Of a DNA stretch of 64,000 bases, positions 1 to 64,000 are shown piece by piece (the stretch's first letter is position 1; each line of letters starts with the position of its first letter). The DNA lies in NCBI GenBank assembly GCA_026991535.1, contig JALXBH010000058.1, positions 13,037-77,036 on the forward strand, given 5' to 3'. This stretch comes from Calditrichia bacterium (lineage in GTDB: Bacteria > Calditrichota > Calditrichia > Calditrichales > J004). Under the pieces are notes generated by a model. That model did no database searches and had not been told where the DNA came from. It saw nothing but the letters and a program-made list of their open reading frames with translations. A program made the position numbers and the translations under genes.

Positions 1-1039
1 CAGGAATGATGGGCAGCCTCCGGGCTATGACGTCAATCGCCGCGATTATATGGCTTACCTTTATTTCACACAAAGCGCTACGGAAAAATATGATGCCGGG
101 AAGAATTATACCCGCCTGGCGGATTCACTTTACCGGCAGGAGATTGGACGATTTGCCGGATGGTATGAAAAAGCCCGGGAGAAACAGGATATCGACCGTG
201 ATAAGATAAAGGCCGCGGTAAGCGAGATGTTGTATCTTTTCAAGGGCTCCTATGTTTCCGGCCTGCCCGCCACGCCCTTTGGTTTGCCCTCGTTCCTAAG
301 CTCCACTCTAATTGCCCCTGGAGACTGGTTTCCTTTTAGTGATATGCTTCTTCCCTTTTTTTCCCCCGGAGGCCGGCAACGGTCCGATCTCCTTATCTCG
401 ATGCAGGTACCCGCCATTAACAGGATGACTGTGCCGGGGCAAACGTATACGGATACGCGGGGGGATAGTTATGATTATACTCTTTCCGACGACCAGACCT
501 ATGCCGAATTTTCTGTCGGCCTGGGTTATACCTTGCCCTTGCGCCGGGAAAGAAGCCTTTTTTCTTATCTGCGTTCCTTTGTACGCTTTTCCAGAAAGCA
601 ATTTACTTCCGGCGAGGAAAAAATATTTGAAGAGGTTTCAAAGTTTGTTTATCCCGACTATTGGGTCAAAGGCGCCTACTATGTCCAACAGAAAAAATCG
701 AAGTATTTTATAATGACCCAACTTGAACTTTCAACGCCGCTTTTTTTTCTTGGCGATAATCTGGCCCTGGAAATAGGCGGTCTGTTCCATTACAGTAAAG
801 CCCGCATCCCCCACCGTATCTTTTATGACGGCACCGTTAAAATATACAACCCCAATGCGGAAGTAGACCCTATATACACGGATTCCCGGCCGGTGGATCT
901 CGAGGCCGGGGTCTCGCAATTTATGGCCTGGCCGCTGATCAGCGCCAAATACAGCATTCTGGATTATATGCTGATAAATGTCGATTATATATTTAACGGA
1001 GAAATACAATATGGCCTGGGGATGCGCTGGCCCTTGTGA
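1..1039 (+). CDS. hypothetical protein, 3' part (reading frame open to the left window edge)
   Basis: The frame of ORF 50..1039 stays open back to nt 2 (RNDGQPPGYDVNRRDY precedes the first Met), so the true start is probably upstream of the window. The Tyr/Gly-rich C-terminal half ends YGLGMRWPL, which suggests an exported or outer-membrane protein. No family recognised. Confidence 0.45.
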   Translation, partial: RNDGQPPGYDVNRRDYMAYLYFTQSATEKYDAGKNYTRLADSLYRQEIGRFAGWYEKAREKQDIDRDKIKAAVSEMLYLFKGSYVSGLPATPFGLPSFLSSTLIAPGDWFPFSDMLLPFFSPGGRQRSDLLISMQVPAINRMTVPGQTYTDTRGDSYDYTLSDDQTYAEFSVGLGYTLPLRRERSLFSYLRSFVRFSRKQFTSGEEKIFEEVSKFVYPDYWVKGAYYVQQKKSKYFIMTQLELSTPLFFLGDNLALEIGGLFHYSKARIPHRIFYDGTVKIYNPNAEVDPIYTDSRPVDLEAGVSQFMAWPLISAKYSILDYMLINVDYIFNGEIQYGLGMRWPL

Positions 1040-1196
1040 TCCTTGAGGCCGGTTTGATAGCGGAAAAGCTCCTCCCCCGAATACCGGGAAAGATTCACGG
1101 CCGGGAAATAATTTGATCCGCATAACCGTTTCAGCGATATTATGTTGCCATATGTGGCGGAATCAAATTATTCAATCAACACAGAGGAGGAGAGAT

Positions 1197-1700
1197 ATGC
1201 ATTATATTAAAGGAGTCCTGTTGACAACGCTGGTGTTGTTAGCCGCTTCCTGCACCACCGGGGAGAAGGCGCCGCCGGTGGATACCGCCGCCGAAGCCAA
1301 AGCGGTGGAGAGTGTGCTGAAACAATATAAGGACGCCATCCAAAACCTGACCGTGGAAGGCACCGACACGCTGTTCACAAAGGAGGCTCAGGTCTATGAG
1401 TCGGGCGGTGTGGAAGGAACTTACGGCGACTATGTGGCCCATCATCTTGGGCCGGAACTGGATCACTTCAACAGCTTCACCTTTTCGGACTATAAGGTAG
1501 AGGTGGATATCAACATGCCCTGGGCCTTTACCACGGAAACCTATGTCTATACCATCGACCTGAAGGCTAACCCGGAAAAGGGACGCAAGGCGATGGTCAT
1601 AAGCCGCAAGGGGGTGGCCACCTCCATCCTGAAAAAGATCGACGGGCGGTGGAAAATTACGAAAACCCATACCTCCGCCAGAAACGCCCCTAAACATTAA
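1197..1700 (+). CDS. lipoprotein, NTF2-fold (SnoaL-like/DUF4440-like)
   Basis: Internal ATG at 1197 follows GAGGAGGAGAG. Lipobox signal MHYIKGVLLTTLVLLAASC. The mature part (AVESVLKQYKDAI...GRWKITKTHTS) looks like DUF4440/SnoaL. Confidence 0.6.
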   Translation: MHYIKGVLLTTLVLLAASCTTGEKAPPVDTAAEAKAVESVLKQYKDAIQNLTVEGTDTLFTKEAQVYESGGVEGTYGDYVAHHLGPELDHFNSFTFSDYKVEVDINMPWAFTTETYVYTIDLKANPEKGRKAMVISRKGVATSILKKIDGRWKITKTHTSARNAPKH

Positions 1701-1766
1701 ATACGTGTGGGGCGTCCCGCCAGGGAGGGTTTCCGGGAAAAACTCTGTTCAACGCGGGAATATTTT

Positions 1767-1798
1767 GGGGATAAGCCGGCGGTTTATCCCCTTTTTTT
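1767..1798 (+). terminator. rho-independent terminator
   Basis: Stem ggggataa (1767-1774) pairs with ttatcccc (1784-1791), followed by T7 (1792-1798). Confidence 0.65.
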
Positions 1799-1991
1799 GT
1801 ATGGAGGCAAACGGTCATGGTACCGGGGGAAGGTGCCCGGACATAGATTTTTTCCTGTCTTACTTATCATTAGGCCCGTAGCTGACGATCATGGCAAAAA
1901 TATCTGCGATTTTCTTCTGTTTTTTTATTAATTTAGAAAGATTATTCAGGTAAAACAGAAACGGTCAACCAAGAACAGAGAAGGTAGTATT

Positions 1992-2840
1992 ATGGTAAAA
2001 AGTATTCTTGTACCCCTGGACCCCTCGCCGTACACCGACAAAGCCATCGAAACGGCCATTCGTATGGCTCAGGTAAACAAAGCCCATTTGACCGGCATGG
2101 TTGTTATCGACATTCCCGGAATAAAAAAAGCGGCCGGCCCTGTTCCGCCGGGCGGTTTTTATTATGCCGAGCATCTTACCGAAAAACGAAAAGCCGAAGC
2201 CGAGGAACGGGTAGACGCTTTGTTGAAAAAATTCAGCGCCGCCTGCGATAAGGCCGGTGTAAAGCATTCCGAAGCCCGCAACCAGGGCAATCCCAGCGAA
2301 AGCATTCTTAAGGAATCTATCTATTATGATCTTCTGGTTATGGGCCTGCGCACCCACTTTAATTTTGAAGTCAGTCACGAAGCGGGAGATTCGCTTCAGG
2401 AAATGTTGGATGAATCCATTACTCCCATCTATGCCGTGCCTGCCGATATGCAGGTGCCCAAGGGGGACAAGGCTGAGGTTAATGTCTGTATTCCCTTTGA
2501 CGGCTCCCTGCCGGCGGCCCGTGCCCTGCAGCGCTTTGCCCAGCTTATTCGCCATGACCTGCCCCGGGTAAAGCTGGTGATGAGCCATGAGGATATTGAA
2601 TATGCCGAAGGCGTTCTGGAAGGGGCAAAAGGCTATCTGGCCCATCACGGTATCCATAACGTGGAAACGGATATTACCGTTGAGAACATCATTGACAAAA
2701 TAAAGAACGATTATACGGATTGGGCCGATGTTTTTGTGGTTGGCGCGCACTCCAAAAAAGGCCTTTTTGACTTTATGGTGGGCAGCCTGACCAAATATCT
2801 GATCGAATGGAACCGGAAGCCTGTTTTTATCGGGCAGTAA
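1992..2840 (+). CDS. universal stress protein, tandem Usp domains
   Basis: N-terminus SILVPLDPSPYTDKAIETAIRMA. The second half ends VVGAHSKKGLFDFMVGSLTKYL (UspA ATP-binding-type motif). 282 aa fits two Usp domains. Confidence 0.85.
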   Translation: MVKSILVPLDPSPYTDKAIETAIRMAQVNKAHLTGMVVIDIPGIKKAAGPVPPGGFYYAEHLTEKRKAEAEERVDALLKKFSAACDKAGVKHSEARNQGNPSESILKESIYYDLLVMGLRTHFNFEVSHEAGDSLQEMLDESITPIYAVPADMQVPKGDKAEVNVCIPFDGSLPAARALQRFAQLIRHDLPRVKLVMSHEDIEYAEGVLEGAKGYLAHHGIHNVETDITVENIIDKIKNDYTDWADVFVVGAHSKKGLFDFMVGSLTKYLIEWNRKPVFIGQ

Positions 2841-3014
2841 TTTTATCTTCCCGTGATCTGCCGTATATCTTTTTTTATTATGTTTTTTAACTGAAAACCG
2901 AAACCAGCGATCCGGCGGGCCTGTGTGCCGCCGGGTCTGTTCTAATTCCTCCCGGCAACATATATCAGGCCGGGATTCCCGACGCGTAGCGCACCTTAAC
3001 CGATATCTCAGGAG

Positions 3015-5294
3015 TTGTATTTGTCTCTGAGGAAATCCCCGTTCCGCCGTATTAGCCGCGGATGTTTTTGGCTGCTCCTTGGCGCCCTTATGCCGCTTGG
3101 CGCGCAATCCGTGGTTGTGACGGGTATCGTTTTAAATAAGCAGGACGGCCGTCCCGTTCCCGGAGCGAGCGCCTATATCGAAGGCCGCACGCTGGGCGGC
3201 AGCAGCGACAGCAGCGGCTATTTTAACTTCCGGGCGGGCGAGGATGTTGTTGATTCCGCCGTTCTGATCATTCATCATATCGCTTATGATACCCTCAGGA
3301 TGCCTTTAAAAAAGGCCCTCGGTCGGCATGTTTTCCGTTTGACCCCCCTGGTGCGTCCCCTGGAAAAGATCGTGGTTGAGGTGCCCCGGGATCGTACATT
3401 GCTGGCCAACGACCTGCCGGCGGCGGTCACCATCGTGGAAGCTTCGGAGTTTGAGGGGCGTGGTTATATCGATCTGGGTGATTTGCTGCGTACGGAAAAA
3501 AGTATCCAGATTGAAGAAGACCTGAGTGGGCGCAAGTCCCTTTCCCTGCGGGCGGGCAATCCCGGTGATGTAGTGGTGTTTTACAACGGCCTTAAAATGA
3601 ACAGTTTGTACGACAATATTTTTGATCTGTCGCTGCTGAACGTGGAAGATATGAGCCAGGTGGAAATCATCCGGGGCAGCAACACGGCCCTTTATGGCGC
3701 GGAAGCCTTTTCCGGCGTTATCAACATCGTGCCCCGCACCCGGCAGGACTATACGGCCCGTTTTATCCAAAAAATCGGTTCCTACCGCTCGGGAGACTGG
3801 AATCTGCAACTCAATTATGCGCCGCTTGAAAATCTGTATCTTAACGCTACGGTTAAAGAGGCGGCCTACAAAAGGGTGTTGGGTGATAAGAGCGGCTATC
3901 TGGAAAACCGCTCCCGCTACTATTCGGGGAATATCCTCTATGAAATCAGCCCTTCTTCCGATGCCGGTAAGGTGGAAAGTATCGGCCTGATGTATATGCG
4001 CGTGGACTCCGATCACCAGAACAACAGCTTTGTGGAATCCATCGGCGATGCCAATGAGATTGTTTCGCTGAGTTATAAAAAATGGTCACCTTTATGGCAA
4101 AACCTGGAAGTAACCGCCGCCCGGCAAATTCTGAATAACCGGCAGACCTTGGTTGATGTTTCGGGCACGCTGGAACGGCGTTTCGCCAACCGCCGCTTAT
4201 CCTTGAATGTGCAAAACCGCTACCGTTTTTCGGTTCTGGAGCTGATAGGGGCCTACCAGTTTGAGGATAACCGTCTTAAATTTTCCGAGTTGCGCGCGGG
4301 GCTGGATCGTTTTTCCGGAGGCATTGAATCCGCCGGGATATACCAGCGCCGGCACGGCGCGGCGGCCATTGCCCGCGTAAAGGCCCGTTTGGGTAAAGGG
4401 CCGGTAAGCAAGGCACTGGTGGATATCAGCTACCGGTATGACCGGGTGGATAACAGCGAGCGCGACGTGGTTGAGCGTCAGGGGGAGACGCGGGTGTTTT
4501 ATGATGGCGAACAGCAACGCCGGCGCTGGCAGGCCGGAACCATAAAGTTTTCCACCACCCTGAGCGGCCGGGCCGGCAACCTGGATTATGATTTTTTTAT
4601 GAATGCGGGCAGCAATATAAAATTCCCCACCATTTTTAATCAAATCAGCCAGGCCGCGCCGTTTAATCCCGGTGTTCCGGAAATAGTGGCCCGGCTGGAG
4701 CCGGAGAAAAACCGCAGCCTGGAAACGGGACTGATGCTCTCCCGCCTTTATGATACGGAAGCGGTAATCAATGAGTGGCGTCTGGAATTCAGCCAGTTCA
4801 GCAACGCCTATGAGAATAAATTCCGCAATTATTATATTCCCGGTCTGCCCCTGGCTTTTTACGAAAATGTGCCCAATGCCGATATCCGCGGCTACGAAGC
4901 CTTATGGAAACTGGTCTTTTTACAACGGATCATGAGCATGAGCTGGGGCGCCAGTTTTTACGATATTTCCGATCAGGCCGCCTTTCCCTTTAAAAACAAG
5001 GTCAGCGTTTCGGCAACCTTAAACGCCCAATACGCGGGATTTCGCCTGCAGCTTAAGGGCTTTTATGAAAGCGAGCGCGCGGGCTGGTTGAGGGATATTC
5101 GTTCGGAGTATGTTGAATTGCGACTGCCCTCCTATTATAACTTTGACCTGCATCTGAGCAAGTGGCACACACTGGGGCCCGTGCGTCTTTTTGCTTCCCT
5201 CAGCGCACGGAACCTGTTAAACACGAGGACGGTGCTCGAGGGGATCGCTATCCGTGACCGGCGTTTTTATCTCGGTTTTGGGGTGGAGTATTAA
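3015..5294 (+). CDS. TonB-dependent receptor with CarboxypepD_reg N-domain
   Basis: Signal peptide ...LLLGALMPLGAQS. CarboxypepD_reg segment VVTGIVLNKQDGRPVPGASAYIEG...GYFNF. Plug-like region (IEIIRGSNTALYGAEAFSGVINIV). C-terminal barrel ends RRFYLGFGVEY. The start is ambiguous: TTG at 3015 or TTG at 3021, with AGGAG at 3010-3014. Confidence 0.85.
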   Translation: MYLSLRKSPFRRISRGCFWLLLGALMPLGAQSVVVTGIVLNKQDGRPVPGASAYIEGRTLGGSSDSSGYFNFRAGEDVVDSAVLIIHHIAYDTLRMPLKKALGRHVFRLTPLVRPLEKIVVEVPRDRTLLANDLPAAVTIVEASEFEGRGYIDLGDLLRTEKSIQIEEDLSGRKSLSLRAGNPGDVVVFYNGLKMNSLYDNIFDLSLLNVEDMSQVEIIRGSNTALYGAEAFSGVINIVPRTRQDYTARFIQKIGSYRSGDWNLQLNYAPLENLYLNATVKEAAYKRVLGDKSGYLENRSRYYSGNILYEISPSSDAGKVESIGLMYMRVDSDHQNNSFVESIGDANEIVSLSYKKWSPLWQNLEVTAARQILNNRQTLVDVSGTLERRFANRRLSLNVQNRYRFSVLELIGAYQFEDNRLKFSELRAGLDRFSGGIESAGIYQRRHGAAAIARVKARLGKGPVSKALVDISYRYDRVDNSERDVVERQGETRVFYDGEQQRRRWQAGTIKFSTTLSGRAGNLDYDFFMNAGSNIKFPTIFNQISQAAPFNPGVPEIVARLEPEKNRSLETGLMLSRLYDTEAVINEWRLEFSQFSNAYENKFRNYYIPGLPLAFYENVPNADIRGYEALWKLVFLQRIMSMSWGASFYDISDQAAFPFKNKVSVSATLNAQYAGFRLQLKGFYESERAGWLRDIRSEYVELRLPSYYNFDLHLSKWHTLGPVRLFASLSARNLLNTRTVLEGIAIRDRRFYLGFGVEY

Positions 5295-5295
5295 T

Positions 5296-6135
5296 ATGCG
5301 TTTTCTCATAAGAGCTGCGGTATTGTTGCTCCTTACCGTTTCATGCACGGAAAATTTCCTGTTCGACGATGAAATCACTCCCGTAAATACCCGGAGTGTG
5401 GAGGGCTACGTTCAACTGAGGGGAGAGACGGATCACGGGGGTATATATGTCTACCTGGAAGGTTTTGACGTTGAGACCTATACCGATGCCGGTGGATATT
5501 TTAAACTGGAAATACCGCAAAATCCCCGCCTGCAACCGGGGCAGGGCGTGGATGGTGCCTTTTATATTTGGTATTATGTGGACAATTACCGTTTGATGAA
5601 CTCCCTGACGCTGGTTCGTGGAGGGCAGTTCAGTTACGGCCATGCCGATATCAATGACGAGGGGCGCCTGAAGAAGACGGTTGTTTTACCAAAACTACTG
5701 GATATAACCACGTCTGTCTCCCCGGAAAGAATATCCGAAGAGTTTGATGGCGTTCTTCAGGTAAACATGACGCTGAAGAACCTAACCGACTCAGTGTATG
5801 TCAATGTTCTGGAACGTAAATTCCATGAACTGGGCGGCGTATATTTGATTAACAACCCGGACAGCAGCAATATTCAGTTTGTACGTCTGGAAAATGCCGC
5901 CAACCGCAGGGTGCTGGTGGATAGCGTTCAATACTGGCAGATGTTGGTCAGCCGGGATTCACTGCCCCTGTTTCCGGGAAAATATGAAGTGCTTCCTTTT
6001 GTTAAACTGTACCACAAGGGGATGCCGGATGTATTGCGGGAAAAGTTCGGCAGCAACGCCTCAACCTTCTCCCGGGAGTTTTTGAACCTTCCGCGCAAGG
6101 TTTCCCCGGCGTTGCTGACCATTGGCCGACGCTAA
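5296..6135 (+). CDS. lipoprotein with CarboxypepD_reg-like domain, function unknown
   Basis: ATG at 5296 lies 1 nt after the receptor stop. Lipobox LLLLTVSC. Segment VEGYVQLRGETDHGGIYVYLEG...GGYFKLEI. Probably co-transcribed with the receptor. Confidence 0.55.
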   Translation: MRFLIRAAVLLLLTVSCTENFLFDDEITPVNTRSVEGYVQLRGETDHGGIYVYLEGFDVETYTDAGGYFKLEIPQNPRLQPGQGVDGAFYIWYYVDNYRLMNSLTLVRGGQFSYGHADINDEGRLKKTVVLPKLLDITTSVSPERISEEFDGVLQVNMTLKNLTDSVYVNVLERKFHELGGVYLINNPDSSNIQFVRLENAANRRVLVDSVQYWQMLVSRDSLPLFPGKYEVLPFVKLYHKGMPDVLREKFGSNASTFSREFLNLPRKVSPALLTIGRR

Positions 6136-6208
6136 AGGAATCTGTTTTTTATCCCATCCTTTTATAAATTCCCTCAAGGCCTTTCATTAAAATTCCCGGC
6201 GGCACACT

Positions 6209-7513
6209 ATGCTTACACCAAAAAAAATTATGCGTTTCTGGTTCCCCCTGGCTGCTACCTGGCTGATGATGTCGGTGGAGGGGCCCTTTGTGACGGCGGT
6301 AATCGCCCGCCTGGCGGACGAAACCCACAACCTGGCGGCCTTTGGCATTGCCTATGCCTTTGCCCTGCTGGCGGAATCTCCCGTGATTATGCTGATGGCG
6401 GCGGCCACCTCTCTGGTGCGTGGCCGGACAAGTTACCGGCGCCTGAGGCGATTCACGCTGGTATTGGTGGGCTTGGTAACCCTTTCCCTGGCGGGGGCTC
6501 TATTTTCACCCTTTTTTGATTTTCTTATTTATGATGTACTCAATCTCTCTCCGTTGATACACGACTTAACCCATCAGACACTGGTTTTTATGCTGGTGTG
6601 GCCCGGTGCCATTGCCTGGCGCCGCTTTTTACAGGGTCTGCTGATTGTTAATAATAAAACACGCATCGTTTCCTATGGTACGGCCATCCGCCTTGTTTTG
6701 ATGGCCCTTACCGCGCTTTTCTTTTATTTTCATCCCCTGTTGCCCGGAGCGGCCGTGGGCGGTTTGGCCCTCGGTGTGGGCGTTGTTGCCGAAATGGCGG
6801 TTACCTGGTATCTCAGCAGGTCCACAATCCGTAAAGTGCTGGGGCAAAGGGAAAAAGCACCGGAAAAAATACTATCCATGCGGGGTATACTGCGTTTTTA
6901 CTATCCTCTGGCATTGGCTACCTTTCTGGGATTGGGCATTCAACCCATGCTCACCTTTTTTCTGGGGCAAAGCAGGATGGCCCTGGAGTCACTGGCCATA
7001 TTACCGGTTATTAACGCCTTTATTTTTATCTTCCGCAGCATTGGCCTCTCCTTTCAGGAGGTGGCCATCACTTTTTTGCATCATTCCCGGGAGCAGTTTT
7101 CTTTTCTGCATCGCTTTGTTTTAAAGGTTGCCCTGGCCATCACCCTTTTGGTGTTGCTTATTGTACTTACGCCTTTATCACGCCTTTGGTATCAGGATAT
7201 CAGCGGTTTAAGCCTTACCCTGACCAGGCTTTCGCTTATCCCCACTTTGATTATGTCCCTCTTGCCGGCCTTGTCCCTTTATATTTCCTGGCAGAGAGCA
7301 GTAGAGGTTCAGGCGCATCAGACGCGTCATCTTACCCTGTCCACCTTTATCGAGGTCAGTGTCATCGGTCTGGTTATGCTTCTCTTGATACGGGCGGATT
7401 TTATCGGTATATACGCCGTGGCCATCGCCATGACCTGCGGCAGATTGGCGGCCAATGCCTATCTTTTTGTTACCAATCTGCGCGCGGAAAAAATCCTCTT
7501 TTCTGCTAACTGA
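6209..7513 (+). CDS. polytopic membrane protein, MATE/MOP-superfamily-like
   Basis: About 12 hydrophobic segments. N-terminus FWFPLAATWLMMSVEGPFVTAVIARL...LAAFGIAYAF resembles the MATE N-lobe. The family assignment is tentative. Confidence 0.5.
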   Translation: MLTPKKIMRFWFPLAATWLMMSVEGPFVTAVIARLADETHNLAAFGIAYAFALLAESPVIMLMAAATSLVRGRTSYRRLRRFTLVLVGLVTLSLAGALFSPFFDFLIYDVLNLSPLIHDLTHQTLVFMLVWPGAIAWRRFLQGLLIVNNKTRIVSYGTAIRLVLMALTALFFYFHPLLPGAAVGGLALGVGVVAEMAVTWYLSRSTIRKVLGQREKAPEKILSMRGILRFYYPLALATFLGLGIQPMLTFFLGQSRMALESLAILPVINAFIFIFRSIGLSFQEVAITFLHHSREQFSFLHRFVLKVALAITLLVLLIVLTPLSRLWYQDISGLSLTLTRLSLIPTLIMSLLPALSLYISWQRAVEVQAHQTRHLTLSTFIEVSVIGLVMLLLIRADFIGIYAVAIAMTCGRLAANAYLFVTNLRAEKILFSAN

Positions 7514-7718
7514 TTTTCCTTTTGCTTCACAGTGACCCTGAAAGCGGTAAAAATCATCCGTATGTAGTATGTTTTTTTAGACCGACAGCTTTACGGTAAA
7601 GGATACATCTTCATCATTCAGACAGTGTTGTACGAAAACTGTTCATAGTATGGTTATTGCTTTATGATCTAAATATTATCCGAAAATGGAAATGTCGAAA
7701 AAAAACATAGAGGTTATC

Positions 7719-10700
7719 ATGAAGAACTTCTCTATTCAAAAAAAACTGGTTTTATCTTTTTTATTTGTAACCACCGTTGCCGTGGCCATTACCGGCATAA
7801 GCAGCTACTGGCAGGCCAGGGATGCCCTTCAGGATCGGGCCATGGCCCAGCTCTCGGCCCTGCGGGCCAACAAATCCTACCAGATTGAAAGTTATATGAA
7901 GCAGATTGAACATCAGATTACGGCTCTGTCGGAAAGCCATACGGTGGTCAATGCCATGGATGAATTTTCCGTTGCCTTCGGGCAATTGAAAAACGCCTAT
8001 TTAAATGAGGAAATAGAAGCGGGCCTGGCGGGTTATTATAATCATGAGTTTGTCAAAAGGCTGAATAAAAATACCGGGGAAAGCTATAACTATCAGTCCT
8101 ATATCCCCACGGGAAATGCCGCCCGTTATTTGCAGTTTCAATACATCGTAAATAACCCCAGTCCTACGGGGGAGAAACTGGCCCTGGATTACGCCCGCGA
8201 TAACAGTGCCTACAGCCATGCCCATAAAAAGTATCATCCTGTTTTGCGCAGCTATCTGCAAAAATTCGGTTATTATGACATTTTTCTGGTAAACAATGAC
8301 GGAGATATTGTCTATACGGTTTTTAAGGAAGTGGATTATGCCACCAACCTGCTCAGAGGTCCCTATAAGGATTCCAATATCGCCGCCGCCTTCCGCGGTG
8401 TGAGGAATGCCTCCGCGCCGGATGCGATAAAGCTGGAGGACTTCAAATTCTATAAGCCGTCCTATGGCGCGCCCGCCTCCTTTGTCGCCTCGCCCGTTTT
8501 TAAAGGCGACCGGCAGTTGGGGGTGTTGATCTTTCAGATGCCTATCGATGAAATCAATAATATCATGACCGATAATCACAGCTGGCGCGAGTCCGGACTG
8601 GGCAGCACCGGAGAGGCCTTTCTTATCGGCAGCGATTATAAAATGCGCTCCGCTTCCCGCTTTTTGATCGAAGACAAGGAAAGCTACTTTAAGGCCCTGA
8701 GTGCTTCCGGCTATAATCAGGATGAGATCGATAAAATGCGCATCTATGACAGTCCTATTCTGTTACAGACCATTAAAACGGAAGCGACCGAGGATGTGAT
8801 GAAGGGAAACAAGGCTAATAAAATTATTACCGATTATCGCGGCGAGCAGGTTCTGAATTCCTACAGTCCCCTTAAAATAAACGGCGTAAAATGGGCCATC
8901 ATCTCCAAAATTGATGAGGACGAGGCCTTTGCTTCCGTTTACAGCCTGAGAAATTCCACCCTGTTGTGGGGCCTGATGATTATGCTTTTAGCCGGCGGCG
9001 GCGCCTTTTGGTATGGAAAGAAGTTCAGCAAACCCATAATTGACATCAGTGAGGTTGCCAAAAATATTGCCCGGGGAGATATGCGCGATCAACTGGAGTA
9101 CGAGGGCAGTGATGAAATTGGCCAACTGGCGGATTCTTTTCGTGAAATGAGCCGCGCCCTTTCCGAAAAAGCCCGAGCGGCCCAGTCCATCGCCCGCGGC
9201 GATCTGGAAGTGATTATAGAAAAAGCTTCCGAGGCGGATGAATTGGGCATGGCCATGCAACAGATGAAGGAGAAAATTCAAAAAGTAGCCCAAAGCATGC
9301 AGGAAACCATCGGTCTGCAAAAAGAGGGACAGCTTTCCGCCCGCTGTGAACTAAGCGATATGGAGGGCGCTTATGCCGCGCTGGTGCGGGGCATGAATGA
9401 TGCGCTGGACGCCGTTATATGTCCCATGAAAAAAAGCATCTCTGTTATTGGCGAATATGCCGCCGGTAATTTTGAGAATGCCATGGATGAACTGCCGGGA
9501 GAACAGAAAACCCTGTCCGACGCCCTGAACGGCATCCGTGACAATCTGATGGCCGTGATTGAAGAAGGGATAAAGCTTTCGGAAGAGGCTGCCCGGGGCA
9601 ACCTGAGTTTCCGGGGAGACACGGAGCAGTTCACCGGCGCTTACCGCAACATCATAGACGGCTTTAACAAGGCGCTGGACGCCGCCATAGAACCGGTAAA
9701 TGAATCGCTGGAGGTGTTAAATCAGGCGGCCTCGGGCAACCTTACCGCGCGTGTTGTCGGGGACTATCAGGGAGATCATGCAAAAATAAAGACCGCCCTT
9801 AACCATACGCTGGACGCCCTGGATGAGGTGTTGGGTCAGGTGAATGAGGCTGTTGAACAGGTGAACGAGAGCGCCAGACAGGTTTCCGATAACTCCCAGA
9901 GCGTTTCACAGGGGGCGACGGAACAGGCCAGTTCCCTGCAGGAGATCTCCGCCTCCATGACCGAAATTAATTCCCAGGCACGCTCCAACGCGGAAAATAC
10001 GGAACAGGCGCAGGCTATTTCCGAACAAACCAAGTCCGCGGCGGATTCCGGTCATGAACGCATGCAGCGCATGATGGAATCCATCAACAACATCAATGTG
10101 GCTTCCAAGGAGATTTCCAAAATCATTAAAGCCATAGATGAGATTGCTTTTCAGACCAACCTGCTTTCGCTGAACGCGGCCGTGGAAGCGGCCCGGGCCG
10201 GCGTGCATGGCAAGGGCTTTGCCGTTGTGGCCGAGGAGGTACGCAACCTGGCCCAACGCAGCGCCAAGGCCGCCCGTGAAACAGCGGAACTTATAGAAGG
10301 CTCCGTTAATAAGGCCAGGGAAGGGATGGATATCGCCAATGCCACCAGCGAGGCCCTTGGGGAAATTATATCCGGCATAACCAAGTCCAAGGATCTGATT
10401 GACGAAATTGCTGTAGCCTCCCGCGAGCAGGTGAGCGGCATAGAACAAACCACACTGGCTTTGGGGCAGATTGATAAGGTGACGCAGGCCAATACGGCCA
10501 GCGCCGAGGAGAGCGCGGCTGCTTCCGAAGAACTTTCCGGTCAGGCGCAGACCCTAAAACAGGTGATTGCCCGTTTCAAACTGTCTTCGGTGAAACAAAG
10601 TTTTATACATACCGCCGGCGCCGGGGCAGAGCAGGAAGTTCAGGAACACTACGGGGAAGAGCCGGAGGAATTTTCCGGGGAAAATAACTTTGATGATGAG

Positions 10701-10745
10701 GAAATAAGTATAGAGTTGTCGGATCATGAGTTCGGCGATTTTTAG
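7719..10745 (+). CDS. methyl-accepting chemotaxis protein (Cache sensor, poly-HAMP array, MA domain)
   Basis: Signalling hairpin EIAFQTNLLSLNAAVEAARAGVHGKGFAVVAEEVRNLAQRSA. Two TM segments flank a roughly 400-aa periplasmic Cache-like domain. ATG at 7719 is preferred (AGAGG 5 nt upstream); the longest ORF starts at 7686. Confidence 0.9.
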   Translation: MKNFSIQKKLVLSFLFVTTVAVAITGISSYWQARDALQDRAMAQLSALRANKSYQIESYMKQIEHQITALSESHTVVNAMDEFSVAFGQLKNAYLNEEIEAGLAGYYNHEFVKRLNKNTGESYNYQSYIPTGNAARYLQFQYIVNNPSPTGEKLALDYARDNSAYSHAHKKYHPVLRSYLQKFGYYDIFLVNNDGDIVYTVFKEVDYATNLLRGPYKDSNIAAAFRGVRNASAPDAIKLEDFKFYKPSYGAPASFVASPVFKGDRQLGVLIFQMPIDEINNIMTDNHSWRESGLGSTGEAFLIGSDYKMRSASRFLIEDKESYFKALSASGYNQDEIDKMRIYDSPILLQTIKTEATEDVMKGNKANKIITDYRGEQVLNSYSPLKINGVKWAIISKIDEDEAFASVYSLRNSTLLWGLMIMLLAGGGAFWYGKKFSKPIIDISEVAKNIARGDMRDQLEYEGSDEIGQLADSFREMSRALSEKARAAQSIARGDLEVIIEKASEADELGMAMQQMKEKIQKVAQSMQETIGLQKEGQLSARCELSDMEGAYAALVRGMNDALDAVICPMKKSISVIGEYAAGNFENAMDELPGEQKTLSDALNGIRDNLMAVIEEGIKLSEEAARGNLSFRGDTEQFTGAYRNIIDGFNKALDAAIEPVNESLEVLNQAASGNLTARVVGDYQGDHAKIKTALNHTLDALDEVLGQVNEAVEQVNESARQVSDNSQSVSQGATEQASSLQEISASMTEINSQARSNAENTEQAQAISEQTKSAADSGHERMQRMMESINNINVASKEISKIIKAIDEIAFQTNLLSLNAAVEAARAGVHGKGFAVVAEEVRNLAQRSAKAARETAELIEGSVNKAREGMDIANATSEALGEIISGITKSKDLIDEIAVASREQVSGIEQTTLALGQIDKVTQANTASAEESAAASEELSGQAQTLKQVIARFKLSSVKQSFIHTAGAGAEQEVQEHYGEEPEEFSGENNFDDEEISIELSDHEFGDF

Positions 10746-10754
10746 GAGGTAAAA

Positions 10755-11429
10755 ATGAAGAAAGCATTATTTATATTGGCAGCCCTGTTGTTCATCAGGC
10801 CCATAAGCGCACAGGAGTATGAACTCAATGCCGATTTGGTAAGCCGCTATATCTGGCGGGGGATTGAGCTGGCCAACGGAGCCAGCATCCAGCCGGCCTT
10901 CGGCTTCAGTTACGGTGATTTCAGCGCCGGAACCTGGGCCTCTTATGCCTTGTCGCCCCAGGCCGCAGGAGGGGATGAGCATGACTTTTGGGCTTCGTAT
11001 GCCTTTGGCAGTTTTTCACTCACCATGACCGACTACTACTTTCCCAACGGGGCCAATAACGATATTTTTGATTTTTCCAATAACGGGCAGGGCGCCCATG
11101 TGCTGGAGGCGGCCCTGGGTTTTGACGGCGGCGAGGATTTTCCGCTGACGGTTCTTTTGGCGGCCAATATCTACAATGACCCGGATAATTCCCTCTATCT
11201 GGAGCTGGGTTGGCAGACGGCTTCCGGAGTGGGTTTTGTTGCCGGTTTCGCCCGGGGAAACAGCACCTGGTACGCCGTTTCCAATCCCGGTATACGGGCC
11301 ATAAACATGGGTGTAAGCTATACCCGGGAACTCAAGTTGTATGAAGGATACGGGATACCCCTCACGGGCCAGGTTATATTTAACCCCAGTTTAAAAATGA
11401 GTTATTTTGTTGTGGGACTTTCCCTGTAA
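10755..11429 (+). CDS. small outer-membrane beta-barrel, TorF/Gcw_chp-like
   Basis: AGGAGG RBS. Signal peptide ...IRPISAQE. SRYIWRGIELANGASIQPAFGFSYGDFSAGTWASY resembles TorF-family putative porins. Lies 9 nt after the MCP stop. Confidence 0.5.
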   Translation: MKKALFILAALLFIRPISAQEYELNADLVSRYIWRGIELANGASIQPAFGFSYGDFSAGTWASYALSPQAAGGDEHDFWASYAFGSFSLTMTDYYFPNGANNDIFDFSNNGQGAHVLEAALGFDGGEDFPLTVLLAANIYNDPDNSLYLELGWQTASGVGFVAGFARGNSTWYAVSNPGIRAINMGVSYTRELKLYEGYGIPLTGQVIFNPSLKMSYFVVGLSL

Positions 11430-11442
11430 GTTGCCAGTAAAT

Positions 11443-11483
11443 ATATCCGTCGTCTTTAACGGACGGCGGATATTTATATTTTT
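11443..11483 (+). terminator. rho-independent terminator
   Basis: 12-bp stem atatccgtcgtc (11443-11454) pairs with gacggcggatat (11462-11473) with one G-U pair, followed by a T-rich tail ttatattttt. Confidence 0.6.
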
Positions 11484-11549
11484 CCGCCGATTTTACTTCT
11501 CCCCGCTGTTTTCCACTTCTGTTTTTTTTATATTAGCCGCGCATCGGAT

Positions 11550-11831
11550 ATGTATAAACCGGAAAAGATCATGATACGCCTGAATAATTTCATGCCCAAT
11601 ATCGAATACCCGCTTCAATGGAAGTACAGTATTATCGGTCGCAGCCTGGAGCGCATCGATAAGGCCGTGCGGGAGGTAGTAGACCGGGAGTACACCCTGC
11701 AATTCTCCCACATCAGTTCGCGGGGAACTTACCAAAGCTTTATTCTGCTGGTGGAGGTGGAGAGCGAGGAGATGCGCGAAAGTATTTTTTACGATCTTAA
11801 AAAGCACAGGGATATTTTGCACGTGTTGTAA
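11550..11831 (+). CDS. DUF493/YbeD-like small protein
   Basis: 93 aa. IEYPLQWKYSIIGRS and the later FILLVEVES pattern resemble the YbeD (UPF0250) fold family. Confidence 0.45.
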   Translation: MYKPEKIMIRLNNFMPNIEYPLQWKYSIIGRSLERIDKAVREVVDREYTLQFSHISSRGTYQSFILLVEVESEEMRESIFYDLKKHRDILHVL

Positions 11832-11838
11832 CTCCGGC

Positions 11839-11870
11839 AACCCTCCGGGTCATTAAGACCCGGAAGGTTT
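11839..11870. repeat. palindromic hairpin element, copy A
   Basis: aaccctccgggtc-attaa-gacccggaaggttt. A second copy is at 49466..49497 (see findings). Confidence 0.6.
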
Positions 11871-11958
11871 AAGAGTACCGTTCCATATTGTCCGATCCCG
11901 GCCCCTTGCGTTAAGTCCCTGCCACCCTCACCGAAAATAGAGATAAAAACGGTGAATC

Positions 11959-13173
11959 GTGAATCGTATTGCTTCTCTGCTCAACAGTGCCCTGCTCAGC
12001 TATGTGGTCTTCATCATGCTCTTTATCACCTTTTTTCCCTTCGACTATCACTGGCCGTCCTCCTTTTCCGTCAATACCTATTGGAAGGCACAGGAGAGCC
12101 TGCAAAATATTTTTTTCTTTATACCCTTTGGCTATCTGCTCGCCTCCTTATTAAAAACTTCCGTAAGACAAACACTGTATATAAGCGTGATATGCGGCTT
12201 TTTCCTCAGTCTGTTTATCGAACTCAATCAGATATTTATCGTGGATCGTTACAGCAGTCCCATCGACCTTTTTAACAACAGCGTTGGGGCGTTGGCCGGA
12301 GCGGCTTTTTTCCTTGCCCTGAAACGGCTTAGCGCCCTGAGGAAGTATGGGGGGCGATTGCTGGATATCCCGCTGATGAACCTGGTGCTGATGCTGATCC
12401 CCCTGCTATGGCTTAATGCCGTCGGCAGCGGGCATGATGTGCGCCGCCTGTGGCTGGCCTTTTTGCTGGCCTTTATCGCCTTGTATATTATGGTGGCCAT
12501 CTATCTTTACGGAGGGCGGGGGATTTACTCCTTAAAACGTGGCCATCTGCTGCGGGTGTATACTGTTTGGTACGCGATTTCATTTTTGCCGGAGCTGCTC
12601 TATTTTCCCGGACGGGTACTTGCTTTTTATCTGCTGCAAATGATTTTCATGTGGCTGCTGCTGCACCTCGGCGCCAGGGGGGAAAGGCGGGAGCAGCGTT
12701 ATGAACTGCCAACCCTTAAAACCGTTACGCCGCTGTTTTTGCTTTATCTGTTACTGGTGGCGCTATGGCCCTTGCGGGGCATGCAAGGGCAGTTTGAGTT
12801 CGAAGTGCTGGGTGCTTTGTTTCGCCGGGATACCTCGCTGGCCTTTATCTTTTCGCAGATAGAGTATTTTGCCGCCTTTGCCCTGGCCGGCTTCATGGCG
12901 GCCCAAATCCTTAACCGTTATGATTTTAAGGCATGGAAACATTTTACGTTGATTCTGCTTATGGCCGTCCTGATGGAGTTGCCAAGGGGCTTTCACGGTT
13001 TGCATTCGGCCAACCTGACCCATATTTTTCTGGCCGTGTTCAACGGCACCTTTGGCGCATTGATCTACTTTTTAAACCTGAGCGCTTATTTGGAGGAGCA
13101 ACATCGTGGAAATTTGCGCAAGGACCGCCGACTTCTGGAGAAATGGCGCATGGAAAAAGAACCCCAAATGTGA
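11959..13173 (+). CDS. VanZ-like membrane protein with extended multi-TM C-terminal region
   Basis: N-terminal VanZ features (FFFIPFGYLL ... IELNQIFIVDRYSSPIDLFNNSVGALAG) are followed by about 8 more hydrophobic segments. The start is GTG at 11959. Confidence 0.6.
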   Translation: MNRIASLLNSALLSYVVFIMLFITFFPFDYHWPSSFSVNTYWKAQESLQNIFFFIPFGYLLASLLKTSVRQTLYISVICGFFLSLFIELNQIFIVDRYSSPIDLFNNSVGALAGAAFFLALKRLSALRKYGGRLLDIPLMNLVLMLIPLLWLNAVGSGHDVRRLWLAFLLAFIALYIMVAIYLYGGRGIYSLKRGHLLRVYTVWYAISFLPELLYFPGRVLAFYLLQMIFMWLLLHLGARGERREQRYELPTLKTVTPLFLLYLLLVALWPLRGMQGQFEFEVLGALFRRDTSLAFIFSQIEYFAAFALAGFMAAQILNRYDFKAWKHFTLILLMAVLMELPRGFHGLHSANLTHIFLAVFNGTFGALIYFLNLSAYLEEQHRGNLRKDRRLLEKWRMEKEPQM

Positions 13174-13297
13174 AAAATATGTGCTAACTTGTTGTTTTTT
13201 CGTTTGTTTTTATCCCTTATATTAAAAGATTGACAAAGTTAAGCCGAATAGCAAACCAGCTAAAGAGGCGCAAACCATCACAATTACAAGGCAATTA

Positions 13298-16027
13298 ATG
13301 GAAGACTTTTCTTTTATCAGTAACGCGCATCCTCAATATATCGAGCAGATGTACCGTACCTATCTCGAAGACCCTTCCCGCGTGGAAGAGAGTTGGCGTA
13401 TCTTCTTTAAAGGGTATCAATTTGCCGGAGAGGGCGGAGATTCAGCCCCGGCGGATACGGGCAGCCGGCCCAGTGAAAGCGCCCTGAAGGAATTTGCCGT
13501 GATCAACCTGATCAACGCCTACCGTCAGCGCGGTCACCTGTTTACCAAAACCAACCCGGTAAGAGAACGCCGAAAATACCGGCCCACCCTGGCTCTGGAA
13601 AACTTCAATCTCTCTCAGGATGACCTGGACGAGATGTTCCATGCCGGTAGTGAGATCGGCCTGGGACGCACCACGTTGAGGAACATCCTTGAGCATCTGG
13701 AGGAGACCTACTGCAAATCCATAGGCGCGGAGTATATGTTTATCCGCGTTCCGGAAAAGGCCCGCTGGCTGAGGGAACGTATGGAAAGCACCCGCAACCG
13801 GCCCAATTGCAGCATTGAGGAGAAAAAACGCATTCTGCAAAAGCTGAATGAAGCGGTGGTTTTTGAAAAATTCCTGCATACCAAGTACGTGGGGCAAAAG
13901 CGTTTTTCCATGCAGGGGGGCGAAACGCTGATCCCCGGTTTAAACACCATTATAGAGCATGGCGCGGATCTGGGCCTGGAGGAGATCATCATCGGCACGG
14001 CTCACCGCGGGCGGCTGAATCTGCTGGCCAATATCCTGCAAAAGCGCTATGAGGATATCTTTTCCGAGTTTGAAGGCGAGGAGTTCTCCGACGCGGTCTT
14101 TTCCGGTGATGTGAAGTATCATCTGGGCTATTCCAGTGATGTGCGCACCTATAATAACAAAAAGGTGCGCGTCAACCTGGCGCCCAACCCCTCCCATTTG
14201 GAGGCGGTCAATCCTGTTGTGGGCGGCATGGTTAAGTCCAAGCTGGATCATGTCTATCACGGGGATGAGAATAAAATTGCTCCCGTTTTTATCCACGGCG
14301 ATGCGGCTATTGCCGGGCAGGGCGTGGCCTATGAGCTTATTCAAATGTCCCTGCTGGACGGTTACCGTACGGGTGGGGCCATTCATATCGTGGTCAATAA
14401 TCAGATCGGTTTTACCACCAACTACCTGCAGGCCCGTTCCAGCACCTATTGTACCGATGTGGCCAAGGTGACGCTTTCTCCCGTGTTCCATGTGAACGCC
14501 GATGACGCCGAGGCGGTGGTGCTGACCATGAAGATGGCCATGGAATACCGCCAAAAATTTCACACCGATGTTTTTATCGATCTGCTGGGTTACCGCCGTT
14601 ACGGCCATAATGAGGGCGACGAGCCGCGTTTCACCCAGCCTAAACTTTACTCCACCATCGCCAAACACCCCGACGCCCGGGAGATATATAACAAAAAGTT
14701 GCTGGAATCGGGCAGCGTGGAAAGGGACCTGGCCCGGGAGATGGAAAAGGAATTTAAGCACACTCTGCAGGAAAAACTGGAGATGGTGCGTGCGCAAAAA
14801 CTGGAGGAAATGGAGCATCCGCCGGATTTTACCGAGCCCTGCGATCTTAAGCAGAGGGAACACGACCACCGCTTTGAGCCGGTGCCCTCCACCCGTTTTC
14901 CCAAGGATAAGCTGATCGCCCTTGGCAAGAGGGTTTTTACCCTGCCCGGGGAGTACAACTTTTTTAATAAAATACGCAAGCTTTATGATGACCGCCTGAA
15001 ACGGCTGACGGAAAGCAACAGCCTGGATTGGGCCTGCGCCGAGTTTTTGGCCTACGGCAGCCTGGCCTACGAGGGCCATCCCGTGCGCCTGAGCGGGCAG
15101 GACTCCGAGCGTGGAACCTTTTCTCATCGTCACGCCGTTGTGCGCGACGAGGTGACCGAGGAAATCTATCTTCCGCTGAATCACGTCAGTGATAATCAGG
15201 CCTATTGCCGCGTGTTTAACTCCCTGCTCTCCGAATACGGCGAAATGGGCTTTGAATACGGTTATGCCTGCGCCACGCCCCATGGGCTGAATATCTGGGA
15301 AGCGCAGTTCGGCGACTTTGTCAACGGCGCGCAGATTATCATCGATCAGTTCCTTTCCTCCAGCGAGGCCAAGTGGCAGCGCACCAACGGTCTGGTGCTC
15401 TATCTGCCCCACGGTTACGAAGGGCAGGGGCCGGAACACTCCAATGCCCGCATCGAGCGTTTTTTACAGCTTTCGGCCAATGAGAACTGGCGGGTATGCC
15501 TGCCCACCACCCCGGCCAATTTCTTTCATCTGTTGCGCTCGCAGGTTAAATATCCTTTCCGCGCGCCGCTGATTGTTTTTACGCCCAAGGTGCTGCTGCG
15601 CCATCCGCAATGTGTGAGCACGGTGGAAGAGCTGGCGGAAGGCGGTTTTGAGACGGTCATCGGCGATAGCGTGGCCAAGGCCCCGCGCGTGAAACGGGTG
15701 CTGTTGTGCAGCGGTAAAATCTATTATGAACTGGATGCCCGCCGCCGGGAGGAAAAACGGGAGGATGTAGCCATTATCCGTGTGGAGCAGCTTTACCCCT
15801 TCCCCGAAGAGGAGATTGAAAGAAAATTAAAGAGCTATAAAAAACTGGAAGAGGTGATTTGGGTGCAGGAAGAGCCGGAAAACTACGGCGCCTGGCCTTT
15901 TTACCGTGTATGGTTCAATCGCCCGGTACGGGGCATAAGTCGCAAGGCCTCTTCGGTGCCGGCCACGGGTTTCCATAAACAGCATCAGATAGAGCAGAAG
16001 GACATCCTGGACAGGGCCTTTGCCTGA
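13298..16027 (+). CDS. sucA: 2-oxoglutarate dehydrogenase E1 component
   Basis: 909 aa. NAYRQRGHLFTKTNP, HRGRLNLLANIL, FIHGDAAIAGQGVAYE, GYRRYGHNEGDEPRFTQP and LYLPHGYEGQGPEHSNARIERFLQ are all canonical SucA blocks. Confidence 0.95.
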   Translation: MEDFSFISNAHPQYIEQMYRTYLEDPSRVEESWRIFFKGYQFAGEGGDSAPADTGSRPSESALKEFAVINLINAYRQRGHLFTKTNPVRERRKYRPTLALENFNLSQDDLDEMFHAGSEIGLGRTTLRNILEHLEETYCKSIGAEYMFIRVPEKARWLRERMESTRNRPNCSIEEKKRILQKLNEAVVFEKFLHTKYVGQKRFSMQGGETLIPGLNTIIEHGADLGLEEIIIGTAHRGRLNLLANILQKRYEDIFSEFEGEEFSDAVFSGDVKYHLGYSSDVRTYNNKKVRVNLAPNPSHLEAVNPVVGGMVKSKLDHVYHGDENKIAPVFIHGDAAIAGQGVAYELIQMSLLDGYRTGGAIHIVVNNQIGFTTNYLQARSSTYCTDVAKVTLSPVFHVNADDAEAVVLTMKMAMEYRQKFHTDVFIDLLGYRRYGHNEGDEPRFTQPKLYSTIAKHPDAREIYNKKLLESGSVERDLAREMEKEFKHTLQEKLEMVRAQKLEEMEHPPDFTEPCDLKQREHDHRFEPVPSTRFPKDKLIALGKRVFTLPGEYNFFNKIRKLYDDRLKRLTESNSLDWACAEFLAYGSLAYEGHPVRLSGQDSERGTFSHRHAVVRDEVTEEIYLPLNHVSDNQAYCRVFNSLLSEYGEMGFEYGYACATPHGLNIWEAQFGDFVNGAQIIIDQFLSSSEAKWQRTNGLVLYLPHGYEGQGPEHSNARIERFLQLSANENWRVCLPTTPANFFHLLRSQVKYPFRAPLIVFTPKVLLRHPQCVSTVEELAEGGFETVIGDSVAKAPRVKRVLLCSGKIYYELDARRREEKREDVAIIRVEQLYPFPEEEIERKLKSYKKLEEVIWVQEEPENYGAWPFYRVWFNRPVRGISRKASSVPATGFHKQHQIEQKDILDRAFA

Positions 16028-16080
16028 GGCGGAAAGAAGACACAGTGAATGATGAAATTGTAATAAAATAAGGAAACGCA

Positions 16081-17307
16081 ATGAAAATTGACGTTACGGT
16101 TCCCACCATAGGGGAATCCATTACCGAAGTAACCATGGGCGGCCGGCTGGTTGAAAACGGCGCTCATGTGGAAGAAGACGATGTTATCTGCGAGATTGAA
16201 TCGGAAAAAGCCACCGTGGAGGTGACCGCCGAAAAAAGCGGTATTATAACCTTTACGGCCGAGGAAGGCGATACGGTAGAGATAGGCGCGGTCATCGCGC
16301 ATATTGAGACCGATGGAGAAGCACCCGTCGCCGAAGGCAAGGAAGAGAAAAGTTCAGAGGAAAAGAGCGTGGCAGCGCCGCAGCCCGCGGAACAGGAGGA
16401 GGGCCCCAAGGTTTCTCCCGTGGCAGCCAATATCCTGCGGGATGCCGGCATTGACCCGGCGGCGGTTAAAGGAACCGGCGTGGGGGGACGCATCACCAAG
16501 GCAGACGCTCTGAATGCCCGGCAAGGCGCCGCGCCGGCCGCACCCGCGCCCGCGGAAAAGAAAGATATAAGCGGGGAAGCCCCCGCGCCGGCAAGCGCCG
16601 CTTTCAGCCGCAATGAAAAACGCGTGCGCATGACCACCCTGCGTAAAACCATCGCCCGCCGCCTGCTGGAGGCCAAGCACGGTACGGCCATGCTGACCAC
16701 CTTTAACGAGGTCGATCTTTCCAAAGTGAAGGAGGTACGGGCCGCCTATAAGGAGACCTTTAAAGAGAAACACGGTGTGGGCCTGGGCTTTATGTCCTTT
16801 TTTACCAAGGCCTGCACGCTGGCCCTGAAAGAGGTGCCCGGCGTTAACGCCATGATCGACGGCGATCATGTGATTTATCATGACTATGCCGATATCGGTA
16901 TCGCCGTGTCCACGGAAAAGGGACTGGTGGTTCCCGTTATCCGTAATGCCGAATCCCTTTCCCTGGCTCAGATCGAGGCGGAAGTATTGCGCCTGGCCCT
17001 GCGCGCCCGCGACGGCAAGCTGACCATCGACGAGATGACCGGAGGTACTTTTACCATTACCAATGGAGGCGTCTTCGGTTCGATGATGTCCACGCCGATC
17101 ATTAACGCGCCGCAATCGGCCATTTTAGGCATGCACGCTATCAACGACCGTCCCGTGGTGGTTAACGGCGAGATTGTTATCCGGCCCATGATGTATCTGG
17201 CCATGTCCTACGATCACCGCATTGTGGACGGTAAAGAGTCGGTGACTTTTCTGAAAATGGTTAAAGAGCTGCTGGAGGATCCGGTACGCATGTTGCTGGA
17301 CATCTGA
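16081..17307 (+). CDS. sucB: dihydrolipoyllysine-residue succinyltransferase (E2o)
   Basis: Lipoyl domain with [11 protein letters not shown]. Ala/Pro linker. E3-binding segment [31 protein letters not shown]. Catalytic end [19 protein letters not shown]. Confidence 0.95.
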
Positions 17308-17330
17308 TTTGATCAATAAAGAGAAAATAA

Positions 17331-17366
17331 AAGGCTTTATCCCGTGAAAGGATAAAGCCTTTTTTA
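17331..17366. terminator. bidirectional rho-independent terminator between convergent sucB and nagB
   Basis: 12-bp perfect stem aaggctttatcc (17331-17342) pairs with ggataaagcctt (17350-17361). T-run on the + strand and A-run upstream (T-run on the - strand). A second GC hairpin cccgccgc/gcggcggg lies at 17373-17398. Confidence 0.7.
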
Positions 17367-17431
17367 TATTAGCCCGCCGCATATTAAAAGGCGGCGGGTC
17401 CGGATTCCCCAAAAGACGAAGTTCTGAAGAT

Positions 17432-19783
17432 TTACAGATTCTCCGTCTTTTTCCGAAGTTCCATGGAAGCGGAGTAAAATTCTTCCAGTTCCATAACTTT
17501 AAGGTAAACAAAGCCGCGTGTGGAACGGATACGCGAATCTTCATTACGATAGAAATAATCGCGGCCCAGCAGCTTTTTCATTGTCTGATACTGTTCCACT
17601 TGTATTTTTTGCGCCAGGCCGCTAAAAGGTCCGTCAAATTCATAACTGGGGAAGGAGGCCTCCCGTTGGGAACCGAAAGCATTCATAAAGGCGTGATCCA
17701 GAATGGCGCGGGTGTTGTGGGTCACCGGCACAAACAGGTTGGCCTCGCTGGGATGGTAACGATACCACACGTTGCGGTAGCCCCAGATTTTTATATCGGT
17801 TTTTCCCGTTTTTTCCACGTACAGCTTTAGGGCTTCGGTGACGGCCTGTAACACCTTGTAGTGGGTATCCGGCCCGCTGCCTTCGGGGTCAAAGGCCACG
17901 CTGATCACATCGGGATTGATCTTCTCCAGAAGGGCCAGTACCGGCTTCACATCGCGCTCGATGGTCGGCTCTTCGGTAAAGATATCGCCCTTGTAAAAAC
18001 CAAGGCGGGAATGGATGACCGACTCGGTGGAAAAGCCGAAATAGCCCCACAGGATATCCGCTTCCCACTCGCGGGTCATGCCCTTAAGCTGTTGGATGTA
18101 GGGCAGATCTTTTTTCCCCGGATACTGCGTTTTAAAGTAGTTGATCAGTTCCTGCATGCGGTATTCCAGATTGGTCAGATCATCCTCATCGAAAATGGCC
18201 ACCAGGTTGCGGATAAGACGACGGGCACAACCCTCGCGCATAAAAGATTCGCTGTTGGCGGCCACACCATCCAGGTACTGATACATGTCACGATCGCGGA
18301 AGGTACGATTGGACGGGTCGAAATAACCCTCTTCCAGCATTTTTTGGAAGTGGGGCGTTCCCAGATGCCACAGGGCATTTTCCACCTCTTTGAGCATAAA
18401 TTTGTTGGTCACGGCATTGAAGCCGCTGGTCAGATAGTTGAAGTAGTGACGGTTGCTGCCTTCGCGCATCAGGCGCACCAGATAGGGCAGGTAGCCCAGC
18501 ATAATATCATCATGATGGGGCGCGGTATGCAGGATCGTCAGATTCCTGGGAATATCCAGCGACTTTTGGATGCGTTCCTTAAAAGTAGTTTTCACCTGCT
18601 GTACCAGTTCTTCCACGCTGCGTCCGGTGCGCTCCAAAAGCAGCTTGCTGGAACGGACGTTGTTGAAGTCGGTTTTGGTCAATTGGTGTAGCTGTTTGTT
18701 TTTATAAAGAGCCAGATCGGTAACGATGCCTTCGATCTGTTCATTATCGATGGTTTTCATCTGTTGGCGGTAAAAGTAGCGTCGTTCATTAAGCAGCTTG
18801 GCCGCCCCTTTGGTGATGAAAAAGCGGGCGTTGGGCAGCGCCTGCAGGCTGGAAGCAGGCACCTGGTTGCTCAACCCGGATTGAATGGCGTCTTTGATAA
18901 CCTTGGCCTTGGCCTCGCCGGCGGCGATGATCAGGGCCGTGGCATTGGAATTCCAGGTGATGGTGCGCAGACCGATGGTGATCACCAGACGGTTGCGGGA
19001 AACTTCAATGCCCCCTAAATCCGATGCGGCGGCGGCTTGTGTTTCGTAGTTGGTGGGCGTTAGCCGGGTGGTGCTGTAGTGATCCGATCCGCGCACATTA
19101 AAGCCGATATGCCCGTCGGGTCCTATACCGCCAAGGAAAAAGCCGATACCGCCCATTTGGCGTATCTTGTTCTCATATTCCGTGCAAAACTGATCCACGG
19201 CATCCAGCACCCGTTTTTGCTTTTCTTCCAGGGGCGTGCGCGGCAGGCGCAGGCGCAGTCCCAGGTCTACCTTTTGTTCCGGCCAGACCTCATCCAGGGT
19301 CTCATTATCCTTTAAGCCGATGGTATTGGGGTTGATTAACAGCGCCTTTTTGGGGTCAAAGCCAAAACCCTTAAGGTAAAATTTATTGACGTAGTAATAA
19401 AAACTGTTGTGCTGACTGGAATTGATGGGATAGAATTCATCAATCTGAACAAAGGAGAAGCTGTCCATTTTGGGGAAGACCGCCGGGTCCACGCCGCCTT
19501 CCTCCAGTATTTTTTGTGCTTTTTTATCGTTCCAGTTGGTCAGCAGGTAGTTGACCCATTTAATAAAGTGTTCGGGTGTTTTTCCCGTGGGCAGAGAAAC
19601 CACGGCGCCGGGATTTTGCTGGGCCCATTCGATAAAACGCAGGGCGGTCAGGCGTCCCAGGGTGGGGAAGTTCTCCACGATGATGGTAGGTATTTTTTCG
19701 GTCGGCCGGTATATCAGTTCCATGCCGCTTTGCGCGCGGGCTGTTTCTTCCACGCGGGAGATGTTGACTTTTTTCTTTGCCAT
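17432..19783 (-). CDS. nagB: long-form glucosamine-6-phosphate deaminase fused to an LmbE/PIG-L-type deacetylase domain
   Basis: N-terminal NagB/6-PGL fold (SLPTGKTPEHF, GGIGPDGHIGFN). Central HTAPHHDDIMLGY is the PIG-L/LmbE AHPDDE-type metal motif. 783 aa. Confidence 0.85.
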   Translation of the reverse strand: MAKKKVNISRVEETARAQSGMELIYRPTEKIPTIIVENFPTLGRLTALRFIEWAQQNPGAVVSLPTGKTPEHFIKWVNYLLTNWNDKKAQKILEEGGVDPAVFPKMDSFSFVQIDEFYPINSSQHNSFYYYVNKFYLKGFGFDPKKALLINPNTIGLKDNETLDEVWPEQKVDLGLRLRLPRTPLEEKQKRVLDAVDQFCTEYENKIRQMGGIGFFLGGIGPDGHIGFNVRGSDHYSTTRLTPTNYETQAAAASDLGGIEVSRNRLVITIGLRTITWNSNATALIIAAGEAKAKVIKDAIQSGLSNQVPASSLQALPNARFFITKGAAKLLNERRYFYRQQMKTIDNEQIEGIVTDLALYKNKQLHQLTKTDFNNVRSSKLLLERTGRSVEELVQQVKTTFKERIQKSLDIPRNLTILHTAPHHDDIMLGYLPYLVRLMREGSNRHYFNYLTSGFNAVTNKFMLKEVENALWHLGTPHFQKMLEEGYFDPSNRTFRDRDMYQYLDGVAANSESFMREGCARRLIRNLVAIFDEDDLTNLEYRMQELINYFKTQYPGKKDLPYIQQLKGMTREWEADILWGYFGFSTESVIHSRLGFYKGDIFTEEPTIERDVKPVLALLEKINPDVISVAFDPEGSGPDTHYKVLQAVTEALKLYVEKTGKTDIKIWGYRNVWYRYHPSEANLFVPVTHNTRAILDHAFMNAFGSQREASFPSYEFDGPFSGLAQKIQVEQYQTMKKLLGRDYFYRNEDSRIRSTRGFVYLKVMELEEFYSASMELRKKTENL

Positions 19784-19905
19784 AAAATCCTCGAATCAGG
19801 TTAGTTCGGAGTCCTAACTTACGTATATTATTGTATTGTTGCAATCTCTCTTTTCAGGATAAGTACATTCCGGTGAGCGGTTACCCGTACGGGGCCGAAA
19901 ATTTT

Positions 19906-22305
19906 CTACCCCATTTCCACCAGTACTTCATTCACCGTGCCCGCTTTTTGTACCGGAAGGGGATTGCCGCTTTCCCGGCCGTTGAGGCGGACGGATTTAA
20001 CTCCCTTTTCCACATGGGCCGGATTAACCACCCTGATGTGGTAGGTGGCGCCCCGCCATTTGCGGGTAACTTCAAAACCGGGCCAGTCCGCCGGGATGCA
20101 GGGATCAACCGTCAGCCCATGGTAACCGGGACGCAGGCCCAGGATGTATTGTGTGGCCGCTATATAAAACCAGGAAGCCGACCCCGTAAGCCAGGGATGG
20201 CGGGCCTGCCCGTGGCGTTGATGATCCCGGCCCATGATGAACTGGCAATAGGAGTAGGGTTCCGCTTCCCGTATCTCTATTTGATCATTCTGGTTATAGG
20301 GCAAAATGGCATTGTAAAATTTCATGGCCCGCCCGCCGCGCCCCAGCATGCACTCGGCGATAATGGCCCAGGGATTGGGGTGGCTGAATATCGAGGCATT
20401 CTCCTTGATCCCTTTATAGACCCGGGTGACGTAACCGATGTCATCATCGGGGCGGGAATAGGCGGGCCACAGCAAATGCAGGCCGTAGGGGGAATAGAGA
20501 TGTTCATTCACGGCATCCATGCAGGAGGTCGCCCGCTCCTCCCGGGCCACGCCGGAAAAGACAGCCCAGCTCTGGGCATTGAGAAAGAGTTTGCCCTCCC
20601 TGTTGGCGGCCGATCCGATTTTTTGACCTTTCCGGGTAAAGCCGCGGATGTACCAACGGCCGTCCCATAATTGTGCTTCACAGGCCTTTTTTACCTTGCG
20701 GGCCATGGCGCGGTAATGTTCGGCGTCTTCGGTTTGGCCGAGGAATTCAGCCGCCTCAATAAACAGGGTCAGCGCCCAGTGATGCATAAAGGAGACCATG
20801 GCGCTTTCCCCGCCGCCGAGATTCAGACAATCGTTCCAGTCGGCCCGCAGCCCCTGACAAATTCCGTTCAGGCCGATATGCGCGCCCGAAAAGTCAAGGA
20901 TGCGTTTCAGATGCTCGTAAACGCTGCCCCGGCTGCCATCGGCATAGGGCAGGCTCTCTTCAAAAAAGGCCATTTCTCCCTGTTCCTTCACCCAACTGCA
21001 TACCGCCCCGACCAGCCACAGGGCGTCATCGGCACAGACATCTTCCAGGCCATGTATGATCTCATCCGCGGAGGGTGTGGGCACCACGGTCGGTAATTTT
21101 ATTTGGGGCAATTTACGGGTTTCCGGTTCAAAAACGGCCGGGTCAAAAAGATGCAGCCCGTATCCCTCGCGGGTCAAGCCGTTTAAAAGCTGCCTTAATC
21201 GCTGTTTCGTCTTTTGAGGGTGGCTGTGCACCACGCCCATCACATCCTGGGAGGTATCGCGAAACCCCAGCCCTACCCGGCCGCCCACTTCAATGAAGGA
21301 GGCAAAGCGTGACCAGACAACACATGTTTCGGCCTGATACAGGGTCCAGGTGTTGATCATGCTGTTCAGACCGGGATGAGGGGTGCGGCATTGCTGGATG
21401 GAAAGTTTTTCATCCCAGTAGGCTTTCAGACGGCGGAAGGCGGCATCCACCTCCCGGCTGTCGCTGTATTTTTTGCGCATGGTCCGGCCGGACTCCCGGC
21501 GTGAACCAACCCCCAGTATAAAACTTAACCGGCTCTCTTCGCCGGGCGCCAGACGGATTTTTTTATGCAGGGCGCCGCAGTGGTTGCCTCCCAGGGCGCT
21601 GCTGTTTTTCAGTTGTCCGTTTTCAACGCCCAGGGGGTTGCTCTCATCCCGGTAGGCGCCGATAAAGGCATCGCGGACACAGTCATGGCTATCGGCTTCA
21701 AAACTGGCGGTAAAAAAATGATACATCCACGGTTCATAAAAAAAATCGTACTCAATGATACCGTCCTCATAGGAAGAGCCGGCGGCATAGAGACTCATTT
21801 GCAGGTTTTGGTTATCAATTTCTATATGATGAAAGGAAAACTCCACATAGGAAAAGATACTCAGCCGCCGCGGCCGGTCGGTCAGGTTTCTGAGCCGCAC
21901 ATCCCACAGTTCCACATCGTCTTCGAGGGGAACAAACAGCAACTGTTCCGCATCGATTCCTTGGTAGCGGCATTGGAATTTTGAGTAGGAAAGGCCATGC
22001 CGGCAGGTGTAGCGGGCCCGGGTGAAGTCCTTGCCCACCGGTTGCCAGGAGATGGTCCAGAATTCGCCGCTGTCATCATCGCGCAGGTAGACATAATGTC
22101 CCGGACGGTCCAGAGGGACGCCGTTGGGCCGGAAACGGGTGATGCGGTGATGTTCCGGGGTTTTGTAAAAACTGTATCCGCCGGCATTGTGGGATATGAC
22201 GGTACAAAAATCCCTGACCCCGAGATAATTGGTCCACGATACGGGAATGTCGGGACGTTCGATGACATACTCCCGATTGTCATCATCAAAGTATCCATAC
22301 CTCAT
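19906..22305 (-). CDS. GH94 glycoside phosphorylase, N,N'-diacetylchitobiose phosphorylase-like
   Basis: MRYGYFDDDNREYVIERPDIPVSWTNYLG...CTVISHNAGGYSFY...RPGHYVYLRD is the hallmark GH94 (ChbP/cellobiose phosphorylase) N-terminus, and the 800-aa length matches. ATG at 22305 is chosen because the longer ORF would overlap the upstream MFS gene, whose stop is at 22311. Chitobiose specificity is inferred from the N-terminal resemblance and gene context. Confidence 0.85.
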   Translation of the reverse strand: MRYGYFDDDNREYVIERPDIPVSWTNYLGVRDFCTVISHNAGGYSFYKTPEHHRITRFRPNGVPLDRPGHYVYLRDDDSGEFWTISWQPVGKDFTRARYTCRHGLSYSKFQCRYQGIDAEQLLFVPLEDDVELWDVRLRNLTDRPRRLSIFSYVEFSFHHIEIDNQNLQMSLYAAGSSYEDGIIEYDFFYEPWMYHFFTASFEADSHDCVRDAFIGAYRDESNPLGVENGQLKNSSALGGNHCGALHKKIRLAPGEESRLSFILGVGSRRESGRTMRKKYSDSREVDAAFRRLKAYWDEKLSIQQCRTPHPGLNSMINTWTLYQAETCVVWSRFASFIEVGGRVGLGFRDTSQDVMGVVHSHPQKTKQRLRQLLNGLTREGYGLHLFDPAVFEPETRKLPQIKLPTVVPTPSADEIIHGLEDVCADDALWLVGAVCSWVKEQGEMAFFEESLPYADGSRGSVYEHLKRILDFSGAHIGLNGICQGLRADWNDCLNLGGGESAMVSFMHHWALTLFIEAAEFLGQTEDAEHYRAMARKVKKACEAQLWDGRWYIRGFTRKGQKIGSAANREGKLFLNAQSWAVFSGVAREERATSCMDAVNEHLYSPYGLHLLWPAYSRPDDDIGYVTRVYKGIKENASIFSHPNPWAIIAECMLGRGGRAMKFYNAILPYNQNDQIEIREAEPYSYCQFIMGRDHQRHGQARHPWLTGSASWFYIAATQYILGLRPGYHGLTVDPCIPADWPGFEVTRKWRGATYHIRVVNPAHVEKGVKSVRLNGRESGNPLPVQKAGTVNEVLVEMG

Positions 22306-22310
22306 CAGAA

Positions 22311-23663
22311 TTATCCTTCCGTATTGATTTTCTTGAAGGGGACAAAGCGTGAAACAAGAAAAGAGGGGATGGTGGCCACCAGCACCCAAAGGAAAAAGAT
22401 TTTATAGCCCAGCCAGTCACTGATGTAGCCGCTGATCATGGAAGGCAGCATGAAACCCAGATTCATGATAGCCGTGGCAAAGGCGTAATGGGCCATTTTA
22501 TAACGTCCCGGTGCGATTTGATGCATCATAAACAAAATAACGCCGACAAAACCGAATCCATAGCCCAACCATTCGATGCTGATGGCGGTACAGACGATGG
22601 CAAAGCTTTGCGGTTGGGTGAAGGCCAGATAAGCATAGACCGCGTCGGGAACATTAAATATGATGGCCAGGGTAAACAGGGAGGGCTTGAGCCCCTTGCG
22701 CGCCACAAAATAACCGCCGGCAATGGAGCCCAGTACAAAAGCCGCCGCGCCGAACACGCCATAGGCCACGCCGATATCCGCCGTAGCAAGACCCAGACCG
22801 CCGTCAAGACGCGAGGCGCGCATAAAAAGGGGAACGATCTTGGTAAGCTGTCCCTCCGCCGTGCGAAATAGAATGATAAAGGCGATATGCCATAGAATAT
22901 AGCGTTTTCTGAAAAAGGTGGTAACCACGTGGCCAAAGGTTTCGAAGGCTTCCCGGAAACTACCGACCGTCCGCGCGCTGTCGCCCACGGGCAGCATTTT
23001 AAGATGATAGACGGCCAGAAGAATAAGTGTCAACCCGAACAATCCCATGACAATCATCCACGCTTCGGTAATACCCAGCCGGACCTCAAGAATGCCGGCG
23101 ATATAGACCAGCGCGCCCTGTGAAAGCACCTTGGCGATGTTGTAAAACGCCCCCTGCCAGCCCACATAGCGGGCCTGCTGCTGCGGATTCAGGGCGTTTA
23201 TGAATAAACCGTCGGCGGCGATATCGTGGGTGGCGGAATTAAAAGCGATAATGACAAACATGACCAGCGAGTATTTAAGAAACCCCTCCAGCGGCAGGGA
23301 AAGGGCCAGTATGCCAAAAGAAAGACCACCGATAAATTGGGTGGCCACCACAAAGTGTTTCTTGGTTTTAAACATTTCCAGGAGCGGTCCCCAAAGGGGT
23401 TTCAATGTCCACGGCCACATAACCAGGGTGGTGAAAAAGGCAATAAGACTGTCACTGAGTCCCATACTCTTATACATCAGCACCGATACCGTGGCCGTGG
23501 CCACGAAAGGCAGTCCTTCCGAAAAATAGAGTGTGGGAACCCAGGCGGCCGGATGCCGGGCCGGAGAGGTGTTTTTATCCATAACATTACCCTGTTGCCC
23601 ATTGCTTTCCTCAACGGATGGGTTTTGCGGAGCGGGTTGTGTCGAAAGGGCGTTCGTGCTCAA
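22311..23663 (-). CDS. MFS permease, AmpG-like (GlcNAc-disaccharide/muropeptide-type importer)
   Basis: 12 TM segments. YFSEGLPFVATATVSVLMYKSMGLSD...LKPLWGPLLE matches the AmpG-family N-terminal signature (GLP...K.LW.P). Confidence 0.75.
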   Translation of the reverse strand: MSTNALSTQPAPQNPSVEESNGQQGNVMDKNTSPARHPAAWVPTLYFSEGLPFVATATVSVLMYKSMGLSDSLIAFFTTLVMWPWTLKPLWGPLLEMFKTKKHFVVATQFIGGLSFGILALSLPLEGFLKYSLVMFVIIAFNSATHDIAADGLFINALNPQQQARYVGWQGAFYNIAKVLSQGALVYIAGILEVRLGITEAWMIVMGLFGLTLILLAVYHLKMLPVGDSARTVGSFREAFETFGHVVTTFFRKRYILWHIAFIILFRTAEGQLTKIVPLFMRASRLDGGLGLATADIGVAYGVFGAAAFVLGSIAGGYFVARKGLKPSLFTLAIIFNVPDAVYAYLAFTQPQSFAIVCTAISIEWLGYGFGFVGVILFMMHQIAPGRYKMAHYAFATAIMNLGFMLPSMISGYISDWLGYKIFFLWVLVATIPSFLVSRFVPFKKINTEG

Positions 23664-23710
23664 GATGATTCCTGCGGTTCGGTTTAACGGTTGTGAAAAA
23701 CTTTAGAAAT

Positions 23711-23747
23711 AAATCCGGAGATGTTGCCGTAACAGAGCTCCGGATTT
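23711..23747 (-). terminator. candidate terminator after the T9SS beta-helix gene
   Basis: 10-bp perfect stem aaatccggag/ctccggattt. The minus-strand tail atttctaaagttttt is moderately T-rich. Confidence 0.5.
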
Positions 23748-23783
23748 GGTGTCGGCCGCTTCCATGGATTATAAGCGGACTCT

Positions 23784-25433
23784 TTATTTCAGAAACATCA
23801 TTTTGCGGCTGATGCTTTGGGACAGACCCTTTAAACGGTAGTAATAGACGCCGCTGGACAGGTCGCTCATATCCACACGAACGGAATGATAGCCGCTTTT
23901 GGCCGGAACCTGATCCAGAACGGTCTTCACTTTTTGTCCCTGAATATTGAAGATGTCCAGACTGATGTTTCCCGCCTTGTTCAGGCTGAAGGAAATCGTT
24001 GTGGCCGGATTAAAGGGGTTCGGATAGTTCTGATGCAGTTCCATGGTGAGCGGTACCGCCGGGGAGAGCGGGTCTTCCAGCGCGGTAACCACGTATTGGG
24101 ATTCGGGCAGGGGCCAGTCGGGCGTCCAGTTGGCGCTGCCATCCACATAGGTGTATCCGTATCCCCAATAATCCACCGCGGCCGTACCCGTGCGTATTTG
24201 TTCGAAGTAGGTGAGCAGACCGACGCTGCCATCCACATCGGAACCGTTCAGCACATCCGGATCGATCTGATCCATAAAGCCGGGATCGGTATTAGTGTTA
24301 TTGGATTCAACCAGGTTGGGATAGGCGGATTTATCGGCAAACATGGCCACGGTACGCTCATTCATAAATTCAGGGGTGATGATCTTGTTGCTTTGCGTAT
24401 TGTTCCAGTCTGTCCAGAAGTCGGTCAATTCCGAAGGCCAATAATATTGATTGTTTTTAACCTCGATGGTACGCTTGGCCTCAGCCTTGGCCAGGAAGTC
24501 CGCATCATTGGCAAACTCCGGTGCAAAAATGCCGGCATTGGCGGAATCCAGCGGCTGGAAGGCGATAACGCCATAGCTGGAGTCGGGGTACCACAGGTTG
24601 TCCCACCAGGGATTTTCCGTCTGATCCACGCCACCGGCATAAGTGCCGTAAAAAACGTTGTCGTTGATTTTGGCATTGGTCACATTAAAAATAAAGAAGG
24701 GATTCTTAAATGTGTACAGAACCTTATTGTCAATAAATTCAAAATAGGTTTCATAGTACTTGGTTACCGGCGCGGCGGCATAGCCGTTGACGCAAAGCAT
24801 AACATTACCCACCATGCTCAGGGTGTCGGTATAGGCTTCGCCCGGCCATGTGTTGCGTATAACTTCTCCGATATAATGTTGATTGGGATGGACGAAGTTA
24901 CGGAAGGTGTTATTGTTGATAAAAAAGTCGCACCATTGGCCGTTGTATCCGATGGCAAAGGCCTGCCAGCCGTCAAACACACAGTTTTCCACGGTCAGGC
25001 GTACCTTATCGGCCGTAACCGAAATGGCCACACCGTCCCCGTTAACCGAGTTGTCCGCGGCATAGGCCAGCAGATAAACATTCTCTATGGTGACCTGACT
25101 TTCCTCTCCGGCGGCAATCAAAAAGGTTGGCGGAAGGCTAAAATCGGAAAGAATGGCCGGTTGAATGGTCGGGGGCTGACCGGTTTCGGAATCAACCACG
25201 CCTGAAATCCGGATGGGACTTTTCGATAAAATGGCTCCGGTGAATTTGTATGTTTTATCCAGCGAAGTCAGTTTATAAACATCGTGAGCCTGAGCGCCGT
25301 TGGATAAGGTATCCGCCCCGATGACTTCGTTGATATAGCCGTCATCCGCGCTGACGTTCAGGGTGGATTGGGCAAAGGCCATGCCCATGCTGAAAAGAAC
25401 AATTAAAAAACGTATCGATAACATTCGGTTCAT
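23784..25433 (-). CDS. secreted protein with T9SS C-terminal sorting domain; beta-helix-like body, function unknown
   Basis: Signal peptide ...MGMAFAQS. Repetitive N/V/F-rich segments (TIENVYLL, TVENCVFDG, INNNTFRNF, INDNVFYG) typical of a right-handed beta-helix. C-terminus NYPNPFNPATTISFSL...SGVYYYRL...KMMFLK is a T9SS type-A CTD. Confidence 0.7.
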   Translation of the reverse strand: MNRMLSIRFLIVLFSMGMAFAQSTLNVSADDGYINEVIGADTLSNGAQAHDVYKLTSLDKTYKFTGAILSKSPIRISGVVDSETGQPPTIQPAILSDFSLPPTFLIAAGEESQVTIENVYLLAYAADNSVNGDGVAISVTADKVRLTVENCVFDGWQAFAIGYNGQWCDFFINNNTFRNFVHPNQHYIGEVIRNTWPGEAYTDTLSMVGNVMLCVNGYAAAPVTKYYETYFEFIDNKVLYTFKNPFFIFNVTNAKINDNVFYGTYAGGVDQTENPWWDNLWYPDSSYGVIAFQPLDSANAGIFAPEFANDADFLAKAEAKRTIEVKNNQYYWPSELTDFWTDWNNTQSNKIITPEFMNERTVAMFADKSAYPNLVESNNTNTDPGFMDQIDPDVLNGSDVDGSVGLLTYFEQIRTGTAAVDYWGYGYTYVDGSANWTPDWPLPESQYVVTALEDPLSPAVPLTMELHQNYPNPFNPATTISFSLNKAGNISLDIFNIQGQKVKTVLDQVPAKSGYHSVRVDMSDLSSGVYYYRLKGLSQSISRKMMFLK

Positions 25434-25533
25434 AGCACAATCTCCTTGCTAATGGTTAAGTTTTCGGCCTCTGTGTTCTCCTCCTTTCCGTTTTCAGCGG
25501 CCGGTGTTCATTTGGTTGTTGATTCTGTTTATA

Positions 25534-28479
25534 TTACAAATTCCAGCGTAAACCCAATTCCGCGGTTAAGCCGTACTCCTCAATACGCGTTGGCGTGGCG
25601 GGGTAGAGTTGGAGCACGCTTTTATCCCGGGAATAATTTATGTTGCTCAGGTTTCCGTAAAGCTGAAGCGCGAACCAGGGCAGGCCCTGCTTAAAGGATA
25701 AATCCCATCGTTGGTAAGGCGCCGTGTTGGCCCTTTCCTGTTCATTCTGTGTGGCATAAGAAAAGACATCATCGGTATAGAGCATGGAAAGACGGAGCGA
25801 AAAATCCTTGTAGTCATAGCCAATGGTCATATTGAAAATATCTTCCGGCTGGTAGATCAGGCGGTCGGTATAGGCGCTGTCGATAGCGGTGTAGCCGTCC
25901 GCCGCGGGGGTTTGAAAAGGATAGCGCGCCCTGGAAAAGGAGTGTGTGTAATTAACACTCAGCACCAAACCGTTCAGTGGCGCGGGCAAATACCAGAAGT
26001 GGGTTTGCCAGTCGGCCTCAATGCCCCAGTTGTCTATGATAAAGGGATTATTGATATAGGTGCGGATATTGTAGCGCCAGCGAGGGTTCGGTTTTTTTTC
26101 CGGCAGATAATAAGGCTGCGCATCGCGACCGCGCACATAAAACGACCAGGGATAGATGACGTCCCGGATACGTTTAAGAAAAGCGCCGAGGGTAAGAAGT
26201 CCCACCGTATTTTCCGAAAAGGAGAAATTGATATCATAGTTTTCGGACTGTGTCGGTACCAGGTCCGTATTGTTCCATTCGATCACCGGGCTGCCATAGG
26301 CGTCTATTCTGGGAATGATGGCGGTAAAGTCGGGGTAGGCCAATGTCTTGGAATAGGCCAGCCGCAGATCAAACCAGTTGACGGGTTTATATTTAAGATT
26401 GATGCTGGGCAGCACAAAAGGGTGGCTGCGTGATACCGTTGTATCGGTATGATTGTAAAAGTTATAGGAGAAGGTCGTCTGCTGGCCCCGGGCTCCCGTA
26501 TACTCCGTCGTTAAATTTTGATAACGGATACCGGGTATGATTTCCAGTTGATTTCCGATCTGGATAACGGCCATAAGATAGGCGGCTTCGGTGGTCTCGC
26601 TTCCCCGGTAGTTATTGGTGGTGGAAAGGTAATTGTTCCGGGCGAAGGCTTCCGGGGATTGCTCGGTGAAAAGATCGGCGTTGTCCTGAATAAATTTTAC
26701 CAGCGCCGCGGCTTTATCGGCATCCATGGGGTTGGACATTCTAAAATCCCCGTTAAAGGGCTCCTTGTAGTTATAATTCTTATCCAGGAAAAGAGAAAGC
26801 GGAATGGCGTTGGGGTCCCCGTTCCATCCAAAATAATCGGCCACCATTTGGGCGCCGGCCCTGGCGCTGGGCGAGGTAAAAGTGGCATTGGTACCGTAAA
26901 CTTCCGAGCGGTAGCTGTTTTTCTGTTTTTTATATTTCAGCCCCGCTTTTAAGGTGGCGGAAATTAAGGGTGTAAAGCTGAACGGATATTCCATGTCCAG
27001 GGCGGTCATGTAAATTCGATCCGAGGAAAAATTGTCACGGGTCTGTACGGTGTTCAGACGCGTCGCTTCGGGGTCGTTAAATACCGCCCGTGAGATGACG
27101 GCGGGGTCCAGGTTGGCTTTCTCCTCATACTGGTTCAAATTGGCCGGGGATTGAAAAAAAACGACACTCCAGTCATTGGGACTTTTGGTTTCCGAGTAAC
27201 TGTGGGACATTTTCAGGGCCGTCTGTAAATCGCCCCACTTTTGTTCCAGATTGAGAACATTGTGGATCAGGTTTAATGTATTTTTGGAATAATCCAGGCT
27301 ATACAGATGCTGGTTGGCCGCCTGCGGACCGGTGCGGATAAGCAGTGTCTCGTTTCGATCCTCTGTTTCGGTGATGCTGGAGCTTAAAAAATTACTTAGG
27401 TTTATTTTACCGTTGGGTAAACGATAGTCCAGAACCAGGGCGCCGTTATATCTCTGCCGCTCGCGGGGGATATTGTGCAGGAACAGGGCGTCGGTTTTGT
27501 AATCCTTGCGCGACGGATCGGAGTTAAACAAAGAACTGTACCGGGCACTGAATTCATTGGAGGTGAGGTTGCGCTTTTCAATATTGGCCTGAATGAAAAC
27601 GCCGAAGCGATCCTCAAAAAAGCGACCTTCAATACCGGGGGTGATTTTATAGGTCCCGAAATTGTTGCTGTTTGCCAGCGGGACATATCCGTTTTGGATG
27701 GTCAGGTCGTATGAAAGCCGTCCCGGCTGGCGGCCGCGGGCTTCCCTGATCTTGAAATTCACCGAGCCGCCCAACATGTCGGCGTCCTTATCCGCGGTAA
27801 TGGTTTTGGATATTTCGATGCCTTCCAGCATGGTAGAAGAGATCATGCTCAGGTCGGAGCCGCGGTTATCCTTATTCGAAGAGGCCATGCGGATGCCATC
27901 GATGGTGATGGCATTGTATTTGGGAGCCATTCCGCGGATAACCACCTTGTTTCCCTCGCCGCCCTCACGGGTGATGGATACGCCTGGCAGCCGCCGTAGT
28001 GATTCCGCGGCATTGGCGTCGGGCAACTCCCGGATCTGTTTTGCCGAAACCACATTGACAATGGATTGCGCGGATAGCTGTTGGTTAATAGCCGCCATTT
28101 GTCCTTCGGCCTGCACGGAAACGACGATGGCTTCAGTTTCCAGGGCCTCGGGCTCCAGTTCCAGGTTCAGGCGTAAGGTTTGCCCCTCGCTTAGCGTGAG
28201 CGGTTTTTCTATCTCCTTGTAGCCGATGAAAAGCACATGCAGCACATAGGAACCGGCGGGAATGTTCCTGATTTCATAAACGCCGTCCATGTTGGAAGAA
28301 CTGCCCAGGCTGGTACCCTCGATATAGACATTGGCCCCTACCAGAGGTTCATGGTCTGTTTTATCTGAAACAACGCCCATGACCTGGGCCCCGGCGGCAT
28401 AGAGAGCCCCCGGAATGGCGAAAGTCAGCAGGGTATACAAAAGTATTCGGAAAAGGATGTCCCTTTTTTTCATGTGCAT
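25534..28479 (-). CDS. TonB-dependent receptor with CarboxypepD_reg N-domain
   Basis: Start at M54/M56 of the ORF (28479 or 28473), preceded by GGAGAA. Signal peptide ...AIPGALYAAG. VMGVVSDKTDHEPLVGANVYIEGTSLG...GVYEIRNIPAGSY. Plug region (LRRLPGVSITREGGEGNKVVIRGM). Terminal barrel strand ...AELGLRWNL. Confidence 0.85.
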   Translation of the reverse strand: MHMKKRDILFRILLYTLLTFAIPGALYAAGAQVMGVVSDKTDHEPLVGANVYIEGTSLGSSSNMDGVYEIRNIPAGSYVLHVLFIGYKEIEKPLTLSEGQTLRLNLELEPEALETEAIVVSVQAEGQMAAINQQLSAQSIVNVVSAKQIRELPDANAAESLRRLPGVSITREGGEGNKVVIRGMAPKYNAITIDGIRMASSNKDNRGSDLSMISSTMLEGIEISKTITADKDADMLGGSVNFKIREARGRQPGRLSYDLTIQNGYVPLANSNNFGTYKITPGIEGRFFEDRFGVFIQANIEKRNLTSNEFSARYSSLFNSDPSRKDYKTDALFLHNIPRERQRYNGALVLDYRLPNGKINLSNFLSSSITETEDRNETLLIRTGPQAANQHLYSLDYSKNTLNLIHNVLNLEQKWGDLQTALKMSHSYSETKSPNDWSVVFFQSPANLNQYEEKANLDPAVISRAVFNDPEATRLNTVQTRDNFSSDRIYMTALDMEYPFSFTPLISATLKAGLKYKKQKNSYRSEVYGTNATFTSPSARAGAQMVADYFGWNGDPNAIPLSLFLDKNYNYKEPFNGDFRMSNPMDADKAAALVKFIQDNADLFTEQSPEAFARNNYLSTTNNYRGSETTEAAYLMAVIQIGNQLEIIPGIRYQNLTTEYTGARGQQTTFSYNFYNHTDTTVSRSHPFVLPSINLKYKPVNWFDLRLAYSKTLAYPDFTAIIPRIDAYGSPVIEWNNTDLVPTQSENYDINFSFSENTVGLLTLGAFLKRIRDVIYPWSFYVRGRDAQPYYLPEKKPNPRWRYNIRTYINNPFIIDNWGIEADWQTHFWYLPAPLNGLVLSVNYTHSFSRARYPFQTPAADGYTAIDSAYTDRLIYQPEDIFNMTIGYDYKDFSLRLSMLYTDDVFSYATQNEQERANTAPYQRWDLSFKQGLPWFALQLYGNLSNINYSRDKSVLQLYPATPTRIEEYGLTAELGLRWNL

Positions 28480-28625
28480 TCTCCAGTTTTCACCGATAGT
28501 GGCAGGTATTGACAAACAGCGGAATCTTTTATGAATCCGGATTGGGATTATTGGCATCAGACGGTCTGACGCAAGGAGTGTAGTTTTTTGAAGGTGCGGA
28601 TACAAGATAAGAACTGTTGAATAAC

Positions 28626-28637
28626 TGTTAGCTAACA
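28626..28637. promoter_or_regulatory. perfect 12-bp palindrome TGTTAGCTAACA (candidate operator)
   Basis: Read directly at 28626-28637 in the 374-nt divergent region. Preceded by the direct repeat AACTGTT-GAAT-AACTGTT (28612-28629). Confidence 0.3.
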
Positions 28638-28853
28638 ATGGCCGGGCCTTGTGCCATAAGGGCTGATCCGGATAAAAGCGCTTTATGCTAAAACGCCGGG
28701 TTCCGGAAATTAAACCCGTTTATACACGGATAATGAAAAGAGGAGGCATGCTGACCTGACTTTGCCATCCGGAATATTGAGATTGGCTCACAGGTTTTTA
28801 TTTATTGTTATAATCAATATATTAAAGACACCTCTAACAGCGACCAGGCCGAT

Positions 28854-30098
28854 ATGATTGATAAAACCAGACAACTGATAATTCTGCAAAAAATACTCAG
28901 CAGCAAGGATTTTAAAGCGTCCGAAAAATACAATGCCTTGCTTACATATCTGGTTAAGGCTTCCCTGGAACAGAAAAGACCTAAGGAATATTCCATCGCC
29001 GTGGATGTTTTTGGGCGCGATAAAAGCTTTAACCCGGCCGAGGATACCATAGTCCGCTACTATATGCACCGCCTGCGCCAAAAAATTAAAAACTATTATG
29101 AACATGAGGGACGGAATGACGAGGTCTGGCTTTCCATCCCCAAGGGGCATTATGAGGTTAAGTTTATTCCCCGGCCGGAAATCGAGGATGAAAAAGAAGC
29201 GGAATCTTCCTCATGGAACCGGCTTGTTTTTATACTTCTGATTTTTTCACTGGTTATTTCCGCATACCTTTATTTTCAAAACTCCCGCCTGGAAGCGGGA
29301 AAATTTTCCGGTTCACCCGTGGCCATTGCCGCGGATGACCCTTTCTGGTCCTCATTTTTTGATAATTCCTATCAGACCACGCTGTTGATCGGCGATCACT
29401 TCCTGTATAAGGAAAAAGAGGAGAACCGGGATAAGTTTATCGTGGATTACAGAATCAATAACACACAGGATTTTACACGTTATAAAAATGAACGACCCGG
29501 CAGACAACTGGAAAAAATGGAACAGGGTTCCCTGCCGCTTAACAGTATTTACAATCTCAATGACCTTTCCCGTGTTTTTTATTCCTTCAACCGTAAAATT
29601 AACATTAAACTCACTTCGGTCTATATGTCTTCCCAGTTTGATGTGGCGGATATCGCGGGACAGAACATAATTTATATCGGTGGTTTCCGTAATCTGAGAA
29701 AATTTAACTATATACTTGAAAATATTGGGGTTACTTACAGGTATTCCGAAAAGGATATCTGGCGGGGTACTATTTCGATCGAAACGGACGGAAACGATAA
29801 ACCATTGGTTTTTAAATCGGAGAAGCTCAAGGACGGTTACTACACGGATCTGGGCGTTATCGCCAGGGTGCGGGGCAGTAAAATGGAAAATTATCTGATT
29901 CTGGCGGGCTTCGCCTATCCGGCTCAGATAGATGTTGTGCGAATTATGAGTAACAGCTCTACGCTTAAGCGAATATATGAACAGAGCGGTTACCGGGAGA
30001 AGCAGTTTCCCGATAAGTTTATCATGGTTGTCCAGGTGGACGGTCTGGAATATTCGGCGCTGGACTGGCGGGTAAAGTACTTTAAAGCCCTGGAATAA
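28854..30098 (+). CDS. membrane-anchored winged-helix (ToxR/CadC-like) putative regulator with unknown periplasmic domain
   Basis: N-terminus LLTYLVKASLEQKRPKEYSIAVDVFGRDKSFNPAEDTIVRYYMHRLRQKIKNYYEHEG...WLSIPKGHYEVKF has an OmpR/CadC-type wHTH pattern. Single TM segment LVFILLIFSLVISAYLYF, followed by about 270 aa with no family recognised. Visibly AT-rich. Confidence 0.55.
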   Translation: MIDKTRQLIILQKILSSKDFKASEKYNALLTYLVKASLEQKRPKEYSIAVDVFGRDKSFNPAEDTIVRYYMHRLRQKIKNYYEHEGRNDEVWLSIPKGHYEVKFIPRPEIEDEKEAESSSWNRLVFILLIFSLVISAYLYFQNSRLEAGKFSGSPVAIAADDPFWSSFFDNSYQTTLLIGDHFLYKEKEENRDKFIVDYRINNTQDFTRYKNERPGRQLEKMEQGSLPLNSIYNLNDLSRVFYSFNRKINIKLTSVYMSSQFDVADIAGQNIIYIGGFRNLRKFNYILENIGVTYRYSEKDIWRGTISIETDGNDKPLVFKSEKLKDGYYTDLGVIARVRGSKMENYLILAGFAYPAQIDVVRIMSNSSTLKRIYEQSGYREKQFPDKFIMVVQVDGLEYSALDWRVKYFKALE

Positions 30099-30445
30099 TA
30101 AAAACATACTTCCGGAAAGGCTGCTTTTCATGTCGTTAACAGCAGGTATCTGTCTATGAAGACACAGTAACTAAACGGAAAACAGGCTCTCTTTTTAAAT
30201 CCAATCCGCTGTTGAGTTGCAATTTAAAGATGGATATGGCTATATTGACCCGCTTATGATGGAAAAACAACAGAATTATGTAAAAAAGTTGCCTTATCTT
30301 GTTGATTCACCGGTGTGCTAAGCGTATTTTCTGTGATAGCCGTCAAAAAAATTTGCATTTATATAACCATGTAGGGATATTTACACGTCCCCACATAACG
30401 ATGATCTAACTTTATTCTTTATACATTTATAACAGGAGGTCTTTG

Positions 30446-30718
30446 ATGACACGTCAAGAATTGGTTGCCAAAATGGCTGAAGACGCCGGTATCACTAAAA
30501 AAGCCGCGGAAGACGCATTAGGTTCTTTTATGGATGCCGTAAAATCTACCTTAAGCTCCGGCGGAAGTGTAAGCCTGGTGGGGTTTGGCACTTTTGGTGT
30601 TTCCGAGCGCAGCGCCCGTACCGGTCGCAATCCGCAAACAGGTGCGGAAATTCAAATCCCCGCGCGCAAAGTTCCTACTTTCAAAGCCGGTAAAGGTTTG
30701 AAAGACGCTGTTAACTAG
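30446..30718 (+). CDS. hup: DNA-binding protein HU
   Basis: LVGFGTFGVSERSARTGRNPQTGAEIQIPARKVPTFKAGKGLKDAV is the canonical HU/IHF arm. AGGAGG lies 7 nt upstream of the ATG at 30446. Confidence 0.95.
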   Translation: MTRQELVAKMAEDAGITKKAAEDALGSFMDAVKSTLSSGGSVSLVGFGTFGVSERSARTGRNPQTGAEIQIPARKVPTFKAGKGLKDAVN

Positions 30719-30737
30719 TTTGTAAAATCTGTTGACA

Positions 30738-30767
30738 AAAGCGGAGGGGTTACCTTCCGCTTTTTTT
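30738..30767 (+). terminator. rho-independent terminator after hup
   Basis: Stem gcggaggg (30741-30748) pairs with ccttccgc (30753-30760) with one G-U pair, followed by T7 (30761-30767). Confidence 0.65.
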
Positions 30768-30783
30768 GTTTTCTGAGGTTGCC

Positions 30784-32268
30784 ATGCTCAAAAGACTCCT
30801 GTTCATATCGTTCCTTTTTCTTTTTTCATGCCGGTCAGAACTTGTAACGCCTACGCAGACCGTTACGCCCATGGAGGAGCTGCTCCGCAATTTAAAAAAT
30901 GAATTAAACGATCCTTATTTGTCTCAGGCCCACATCGGTTTGTATGTGGAAGACCTGAGCACGGGCACAATCGTTTTCCGGCAGAATGCCCGCCGCCTTT
31001 TCACGCCGGCCTCCAACCAAAAACTATATACCACCGCCGTTGCCCTGACCACCCTGGGCGCCGACTATAGCTTTAAAACGGATCTGCTCATCCGGGGGAG
31101 CCTTCGCGACAGCGTGTTAACCGGTGATCTGATCGTTTACGGCCGGGGCGATCCCGCCATATCCGGCCGTTTTTATGATGATGACGCCTACGCGGTGTTT
31201 AAGGGCTGGGCCGACTCCCTGCGCCGCCGGGGCATTAAAGCCATAAAGGGCGATGTGATTGCCGACGACAGCTACTTTGATGACAAAAGGCTGGGCGATG
31301 GATGGAACTGGGATGACGAACCTTATTACTATTCGGCGCAGATCGGCGCGCTCTCCTTTAACGATAATTGCGTGGATATTACCGTTCAGCCCTCCGCGGC
31401 CGCCGGTGACAGTGTCCGTTACCGGGCCTATCCGGCAACGAAATATGTCCGCCTGCAAAACCATGCCCGTACCTGGCCGGAGGATTCCCTGGCGCGGTTG
31501 CGGCTGGGACGTAAGCGGGCGCGAAACATCATTACCCTTGCCGGGGGGCTGCCCCTGGGCGGAAAGGCCTATAAGGAGTCCATCACCGTGGAAGAACCGG
31601 CCCTCTGGTTTCTGGAGAATCTGAAACAGGCCTGGCGACAAAAAGGGATTAGCGTGGACGGCAGATACCGCTATCAGCGTCATGCGGTTTTAAATTCAGA
31701 CAGTCTGCTTTTTGTCCACCACTCGCCGCCCCTTTCGGAACTGATACGCGTGGTGAATAAAAAAAGCCATAATTTTTACGCCGAACAAATCTTTAAGGCG
31801 CTGGGGGCGGAAATCCGTAAAAAGGGAACGGCCGCCGAAGCGGCCGGTGTTGTGCGTGACTGGCTCACCGCCCGGGGCGTGGCCCTTGATGAGGCCGTTA
31901 TCGCGGATGGTTCCGGTCTGTCGCGAATGAATCAGATTGCACCCATAGCCACGGCCACTTTGCTGAAAAGTCTCTATTTCCATCCGGATTTTAAGGCGTT
32001 TTATAACAGCCTGCCCGTGGCGGGCGTGGACGGCACCCTGAAAGGGCGCATGAAAAACAGCCCGGCGGAAAAGGTGGCCCGCGCCAAAACGGGTTATGTG
32101 CGCCATATGCGCACCCTGTCGGGCTATACCCGCGACCGCGACGGTCATGATTATGTTTTTTCCATCATGGTCAATCATTATGCCGTGCCCACGGCCTATG
32201 TAAACCATTTTCAGGACAAACTGGTTATATTGCTCAGTAGTTTTTCACGAAAGCAAAGGAGTAAATAA
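30784..32268 (+). CDS. dacB: D-alanyl-D-alanine carboxypeptidase/endopeptidase (PBP4, peptidase S13)
   Basis: Lipobox/signal LFISFLFLFSC. SxxK motif PASNQKLYT. KTG motif RAKTGYV. The length is typical of PBP4. ATG at 30784 is preferred because the longer ORF would run through the hup terminator. Confidence 0.85.
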   Translation: MLKRLLFISFLFLFSCRSELVTPTQTVTPMEELLRNLKNELNDPYLSQAHIGLYVEDLSTGTIVFRQNARRLFTPASNQKLYTTAVALTTLGADYSFKTDLLIRGSLRDSVLTGDLIVYGRGDPAISGRFYDDDAYAVFKGWADSLRRRGIKAIKGDVIADDSYFDDKRLGDGWNWDDEPYYYSAQIGALSFNDNCVDITVQPSAAAGDSVRYRAYPATKYVRLQNHARTWPEDSLARLRLGRKRARNIITLAGGLPLGGKAYKESITVEEPALWFLENLKQAWRQKGISVDGRYRYQRHAVLNSDSLLFVHHSPPLSELIRVVNKKSHNFYAEQIFKALGAEIRKKGTAAEAAGVVRDWLTARGVALDEAVIADGSGLSRMNQIAPIATATLLKSLYFHPDFKAFYNSLPVAGVDGTLKGRMKNSPAEKVARAKTGYVRHMRTLSGYTRDRDGHDYVFSIMVNHYAVPTAYVNHFQDKLVILLSSFSRKQRSK

Positions 32269-32269
32269 G

Positions 32270-33325
32270 TTGAAAAGACGAAACTTTTTAAAAAGCACGG
32301 CCGCGGGTGCCGCAAGCCTGTGGCTTGGAACTTCCGCGAAAGCCTCCTCCTTTTTTAAACCGTCTGCCGCGGGAAAAATGGTGGTCATCTCCAGTTCCAA
32401 CGGTCTGCGGGCCACGGGACGGGCCATGGAACTGATGCAACAGGGACATGACGCCCTGGATAGCGTGATTGCCGGGGTCAATATCGTGGAGTCCGATCCC
32501 AATGACATGACCGTGGGCTATGGCGGTCTGCCCAATGAGGACGGTGTGGTGCAACTGGACTCCTGCTGCATGCACGGGCCCACCCATAATGCCGGCGCCG
32601 TGGGCGCTCTGGAGGGCATTAAAAATCCTTCGCTGGTGGCTCGGCTGGTTATGGAGCGAACGGATCATGTTTTGCTGGTGGGGCAGGGGGCCCTGCGATT
32701 TGCCCGGGCTCACGGATTTAAGGAAGAAAACCTGCTGACCGATAAGGCGCGCCGGGCCTGGCTGCACTGGAAGGAAAAGCGTAAGGATAACGACTGGTTC
32801 CCGCCCGAGGATGCCGATCGTGACAAAAACGGCAAGGCCGCTCTCGATATCCCCTTCACCTACGGTACCATCACCTGTTTGGGGCTGGATGGCAACGGCG
32901 ATATTTCCGGGGTCACGACCACCAGCGGTTTGAGCTATAAAATTCCCGGACGCGTGGGTGATAGCCCCATCATCGGCGCCGGGCTGTATGTGGATAACGA
33001 AGTGGGCGCCTGCGGTTCCACCGGCCGGGGGGAGGAAAATCTGAAAAACCTGACCTGTCACCTGATTGTGGAATTTATGCGCCAGGGGATGTCCCCGCAA
33101 AAGGCCTGCATGGCCGGGCTGAAGCGCGTGGTGGAAAAGGCCAAATATATGCCGCGCCTGATGAAAGACAATGGCCGTCCGGCGTTTAATATCCGTTATT
33201 ACGCCATCAACAAGGCCGGTGAGTTCGGCGGCGTCAGCATTTATGGCCCGGCGGAATATGCCCTGCATGACGGCAAGGAAAATAAAATGCGTAAGGCGGA
33301 GTATCTGTATGAGTGGAAAAAATAG
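32270..33325 (+). CDS. Ntn-hydrolase, N4-(beta-N-acetylglucosaminyl)-L-asparaginase/isoaspartyl peptidase family, Tat-exported
   Basis: TTG start 1 nt after the dacB stop, with AAGGAG upstream. Twin-arginine leader MKRRNFLKSTAAGAASLWLG. Autoprocessing site context FTYG|TITCLGLD. GRVGDSPIIGAGLYVDNEVGACGSTGRGE. Confidence 0.8.
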   Translation: MKRRNFLKSTAAGAASLWLGTSAKASSFFKPSAAGKMVVISSSNGLRATGRAMELMQQGHDALDSVIAGVNIVESDPNDMTVGYGGLPNEDGVVQLDSCCMHGPTHNAGAVGALEGIKNPSLVARLVMERTDHVLLVGQGALRFARAHGFKEENLLTDKARRAWLHWKEKRKDNDWFPPEDADRDKNGKAALDIPFTYGTITCLGLDGNGDISGVTTTSGLSYKIPGRVGDSPIIGAGLYVDNEVGACGSTGRGEENLKNLTCHLIVEFMRQGMSPQKACMAGLKRVVEKAKYMPRLMKDNGRPAFNIRYYAINKAGEFGGVSIYGPAEYALHDGKENKMRKAEYLYEWKK

Positions 33326-33914
33326 AATATTCTGTCTGGGTCTGCTGTTGTTCATAATGCCCCTGAGCGCCCGGGAGGGGTTTGGCATTGAGGGCTTGAT
33401 CCGCGCGGAGGATCAATACCGACAGATGCGTACGCAGGCGGCCTGGATAACCTATGGCGGCGCGGCCGCGGGCGTGGGCATGATGAGCCTGTCGGGGCTT
33501 TTTGCCGAAGGGGATATCACCGGTTCCGCCCTGATGTTGAGCGGCGGTATTGTGTTGGGCGGTTCCCTGCTGCTGGGGCCGGCTTACTTCCCGCTGAAAA
33601 GGGGCGAGTATAACCGGGGTATGATGAATCTAATAGAGCGGGACGGCCTCACCGTGCTGGTGGCCGGCGTCACCTTGTTTGCAACCGGCTTTGCCAGCGC
33701 CGCTGTTTATAAGCACAACGATTATGGCATTGCCTCCGTCATCACCGGATTTTTGTTCGCCAATGTTACCGGCTTTTTAACCTATAACTATTTTTATCAA
33801 CGCGAAATGGAAGAAGAAAGACGCCTGCTCATTTCCCGGGTGCGCATAACGCCCGGCGTTGCCCTGCAGGGTGTTTCCCGCAAGCCCATGCTCAGCCTGC
33901 GTCTGCAATGGTAG
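33309..33914 (+). CDS. hypothetical membrane protein
   Basis: ATG at 33309 (MSGKNRIFCLGLLLFIMPLSA, signal-like) overlaps the previous gene by 17 nt. Contains Gly/Ala-rich TM segments. No family recognised. Confidence 0.45.
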   Translation: MSGKNRIFCLGLLLFIMPLSAREGFGIEGLIRAEDQYRQMRTQAAWITYGGAAAGVGMMSLSGLFAEGDITGSALMLSGGIVLGGSLLLGPAYFPLKRGEYNRGMMNLIERDGLTVLVAGVTLFATGFASAAVYKHNDYGIASVITGFLFANVTGFLTYNYFYQREMEEERRLLISRVRITPGVALQGVSRKPMLSLRLQW

Positions 33915-34960
33915 TTAAAAGCGATCGGACGCTTTTAGCCCGTCTGACGGCCATGTGGGCTTTATCCGAGTCGGCCCTGGGCGGAATATTGCACGGGCTT
34001 AAAATTCCCTTTACGGGAATGGTGGTGAGCAGCATTGCCGTCTTTTCCATCCTGATGATGATCCGTTCCGGCGCCGGACGCGGGGATCTGTTTAAGGCGC
34101 TGATGATCGTGGCCGCGGTTAAGGCCATGGTGAGCCCCCACAGCCCGCCCACGGCCTATATGGCTCTTTTCTTTCAGGGAGGGCTGGCCATGCTAATGCT
34201 GTCCCTGTTGCAAAAAAGTCCGGCCGCGGGTTACCTGCTGCTCTTTTTGGCCCTGATGGAATCCGGATTGCAAAAAATCATCGTCCTTACCCTGATCTTT
34301 GGCCGGGACTTATGGAGCTCCATCGACGTCTTTGCCGCATATCTCTATAAAAGCCTGTTGCCTCAATCTTCCGGTCTCTCTTTTTCCATCGGCTTTGGTA
34401 TCATCGCCGTTTATCTGGCCATACACGCCCTCTATTTTTTGCTTGGCGCCTTCTGGTTCCGGCGCTTTGTAAAAAGCCTGGAAACATTTGACAGCGAAAG
34501 CATAACCATTGTGCTGGATAATACAATACGCGCGGAGGCCGGGAAGAGGAAAAAACGGTTACGGCTCAGCTGGCTCATTTATCCCCTGGCCATCGTATTG
34601 ATGGCTTTGACCTTTATTTATCCGGTTTTTGAAAGCAGCGTCGGCTGGCGGGCCCTGCGCATGGTGCTGCGTTCGGTGATTCTCCTTTCGCTGTGGTATG
34701 GTCTGGCGGGTCCTTTGGTGGTGCGTTGGATGCGTAAACGGATAAACAGCCACCGGCAGCAATACAGCGCGGAGATCGATGCTGTGTTGGATATGCTGCC
34801 CGTGCTGAAAAAAGTATTCATGCAGGTATGGCGCAAGCATCACCGCCGGCCGGGGCGCAAACTCTCCGCCTTTTTACGGGAGTTGCTGCTTACCCTGCTT
34901 TTTGCCCGTATCACCGTGGGGAGGGATGAGCAGGGCGGGGGGGAGGAATCCGCCGGATAG
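33908..34960 (+). CDS. hypothetical polytopic membrane protein
   Basis: ATG at 33908 overlaps the previous stop by 7 nt. About 8 hydrophobic segments and a basic C-terminal tail. No family recognised. Confidence 0.5.
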   Translation: MVVKSDRTLLARLTAMWALSESALGGILHGLKIPFTGMVVSSIAVFSILMMIRSGAGRGDLFKALMIVAAVKAMVSPHSPPTAYMALFFQGGLAMLMLSLLQKSPAAGYLLLFLALMESGLQKIIVLTLIFGRDLWSSIDVFAAYLYKSLLPQSSGLSFSIGFGIIAVYLAIHALYFLLGAFWFRRFVKSLETFDSESITIVLDNTIRAEAGKRKKRLRLSWLIYPLAIVLMALTFIYPVFESSVGWRALRMVLRSVILLSLWYGLAGPLVVRWMRKRINSHRQQYSAEIDAVLDMLPVLKKVFMQVWRKHHRRPGRKLSAFLRELLLTLLFARITVGRDEQGGGEESAG

Positions 34961-35044
34961 ACGGGTACGAATGTTCCTTTGCGGGTTTGCAGGTCTTGCC
35001 GGGGAATTGTATCTTTGTATTCAGGAAAAATCAATGAGGTGCAC

Positions 35045-36286
35045 GTGAGCAAGGTAAATGTTTCTTCCGAAATAGCGCAGATAAAAAAAGTGATCATTCA
35101 CACTCCGGGGCGCGAGCTGGATTTAATGACGCCCGATTCCGCGGAGGAGGTGTTATACGATGATATTCTTAATCTGGAAAATGCCCGTCGGCAGCACAGC
35201 CAGCTCAGCGGGGTGCTGAAAAAGGTGACGCAGCCGTTTGAAGTGCGGGATTTACTGACCGATATCCTTAAGGATGGTCGTATAAAAAGCGAACTGGTTC
35301 ATGACCTGTGCCGGAAACTGGAGGTGCCCCATCATCTTGACGACTTACTGGAACTGGAACCGGAACAACTGACCGACCGGTTGATAACCGGCACCCCCAT
35401 ACGGCGCGACAGCTTTCAACGTTATATCTCCAAAAAACAGTTTGCCATTCCGCCCCTGCCCAATCTCTTCTTTACCCGTGACGCGGCCATGGTGGTTAAT
35501 AATTTTGGCATGCTGGGTAATATGGCCACTCTGGTGCGCACAACCGAAACCTATATTATGCGCTATCTTTTCCTGTACCATCCCGAGTTGAGCTGTTCGG
35601 ATCATCATCTGGTGGATACCACCCTGCTGCACAGCTCCAGGGGCACCTTTGAGGGGGGAGATTTGCTGATTCTGCGCGAGGATGTGCTGGTGATCGGCAT
35701 GAGCGAGCGCACCAATCCGGCCGGTATCGATTATCTGATCGAACATTTTAAAAAAGAGGGCCGGGTTAAGCATATCTTTGTGGTTCTGCTGCCCAAACAC
35801 CGCGCCTGGATACATCTGGATATGGTATTCACCATGATCGACACGGATAAGGCGGTCGTTTTTCCGCCGCTGATCAATGAGCGCAATGCCGTGGACGTCA
35901 TCCATATCAATATCAGCGATCCGAATCTTCCGCAATTCAGCCGGCACGACTATCTGCTGGAAGCCTTGTGCGAGGTGGACATACGCCTGGAGCCCATATA
36001 TTGCGGAGGGCATGATCCTTTGTACCAACAACGGGAGCAGTGGCAATCCGGCGCCAATTTCTTTACCATCGCGCCGGGAAAAATAATCGGTTACGGGATG
36101 AATCACTATACCTATGAGGAACTGGCCCGGGCCGGCATTCCGCGCATTGAGGCGCGGGACGTGCTGGAAGGAAAGGTCGATCTGGAAAGCTACGATAAAT
36201 ACGCCATAGCCATGGCCGGTAATGAACTTACGCGCGGCGGCGGCGGTTGCCGTTGCATGACCATGCCCATCGTTCGCGGGGAATAA
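35045..36286 (+). CDS. arcA: arginine deiminase family protein
   Basis: N-terminus VSSEIAQIKKVIIHTPGRELDLMTP. C-terminus with the catalytic Cys, ELTRGGGGCRCMTMPIVR. GTG at 35045 is preferred (GAGG upstream); the exact start is uncertain. Confidence 0.75.
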   Translation: MSKVNVSSEIAQIKKVIIHTPGRELDLMTPDSAEEVLYDDILNLENARRQHSQLSGVLKKVTQPFEVRDLLTDILKDGRIKSELVHDLCRKLEVPHHLDDLLELEPEQLTDRLITGTPIRRDSFQRYISKKQFAIPPLPNLFFTRDAAMVVNNFGMLGNMATLVRTTETYIMRYLFLYHPELSCSDHHLVDTTLLHSSRGTFEGGDLLILREDVLVIGMSERTNPAGIDYLIEHFKKEGRVKHIFVVLLPKHRAWIHLDMVFTMIDTDKAVVFPPLINERNAVDVIHINISDPNLPQFSRHDYLLEALCEVDIRLEPIYCGGHDPLYQQREQWQSGANFFTIAPGKIIGYGMNHYTYEELARAGIPRIEARDVLEGKVDLESYDKYAIAMAGNELTRGGGGCRCMTMPIVRGE

Positions 36287-36318
36287 ACGGGCCCGGGGGC
36301 CCGTCGGATAACCGGCCT

Positions 36319-36753
36319 TTACATAATAGGTGCAATTTTTACATTTTTCTCTTCTTTTTTCCATTCCTTAATTACGCGCAGCAGGTCGCGGCGGGTGATT
36401 TGCCCCAGAATATGATTTTCCTCATCGGCGATAACCAAACGGCGGAAAAAGTGTTTTAAAAACATGCTGGCCACGGTAAAGATATCGGTGGAAGGAGGAA
36501 TGGTAACCACATGGGCGGTCATATAATCCTTCACCTGGCCGCCGGGAAGACTATGATAGGCGCCCTTGCACAGCAAAGTCATGCAATCCTTTTCCGAAAG
36601 GATGCCCAGTATGTGGTTCTGTTTATCCACCACAACCGCCGAGGTGATACCTTTGTCGATCAGGATATTGATCGCCTTATAGACGTCCATGTCCGGAGAA
36701 AGGGTGGTAAAGGATTTGTCCATATAGGCACTGACAGAGGGTAAAGTGCTCAT
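36319..36753 (-). CDS. CBS domain pair protein
   Basis: 144 aa with two CBS repeats (GITSAVVVDKQNHILGILSEKD; FFRRLVIADEENHILGQITRRDLL). Confidence 0.8.
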   Translation of the reverse strand: MSTLPSVSAYMDKSFTTLSPDMDVYKAINILIDKGITSAVVVDKQNHILGILSEKDCMTLLCKGAYHSLPGGQVKDYMTAHVVTIPPSTDIFTVASMFLKHFFRRLVIADEENHILGQITRRDLLRVIKEWKKEEKNVKIAPIM

Positions 36754-36917
36754 TATAATTCTCCTGGTTTAATTGTACAGACGTTCTACTAAACCTACTA
36801 TAGTCAATGGGGGACTGATAGTCAAGAAAAAACTTTGTGAAACAATAAACTTTTGCTCCAATTTGCTGATAGTAGTAAGTTCTGCCACAAGTCTAATCAA
36901 CATAGAATCAGAGGTGA

Positions 36918-38210
<1,293 letters not shown>

Positions 38211-38228
38211 CCCTTTATAAGCATTCAA

Positions 38229-38259
38229 GGCTGTACCCCGGCGGGGTACGGCCTTTTTT
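38229..38259 (+). terminator. rho-independent terminator after eno
   Basis: Stem ggctgtacccc pairs with ggggtacggcc (one G-U pair), followed by T6 (38254-38259). Confidence 0.65.
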
Positions 38260-38262
38260 ATT

Positions 38263-38589
38263 ATGATTAAACAGAAAACAAAAAAACGTAAACCCATAAA
38301 ACGGCGTTCTTCCTTTAACAGCGGGTTGTGGCTGGCTGTTGCCTTTATCCTGGTGTTGGTACTGGCTTTCTTTTTTGCCGATCGCGGCATGGTTACCTAT
38401 TGGCGGGCACAGGAGGAAAGGGATGAACTGTTGCGGGAAATTGAGGAACTAAAGGTTAAAAAGAAGAACCTTTTAAAGGAAAAGGAAATGCTGGAAAAGG
38501 ATATGGACTATATTGAAAAAGTGGCCCGGGAAAAATATAAGATGAAGAAACCGGGTGAAAAAGTTTATGAAACAGAGCGCGCTGAATAA
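38263..38589 (+). CDS. ftsB: septum formation initiator (FtsB/DivIC family)
   Basis: 108 aa. Basic N-terminus, one TM segment (LWLAVAFILVLVLAFFFA), then a coiled coil (LLREIEELKVKKKNLLKEKEMLEKDMDYIEKVAREKY). The position downstream of eno is conserved. Confidence 0.7.
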   Translation: MIKQKTKKRKPIKRRSSFNSGLWLAVAFILVLVLAFFFADRGMVTYWRAQEERDELLREIEELKVKKKNLLKEKEMLEKDMDYIEKVAREKYKMKKPGEKVYETERAE

Positions 38590-38745
38590 ATTTGCGCCTG
38601 TCCCTCTCCCATACTAATATTAGCCTACGCTTACTTTAACACGATATTTCCGGGGTCCCGGCCTATGCTCTCAGGCATCTCTTTTAAGGAAAAACATTCC
38701 GGCCCGACTGTCCGGAGGGGCAGTCCCTATCCGGCTTTTAGGGGC

Positions 38746-40515
38746 ATGAAGCGTTTTTTTTATATACTGTGCCGGCTTGGCCCGTGGCTGCTGTCGCCCC
38801 TGATGGCACAGGTACCCGCGGACAGCGCCCATAGCAGTAATATCCTTAATAATGACTTTCTTAAACAAAATACCTCATGGATATGGCAACAAAGGTATGC
38901 CGGGCAGGGGCAAAGTGCCACCGGCTGGCAATGGCATTACAGAGATCAGTTCCGCAGCCAGGTGTTTGACGGATTTGGCGCAGAGAAAACCTGGAAGGAT
39001 GAAAACCGTTTTTCCGCCGTTCTGGAAAAGATACGTTCGCCTCTTTACAGCCTGGGGATGTATGCCCGGCAATGGATACAGGCCGACCGGCAACCCTCCG
39101 TTTCCAATACCTTTGCCAACTATGCCGCCGGAGCGCGGGCGCGCTTTACCCCGCGGCCGGAAATCAGCATTACCCCCTATGTGGGCTATCAGAATTCACG
39201 TAATAATAAATTGCTGGAGTGGGGCTGGGATACGGGCCTGGAACTGAATGTGGCCGATTACCGCCTGGGCAATTATACCACCCGCCTGCGGGGCAAGGCC
39301 GATTATGACTTTTATGATACGCGGCGCAGTTTTGCCAACGGTGCCTCCGTGCGCTTTTTTACCCGCTTTAACAAGCTGACTGCCGATTCTCTCAGCCTGA
39401 GCTGGTCGGAATCGGTTAAACAGTTCTACAGCGCCAACGGCCGCGACTTGCTGAATGTGGAATTATTTAATCGCCGTGTGCAAAACCACCTGATGTACAA
39501 CCTGAATCCGTCGAATCGCCTGGATTTTATCACCCGTATCAATTCGCGCCATATCAACTATTTTGTCAGTCGTGATATTTTCCTGATAGAAAATTTAATA
39601 CGCTATAATTATTTTGGCGCTAATATACCCATTATGCTGGAGTTTAAAACGAGTGACGAAACCATTGATAACACGGGGCTGCGCACCGATAGCCAAAGCC
39701 TGCAAAGCGGGTTGAGCCTGAAAAGCTACTGGGATATTGATCCGAAGCAGAAGTTGTTGCTGGATGTCAACTATAATAAGCTGCAGTATGATACGCCCGA
39801 TTCCCTGTTTAACCACGATGATCGCGATGAAATCCGTTTTGCCGCCAATGTGCGTTACAGTTACACACTATCCGATCTGCTGAGTGTGGAAGTCCGCCTT
39901 TACGGTTATCTTTTTCGCCAGATTTATATTTTCCGCGAGCAGAGCATCAACAATAACTGGAACCGCGTATTAAAGCTGCAACCGCGCATTGTTTATAAAA
40001 ACGGCCGCTTGCGCAACAGCTTCAGCACCGCCGTTCGCGCTGACTATACCGATTTCGATTTTGACGCGCTTAATTTGAGGCCGCACTCCTTTCTTTTCCG
40101 CGAATACACGGTAACCGACTCCCTGAATGTGCCGCTGACCCCGACGATCAGCCTGGCGGCCCGCGGCCGGATTGAATTGGAGGAAAAGGGTAACTTCTTT
40201 GCCCGGGAGTTCGCCCAGAATATTATACAGTCCTACCGCGTTTCCTATTGGAGTCTCTCCCTGCGTAAAACGCTTTGGTATTATTTTACCGTGCAGGCCG
40301 GTTACAGCTATTATGAGCGCAGGGAGTGGCGCTATTTCCCGGCCCGGCGTTTAAATCGCGTTATCGAAAACAGCGGCCCTTTCATCAGCGCCACCTATCT
40401 TCATTCCCGGCGTTTAAGTTGGACGGCTTATGCTTCGATAAACAGATACACGGACAGCGCGCGCGGCGCCTCCCAAAACACGACGGGCTATCTGCGTTTC
40501 AACTACACTTTATAG
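38746..40515 (+). CDS. hypothetical outer-membrane beta-barrel protein
   Basis: Signal peptide MKRFFYILCRLGPWLLSPLMAQ at the internal ATG 38746. Alternating Tyr/Arg/Asn-rich strands run throughout and end GYLRFNYTL. No family recognised. Confidence 0.5.
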   Translation: MKRFFYILCRLGPWLLSPLMAQVPADSAHSSNILNNDFLKQNTSWIWQQRYAGQGQSATGWQWHYRDQFRSQVFDGFGAEKTWKDENRFSAVLEKIRSPLYSLGMYARQWIQADRQPSVSNTFANYAAGARARFTPRPEISITPYVGYQNSRNNKLLEWGWDTGLELNVADYRLGNYTTRLRGKADYDFYDTRRSFANGASVRFFTRFNKLTADSLSLSWSESVKQFYSANGRDLLNVELFNRRVQNHLMYNLNPSNRLDFITRINSRHINYFVSRDIFLIENLIRYNYFGANIPIMLEFKTSDETIDNTGLRTDSQSLQSGLSLKSYWDIDPKQKLLLDVNYNKLQYDTPDSLFNHDDRDEIRFAANVRYSYTLSDLLSVEVRLYGYLFRQIYIFREQSINNNWNRVLKLQPRIVYKNGRLRNSFSTAVRADYTDFDFDALNLRPHSFLFREYTVTDSLNVPLTPTISLAARGRIELEEKGNFFAREFAQNIIQSYRVSYWSLSLRKTLWYYFTVQAGYSYYERREWRYFPARRLNRVIENSGPFISATYLHSRRLSWTAYASINRYTDSARGASQNTTGYLRFNYTL

Positions 40516-40623
40516 GAACCGCCGGGCCCGGGGAGAGTAACATCACAACATGCTACTATCTTTTGTTATTTATCATTACATTTTGGAATGTTATTTTTTA
40601 GAAAAAATATAAATGAGGTGTGA

Positions 40624-43600
40624 ATGAAAAACTTTTATGCACTAATCGCGCTGTCGGCGGTTTTGCTTTCGGTGTCGCCGGCAGGGGCCGGTTCCCTGAC
40701 CCTGCTCTCTTCAAGTGATTTCACATACACCTACCGCTGGCGTCTGGAAAAGCTCGATGTGGATACCTTTCGTGTACAGGGCCGTGACTATCACAATGTG
40801 GATTTTGCCAACAGTATGGGAGAGGCGCAACCGGGCAGCTTTTATTTGCCCTATCGTGCCGTAACCTTCGGTCTGCCGCAAGAAGGACGCTTGCAGGTTG
40901 CCATTTCCTCCGTCCGGGAACGGACAATGGACAATATACGCCTGCGCCGCGCTCCCTACCTGATGGAGCGGCCGGCCGGTCAGGGGGATAACGGGAACGA
41001 ATCCGTGAATGCAAGCTGGCTGGAGACCGATCCGGCCTACCGCTTCCGCGATATGTATATCCAGAAGCTCAGAATTAATCCCCTGCGTTATGATGAGTCC
41101 GCTCAACGACTGACCGTTCTGGAAGAAGCCCTTATTACGGTCAGGATTGTTGGCGATACGGAGGTCCGGCGTTCTTTTCATGCCAAAGGCCGGATGGACG
41201 AACTTTACAGGAATATGATCATAAACTTTGACGAGGCCTCAGCCTGGCAAATTCCCCGCCCTGCCCGGCGGCTGGCCAAAACAAACATGCTGGAGCTTAA
41301 AAAATATTACACATTTGACATTACGGAGAACGGGGTATACAAAATAACCGCCGCCGCCGTGCGCGGCATTTCCGGTAATGACGGCATGCCTCTGGATCGC
41401 ATACGGCTTTATAATAACGGCGGCCATCAATTAAGCTTTGCCACCAATCAAAAACTTTATAACGCGCCCTACAGCCAGGAAATGCCGATTTACATGGTTG
41501 ACGTCGATAATGACGGTTTTTTTAATAACGCGGATTATTTTTTGTTTTTCGGACGCGGCGTGAACGGCTGGTTTTATGAGTCGGGACGCGCCGATTTTGC
41601 TTACCAGATGCATACCTATGATACTAAAAACAGATATGTGCTGGAAGTGGACGGCTCCGGCGGCAAAAGAATGACGCCTGAAGATATACCCGATCTGAGC
41701 AATCCGCAAACCGTGGATTACGGTACTTTCCGTTTTCATTATGAAAAAGATCAGTATAATCTGCTTAGTTCCGGCCCGGATTGGTACGGTTACCGCTTTT
41801 TCGGAACGGCAAATAACTTTTCCTTTGATTTTGAACTCCCCGCGAGGGAGATCACGGGTAAAGACCCCACGGTAAAGGTGCGTTTAAAGGGGGCCACGGC
41901 CATACGTTACCAACAACCGTCATCCACTTACTATTTTAACATGAGCATTAACAACGCCGTTATACTGGATAATCTGCGCTTTTCCGGCGCCTCCCGCGTG
42001 GACGCGACCCGCCAGCTTCCCCTGGCCTCGCTGAACAACGGCGCCAACAGCGTCTCTTTTCAATATCAGGGCAGCGACGAAGCCGCTATCGCTCATCTGG
42101 ATGATATCAGCATTATTTATCAGGCGCGACTGACGCCGCTTAACAATCTTCTGGACTTTTTTTCCACCATGGAGAACAGCGCGAGAAGGTACAGGGTCTC
42201 GGGGCTGACCGACGCCTCCGACTGGCAGATATGGAACATCAGCGACGCCGCCAATCCTCGTATTTACGCGGAAAATGTTAGCCCGCAATCCTCCGCCCTG
42301 TATGTGGATGTGGAAGCCAATAAAGCCCCGAGGGAATGGATTGTATTCAGCCTTTCCAAAACCGATATCCCGGAAGTGAATGACTTTTCTTCCTATACGC
42401 CGGAACAGAACCTCCTTTCGGCTTCCAATCAGGCGGATTATGTTATCGTTACGCGCAGGGAGCTGAGGGATAAGGGCGAGGAGTTTGCCGCCCTCCGTCC
42501 GCATCTGAAAAGTATGGTGGTCAGTGTGGAGGATATCGAATTCTTTTTTAACAGCGGCGTTCAGGACCCCACCGCCATTCGTAATTTTTTCCGTTATACC
42601 TGGTATAACTGGCAACCGCCGGGTATATCCTATGTGTTGTTGTTGGGTGACGGCCATTATGATTACCGTAATATAAACATCACCACCCCAAGCGTGGTGC
42701 CGGTGTTTGAAATTTATAATACCAACGAACTGGACAGCCGCGAGGTTGATCTCTATTTTACCGATCTTGAGTCCAATGATAATTCGGAGTCCAAGCGCAA
42801 TATCCGGCCCGATATCGCCATTGGCCGTATCCCCATCGCGAACGCCCGCGATGCCGATGTGATGCTCGATAAGATAAAAACCTACGAGGCCAACCCCATC
42901 AAGGAGGGCTGGCAGGCGCAAGCCACGCTGGTGGCCGATGATACCACCGTCAGCGCCGGTAAGACGGAACCCTGGCTGCATCAGCCGCAAACCGAAAAAA
43001 TGATCCGGGAAACGTCCATCAAAAATTTCAATCTGAAAAAGATATATCTGACCGCCTACAAGCCGGTGCCCGGCGGCCGAGGCATACTAAAGCCGCGCGC
43101 GCAACAGGACATCATCGATCAGATTAACAACGGCACCCTGATTATAAACTATGTGGGACACGGCTCGCCTACAACCTGGGCCCATGAGACGGTTTTTAAT
43201 TTTGACCGGGACTATGCCAGCATCAATAATCCGGGTAAATATACTTTTCTGGTGGCCGCCACCTGCGATTTCGGCATGTTCGATAATCCCAATCTGGTCA
43301 GCTTTACCGAAGGGCTGATCTGGAAGAAGGAGGCGGGCATTATTGCCTCCCTGGTGGCAACCCGCCTGGTCTATTCCCAGCAAAACGCAAAGTTTAACCG
43401 TTATTTTTATAAAAAACTGTTTCCGGACGGCAAACCCTCCATAGAGCTGGGCGCCGCCTTTTTACAGGCCCTGCATGTGGAGTCGGGCAGTAATGTGAAT
43501 GATCAAAAGTATCACATTCTGGGCGACCCGACCATGACCCTGATCGATCCCCGCGAGCGGATTGAAGTGACCTCCGTAAAGCCCGACACCCTGCGCGCCC

Positions 43601-44586
43601 TGAGCACGGTGGAGGTAAGCGCGCGCGTGGTCAATGAAGGCGTCCCCCAAAGCAACTTTAACGGCGGGGCCATCCTGATTGTGAATGACGCCAAATATGA
43701 GAATGTTAACACCGGGGGAGGCCCGAGCAAGAACTATGATCTGTTGGGGCCCCTGTTGTTTAAGGGCGAGGTTACCGTGGAACAGGGGCAGTTGGAGGGC
43801 CGCTTTATCGTGCCCAAGTCCATACGCTATAAAAACCGTCCCACGGGCCGGGTTAGTGTTTACGCCTGGGATGATGACGCCAACCGCACCGCCTTTTCCT
43901 CGCGCAACGATCTGCTTTTTATCGGCTCCCAAAACAGGGCCCCGGAAGCGGATGGTCCCGACGTCGATATCTATTTTAAAAATCAGGAGAATTTTTCCTC
44001 GGGCGATCTGATACAGGATAACCCCGTGCTTATTGTGGAACTGGAAGATGAGAACGGCATCAATATTACCGGACAGGTGGGGCACCGGCTGGAGCTGAGC
44101 CTGGATGGCGGCGAGGCGCGCGATGTTTCGGAATTTTTTAAGTATGACCGGGACAGCTTTACCAGGGGCCGCCTGGAATTTCCGTTGGGAAATCTAAAAA
44201 GCGGCACGCATACCCTGCGTTTTCAGGCTTTTGATAATTTGAATAATATCAGCGAGCAGGTTGTTGAGTTTACCGTGGCCGGCAGTGACGCGCTTTCCCT
44301 GGAACGTGTTTTGAATTATCCCAATCCCTTTGAGAAAACCACCCGTTTTACCTTTCAGACCAACAGGGAAAATGCCGAGGTGAGTATAAAAATATATACC
44401 ATGCAGGGCCGGGTGATACAAAAACTGGAAGGCTACGTGACCAACCTGGGTTTTAACGTTATTGAATGGGACGGCCGCGACTATGACGGCGATGAGCCGG
44501 CTAATGGGGTCTATCTGTATAAGGTGACGGTAAGGGACGGTGACAAAAGCCGTTCCAGGATAGAAAAAATGGTTAAGGTGCGCTAA
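40624..44586 (+). CDS. peptidase C25 (gingipain-family) protein with T9SS/FlgD-Ig-like C-terminal domain; PorU-like
   Basis: Signal peptide ...VSPAGAGS. Catalytic-type motifs LLLGDGHYDYRN, NYVGHGSPTTWAHE (His) and VAATCDFGMFDNP (Cys). C-terminus NYPNPFEKTTRFTFQ...IEWDGRDYDGDEPANGVYLYKVTVRD. 1320 aa is in the PorU size range. Confidence 0.8.
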   Translation: MKNFYALIALSAVLLSVSPAGAGSLTLLSSSDFTYTYRWRLEKLDVDTFRVQGRDYHNVDFANSMGEAQPGSFYLPYRAVTFGLPQEGRLQVAISSVRERTMDNIRLRRAPYLMERPAGQGDNGNESVNASWLETDPAYRFRDMYIQKLRINPLRYDESAQRLTVLEEALITVRIVGDTEVRRSFHAKGRMDELYRNMIINFDEASAWQIPRPARRLAKTNMLELKKYYTFDITENGVYKITAAAVRGISGNDGMPLDRIRLYNNGGHQLSFATNQKLYNAPYSQEMPIYMVDVDNDGFFNNADYFLFFGRGVNGWFYESGRADFAYQMHTYDTKNRYVLEVDGSGGKRMTPEDIPDLSNPQTVDYGTFRFHYEKDQYNLLSSGPDWYGYRFFGTANNFSFDFELPAREITGKDPTVKVRLKGATAIRYQQPSSTYYFNMSINNAVILDNLRFSGASRVDATRQLPLASLNNGANSVSFQYQGSDEAAIAHLDDISIIYQARLTPLNNLLDFFSTMENSARRYRVSGLTDASDWQIWNISDAANPRIYAENVSPQSSALYVDVEANKAPREWIVFSLSKTDIPEVNDFSSYTPEQNLLSASNQADYVIVTRRELRDKGEEFAALRPHLKSMVVSVEDIEFFFNSGVQDPTAIRNFFRYTWYNWQPPGISYVLLLGDGHYDYRNINITTPSVVPVFEIYNTNELDSREVDLYFTDLESNDNSESKRNIRPDIAIGRIPIANARDADVMLDKIKTYEANPIKEGWQAQATLVADDTTVSAGKTEPWLHQPQTEKMIRETSIKNFNLKKIYLTAYKPVPGGRGILKPRAQQDIIDQINNGTLIINYVGHGSPTTWAHETVFNFDRDYASINNPGKYTFLVAATCDFGMFDNPNLVSFTEGLIWKKEAGIIASLVATRLVYSQQNAKFNRYFYKKLFPDGKPSIELGAAFLQALHVESGSNVNDQKYHILGDPTMTLIDPRERIEVTSVKPDTLRALSTVEVSARVVNEGVPQSNFNGGAILIVNDAKYENVNTGGGPSKNYDLLGPLLFKGEVTVEQGQLEGRFIVPKSIRYKNRPTGRVSVYAWDDDANRTAFSSRNDLLFIGSQNRAPEADGPDVDIYFKNQENFSSGDLIQDNPVLIVELEDENGINITGQVGHRLELSLDGGEARDVSEFFKYDRDSFTRGRLEFPLGNLKSGTHTLRFQAFDNLNNISEQVVEFTVAGSDALSLERVLNYPNPFEKTTRFTFQTNRENAEVSIKIYTMQGRVIQKLEGYVTNLGFNVIEWDGRDYDGDEPANGVYLYKVTVRDGDKSRSRIEKMVKVR

Positions 44587-44617
44587 GACTGCCGGAGCAA
44601 CGGCTGTAAAATGAAAA

Positions 44618-44643
44618 AGTCCCGTCATGGGCACGGGACTTTT
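44618..44643. terminator. bidirectional terminator between the C25 gene and tRNA-Ser
   Basis: Perfect stem agtcccgt (44618-44625) pairs with acgggact (44633-44640). A-run upstream and T-run downstream. Confidence 0.7.
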
Positions 44644-44646
44644 GCG

Positions 44647-44734
44647 CGGAGAGGGTGGGATTCGAACCCACGATAGGATTTTGTCCTATACTCGCTTAGC
44701 AGGCGAGCGCCTTCAGCCACTCGGCCACCTCTCC
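44647..44734 (-). tRNA. tRNA-Ser (anticodon GCT)
   Basis: Reverse complement GGAGAGGTGGCCGAGTGGCTGAAGGCGCTCGCCTGCTAAGCGAG...GTGGGTTCGAATCCCACCCTCTCCG folds by hand as a class II cloverleaf. It has a 7-bp acceptor stem, anticodon loop CTGCTAA, a long variable arm and a GTTCGAAT T-loop. No encoded CCA. Confidence 0.9.
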
Positions 44735-44749
44735 TTAAAATTGTGTTTC

Positions 44750-44833
44750 TGGCGGAGGATGGAGGACTCGAACCCCCAAGCCCAAAGGGCGACGGTTTTC
44801 AAGACCGCTGCATTACCATTCTGCCAATCCTCC
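44750..44833 (-). tRNA. tRNA-Ser (anticodon TGA)
   Basis: Reverse complement GGAGGATTGGCAGAATGGTAATGCAGCGGTCTTGAAAACCGTCGCCCTTTGGGCTTGGGGGTTCGAGTCCTCCATCCTCCGCCA. It has a 3-bp D stem, anticodon loop CTTGAAA, a long variable arm and an encoded CCA. Confidence 0.85.
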
Positions 44834-45050
44834 TTGTGAAAGACGCAGAATTTAATAAACTCTTTTTTTAAATCAAACATTTTAAGCTAAAAAAAATATC
44901 TTTCCCGGTAAAACACATTTATTTTTTTGAATGGATTATCTTAAATTAAGCCGCCTTGCCTGATAAATCGTTTTCTTTCGCTTAATCTCCGGCCGGGGGC
45001 GGTTTTTTAGGGCATGCCTTTATGTTTTACTAATCTAAAAAGAAGTATCC

Positions 45051-45620
45051 ATGTTTCTGCTAATAGCCGTTACGGCTGTCATTGTGTTAGGCCTGCCCCT
45101 CGTGCTATTGATCAGGCGTTTGGAAATAGCGGGCGGCGGGAACCCGCTTGTTATGGCGGCGTCCGTTCTGTTCCTACTGGGCGGCATGTTGCTTACCCAT
45201 TCAACGATTTCATCCCTGCGTTATATGGAAGCCTACCGTAACTGGCAGACCGTTAAGGGGCGTGTTGTCGAGGCGGAAATTGCCGGCAAACGGGCGTTTC
45301 ATCCCAAAGTAAAATATACATTTCACTGGCAGGACAGCAGCTATAGCAATATCTCCGATCTGGATGCGCCGGGATTCGGCACCAAGGCGGCCCGTTTTCA
45401 GGTGGCGCGGGAGATGCTTAAAAATATCCATGTGGGCGACACCATCGATGTGTGGGTTAATCCCCGCAACCCACGGGAAAACACCCTCGTCAACCATCCC
45501 CGCTGGAACAGCTTTATGCAATACGGCGCGGGAATTTTTTTCAGCGCCGTGGCCCTGGCTTTTCTGATAAGCAGCCTGTTACAGCGCCTAACCCTTAATA
45601 AAGAGACCCGCAAGCAATGA
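45051..45620 (+). CDS. DUF3592-like membrane protein
   Basis: Two N-terminal TM segments and one C-terminal TM segment surround a beta-rich core (WQTVKGRVVEAEI...HPKVKYTFHWQDSSYSN...GDTIDVWVNPRNPRENTL), as is typical of DUF3592. Confidence 0.6.
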   Translation: MFLLIAVTAVIVLGLPLVLLIRRLEIAGGGNPLVMAASVLFLLGGMLLTHSTISSLRYMEAYRNWQTVKGRVVEAEIAGKRAFHPKVKYTFHWQDSSYSNISDLDAPGFGTKAARFQVAREMLKNIHVGDTIDVWVNPRNPRENTLVNHPRWNSFMQYGAGIFFSAVALAFLISSLLQRLTLNKETRKQ

Positions 45621-48577
45621 ATTACAGAAAACAACTTTTACAAAATTTAGGCCTTGATGAATTTGTGGTGGTCGATCTGGAAACCACGGGGCTGGATCCC
45701 CAAAATGATACCATCATTGAAATCGGCGCTATCCTGTACCGCGACGGCGAAGAGGCGGAAACCTTTGAATCCCTGATCAATCCCGGGCGGCCCATACCGG
45801 AATTTATCACCCGGCTGACGGGGATCAGCGATGAGGATGTGAGGGATAAACCGACCATCGAAGAAGTCTTCTCCGATTTGGAAAACTTCCTGGCCAATAA
45901 AACCTTTGTCGGTCATCAGGTGAATTTTGACGCCTCCTTTATCGAATATCAGTTCCGCAAGCGCCATGATGATTTTGATCGCTGGGAGAATCCGGCGCAG
46001 CGTTTTAAATACTTTGGCCGCGTACGTCTGGATACCCTTTTCCTTTCGCGTATCCTGCTGCCTTTTTTACCGCGTATGAAGCTGGGGGTGGTCGCCGCCT
46101 ACTTCGGTATCGATCTGGAGAACGCCCACCGGGCCATAGACGACGCCCGGGCCACGGGGCAAATTTTTCTGGAACTGCTGGATCGCGCCCTGGCGCTGGA
46201 TAATGCCATCATCTCGGAAATCATTCAGCTTCTCTTTGCCAACTCGGCGCGGGCCAAGTCCTTTTTTGTCCCGTTGCTGAAATTTAAACGGGAGCACAAT
46301 ATTCAGGTACCGGCCAAAAACCTGCTGGATGAAACCAAACATGTGCAGAGCTACTACAATGTCATCGGCGAAGGCGCCTTTCAATATACCCAGCCGGCCG
46401 ACGAAAGTGAGATTTCGCCCATCGATGAAGATAATATCCATCGCTTCTTTCAGCCGGAAGGGGCCCTGCACCGCGTGATTCCCGGCTATGAATACCGCGA
46501 GGAACAAGAGGCCATGGGGCAAACCATCGCCGCCGGTTTTAACAGTGACGCCATCATCGTGGCCGAGGCGGGAACGGGAACGGGCAAATCCATGGCCTAT
46601 ATGATGCCGGCCGTGGAATGGGCCGTTCAAAACCGCAATGCCGGTCAGCGGGTGGTCATATCCACCAATACCAAAAATTTGCAGGAACAGCTTTTTTACA
46701 AGGATATACCGGCCTTGTTTTCCGCCCGCAAGGGGGATTTTAAGGCCGTGCTGCTTAAGGGACGTTCCAATTACCTGTGCATCGACAAATGGCGCACGGT
46801 GATGACCGATATGAACCAGCGCCTTTCCCAGGATGAACGGGCGCGCATGTTGCCCCTCATCCTGTGGGCCCGTCAGACCCGCACGGGCGATATTGCCGAA
46901 AATGCCGGCTTTCAACTGGAAAACAACCGCGGCCTGTGGCAAAAGTTTATCGCCGAACCCTCCTACTGCCCCGGCAAAAGCTGCAAGTTTTACGGGGACT
47001 GTTTTTTGATGAAGGCCCGGGCCCATGCCCGCCGGGCCGATGTTATCGTGGTCAACCATGCCCTGCTTTTTTCCGATCTGGCTTCGGATAACTCCATCCT
47101 GGGCGAATTCAGCAATCTGGTGGTGGACGAGGCCCATAATATGGAAAAGACGGCCGCCGATCACCTGGGGGTACGTCTCAGTTATTGGTCGTTTCGCAAT
47201 TTTTACCATCGTTTGTATGAGGATGAACCGCGCAAAACGGGTACGATTTACCAGATGGAGTTCCGCCTGGCCAAATCGAAGCTGAAAGACAATGTGGCCT
47301 CCGAGCTTTTCCGTCACATCGCCAAAGTCAAACAGGGTAGTCTGGCCTTAAAGCAGAATGTTTCGCGGTTTTACACCCCCTTTAACCGCTATATGCGCGA
47401 GCAGTTGAGCAAAAAGGGCAAGGAGGGCGGCGACTCCCTGCGTGTGCGCTATCATAAAAATTTCCGCTATTTCCGCGAGAATGAAGAGCAGATCAATGAA
47501 ATCCGTGAAACGATGACTAAACTGGGCAGGGCGCTGAACAATCTTTGTGAGTATATTTTAGATCTGCCGCCGAACAGTTTTGAGTTTCAGGATCAGATCT
47601 ACAGGGAGTTGACGGCCCTGTTGCAGGACCTGAACATGCTGGGCGAGGCCCTGAATTTGTGTGTGACTGCCGACGAAAAAGACTATGTTTTCTGGCTGGA
47701 GATACCCTTTAACGAACGCAACATCGATGTTCTGCTTAATGCCGTGCCGCTGAAGATCGCCGACATCCTGCAACAAAAGCTGTTCAGCCGTATCCGTTCG
47801 GCGGCGCTGACCTCGGCCACGCTTTCGGTAAATAAAAAGTTCGATTATTTTAAAAACCGCATCGGACTGGATTTGCTGGGTGACAAGCCGGTGATGGCCC
47901 ATATTTTCGGTTCGCCCTTTAATTACAATGATCAGATTCATCTTTCCGTAACCGATTTTTTACCCGATCCGCGCAATGCCGAATACGCGGAAAGGCTGGC
48001 CGGTTTTTTAATCGACCTGCATCGTTCCGAGCGCCGGGGCATGATGATCCTCTTTACCAGCTATTCGCTGCTGAACCGCATCCATACCCTGATGAAACCG
48101 GCCATGGACGCCGATCGCATTCTGTTGCTGGCCCAGGGTAAAAGCGGCAGCCGCAACCAGATGGTGGGGCAATTCAGGGAGAATCGCGATTCCGTTTTAC
48201 TGGGCACGGACAGTTTTTGGGAAGGGGTGGATATTCCCGGCGAGGCCTTGCAACTGCTGGTTATACCCAAGCTGCCCTTTGACGTACCCACCGATCCCAT
48301 CATCGCCGCGCGCATGGAGGAGATCAAGGAGCGGGGCGGTAATCCCTTTTTTGAGTATTCCGTGCCCGAGGCCATTATTAAATTTAAACAGGGTTTTGGG
48401 CGGCTGATCCGTGCCCAGTCGGATTATGGCGCGGTCATCGCCTGTGATAACCGGCTAAGCCGCATGAAATACGGACAGCAGTTTTTAAACAGCCTGCCGG
48501 TGGAGGCGCAAACCTATTTTGACGCGGAGAGCCATATTGCCGACCTGAAACACTGGTTCGCGCAAAAGGAAGGGTAG
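45617..48577 (+). CDS. dinG: DinG-family ATP-dependent DNA helicase with N-terminal DnaQ-like 3'-5' exonuclease domain
   Basis: Exo motifs VVVDLETTGLDP, GHQVNFDASF and HRAIDDARAT. Walker A AEAGTGTGKS. DEAH box VVDEAHNM. Four Cys (YLC...YCPGKSCKFYGDC) consistent with an XPD/DinG Fe-S domain. C-terminal FWEGVDIPG and QGFGRLIR. Confidence 0.9.
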   Translation: MNYRKQLLQNLGLDEFVVVDLETTGLDPQNDTIIEIGAILYRDGEEAETFESLINPGRPIPEFITRLTGISDEDVRDKPTIEEVFSDLENFLANKTFVGHQVNFDASFIEYQFRKRHDDFDRWENPAQRFKYFGRVRLDTLFLSRILLPFLPRMKLGVVAAYFGIDLENAHRAIDDARATGQIFLELLDRALALDNAIISEIIQLLFANSARAKSFFVPLLKFKREHNIQVPAKNLLDETKHVQSYYNVIGEGAFQYTQPADESEISPIDEDNIHRFFQPEGALHRVIPGYEYREEQEAMGQTIAAGFNSDAIIVAEAGTGTGKSMAYMMPAVEWAVQNRNAGQRVVISTNTKNLQEQLFYKDIPALFSARKGDFKAVLLKGRSNYLCIDKWRTVMTDMNQRLSQDERARMLPLILWARQTRTGDIAENAGFQLENNRGLWQKFIAEPSYCPGKSCKFYGDCFLMKARAHARRADVIVVNHALLFSDLASDNSILGEFSNLVVDEAHNMEKTAADHLGVRLSYWSFRNFYHRLYEDEPRKTGTIYQMEFRLAKSKLKDNVASELFRHIAKVKQGSLALKQNVSRFYTPFNRYMREQLSKKGKEGGDSLRVRYHKNFRYFRENEEQINEIRETMTKLGRALNNLCEYILDLPPNSFEFQDQIYRELTALLQDLNMLGEALNLCVTADEKDYVFWLEIPFNERNIDVLLNAVPLKIADILQQKLFSRIRSAALTSATLSVNKKFDYFKNRIGLDLLGDKPVMAHIFGSPFNYNDQIHLSVTDFLPDPRNAEYAERLAGFLIDLHRSERRGMMILFTSYSLLNRIHTLMKPAMDADRILLLAQGKSGSRNQMVGQFRENRDSVLLGTDSFWEGVDIPGEALQLLVIPKLPFDVPTDPIIAARMEEIKERGGNPFFEYSVPEAIIKFKQGFGRLIRAQSDYGAVIACDNRLSRMKYGQQFLNSLPVEAQTYFDAESHIADLKHWFAQKEG

Positions 48578-48638
48578 GGGGACAGGCCGGGATTACCTTT
48601 GTTTGGCGGCCGGCATGGGGTTGCTTACCCATGGCGGC

Positions 48639-48944
48639 CTATTCTTCGGCAAAGAGCTCATAATGGCTTACCTTTTCTTCAAACTCCAGCAGATAGCGCG
48701 CATCCTCCGGATAATATTTGGCCTTTTCGAAATCTTCTCCGGCAAAATTTTTAATGGTTTCAAGATTCTCCCAAAAGGTAATCAGCGTGAAATGGCCTCT
48801 ATTCTCCTTTAGTGAGCGCAGAAAAGTCAGCCTTATAAAACCGGCCGTGCCTTTATAGTCCGGTATGGCCCTCTCCCTGAGAAAAGCAGTGTACTCCTCA
48901 AAATCCTCGCCGCGGGTCATACCATGCCAGATTCTTGCTATCAT
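48639..48944 (-). CDS. small dimeric alpha/beta-barrel (ABM-like) protein
   Basis: MIARIWHGMTRGEDFEEYTAFLRERAIPDY...TLITFWENLETIKNFAGEDFEKAKYYPED. ATG at 48944 is preferred (AGGAG 8-9 nt upstream and no overlap with the GNAT gene). The family call is tentative. Confidence 0.5.
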   Translation of the reverse strand: MIARIWHGMTRGEDFEEYTAFLRERAIPDYKGTAGFIRLTFLRSLKENRGHFTLITFWENLETIKNFAGEDFEKAKYYPEDARYLLEFEEKVSHYELFAEE

Positions 48945-48955
48945 CGTCATCGCTC

Positions 48956-49363
48956 CTAATGTTCGTTGCCCTTGTATATCCACATCGCTTCCGTTTTTCC
49001 CGCCTTGCGGAACCCGGCTTTTTTATAAAATTCCACGGCCTTGGCGTCGGCCGTTAAAATCTGCATATGGAAGTTCCTGTATTTTTCCCGCAGGCGCTCC
49101 ATGATTTTGCGCCCGACTCCTTTTCCCTGATATTGAGGATGCACGAGAAGATGGGGATAGTAAACCACCAGATAGCCATCGGATATGGCATTGCCCAGTC
49201 CCACCAGCTTCCCGTCATCCCAGGCGCTGATCAGGCTGTGGGCATGCATCAATGCCTGGTAAAGCTCATCGGGCTTATCGGCGGAACTCCAGTGATTAGC
49301 CTTGTACAGGGAGATAATATCCCCGATCTTTATGTCTCGGGTTTCGGAAATTACAATATTCAT
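48956..49363 (-). CDS. GNAT family N-acetyltransferase
   Basis: Acetyl-CoA motif A LLVHPQYQGKGVGRKIMERL, then FYKKAGF. ATG at 49363 follows GGAAGG. Confidence 0.8.
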   Translation of the reverse strand: MNIVISETRDIKIGDIISLYKANHWSSADKPDELYQALMHAHSLISAWDDGKLVGLGNAISDGYLVVYYPHLLVHPQYQGKGVGRKIMERLREKYRNFHMQILTADAKAVEFYKKAGFRKAGKTEAMWIYKGNEH

Positions 49364-49465
49364 GGATACCTTCCGGGAGTGTGTATGGCCGGGTAATATA
49401 AATGCGGGCCTTATCTGATTCAATAGCGGTTTAGGCGGCTACTTTTCCGCTTAAAAGGGTACTCA

Positions 49466-49497
49466 AACCTTCCAGGTCTGCAAGACCCGGAAGGTTT
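49466..49497. repeat. palindromic hairpin element, copy B
   Basis: aaaccttccaggtc-tgcaa-gacccggaaggttt. Shares the 18-nt string aagacccggaaggtttaa with copy A (11839..11870). Confidence 0.6.
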
Positions 49498-49518
49498 AAA
49501 TGACTGGGTTTAAATGAC
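49493..49518. repeat. perfect 13-nt tandem duplication (ggtttaaatgact x2)
   Basis: Read directly: 49493-49505 is identical to 49506-49518. The first unit overlaps the right arm of hairpin copy B. Confidence 0.8.
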
Positions 49519-49523
49519 TGTTA

Positions 49524-50030
49524 TCATGATCCATCGTATCGATAAATATATTCTTCGATTTCCCGGCCCCGCGCGTTGGCGAATCCCCTGTCCGTTCCCA
49601 CTTTTTTAAATCCGCATTTCTCCAAAACCCTTTGTGAAGCGATATTGTCAAAGGCTGTTCGACCAAAAAGCGGTCGGGCCGCTTCGCGCTTTAAAAACAG
49701 CTTCAGGGCGGCGGTGGCCAGACCTTTGCCCCAAAAGGCTTTTCCTGTATGGTAGGTGATTTCGGCTCTGCCGTTCATTTCATATTTGGCGATGCTTCCG
49801 GCGATCATCCCTTCGAACAAAATGGTTGCGCAGTTTACGTTCTTGTCGGAGAGAAGACGCGTCCACCTGGCCATATATTTTTTCCTGTCATCAGCATCGG
49901 CGGAAGTAAAAGCCGCCATGCGGACGGCCTCTTTGTCGCACTGAAAAACAAACAGGGTTTCCAGGTCGCTCATAACGGTTGTCCGCAGCTCAATATGGAG
50001 GGGGGCGGTTGCTTTATCTTTATAGTGCAT
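49524..50030 (-). CDS. GNAT family N-acetyltransferase (RimJ/RimL-like)
   Basis: YHTGKAFWGKGLATAALKLFL...NIASQRVLEKCGFKKVG is typical of the Acetyltransf_3/RimL group. Confidence 0.8.
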   Translation of the reverse strand: MHYKDKATAPLHIELRTTVMSDLETLFVFQCDKEAVRMAAFTSADADDRKKYMARWTRLLSDKNVNCATILFEGMIAGSIAKYEMNGRAEITYHTGKAFWGKGLATAALKLFLKREAARPLFGRTAFDNIASQRVLEKCGFKKVGTDRGFANARGREIEEYIYRYDGS

Positions 50031-50263
50031 AATTATTCCGGGGGTAAAAATAGGTGAAACGGATTGTTGATATGCTGGCTTGCCGCGCTTGAATGTATTT
50101 CAAATTTGCACAAAACAACGCGCGTGTCAAATTTCAGCTTGATTGGCGGGTTATACGCTTTATTATCATTAAACTTTATTTAAAATTCAACGGTTTGGCT
50201 AGGTGCAATTTGCCGAATCAGGCGAAGCCAGGCATATTAATTATAGCCATTCTTTTAGGCGTT

Positions 50264-51433
50264 TTACTTATTTCCCTTAGCACGGTTGTGCGTCTTGCAA
50301 AGCATTTGGCAGTTGGATATATCGCTGCCTCCTCCTTTACTCCAGGCTGTAACGTGGTCGGCGTCCATTTCCTTAAATGCATAAATCCTTGTCTTATTAG
50401 CATCATGCCCCAGGGCACAAAGCGGACAATTGGATATTCCTTTTTCTTTAGCCTCTTTCGTTTGTTGTTTATAGACCGCCTTTTTAGTCGCTTCGTCAAA
50501 TACACGGACATTGAGCAATTTCGTTTCCTTCTCCCCGTCCAATATATACTCAAAAATTCCTTTGCGATTTTTGACATAAGGATCGGCATAAAGCGTCTGC
50601 ACGCGCCCGGAAACCTTTTTCGGATCATACGACTTTTTGTGATATGCTTCGTAAAGCCGTCCCCATTCCAAACCACACATCTCGCTTTCGACATCCTCAA
50701 ACACGGCAGAAACCCAATCTATCACCGTATCAAAATAATTTCTCACCTCGTTAATATTGTCATCATAGCGATGCGCGCTCATATATTCGCCGATATTGCC
50801 CTTACTGACCCAATCAAGCGCTGTATGCCAGAAATCCTGTCGTACGGCGCTTCCTTTGATATATGCGTTCCATTTTTGGATGTTTGGATTTTGACTGTTG
50901 CTAAACCACTCTTTTCCCCTGGTAACAAACGGACCGGAATAGACGGCGTTTAAAAGTTCCTGCTCGTTAAGCGGTACGCCGACAATGTTTATCGTTTTGA
51001 ACCACTCTTTGATTTCACTTTCCGTTCCTTCGCATTCATAAATCAAAAGTTTTGTTTCTAAAATTTTTTGCTTTTTGTCTTGCGCCATGCCGCTAAAATA
51101 CTGCTGATTACCGTTTGCGTCGCTGATGGCAAATTTTCCGGTTACAAACCTGCCCAAACTGGTAATGCGTTGCTGGCCGTCAAGCACTTCAAACTTGTTA
51201 TCGCCCACTTTGTTAAAGTAAATAAGCCCCAACGGATACCCCTTCACAACCGAGTCAATCACCGCCTGTTCTCTTTTTCCCCCGTCGGATGCGTAAATGT
51301 AGTTGCGCTGATACTCCGGCTGGATGGTGAGTTTGCCGGCAAGCCCGAAAAGCCCTTTGCCTTCCAGTTCGCTGTACACGAATCCTTCACAAATGTCTTT
51401 AATCGTAATATTGGTTTTCAGTGTAGTTTTCAT
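50264..51433 (-). CDS. DUF262 (ParB-like/GmrS-like NTPase-nuclease fold) protein fused to a C-terminal HNH endonuclease
   Basis: DUF262 hallmarks [11 protein letters not shown] and [15 protein letters not shown]-terminal His-Me finger with zinc ligands CPLCA...[35 protein letters not shown]-rich. The start lies 2 nt after the MTase stop, with AAGGAA inside the MTase 3' end. Confidence 0.85.
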
Positions 51434-51435
51434 GG

Positions 51436-52650
51436 TTATTTCCTTTTGTGCCTGATAAGTACACGAGCATACATTTGAATGTAATAGTTGCCATCAACAA
51501 TGTAATAGGTTTTGTCTTTCAATGGTGAACTGACTTTTATTGCAGCACCGTCATTGAGTTTTGTAACATCACTTCTTTTTCCATTTGCACTGACTTGAAT
51601 TTGGGACGGATATACTTTGTTTGCGGCGCCAAACCATGTTTTGGTTAAACCCAAAATCTCAAACTGCTGCGGATTGTATTTATCCAGGAAACTAATCGGC
51701 ACACCCATCACGCCATCATAATCACTTGGGATGGCATTTGTGTAGGGTACTTCAATGGCTTCGTAGTTGTCGTATTTTTTATAGGCGTTTGGATTTTTTT
51801 GGATTTGTTTATTGAATTTAAGATTATCTGCCATGCTCATCAAAGGTAAGGGCTGATGGCGCCGGCCATGGTCAAGATTGGTATACCAACAAACGCCTGG
51901 CACACGATTAACTTTTACACCATCTTTTTCCCGTTCAAATTTATAAGTGTCAGCATATACAAAAGTTTCTGGAACCATAAAATACATACCCTTATTGAAA
52001 TTTGTAGCTCCCAACCACATTTTATTATTCTTTAACTTTGGGAATATCTCTTTATAAGTAATCGCGTTCATATTGCCGATAATCAAAAATTTCTTCTTAT
52101 ACTCAAATAGTTGCATCACATACTCGCGGAAAAGGGAAAACGGCGGATTGGTCACAACAATGTCGGATTGTTTTAGTAGCTCTATACACTCTTCGCTGCG
52201 AAAATCACCGTCTCCTTTTAAAGGCGCCCATTCGTTGTTTTTATTGGCCTTAAGTTGGTCGGCAATATCATCCAGATTAAATTCACCGTCTTTATTGAAG
52301 TCGCCCACTTCGTTGATTATAAAACGATTTGCTGTTTCTTTCGGTCGGCCTTTTGGCGTCGGCAGGCTTTCGTCATCTCCAAACAGGCTCAGCTGTGTGT
52401 TGGCAATCGGCGAGGGCTTGTAACTGGTTGTGATCAGACGCTTCAATCCCAACTTTTCAAAATTCAACACAAAATAGCGGAAGAAATTGCTCTCGTACGG
52501 ATCATCGCAATTGCAATAGACCGTCTTTCCCCTAAAAGTGTCAGGATCATACTCGAAATAGGCCTCCACCTCTATTTGAATATCCTGATACTGGGTGTAA
52601 AACTCGTCGTTTTTAGCCGCTTTCGCTTTTGTAAGGTTTTTATTTGCCAT
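51436..52650 (-). CDS. N6-adenine DNA methyltransferase, EcoRI-methylase-like family
   Basis: N-terminus [12 protein letters not shown]...[20 protein letters not shown]. Catalytic motif [16 protein letters not shown] (NPPF implies an exocyclic-amine, most likely m6A, MTase). AT-rich. Confidence 0.8.
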
Positions 52651-52674
52651 TGCTTTTCTTCAACTATATTTCAT

Positions 52675-52702
52675 TTTATAGCGTATTTTTTAATACCTGC
52701 AA
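52675..52702 (-). promoter_or_regulatory. candidate sigma70-type promoter of the MTase/DUF262-HNH operon
   Basis: On the minus strand: TTGCAG (52702-52697), a 16-nt spacer, then TATAAA (52680-52675), about 25 nt upstream of the MTase ATG. It is unknown whether the host uses this consensus. Confidence 0.35.
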
Positions 52703-52854
52703 CGTGCATTGTTCTTTTACGCCAAAATGGGCGGATAAGAATATTTATTTAAATATTTTCTTTACGGTTAACTTAAAAATTCTATATGAAACTTACAATT
52801 TAGACAATGGCCATAGCGTATTGCATAATCTCTGAGCTTCGGAAATATAAAAAA

Positions 52855-52880
52855 CCCCGCGTTTGGGGCGCGGGGCTTTT
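52855..52880. terminator. bidirectional terminator downstream of the molybdoenzyme gene; right border of the AT-rich island
   Basis: Stem ccccgcg (52855-52861) pairs with cgcgggg (52869-52875), flanked by A6 upstream and T4 downstream. Confidence 0.7.
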
Positions 52881-52891
52881 GTGTATTGGCT

Positions 52892-55741
52892 TTATTTCAG
52901 ATAAAAGGTCTCTTCCACCGGCCGTACCGGGCGGCCGAACCACAGCGGCCGGCGCAGGCCGTTTGGCCCCGGAGCGGGACGGGTCATCCCCAGCCACTTT
53001 TTGTATACCTGAAAGGATTTCTCCGTATCCACGGCCACGTCGCCATAGCGATCACCGGGATGCGCCTTTTCGATGCGTACCTTCTGATGCCAGCAATGCA
53101 TGCCGCTGATGGGATCGGGGTGCACCTCGTGGGTGATGTTCTGGTGCACGCCGCCGTCGCTCCAAAAGATGCGGCTGCTGTCGGGGTCGCTGCTCTTGTA
53201 GGGTCGTATGCCGTCGATGACCTTCATCTTCCACACACTGCCTTCCTGCTCCAGCTTAACCGTGTTGCTGGCCCAGCGGTTACCCGTTTTGTCTTCCGGG
53301 CGGCGCCAGCGGCCGATATGGTGCGAACAGGCCACCACGCCGGGCTTCATCCCCTCGGTGACCCATACCTTGTCCACAAAATAACCGATACCCGTATTAA
53401 CCCTTACCAGGTCATCGCTGCGGATACCCAGCCGTTCGGCGTCGCTGGTGTGCATCCAGATGGGATTGCGGTTGGATATCTCCGTCAGCCACTTGGCGTT
53501 CCCCGAGCGGGAGTGGATCAGCGTGGGCAGGCGGAAGGTGGGCACCAGCGGAAAATCGCCCTTGTCCCGTTCCATGTTTTCCTCATGGATGTGGCTTTTG
53601 ATATATTTGGGGATTTTGTACTCCGGCCATTTCCAGTCCACGATGGTTTGCGAGTAAAACTCCTGCCGCCGCGAGGGGGTGGGGAAGCCGACGCGCGGCT
53701 TGCCGTCGATCATTACGCCGATAACCTTGCCCGCCTTGACCACGGAACCGTCGTCTCGGATTTCGGCGCCCTTCATCTCTTCCTCGCTCAACACATCCAT
53801 GTGTTTGGCATAGGCGTTGGTTTCCAGCTCCACCGCGCCATAGGTGCGCATATATTCCAGCGGCGTCTTGCCCTCGGCCTCCGCCTTTTTCACCAGGGCC
53901 GGGATGCGCTCAAAGGCGTATTGGTAATACTCCTCGATGGTCATCTTTTCCCCTTCGCGGTAGGGCGACATAAAATGCTTTTTGATGCCCAGGCTGCCGT
54001 CGGGATCGATACGCCAGCTCAGCTCAATCCAGAACTCATCCTCTTCCCACACCTCGCCGGGGTTGGCCTGGTAGGTAAACTCCACCGGGTCGCCCAGGCG
54101 GCGGCGCGCCTCGCGCAATACCGGCTGGCGGAAGCCCATCCACTTGCCGGAGTGGGTTTCGTAGCTGATGATGTCATGCCGTTCGTTGCTGTGCCCCATG
54201 GGCAGCACATAATCGGCATAATAGGCCGTTTCGTTCCAGGTGGGCGTCAGGGCGATGTGCATGCCAATCTTTTCGGCGTCGCGCAATACCTCGATCCAGC
54301 TAAAGCCGTCGGGATAGGTCCACACCGGGTTAAAGACGCGGGTAAAGTAAACATCCAGCTTGCCGCGGCCTTCCTTTAAAAAGTGGGGCAGCAGAAAGCT
54401 CATTTCAAAAAAGGCCAGCGGGTAGTCGTTGGGGAAGTGCAGTTCGTTCCAAAAGGTTTGCGCCGCCGGTTTGTGGGGCACGGTGGGCTTAAACTTGTTC
54501 CAGGCGCTGGGCGAGGTACCGCCCACGGTGCCCACGCTGCCGGTAAGCACGCTCAAAAAGTGCAGGCAGCGGGCCACGGCCCAGCCGCCCAGGTTGCCGC
54601 TGCCGGCGCTGCGCCAGTTGTGGGTGGCAAAACGTTCGCCCGCCTCGCCGATTTTCCGGGCCACCTCCACGATGGTCGCGGCGTCGATCTGCGCCTCGGC
54701 GGCGGCAAATTCCGGCGTGTATTCGGCATAGGCCTCGCGCATGGCCGCGATATAATTTTCAAAGGTGACTTCCCTTTGCGGGTGCTCCTTTTGCAGGTAT
54801 TCCCGCCAGTTGGTCCAGTCGCGCAGGAACTTCTCGTTATACAGCCCCTCGTCGAGGATCACCCTGGCCATGGCCAGCAACACCGCCGCCTCGCTGCCGG
54901 GGTAGGTGGGCAGCCAGTGGTCGGCCATGGAGGCCGTGTTGGAAAGCCGGGGGTCCATCACCGCCAATTGGGCGCCCTTCATCATCCCTTCGATGATGCG
55001 CTGGGCGTGGGGATTAAAGTAGTGTCCCGATTCCAGATGGGCGGAGATCAGTAAAATGAACCTGGTGTTGGCGTAATCCGGCGAAGGCCGGTCATAGCCA
55101 TGCCACAGGGCATAACCGAAGCGCGCTCCGGAGGAACAGACGTTGGTATGGCTGTTATGACCGTCCACATTCCAGGACTGCAGCACCCGGTCGATATAGC
55201 CCTCATGACCGGGACGGCCCACATGATAGGCGATTTCGTTGTTACGTTTTTCCCGCAGGGCCTTGCGCAGACGGGCGGCGATGTCATCCAGCACCTCGTC
55301 CCAGCTTACCCGTTCCCACTCGCCGGAGCCCCGTTCTCCCTTGCGCCTCAGCGGATACAGGATGCGGTCGGGGTCGGTGATCTGGTTGATGGTGGCCGGT
55401 CCCTTGGCGCAGTTGCGTCCCCTGCTGCCGGGGTGATAGGGGTTGCCCTCGAATTTGCGGATTTTCATCGTCTCTTTGTCGATGTAGCTTAACAGACCGC
55501 AGCCGGCCTCGCAGTTAAAGCAGTTGGTGGGCACAATCATATATTTTCGCTTTTTCCGCTCATGATTGCTGGTGGCTTCGTACTCCTCCCAGTCGTTCCA
55601 TTTCTCGGGCGGCGGGTAGCTGTTTTGCGTGCCGGGTTCGCTCACACGCTCAAGGCCTTCCGCCTCATCATGCAATTGCGGAATCAGCCGCAGCTTTTCC
55701 GCGATGGTTTCAATCAGTCCGGGTTTATGACGGGTTGCCAT
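52892..55741 (-). CDS. molybdopterin (bis-MGD) oxidoreductase catalytic subunit, Psr/Phs/Soe-type, no Tat signal
   Basis: FS0 cluster motif CFNCEAGCGLLSY...GRNCAKG about 75 aa from the N-terminus. MopB body (ISTN-like and HP... blocks). 949 aa. The N-terminus MATRHKPGLIETIAEKLRL lacks an RRxFLK motif and a hydrophobic h-region. Strong RBS GGGAGGAAAG. Confidence 0.9.
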   Translation of the reverse strand: MATRHKPGLIETIAEKLRLIPQLHDEAEGLERVSEPGTQNSYPPPEKWNDWEEYEATSNHERKKRKYMIVPTNCFNCEAGCGLLSYIDKETMKIRKFEGNPYHPGSRGRNCAKGPATINQITDPDRILYPLRRKGERGSGEWERVSWDEVLDDIAARLRKALREKRNNEIAYHVGRPGHEGYIDRVLQSWNVDGHNSHTNVCSSGARFGYALWHGYDRPSPDYANTRFILLISAHLESGHYFNPHAQRIIEGMMKGAQLAVMDPRLSNTASMADHWLPTYPGSEAAVLLAMARVILDEGLYNEKFLRDWTNWREYLQKEHPQREVTFENYIAAMREAYAEYTPEFAAAEAQIDAATIVEVARKIGEAGERFATHNWRSAGSGNLGGWAVARCLHFLSVLTGSVGTVGGTSPSAWNKFKPTVPHKPAAQTFWNELHFPNDYPLAFFEMSFLLPHFLKEGRGKLDVYFTRVFNPVWTYPDGFSWIEVLRDAEKIGMHIALTPTWNETAYYADYVLPMGHSNERHDIISYETHSGKWMGFRQPVLREARRRLGDPVEFTYQANPGEVWEEDEFWIELSWRIDPDGSLGIKKHFMSPYREGEKMTIEEYYQYAFERIPALVKKAEAEGKTPLEYMRTYGAVELETNAYAKHMDVLSEEEMKGAEIRDDGSVVKAGKVIGVMIDGKPRVGFPTPSRRQEFYSQTIVDWKWPEYKIPKYIKSHIHEENMERDKGDFPLVPTFRLPTLIHSRSGNAKWLTEISNRNPIWMHTSDAERLGIRSDDLVRVNTGIGYFVDKVWVTEGMKPGVVACSHHIGRWRRPEDKTGNRWASNTVKLEQEGSVWKMKVIDGIRPYKSSDPDSSRIFWSDGGVHQNITHEVHPDPISGMHCWHQKVRIEKAHPGDRYGDVAVDTEKSFQVYKKWLGMTRPAPGPNGLRRPLWFGRPVRPVEETFYLK

Positions 55742-55825
55742 CTTTCCTCCCTATTTCATTGGCCATGCCGGGCATGGTTTGGTTTTTGTTTCAGATTAAA
55801 TTCTCCCGGGGTCAAGCGCATGCCC

Positions 55826-57445
55826 TTAGCTCAGGTCTATCAGTTGCGGCACGCGCACCCACAGATGCTCGGTGATGTATAAGCCGGTCAGAACCAGAAC
55901 GGCGGCCACGCTCACCATCCAGCCGGGTCCCCACAGCAACAGGGCCAATGGAAAAACGTTGCCCAGAAAAACAGCGCCCAGCCAAAACAGGGGGGCGTAC
56001 GGGCCCGCCGCTATCATATGCGCCGCTTTTTTGGCGTCCTCCGTGGGGTGGGTGATGGTCAGCTCGGAAAAGATAATCAACATGTTTACCACCAGTGCTC
56101 CGGTCAGGATAGCCTGGATAAAGGCATTCCATTCCGCCGTACCGTGAAGGGAAGCGGCCAGGGCAAAGAGGGCGCCGCCGCCCACAAAGGGATGGGCCAG
56201 CATGTGCAGGATCAGCGCCGGACTTTGCCAGAAGTCACGTCCCTTGGCCTGGGCAAAGAGGAAGGCGGTATAAACGGCCACCACCAGGGCAAACAGTCCG
56301 CTGCCCCACATGGCGATGGGCTCCAGGGCGCTCAGGCCGAGAAAGCGGGCCGCCAGCCACAGGGTGACCAGACCGCCAAAGACGGTGATGGCGTAGCCGC
56401 CGCGCACCAGCCAGGAATTCCATTGCGGCCGCAGAATCACATAGGCAAAACGGGTCGGTTTATCCAGGTCTTTAACCAGCAGCGCGCCGGTCAGCCCCAG
56501 AAAAATCAGTCCGCTGATCAAACTGCCATAGAGCAGGGTATCACCCACGGGGATGCCGAAGAGCAGGGCCAAAAAAGGCAACAGTACGGCGCCGGCGGCA
56601 ATGGCCTTGGTCATCACGTAGGCCGATACCTCCCAGCCCCACAGCACCCCCTTGGAAGGGGCGTCGTAGGCGCGGCGGATAGTGCGTTTTAAAATGCCGT
56701 CCGCTTTTTGGATGGTGTTGTCGCCGGTGGTGATCACTTTCTCCGGCATCTCTTTAAGATTGGCCAGTTCCTTGTACATATCCACGGGGCTGCTTTTGGC
56801 GATAAGTTCCTCGGCAAACTTGGCGTAATGCCCCACGCCGCTGCTTTGTGAACTCCACATATAGCTGTCCGATGTCTCCGTCTCGGAAGGGGTGAGTGAA
56901 GCTTCGTCGGCATCGATATAGAAAAGCTTGGGGCGGGTGCCTTTTTCCGGCTTGCGCACCTTAACCGCCTCACGGGAGAGCAATTGGGCGATCTCCGTGG
57001 CCGGGTTATCCATGTCTCCGGAAATGATGGCATGTTCCGGGCACACATTGACGCAGGCCGGTTCCAGTCCGATATCTATGCGGTGGGCGCAGTAGTTGCA
57101 CTTGGCCGCCGTATGGGTTACCGGGTCTATATAAAGGGAGTTGTAGGGGCAGGCCTGCATACAGGATTTGCAGCCGATACAGCGCCGGTTATCAAAGTCC
57201 ACAATACCGTCATCGCGGATATGCAGGGCCTCCACGGGACAAATCTCCACGCAGGGCGCATCCTCACAGTGGTTGCAGCGCATCACGGAAAACAGCCGCC
57301 GGGTGTTGGGGTATTCGCCCTTTTCCACATACTTCACCCAGGTGCGGTTTACCCCGATAGCCACATCGTGCTCGGACTTACAGGCCACGGTGCAGGCGTG
57401 GCAACCGATACATTTACGGTTATCTATAATAAAGCCGTAATTCAT
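55826..57445 (-). CDS. fusion of a 4x[4Fe-4S] ferredoxin subunit (PsrB/SoeB-like) and an NrfD/PsrC-like 8-TM quinone-interacting subunit
   Basis: Four Cys clusters: CIGCHACTVAC, CNHCEDAPCVEIC, CIGCKSCMQAC and CNYCAHR...ACVNVC. A roughly 90-aa linker follows, then eight hydrophobic segments starting WGWEVSAYVMTKAIAAG (NrfD-like first helix). No signal peptide. Confidence 0.85.
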   Translation of the reverse strand: MNYGFIIDNRKCIGCHACTVACKSEHDVAIGVNRTWVKYVEKGEYPNTRRLFSVMRCNHCEDAPCVEICPVEALHIRDDGIVDFDNRRCIGCKSCMQACPYNSLYIDPVTHTAAKCNYCAHRIDIGLEPACVNVCPEHAIISGDMDNPATEIAQLLSREAVKVRKPEKGTRPKLFYIDADEASLTPSETETSDSYMWSSQSSGVGHYAKFAEELIAKSSPVDMYKELANLKEMPEKVITTGDNTIQKADGILKRTIRRAYDAPSKGVLWGWEVSAYVMTKAIAAGAVLLPFLALLFGIPVGDTLLYGSLISGLIFLGLTGALLVKDLDKPTRFAYVILRPQWNSWLVRGGYAITVFGGLVTLWLAARFLGLSALEPIAMWGSGLFALVVAVYTAFLFAQAKGRDFWQSPALILHMLAHPFVGGGALFALAASLHGTAEWNAFIQAILTGALVVNMLIIFSELTITHPTEDAKKAAHMIAAGPYAPLFWLGAVFLGNVFPLALLLWGPGWMVSVAAVLVLTGLYITEHLWVRVPQLIDLS

Positions 57446-57472
57446 AGCTCTTCCTTTTGTTAGGTTTGTTTT

Positions 57473-59218
57473 TTAAGACTCTTTTTCCGCCGGATTTTCC
57501 GTTAGGGGCGCGTCGCCGGACTTTGTTTGTTCCGCCGTCTTTTCCCGTTCCACGTTTTCCAGATAATGCTTTACGGCAGCCTTTTTGTTTAAAAAGAAGT
57601 TCGAAGCGCCCAGAAAATCATAATAACCGGTTCGCTTCATGGTGTCGCGCACGGGACCTTTCACATTGGTGAAATAGAATTCGATGCCGCGGTCTTTCAG
57701 GTTTTGGGTCAATTCATGCAATTCCAGATCGGCGGTGGCGTCGATATCATTAACGCTGCTGGCGTCAAAGATGACGGCCTTTACCGGTCTGCGGGCGTTC
57801 AAAATCTCCTCCTCCACAAAATCACGCAGGAAAGAGACGTTGGTAAAGGAGAGCGAAGCGTCGATGCGGAAGATGACCAGCCCCTCGATTTCCCGGGCTT
57901 CGGGGGCGCGCTTAAAATTGCGCAGGGTGTCCGTGCCGGGGATTTGCCCCATCTGGGCCATGTGCGGGTGGCTCATGCGCCGCAGGATGATGACCACCGA
58001 GGCGGCCATGCCCATTAAAATGCCATACTGTACGCCAAAAATGATGGTCGATAGAAAGGAAAAGATCAACACGAAAAAATCGTTGCGCTGGCAGCGGTAA
58101 AGACGCAGGGCTTCCCTGAAGTCGATGAGTTTGACTATGGCCACGATGATGATGGCCGCCAGAACCGCGTTGGGCAGATAGTAGAACAGGGGCGTAAGAA
58201 AAAGCAGGGTGGCTGCCAAAAACAGCGAGGTGAACAAGGCCGCAAACTGGCTTTGGGCCCCGCTTTGGGCGTTAACCGCCGTGCGGGAGAAGCTGCCCCC
58301 CATGGGATAGGCGCGAAACAGACCGGCCAGCATATTGGCCGAACCGATGGCCACCAGTTCCTGATTGGGATCAATGCGATACCGGTAGCGGGAGGCAAAT
58401 TTTTTACCCAGGGCCACCACCTCCATAAAGCTGATCATGGCCATGGTAAAGGCCAGCGGAATGAGGGACTCCACGGTTTCAAGTTCAAACGGTGGCACTT
58501 GAAAGGCGGGCAGACCGCGGGGAATATCACCCACCACGGACATGCCGTCCCGGTCGAAACGGAAATACCATACCAGCCCGGCCGTGAGGATTACCGCCAA
58601 CAGCGCCGCGGGCAGGCGGGGGTTGATCTTTTTGACCACATATAAAAACAGGATACTGCTCAGCCCCATCAACAGGGTGGGGATATGCGTTTCGGGTATC
58701 ATGACCATTATATCCCGTACGGCGTAAACCACCGACCCGCTGCGCGGCATGGCCACACCGAGGATATATCTCAATTGACTCAGGGAGATGATGATGGCCG
58801 CGGCGGAGATAAAGCCGCTCAGTACCGGATGGGAAAGGAAATTGACGATAAAGCCCATGCGTCCCAGGCCCAGCGCCATCTGGATCAGGCCAACCATCAG
58901 CGCGGTCAGGCCGGCCAGCATGATAAACTGGTTGCTGCCGGGAGCGGCCAGTAAACTGACACCGGTGACCAGCAAAATGGAATCGATGGCCACGGGGCCC
59001 ACGGAAAGATGGCGCGATGTGCCTAAAAAGGTATAGACGAACAGGGCCAGCATGGCGCCGTACAATCCGGCAATCGCCGGCATACCGGCCAGCATGGCGT
59101 AGGCCATACCCTGGGGAATGAGCATCACCGCCACGGTGAAACCGGCCAGCATATCCTGTTTCAGATTACGCCGGTCATAGGACGGTAACCAGGTGAGTAT
59201 CGGTAAATATTTTTTCAT
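57473..59218 (-). CDS. SulP family anion permease with C-terminal STAS domain
   Basis: WLPSYDRRNLKQDMLAGFTVAVMLIPQGMAYAMLAG is the canonical SulP N-terminus. C-terminal STAS domain (VIFDASSVNDIDATADLELHELTQNLKDRGIEFYFTNVKGPV). Confidence 0.9.
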   Translation of the reverse strand: MKKYLPILTWLPSYDRRNLKQDMLAGFTVAVMLIPQGMAYAMLAGMPAIAGLYGAMLALFVYTFLGTSRHLSVGPVAIDSILLVTGVSLLAAPGSNQFIMLAGLTALMVGLIQMALGLGRMGFIVNFLSHPVLSGFISAAAIIISLSQLRYILGVAMPRSGSVVYAVRDIMVMIPETHIPTLLMGLSSILFLYVVKKINPRLPAALLAVILTAGLVWYFRFDRDGMSVVGDIPRGLPAFQVPPFELETVESLIPLAFTMAMISFMEVVALGKKFASRYRYRIDPNQELVAIGSANMLAGLFRAYPMGGSFSRTAVNAQSGAQSQFAALFTSLFLAATLLFLTPLFYYLPNAVLAAIIIVAIVKLIDFREALRLYRCQRNDFFVLIFSFLSTIIFGVQYGILMGMAASVVIILRRMSHPHMAQMGQIPGTDTLRNFKRAPEAREIEGLVIFRIDASLSFTNVSFLRDFVEEEILNARRPVKAVIFDASSVNDIDATADLELHELTQNLKDRGIEFYFTNVKGPVRDTMKRTGYYDFLGASNFFLNKKAAVKHYLENVEREKTAEQTKSGDAPLTENPAEKES

Positions 59219-59576
59219 GCTTCCCTTGTAAAACGTAAAAGTAAAAGGAAGCCTACGTTGATGGTGGTGGGTTTGCCCTTCCGGTTCTGGAGGCTGGAAA
59301 GGCTTGACCCAATATAGCAGGCTGAGCCATTGTTGGCAAACTAAAAATGGCTAATTCTTTTTCCCGGCGTAAATAGTTCTATTTTGTGGCTAGGGCGGCC
59401 TTTATTGTAGAATAGTCCCCACCTTTTTTGATTAATATTCTCCATTTTACGGCCACCGGGCTAAAAAAACGGCGTTTTAGGCTGCCCCGCGCCGCTGGCA
59501 CCATCTTTGTACTAAGGGGCAGTGTTCTAAAAGATAAACCGAACAGACAGGCTAAAAGCCGGTAAAGGAGGCAGGC

Positions 59577-59732
59577 ATGAGACACCAGACAATCTTTCGC
59601 GATCCGGTTTGCGGGAAAAAGGTCAATAAAAACAAAGCCCATATTATTATCACTTATCAGGGCAGGGAATACGCCCTGTGTTGCCCCAAATGCCAGTCGG
59701 AGTTTGAGAAAGCACCTGAAAAATACACCTAA
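59577..59732 (+). CDS. YHS-domain mini-protein (51 aa), absent from the ORF track
   Basis: Hand translation: MRHQTIFRDPVCGKKVNKNKAHIIITYQGREYALCCPKCQSEFEKAPEKYT. AAGGAGG lies 6 nt upstream of the ATG. DPVCG...Y.G..Y..C...C...F...PEKY is the YHS/TRASH pattern. Confidence 0.7.
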   Translation: MRHQTIFRDPVCGKKVNKNKAHIIITYQGREYALCCPKCQSEFEKAPEKYT

Positions 59733-59775
59733 GGCGTATTAATGTGGCTATATTATAGGTCAGACGGAGAAGAAA

Positions 59776-61092
59776 ATGGAAAAGGCTCAAAAACATATTG
59801 TGATCATCGGCGCCGGTTTTGCGGGAGTCTATGCCGCGCGGAATCTGGCCCGGATGAATAAGGATTTCAGGATTACCCTGGTGGACCGGCATAATTACCA
59901 CCTGTTTCAGCCCCTGTTGTATCAGGTGGCCATGGGGCATCTTTCACCGGAAAGTATCGCCTATCCTATCCGGGCCATCTTTTCCGGCTATAAAAATGTT
60001 TCGGTTACCAAGGGTATCGTAAGCGGCATCGATCTGGAGGCCGGGACCGTTCAGATGCGCAACCAGACCCTGCACTACGACGAACTGATCGTGGCCACGG
60101 GGGTTAAGCCCAATTATTTCGGTCACAACGAATGGGAGCGCTACGCGCCGGGAATAAAAACGATTCAGGACGCTCTGTACATGCGTCTGCGCATTTACAA
60201 TATTTTTGAGATGGCGGAAAGAAATAAAGCGCTGAAGGATGAGGCGCCGCCGCTGAACTTTGTGGTGATCGGCGGTGGTCCCGCCGGGGTGGAGCTTTCC
60301 GGCGCCCTGGCCGAGCTGAGCCGTAAGGTGCTGAAAAAAGACTTCCGCCATATCCGTCCGGATAAGGCCCGTATCTACCTGGTGGAGGCCCTCGATCATA
60401 TACTGGGCGGTTTTCCGCCGGAACTGGAAAAATCCGCTCTTAAATCCCTGGCCCGGCTGGGCGTGGAAGTGAAAACCGGTCACCGGGTGACCGATATCCG
60501 GGGCGACCGGGTGATGTTGCAATCGCCGGAAGGGGAAAAGGTTATTGAGAGCCAGGCTGTTTTGTGGACGGCGGGTGTGCAGGCCTCCTACTCCCGTGAA
60601 CTTTTTCTGCAGGCGGATCAACTGGAGTTTGACCGCATGGGACGGATAAAGGTTAATCCTGACCTGAGCGTGCCCGGTTATGAAAATGTGTACGTGGTTG
60701 GCGATCTGGCCTTTGTGCCGCGGGAAGACGGGCGTCCCCTGCCGGGTGTGGCTTCGGTGGCCATTCAGGAAGGGGCCTACGCGGCCCGGGCCATTATGGA
60801 GCGCTACAGCGGCCGTAAGGCACGTCCCTTCCGTTTTTTCAGCAAGGGCCGCATGGCGGTGATCGGCCGTAACGCGGCCGTCGTGGAATTGGGCCCGCTG
60901 AAAATGAGCGGTTTTCCGGCCTGGCTGATCTGGGTGTTTATCCACATCGCCTATCTGATAAGCTTTCAAAACCGGCTTACGGTGATGCTGAATTGGGCCT
61001 GGTACTATTTCCGGCAAAAGGTTTCGGCGCGCATCGTTTTCGGTTGCGAGGATAAAGATATTAATCATCCTGTTCCCAAATGTCCGGAATAG
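59776..61092 (+). CDS. ndh: type II NADH:quinone oxidoreductase (NDH-2)
   Basis: Two dinucleotide folds, HIVIIGAGFAGV and FVVIGGGPAGVELSGAL. YVVGDLA motif. C-terminal amphipathic/hydrophobic tail (FPAWLIWVFIHIAYLISF). Confidence 0.9.
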   Translation: MEKAQKHIVIIGAGFAGVYAARNLARMNKDFRITLVDRHNYHLFQPLLYQVAMGHLSPESIAYPIRAIFSGYKNVSVTKGIVSGIDLEAGTVQMRNQTLHYDELIVATGVKPNYFGHNEWERYAPGIKTIQDALYMRLRIYNIFEMAERNKALKDEAPPLNFVVIGGGPAGVELSGALAELSRKVLKKDFRHIRPDKARIYLVEALDHILGGFPPELEKSALKSLARLGVEVKTGHRVTDIRGDRVMLQSPEGEKVIESQAVLWTAGVQASYSRELFLQADQLEFDRMGRIKVNPDLSVPGYENVYVVGDLAFVPREDGRPLPGVASVAIQEGAYAARAIMERYSGRKARPFRFFSKGRMAVIGRNAAVVELGPLKMSGFPAWLIWVFIHIAYLISFQNRLTVMLNWAWYYFRQKVSARIVFGCEDKDINHPVPKCPE

Positions 61093-61166
61093 GAATAACG
61101 GCCCCTTCTTTCCGTATCAAACCGGTTTTTTGCGGTGGAACGGACAAGGGACTGAAAGGACAAACA

Positions 61167-61355
61167 ATGTTAATAGACGTAGTGTGCGGCATGCACCTGG
61201 ATGAGGACGCCGGGGAACTCGTCTTTGTGGAATACAAGGGCCGGGAGTATGCCTTTTGCACACAATTGTGCAAGGTGCAGTTTGAATCGGATCCCGAAAA
61301 ATACAGCTCTGATGAATGGCGTGAATTTCTGGAGGAACGGGAGAACAGGGATTAG
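61167..61355 (+). CDS. YHS-domain mini-protein (62 aa)
   Basis: Internal ATG at 61167 (AAAGGA upstream): MLIDVVCGMHLDEDAGELVFVEYKGREYAFCTQLCKVQFESDPEKY, followed by an acidic tail. Confidence 0.7.
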   Translation: MLIDVVCGMHLDEDAGELVFVEYKGREYAFCTQLCKVQFESDPEKYSSDEWREFLEERENRD

Positions 61356-61407
61356 TTCGCCGACCATCTTTTAAACGACAATGATCCCAAATATGGAGGA
61401 GAAGCTT

Positions 61408-62112
61408 ATGTCCGAGAAGCTTATTTGGTTTGTATGGTCTTTGGCACTGATCGGTGTCTGGCTGCTGGTTTACGTGCTCTATAAAAACGGCCGTAAACGC
61501 ATGCTGTGGGCCAGCCTGTACACCATGCCCTTTGGTCTGACCGAACCCATCTTTGTGCCCGAATACTGGAATCCGCCATCATTGTTTGATCTGGCGCAAA
61601 GAACCGGCTTTGATATCGAAAGCCTGATCTTTTGCTTCGGTATCGGCGGTCTGGGAGTGGTTTTGTACGACTTTATTTTCAAGGTACGGCATGAGTCGAT
61701 GAGCGTGGAAGAGAAACATCACAGCCGGCACCGCTTTCACCTGTGGACCTTGCTTTCGCCGATCATTCTGTTTCCGATCCTCTATTTCGCCGTAAGCTGG
61801 AACGTGATCTATACGGCCACGCTGACCATGTTTGTGGCCGCCCTGGCCGCGCTTTGGTGCCGCCCCGACCTGAAGGGCAAAATATGGGTCAGCGGCGTCA
61901 TCTTTACCCTTTTTTACCTGGTCTATTTTCTCTCGTTAATCGCCGTCTCACCGGGTTATGTGGAACGGGTATGGACCCTGACGGCCATCTCGGGCATTGA
62001 GATTCTTGGCATTCCCGTGGAAGAGCTTCTGTTTGCCTTTACCTTCGGCATGTTGTGGGCCAGCTATTATGAACATCTGACCTGGCATAAAATCAAAAAA
62101 GCCGGGGCATAA
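61408..62112 (+). CDS. 7-TM membrane protein, possibly lycopene-cyclase-domain family
   Basis: ATG at 61408 follows GGAGGAG. The motif GIPVEELLFAFTFGMLW resembles the PxEE motif of CrtYc/Yd-type cyclase domains. The assignment is weak. Confidence 0.35.
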   Translation: MSEKLIWFVWSLALIGVWLLVYVLYKNGRKRMLWASLYTMPFGLTEPIFVPEYWNPPSLFDLAQRTGFDIESLIFCFGIGGLGVVLYDFIFKVRHESMSVEEKHHSRHRFHLWTLLSPIILFPILYFAVSWNVIYTATLTMFVAALAALWCRPDLKGKIWVSGVIFTLFYLVYFLSLIAVSPGYVERVWTLTAISGIEILGIPVEELLFAFTFGMLWASYYEHLTWHKIKKAGA

Positions 62113-62127
62113 AAAAAGGAGGATGTT

Positions 62128-62379
62128 ATGAGCAATATCAGAGTCAACACCCTGACTTTCGCCACCTTTGTCGCTTTCAGCTTCATCGTGTGTGTGAGCA
62201 CGGCGCTTATCCTGCCGGCGGGTTATACCATGGCCCCTTTTCTGGAAAGTATATTACCGGGTTTTAAGTGGATCAGCGTATCGGCATTTTTTCTGGGCCT
62301 GGTGGAAAGCGCCATCATCGGCGCCTATATCGGACTGGTGTTCACCCCGATCTATAATTTCTTTAACCGGGGCAACTAA
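62128..62379 (+). CDS. small 2-3-TM membrane protein, unknown function
   Basis: AGGAGG RBS. 83 aa, strongly hydrophobic (FATFVAFSFIVCVSTALIL; FFLGLVESAIIGAYIGLVF). Confidence 0.5.
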   Translation: MSNIRVNTLTFATFVAFSFIVCVSTALILPAGYTMAPFLESILPGFKWISVSAFFLGLVESAIIGAYIGLVFTPIYNFFNRGN

Positions 62380-62433
62380 GGCGCGCCGTCTCTCCCTCCT
62401 CAATCCTTCCGGTTGGTACGAGGAGTGGTAAGG

Positions 62434-62475
62434 AAAGCCGGGTCGTGTAAAAAACGGCCCGGCTTTGTTTTTTTA
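62434..62475 (+). terminator. rho-independent terminator ending the YHS-ndh operon
   Basis: Stem gccgggtcg (62437-62445) pairs with cggcccggc (62455-62463), followed by tttgttttttt. Confidence 0.65.
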
Positions 62476-62558
62476 TTACCGGGAATTTGCCCGCCGTCCA
62501 TAGAAATAAAGGACGGAATCGTTTATATTGTCTTTTTCCATTATAGCGAGGGCTTACC

Positions 62559-63224
62559 GTGAAAAAGAACAGCTTCATTCCCCTGGATTTTAAAAGCTAT
62601 CCCCCGGAAGAAATGCAGCAGCGGGCGCGGGACTACCGGCAACTGATGTCCCGTCGCCGTTCGGTGCGCGCTTTTTCGGACAAGGCGGTTCCCCGTTCAC
62701 TGATCGAAACGCTTTTACTGACGGCGGGCAGCGCCCCCAGCGGGGCCAATCTGCAACCTTGGCATTTTGTGGCCGTTTCCGATCCCGGGGTTAAAAAGAA
62801 AATCCGTCTGGCCGCCGAGGAGGAAGAACGCGCTTTTTACAGCGAGCGCGCCCCGGAAGAGTGGCTGAAGGATCTGGAACCCTTTGCTACCAATGACCAA
62901 AAGCCTTTTCTGGAAACGGCGCCCTGGCTGATCGCCGTTTTTGAGCAGCGTTATGGCATCAATGCCGACGGCAGTAAAAAGAAACATTACTATGTGGGCG
63001 AATCGGTGGGACTGGCCACGGGACTGTTGATCAGCGCCATCCATAACGCCGGTCTGGCTTGTTTAACGCATACCCCGAGCCCGATGAAGTTTTTAAATGA
63101 TATCCTGGAACGTCCGGTTAACGAAAAGCCGTTTTTGCTGCTGGTGGTCGGCTACCCGGAAAAGGGTATAACCGTGCCCGATAACCGGCGCAAGGGATTG
63201 GATGAGATCGCCACTTTTATTTAA
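62559..63224 (+). CDS. flavin nitroreductase-superfamily protein, iodotyrosine deiodinase (IYD)-like
   Basis: GTG start. [72 protein letters not shown] and [24 protein letters not shown] are collinear with my recollection of animal and bacterial IYD. Confidence 0.75.
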
Positions 63225-63243
63225 GCCGCTGCCTGTTATCCGG

Positions 63244-64000
63244 CTATGGTTGTTTGTTGCCGGGATTTGTTGCCGGATATTCAAAAGCACCCATATCCCA
63301 GCCGGCGCCGGCGGGTCGTTTCGCTCCGCGTCTATCGTCGGTTATACCCAAACCGGAGATATCCCGGCCGGAATCGACGGGCAGGCTGTTTTCCTTCAGA
63401 CGGTAGTCACCGGCGGGAGCATCGATAAAGGTATCGGGCCACAGCGACGGGGGAACGGTACGGTTCTCCCGCGAAAAAAGAGCCTTGCCCCGCAGCGCTT
63501 TGGGCAGGCGCCGGGTCAGGAAGAGATTGTTGATCACCCGGAAATCCACCGGTGTTCCGGCAACGGCCTTGAGGGCTTGTTTCAGGTTTAGCCCGAAGGT
63601 GTTGTTAAACAGAAAGAGCCTCTCCGGCCGGCCTTCATAACGCACTCCCACATCGCAATCATAAATCAGGGCATTGGCCAGGGTGACCCGCGCCGGGGCC
63701 CGCAAACGGAAAGCGATTTCACTGTCATAGACGGTTACCCCCTCAATGTGGGCGGTTACCGGGTTTTTGATATTAAAGGCGGCGGCGTTTTTAATGCGGT
63801 GAGAGCGGAAGCCGTGGGCGGTTATGTTTTTGAAGCGGATGTTATGACGGCCGGGGTCATCGGTTTTGCGGGCTTTGGTATCGATGGCGTTTTCGGCCAG
63901 GATCATGCCCACGGCCCGCGCGGGCAAACCGGAGGCTTCCACCTCGGTGGCACTGAGCGGCGCTACCCATAAACGGCAATCCTCAATCCGTACATTGTCC
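63244..64000 (-). CDS. right-handed beta-helix protein, C-terminal part (gene continues past the right window edge)
   Basis: The frame stays open from 63942 to nt 64000. Beta-helix-like repeats (ITAHGFRS, VTVYDSEIAFR, ALIYDCDVGV, FNNTFGLN). C-terminus DDRRGAKRPAGAGWDMGAFEY is typical of 'choice-of-anchor Q'-type ends. Confidence 0.6.
   Translation of the reverse strand, partial: DNVRIEDCRLWVAPLSATEVEASGLPARAVGMILAENAIDTKARKTDDPGRHNIRFKNITAHGFRSHRIKNAAAFNIKNPVTAHIEGVTVYDSEIAFRLRAPARVTLANALIYDCDVGVRYEGRPERLFLFNNTFGLNLKQALKAVAGTPVDFRVINNLFLTRRLPKALRGKALFSRENRTVPPSLWPDTFIDAPAGDYRLKENSLPVDSGRDISGLGITDDRRGAKRPAGAGWDMGAFEYPATNPGNKQP

What the first reader, a model, noticed from the sequence alone, without database searches (positions are those of the whole stretch)
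52892..59218. Tat-less molybdoenzyme with a fused FeS/NrfD subunit and a SulP permease: a cytoplasm-facing SoeABC-like module with a B-C fusion
Seen in the sequence. Three minus-strand genes are spaced 27 and 84 nt apart, each with a strong RBS. They encode a SulP-STAS permease, a single 539-aa polypeptide and a 949-aa MopB catalytic subunit. The 539-aa polypeptide joins a four-cluster ferredoxin (four CxxCxxCxxxC-type motifs) to an eight-helix NrfD/PsrC-like domain. The catalytic subunit begins MATRHKPGLIETIAEK..., has no twin-arginine motif and no hydrophobic leader, and places its first Cys cluster about 75 residues in. The FeS/NrfD protein also lacks a signal peptide.

Established knowledge. 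Psr/Phs/Ttr-type complexes export the A and B subunits via a Tat signal on A. The characterised exception is SoeABC, the sulfite:quinone oxidoreductase of purple sulfur bacteria. Its roughly 108-kDa A subunit and its B subunit lack signal peptides and face the cytoplasm.

Inference. Size, the missing Tat signal and the adjacent sulfate-type permease fit a Soe-like cytoplasmic sulfite-oxidising or other oxyanion-converting complex, with SulP moving the product or substrate. The covalent B-C fusion and the gene order (sulP, BC, A) differ from the soeABC arrangement as I remember it. The alternatives are a cytoplasmic polysulfide/thiosulfate-type reductase, or SulP acting in molybdate supply.
Basis: partly seen in the sequence, partly recalled or inferred. 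Interest (0 to 1): 0.6.

Follow-up and report, generated by a model that had tools for sequence, protein, structure and literature searches.

The report
Two-gene cytoplasmic sulfite-oxidising molybdoenzyme operon
This operon encodes an inward-facing membrane molybdenum enzyme whose iron-sulfur and membrane-anchor subunits are one protein, plus an anion permease; green sulfur bacteria carry the same two-gene enzyme next to their sulfur-oxidation genes, it probably turns sulfite into sulfate, and it is widespread and already noticed but has never been tested biochemically.

Summary
Three minus-strand genes lie between a promoter-like site and a strong terminator: sulP-STAS (581 aa), a four-cluster ferredoxin fused to an eight-helix NrfD domain (539 aa), and a Tat-less 949-aa Mo-bisPGD subunit. 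Charge bias puts the FeS domain in the cytoplasm (16 K+R on its side of the membrane, 0 on the other).

The fusion is not unusual. It is the standard form of a very large, highly conserved family. In 87 loci from Calditrichota, Bacteroidota, Chlorobiaceae, Acidobacteriota, Planctomycetota, Chloroflexota, Actinomycetota and haloarchaea, 73 show the fused gene directly upstream of A and none shows separate B and C genes.

The catalytic subunit is 68-70% identical to the Chlorobium protein encoded directly upstream of TauE-dsrE-rhd-tusA-dsrNCA. That is the two-gene "PSRLC3", inferred in the literature to oxidise sulfite. Duval et al. (2008) described the same type as a Tat-less "Unk" subgroup with a 60-kDa B subunit.

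Recurrent neighbours are persulfide dioxygenase-rhodanese, SulP, TauE, TusA and DsrE. They support sulfite:quinone oxidation with export of the anion product.

I could not test orthology to the characterised SoeABC. Verdict: an ordinary new member of a known, uncharacterised kind.

The parts
59311..59339 (-). Sigma-70-like promoter candidate (TTGCCA-17-TATATT with a TG extension), 92 nt upstream of the sulP ATG
   Evidence: This is a consensus match only: the number of such matches in the region does not exceed the shuffled expectation.
57473..59218 (-). SulP-family anion permease with a C-terminal STAS domain (581 aa, 64 kDa, pI 9.3). Proposed exporter of the sulfate formed.
   Evidence: Pfam Sulfate_transp 2.7e-110 plus STAS. 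TIGR00815 scores 484 bits against a cut-off of 380. SulP genes lie within 7 kb of the enzyme genes in 25 of 87 related loci.
56876..57445 (-). BC protein, residues 1-190: four-[4Fe-4S] ferredoxin (PsrB/TtrB-like) domain with no signal peptide
   Evidence: Fer4_11. 16 Cys in four groups. PsrB 2vpw_B matches at E=7e-50. An in-frame stop lies 10 codons upstream of the start.
56654..56875 (-). BC protein, residues 191-264: poorly conserved linker between the FeS and membrane domains, ending in a K/R-rich stretch
   Evidence: Alignment A2 shows low conservation in 215-257. Low pLDDT. 6 K+R in the last 30 residues.
55826..56653 (-). BC protein, residues 265-539: NrfD/PsrC-type eight-helix quinone-interacting membrane domain, predicted N-in/C-in
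   Evidence: Pfam NrfD. Helices and a 16:0 K+R bias. Family-wide bias of 17.7 versus 0.5. Model pLDDT about 90 with Foldseek hits to ActC and to PsrC 2vpw_C.
52892..55741 (-). Catalytic Mo/W-bisPGD subunit A (949 aa, 109 kDa), Tat-less
   Evidence: Pfam domains. No Tat motif and a stop four codons upstream. More than 8000 homologues, with the top 120 at 71% identity or more. 0 of 85 family members have a Tat-like N-terminus.
55409..55522 (-). FS0 [4Fe-4S] motif of A: C74-x2-C77-x3-C81-x29-C111
   Evidence: These columns are invariant in alignment A1.
55136..55138 (-). Cys202 in the motif HNSHTNVCSSGAR: predicted molybdenum ligand
   Evidence: In the HMMER alignments it lines up with the Cys in ArrA (SHSSVCAEAHK) and in PsrA (SVSLCTAPRE). 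That those Cys residues are the Mo ligands comes from the literature (PMC2500031 Fig. 1c legend; Jormakka 2008 from memory). Nearly invariant in the family.
52850..52880 (-). Intrinsic terminator (12-bp stem, 7 G-C pairs, T-run) 12 nt after the stop codon of A

Best explanation
sulP-BC-A is one transcription unit in a Calditrichota genome. It encodes the two-gene, cytoplasm-facing complex iron-sulfur molybdoenzyme known as PSRLC3 in green sulfur bacteria and as the Tat-less 'Unk' subgroup of Duval et al. 2008.

**Proposed mechanism.**
1. Sulfite made in the cytoplasm is oxidised to sulfate at the Cys202-ligated Mo-bisPGD centre of subunit A. Possible sources are persulfide dioxygenase, Dsr and organosulfur catabolism.
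2. The two electrons pass through FS0 and the four [4Fe-4S] clusters of the ferredoxin domain.
3. [quoted passage not shown]
4. The SulP-STAS permease exports the sulfate.

**Shown here:** gene structure, cofactor-binding motifs, absence of export signals, the topology bias, family membership, and the conserved fusion and neighbourhoods.

**Inferred:** the substrate, the direction of catalysis, the quinone as acceptor, and the direction and substrate of SulP transport.
For: **Architecture and orientation.**
- Domains and cysteine motifs.
- No Tat signal and no possible upstream extension.
- 0 of 85 family A subunits and 0 of 44 BC proteins carry Tat-like motifs.
- K+R is 16:0 in the window protein and 17.7:0.5 across 44 homologues, which places the FeS domain and the even-numbered loops in the cytoplasm.
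- The NrfD fold is confirmed.

**Family.**
- The GTDB scan found at least 600 carriers. Chlorobium and other Chlorobiaceae proteins are 68-70% identical to A.
- 73 of 87 loci have fused BC directly upstream of A, and none has separate B and C genes.
- All 120 best BC homologues are fused (529-580 aa).
- The NJ tree puts A in a tight Tat-less clade (bootstrap 77). That clade sits inside a bootstrap-100 clade that is separate from the Psr/Phs-like proteins.

**Function from context.**
- In Chlorobium sp. N1 the pair is followed by TauE, DsrE2, rhodanese, TusA, DsrN, DsrC and DsrA.
- Across the 87 loci, neighbours within 7 kb are PDO-rhodanese fusion 28, SulP 25 (12 directly adjacent), YeeE-like pair 7, TusA 7, DsrE 6 and TauE 5.

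**Literature.**
- PSRLC3 is two genes (PMC5473276) and is inferred to be a sulfite oxidase (PMC9324843, citing Frigaard & Bryant 2008 and Gregersen 2011).
- The Dahl 2013 abstract, as quoted in PMC8232776, states that SoeABC genes are universally present in purple and green sulfur bacteria.
- SoeC is predicted to be inverted in the membrane (PMC8076601).

**Operon.** A promoter-like site and a terminator bracket the three genes.
Against: - No member of the fused family has been assayed.
- I could not compare A with the characterised SoeA of Allochromatium vinosum or Aquifex aeolicus. Three weak hints suggest classic SoeABC may be a different clade:
  - JGI names for the A homologues are generic COG names, whereas a Psr/Phs homologue carries what I recognise, from memory, as the KEGG orthology name.
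  - KEGG-based SoeC is reported only from Proteobacteria, Aquificae and Clostridia (PMC8076601).
  - The published conserved SoeC residue pattern found no ungapped match in this NrfD domain.
- The window itself holds no PDO, SQR, Dsr, TusA or DsrE gene, so the local source of sulfite is unknown.
- About 70% of related loci have no SulP within 7 kb. In one locus SulP sits beside Moco-biosynthesis genes, which is compatible with molybdate uptake.
- The nearest relatives outside the core clade are Tat-dependent enzymes of unknown function.
Confidence: 0.6

Rival explanations
1. The complex works physiologically as a cytoplasm-facing reductase. Quinol-derived electrons reduce a sulfur compound inside the cell (polysulfide/persulfide, thiosulfate, tetrathionate or elemental sulfur), and SulP or other carriers supply or remove the anion.
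For: The best-scoring solved and curated relatives are reductases: ArrA and PsrA, PsrB, and the TtrB, PhsA and DmsA models, all far below their cut-offs. The Aquifex enzyme now called SoeABC was first described as a sulfur reductase (PMC10100899 table; PMC8076601). Thiosulfate-uptake-type YeeE-like genes, rhodaneses and TusA/DsrE sulfur carriers are frequent neighbours.
Against: The family is common in aerobic heterotrophs: Flavobacteriaceae, Saprospiraceae, Rhodococcus, Thermomicrobium and haloarchaea. The most frequent neighbour is an O2-dependent, sulfite-forming persulfide dioxygenase. In Chlorobium the pair abuts the oxidative dsr cluster and a TauE-type exporter. From general bioenergetics, a cytoplasmic quinol-driven reduction would dissipate rather than build a proton gradient.
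Confidence: 0.15
2. The enzyme is a cytoplasmic oxidoreductase for a non-sulfur oxyanion or another substrate (arsenite, selenite, tellurite, an organic compound). The sulfur-gene neighbours reflect co-regulation under general stress.
For: Duval et al. placed the 'Unk' clade closest to respiratory arsenate reductase and left its function unknown (PMC2500031). ArrA is the best PDB hit. No curated family model claims the protein.
Against: No ars, arr or selenium-metabolism genes were seen in any of the neighbourhoods examined. The recurrent neighbours are all sulfur-trafficking genes or sulfur-anion transporters.
Confidence: 0.07
3. The enzyme assignment is right, but SulP is not a product exporter. 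It imports sulfate for assimilation or molybdate for cofactor supply, or it is merely co-transcribed.
For: Only 25 of 87 loci have SulP within 7 kb. In L003 SulP is followed by MoeA, MoaC and a MobA-like gene. L089 also carries a second Sulfate_transp gene with a weak MOT1 (molybdate transporter) hit. From general knowledge, characterised bacterial SulP members mostly act in uptake.
Against: SulP sits within 70 nt of the enzyme genes on the same strand in 12 loci, at either end of the pair. In Chlorobiaceae the equivalent position is taken by TauE/SafE, a sulfite/sulfonate exporter family. In Flavobacteriaceae SulP is paired with the sulfite-forming PDO-rhodanese gene. The window SulP has no MOT1 hit at E<=0.01.
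Confidence: 0.25

Closest known systems
PSRLC3 (polysulfide-reductase-like complex 3) of green sulfur bacteria (Frigaard & Bryant 2008; cited in PMC5473276, PMC9324843, PMC6338057)
   Same: Two genes in the order BC then A. A is Tat-less and 68-70% identical to the window protein. The fused FeS-NrfD protein is 517-535 aa. Both fall in the same FCB subclade in the tree. Its function is inferred, not measured: cytoplasmic sulfite oxidation.
   Different: In Chlorobiaceae the pair is followed by TauE/SafE and the dsrE-rhd-tusA-dsrNCAB genes. Here it is preceded by sulP, and no dsr or other sulfur-oxidation genes lie in the 64-kb window.
'Unk' clade, Tat-less subgroup with a large B subunit (Duval et al. 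2008, PMC2500031)
   Same: The description matches exactly: B before A, no Tat signal on A, no separate C gene, and a tetracubane subunit of about 60 kDa (59.0 kDa here).
   Different: Duval et al. read the subgroup as lacking a membrane anchor. Here the extra mass of the 59-kDa B protein is an eight-helix NrfD domain, so the anchor is fused rather than absent.
SoeABC sulfite:quinone oxidoreductase (Allochromatium vinosum, Dahl 2013; Aquifex aeolicus, Boughanemi 2020; as summarised in PMC8076601)
   Same: Cytoplasm-facing A and B without signal peptides. A carries an N-terminal FS0 cluster site and B carries four clusters. The anchor is an NrfD-type protein inverted relative to Psr. The sulfur-oxidation gene context is similar.
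   Different: SoeABC is three separate polypeptides encoded A-B-C. Here B and C are one polypeptide and the order is BC-A. I could not measure sequence identity to a characterised SoeA, and indirect hints point both ways (see the full report).
PsrABC polysulfide reductase of Thermus thermophilus (PDB 2VPW-2VPZ) and the Psr/Phs/Ttr/Arr periplasmic enzymes
   Same: The same three modules and cofactor set. PsrB matches at E=7e-50 and PsrA at 8e-34. The PsrC fold matches the model.
   Different: Those enzymes are Tat-exported and face the periplasm. A scores far below every curated cut-off and lies on a separate, long-branched clade. A is roughly 90-190 residues longer than the 860-aa Psr/Phs-named homologue P0177 and the solved PsrA chain (765 residues).
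Tat-dependent B-C-A(-TorD) relatives (Azoarcus sp. KH32C pAZKH, Sulfurovum mangrovi plasmid, P0126, P0171)
   Same: Nearest relatives outside the core clade, at 32-47% identity. The B, C, A gene order matches the order of the fused form.
   Different: They have a Tat signal on A, separate B and C genes and a TorD-type chaperone. Their function is unknown.

Membership tests
PSRLC3 / Tat-less 'Unk' subgroup (two-gene cytoplasmic CISM) | Two structural genes: a large FeS subunit (about 60 kDa) directly upstream of the molybdopterin subunit, with no separate anchor gene | tested here: met
   BC is 539 aa (59.0 kDa) and lies 84 nt upstream of A. 73 of 87 related loci have the same layout.
PSRLC3 / Tat-less 'Unk' subgroup (two-gene cytoplasmic CISM) | The catalytic subunit lacks a Tat signal | tested here: met
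   No motif, no hydrophobic stretch, and a stop four codons upstream. 0 of 85 family members have one.
PSRLC3 / Tat-less 'Unk' subgroup (two-gene cytoplasmic CISM) | Orthology of A to the Chlorobiaceae protein | tested here: met
   68-70% identity over the full length to four Chlorobiaceae loci. Same clade in the NJ tree.
PSRLC3 / Tat-less 'Unk' subgroup (two-gene cytoplasmic CISM) | Association with cytoplasmic sulfite-generating sulfur oxidation (Dsr in green sulfur bacteria). This is contextual, not strictly defining. | tested here: inconclusive
   Present in Chlorobium. PDO-rhodanese is a neighbour in 28 of 87 loci. None was found in this 64-kb window, and the rest of the genome is not visible.
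SoeABC sulfite:quinone oxidoreductase | Signal-less A with N-terminal [4Fe-4S] site and Cys-ligated Mo-bisPGD; signal-less four-cluster B | tested here: met
SoeABC sulfite:quinone oxidoreductase | NrfD/PsrC-type eight-helix anchor oriented so that A and B face the cytoplasm | tested here: met
   Positive-inside bias of 16:0 in the window protein and 17.7:0.5 in the family. Fold confirmed. This is a prediction only.
SoeABC sulfite:quinone oxidoreductase | Three separate subunits encoded soeA-soeB-soeC | tested here: not met
   B and C are one ORF and the order is BC-A. No unfused case occurs among the 87 loci or the 120 best BC homologues.
SoeABC sulfite:quinone oxidoreductase | Sequence orthology to Alvin_2491 (D3RNN8) or aq_1234 | not testable with these tools
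   No characterised SoeA sequence could be retrieved. It is absent from PDB, from NCBIfam and from the plasmid collection. The single genome scan kept only the 80 closest loci.
SoeABC sulfite:quinone oxidoreductase | Sulfite-dependent quinone reduction | not testable with these tools
   This needs a biochemical assay.
Periplasmic Psr/Phs/Ttr/Arr reductases | Tat signal on A and periplasmic A/B | tested here: not met
Periplasmic Psr/Phs/Ttr/Arr reductases | Score above the curated family cut-off, or placement inside the clade | tested here: not met
   PhsA 171 bits against a cut-off of 694, TtrA 119 against 1750, ArrA 115 against 1600. A lies on a separate bootstrap-100 clade.
SulP/SLC26 anion transporters | Sulfate_transp membrane domain plus a C-terminal STAS domain | tested here: met
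   Pfam. TIGR00815 scores 484 bits against a cut-off of 380; the DauA and BicA equivalogs fall below their cut-offs.

The most novel reading that the evidence does not exclude
The fused two-gene enzyme may be a family distinct from classic three-subunit SoeABC, sharing only a distant ancestor and a convergent inward orientation. On this reading it is the main, never-characterised cytoplasmic sulfite dehydrogenase of the FCB group, Acidobacteriota, Planctomycetota, Chloroflexota, Actinomycetota and haloarchaea. In aerobic heterotrophs it would be the missing last step of the SQR-persulfide dioxygenase pathway, with SulP or TauE as dedicated sulfate exporters.
Probability: 0.4. Interest if true: 0.55.

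Novelty: new member of a known kind. Interest (0 to 1): 0.3.

Why it matters
This is one more copy of a very common enzyme, so the locus adds little by itself. The value lies in what the check exposed.

- **An untested family.** At least 600 species-level genomes across about ten phyla and haloarchaea carry this family, conserved at 55-75% identity. Its function rests only on gene neighbourhood and analogy. It is annotated as 'formate dehydrogenase', 'polysulfide reductase NrfD' or a generic oxidoreductase. One review counted its anchor as absent, and KEGG-based surveys of SoeC miss it.
- **Consequence if it is a sulfite dehydrogenase.** Sulfite-to-sulfate capacity is under-called in metagenomic sulfur budgets for Bacteroidota, Calditrichota and others. 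The recurrent SulP/TauE linkage would then point to the so far poorly defined sulfate export step.
- **Testability.** Cultured, tractable carriers exist: Rhodococcus jostii RHA1 pRHL3, Thermomicrobium roseum, Chlorobium/Chlorobaculum, Flavilitoribacter and Lutibacter.

Tried and rejected
1. **Retrieving a characterised SoeA for direct comparison.** All routes failed.
   - PDB has no Soe structure and NCBIfam has no Soe model.
   - The 50%-identity representative search gave mostly fragments, frameshifted junk and Tat+ relatives.
   - Cluster look-ups gave no organism names.
   - A search seeded with the cluster representative P0121 reached 'Alphaproteobacteria' MAGs, but these were again fused.
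   - tblastn against plasmids, including loosened thresholds and a spread listing, found no soeABC. The Sulfitobacter hits are formate dehydrogenases. The Tritonibacter, Agrobacterium and Ralstonia hits are unrelated MopB types.
   - Paper supplements held no sequences.
2. **Matching the published conserved SoeC residues** (Aquifex numbering, PMC8076601) to the NrfD domain without gaps. There was no convincing register. This is weak evidence only.
3. **Moco riboswitch or other RNA element upstream.** None found.
4. **Upstream in-frame start adding a Tat leader.** Excluded by stop codons.
5. **AlphaFold model of BC to show the FeS domain docking on NrfD.** The FeS domain came out at pLDDT below 50, so only the membrane domain is usable.
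6. **The divergent neighbour 59776-61092 as an SQR.** Not supported. It looks like an NDH-2-type flavoprotein with no curated match.
7. **The idea that the fusion is a local or rare event.** Rejected by the survey.


Full report
**1. Observation.**

- sulP, 57473-59218, 581 aa.
- A fused FeS/NrfD protein ('BC'), 55826-57445, 539 aa.
- The molybdopterin subunit ('A'), 52892-55741, 949 aa.

The gaps between them are 27 and 84 nt.

Pfam assigns Sulfate_transp plus STAS to the first, Fer4_11 plus NrfD to the second, and Molybdop_Fe4S4, Molybdopterin and Molydop_binding to the third.

BC has 16 cysteines in four groups, which is enough for four [4Fe-4S] clusters. Eight hydrophobic helices follow them.

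A has C74-x2-C77-x3-C81-x29-C111 as its first cluster site. It also has the motif HNSHTNVC(202)SSGAR. That cysteine aligns with the Cys in ArrA and PsrA that the literature identifies as the Mo ligand.

Neither protein can be extended upstream. An in-frame stop lies 4 codons before the ATG of A and 10 codons before that of BC. Neither N-terminus has an RRxFL-type motif or a hydrophobic leader.

A promoter-like site (59339-59311) and a strong intrinsic terminator (52880-52850, 12 nt after the stop of A) bracket the three genes. No riboswitch or other Rfam element is present.

**2. Orientation.**

The loops on the side of the membrane that carries the FeS domain contain 16 Lys+Arg. The opposite loops contain none. 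Across 44 homologues the means are 17.7 and 0.5.

None of 85 family A subunits, and none of 44 BC proteins, has a Tat-like N-terminus.

By the positive-inside rule (established knowledge), the FeS domain, and hence A, face the cytoplasm. The NrfD domain is therefore inverted relative to PsrC, whose termini and partner subunits are on the P-side (PMC8076601).

An AlphaFold model of BC was confident only for the membrane domain (pLDDT about 90, eight long helices). That part matched ActC and PsrC. The FeS domain was not modelled usefully.

**3. What family it is.**

A has more than 8000 homologues. The best 120 are 945-996 aa and at least 71% identical, from Calditrichaeota, KSB1, SAR324 and Bacteroidota. 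The closest are 99% and 89% identical Calditrichaeota proteins, so the window is from a Calditrichota genome.

No curated NCBIfam model comes near its cut-off. The best solved relatives are ArrA and PsrA at only about 120 bits.

The 80 closest (59-89% identity) come from Calditrichota, many Bacteroidota, Chlorobiaceae, Acidobacteriota, Planctomycetota, Chloroflexota, Marinimicrobia and 'Deltaproteobacteria'.

The plasmid collection adds Thermomicrobium roseum (61%), Rhodococcus jostii RHA1 pRHL3 (56%) and five haloarchaeal megaplasmids (55-58%).

I scripted a survey of all 87 loci whose A is at least 50% identical.
- 73 have a fused BC gene on the same strand upstream of A. Three of these have an inserted gene in between.
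- None has separate B and C genes.
- The remaining 14 are truncated contigs, frameshifted MAG sequence, or three loci with no BC within 7 kb.

All 120 best homologues of BC are also fusions of 529-580 aa. The fusion is therefore the ancestral, invariant state of this family and not a feature of this locus.

**4. Identity with things already described.**

Four Chlorobiaceae loci carry the pair at 68-70% identity. In the cultured Chlorobium sp. N1 the order is BC (521 aa), A (955 aa), TauE/SafE, DsrE2, rhodanese, TusA, DsrN, DsrC, DsrA.

This is the cytoplasmic 'polysulfide-reductase-like complex 3'.
- A Prosthecochloris genome note lists '2 genes encoding PSRLC3' among the dissimilatory sulfur-oxidation genes (PMC5473276).
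- PSRLC3 is 'inferred to be sulfite oxidase', according to PMC9324843, which cites Frigaard & Bryant 2008 and Gregersen 2011. PMC6338057 also mentions it.

Independently, Duval et al. (2008, PMC2500031) defined an uncharacterised 'Unk' clade with B-C-A gene order. [quoted passage not shown] BC here is 59.0 kDa. Its extra half is the NrfD anchor, so the anchor is fused rather than missing.

My NJ tree (870 columns, 100 bootstraps) agrees with that picture.
- The Tat-less fused proteins form a tight clade (bootstrap 77).
- That clade sits inside a bootstrap-100 clade whose other members include Tat-bearing proteins of 915-1123 aa.
- The whole clade is separated by a long branch from Psr/Phs-like sequences.
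- The window protein groups with a Calditrichaeota MAG (100), then Bacteroidota (81), then Chlorobium (61).

The Tat+ relatives have separate B and C genes in the same B-C-A order, plus a TorD-type chaperone.

**5. Function.**

Nothing in this family has been assayed, so function is inferred from context. Within 7 kb of the enzyme genes, the 87 loci contain:

| Neighbour | Loci |
|---|---|
| Metallo-beta-lactamase/rhodanese fusion of the persulfide-dioxygenase type (sulfite- or thiosulfate-forming) | 28 |
| SulP | 25 |
| YeeE/YedE-like pair | 7 |
| TusA | 7 |
| DsrE | 6 |
| TauE | 5 |

Regulators of the CsoR, ArsR and Rrf2 types also occur.

SulP is directly adjacent on the same strand in 12 loci. 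In six it lies upstream of BC, as here and in the closest relative L009. In six it lies just downstream of A. In Chlorobiaceae the downstream slot is occupied by TauE instead.

The simplest reading is that the enzyme removes cytoplasmic sulfite by oxidising it to sulfate, passes the electrons to the quinone pool, and leaves the anion to be exported by SulP or TauE. From established redox chemistry, sulfite/sulfate is a very low-potential couple, so quinone reduction is strongly favourable.

I put 0.6 on this overall. The architecture and orientation rate about 0.9, the substrate about 0.6, and the SulP role about 0.45.

The window itself contains no other sulfur-oxidation gene. Downstream of the terminator is an unrelated low-GC restriction-modification islet.

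**6. Relation to characterised SoeABC: unresolved.**

I could not obtain a sequence of A. vinosum or A. aeolicus SoeA by any route (see 'tried and rejected').

*For orthology:*
- The Dahl 2013 abstract, as quoted in PMC8232776, says SoeABC genes are universally present in purple and green sulfur bacteria.
- The Ace Lake study assigned the MAG sequences to SoeA from a tree that also included PSRLC references (PMC9324843).
- The sizes match: 109 kDa for A, and 59 kDa for BC against 27+36 kDa for SoeB plus SoeC. The SoeB and SoeC sizes are from memory of Dahl 2013.
- Wells et al. report that the bSreA/SoeA lineage nearly collapses at 50% identity (PMC10100899). This family does the same.

*Against orthology:*
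- JGI product names for about 35 A homologues are generic COG names, although a Psr/Phs homologue carries what I recognise, from memory, as the KEGG orthology name.
- KEGG-defined SoeC is reported only in Proteobacteria, Aquificae and Clostridia (PMC8076601).
- Wells et al. count only five archaeal bSreA/SoeA sequences, whereas five haloarchaeal plasmids alone carry this family.
- The conserved SoeC residue pattern found no register in this NrfD domain.

I therefore file the locus under PSRLC3/'Unk' (membership tested and met). It is 'Soe-like in mechanism', not a demonstrated SoeABC member. The three-subunit, A-B-C criterion is in any case not met.

**7. Verdict.**

The thing is not new, however. 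It is a further member of a widespread two-gene enzyme type recognised since 2008 and still uncharacterised.

Interest lies in the family rather than in this locus. The family is large, mis-annotated and overlooked by KEGG-based surveys, and it is directly testable in cultured carriers.

Noticed in passing
window 50264-52650 (-): A low-GC islet (0.42 against 0.50-0.60 around it) lies immediately downstream of the operon terminator. It holds an EcoRI-type adenine methyltransferase (404 aa, PF13651, 1.4e-131) followed by a GmrSD_N plus HNH nuclease (389 aa). It is probably a mobile restriction/defence insertion.
   Followed up: partly
window 59776-62379 (+): Divergent from sulP across a 557-nt spacer: an NDH-2-like flavoprotein (438 aa; Pyr_redox_2 plus a weak NDH2_C hit; no curated family; not an SQR), overlapped by a YHS-domain protein, then a lycopene-cyclase-domain membrane protein and a DUF5676 protein. 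Any link to the operon is unknown.
   Followed up: partly
L005 9793-10962; L008 10032-11192; L089 2216-3301: An Mrp/NBP35-type Fe-S carrier ATPase gene overlaps or abuts the 3' end of A in Rhodococcus jostii RHA1 and Natrinema, and lies nearby in an Alphaproteobacteria MAG. It may be a dedicated Fe-S maturation factor. It is absent from the window.
   Followed up: no
L089 14868-15797; L090 9945-10919: A NarJ/TorD-family chaperone gene (PF02613) lies downstream of A in two 'Alphaproteobacteria' MAGs that have the Tat-less fused enzyme. This suggests a cofactor-insertion chaperone is kept even without Tat export.
   Followed up: no
P0126, P0171, P0140; L006 5790-10163; L007 4284-9444: A sister group of Tat-dependent enzymes (915-1123 aa) has separate B and C genes in B-C-A order plus TorD, found in Azoarcus and Sulfurovum plasmids. 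Its function is unknown. It probably corresponds to the Tat+ 'Unk' clade of Duval 2008. The Sulfurovum copy is split into two overlapping ORFs, a likely frameshifted pseudogene.
   Followed up: partly
P0124, P0125, P0128 (representative proteins): Divergent Tat-less paralogues at 41-47% identity. In P0124 and P0125 the FS0 cysteines and/or the HTNxCS molybdenum-ligand motif are altered. They may be cofactor-less or re-purposed derivatives.
   Followed up: no
L001 7570-7950; L010, L036, L053 (about 2-kb gaps): In a few relatives an extra gene sits between BC and A: a PDDEXK_3 protein in L001 and unexamined ORFs in the others. This breaks the otherwise tight BC-A coupling.
   Followed up: no
L058 4240-4467 and 12329-12424; L030; L065: Three loci have A but no BC within 7 kb. 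L058 also carries short duplicated fragments of A, and L030 contains a run of N. These could be assembly artefacts or rearrangements.
   Followed up: partly
window 45617-48577 (+): A 986-aa ORF whose translation reads like a DnaQ-type exonuclease domain fused to a DinG-family helicase. This is judged from the sequence only and was not scanned against any library.
   Followed up: no
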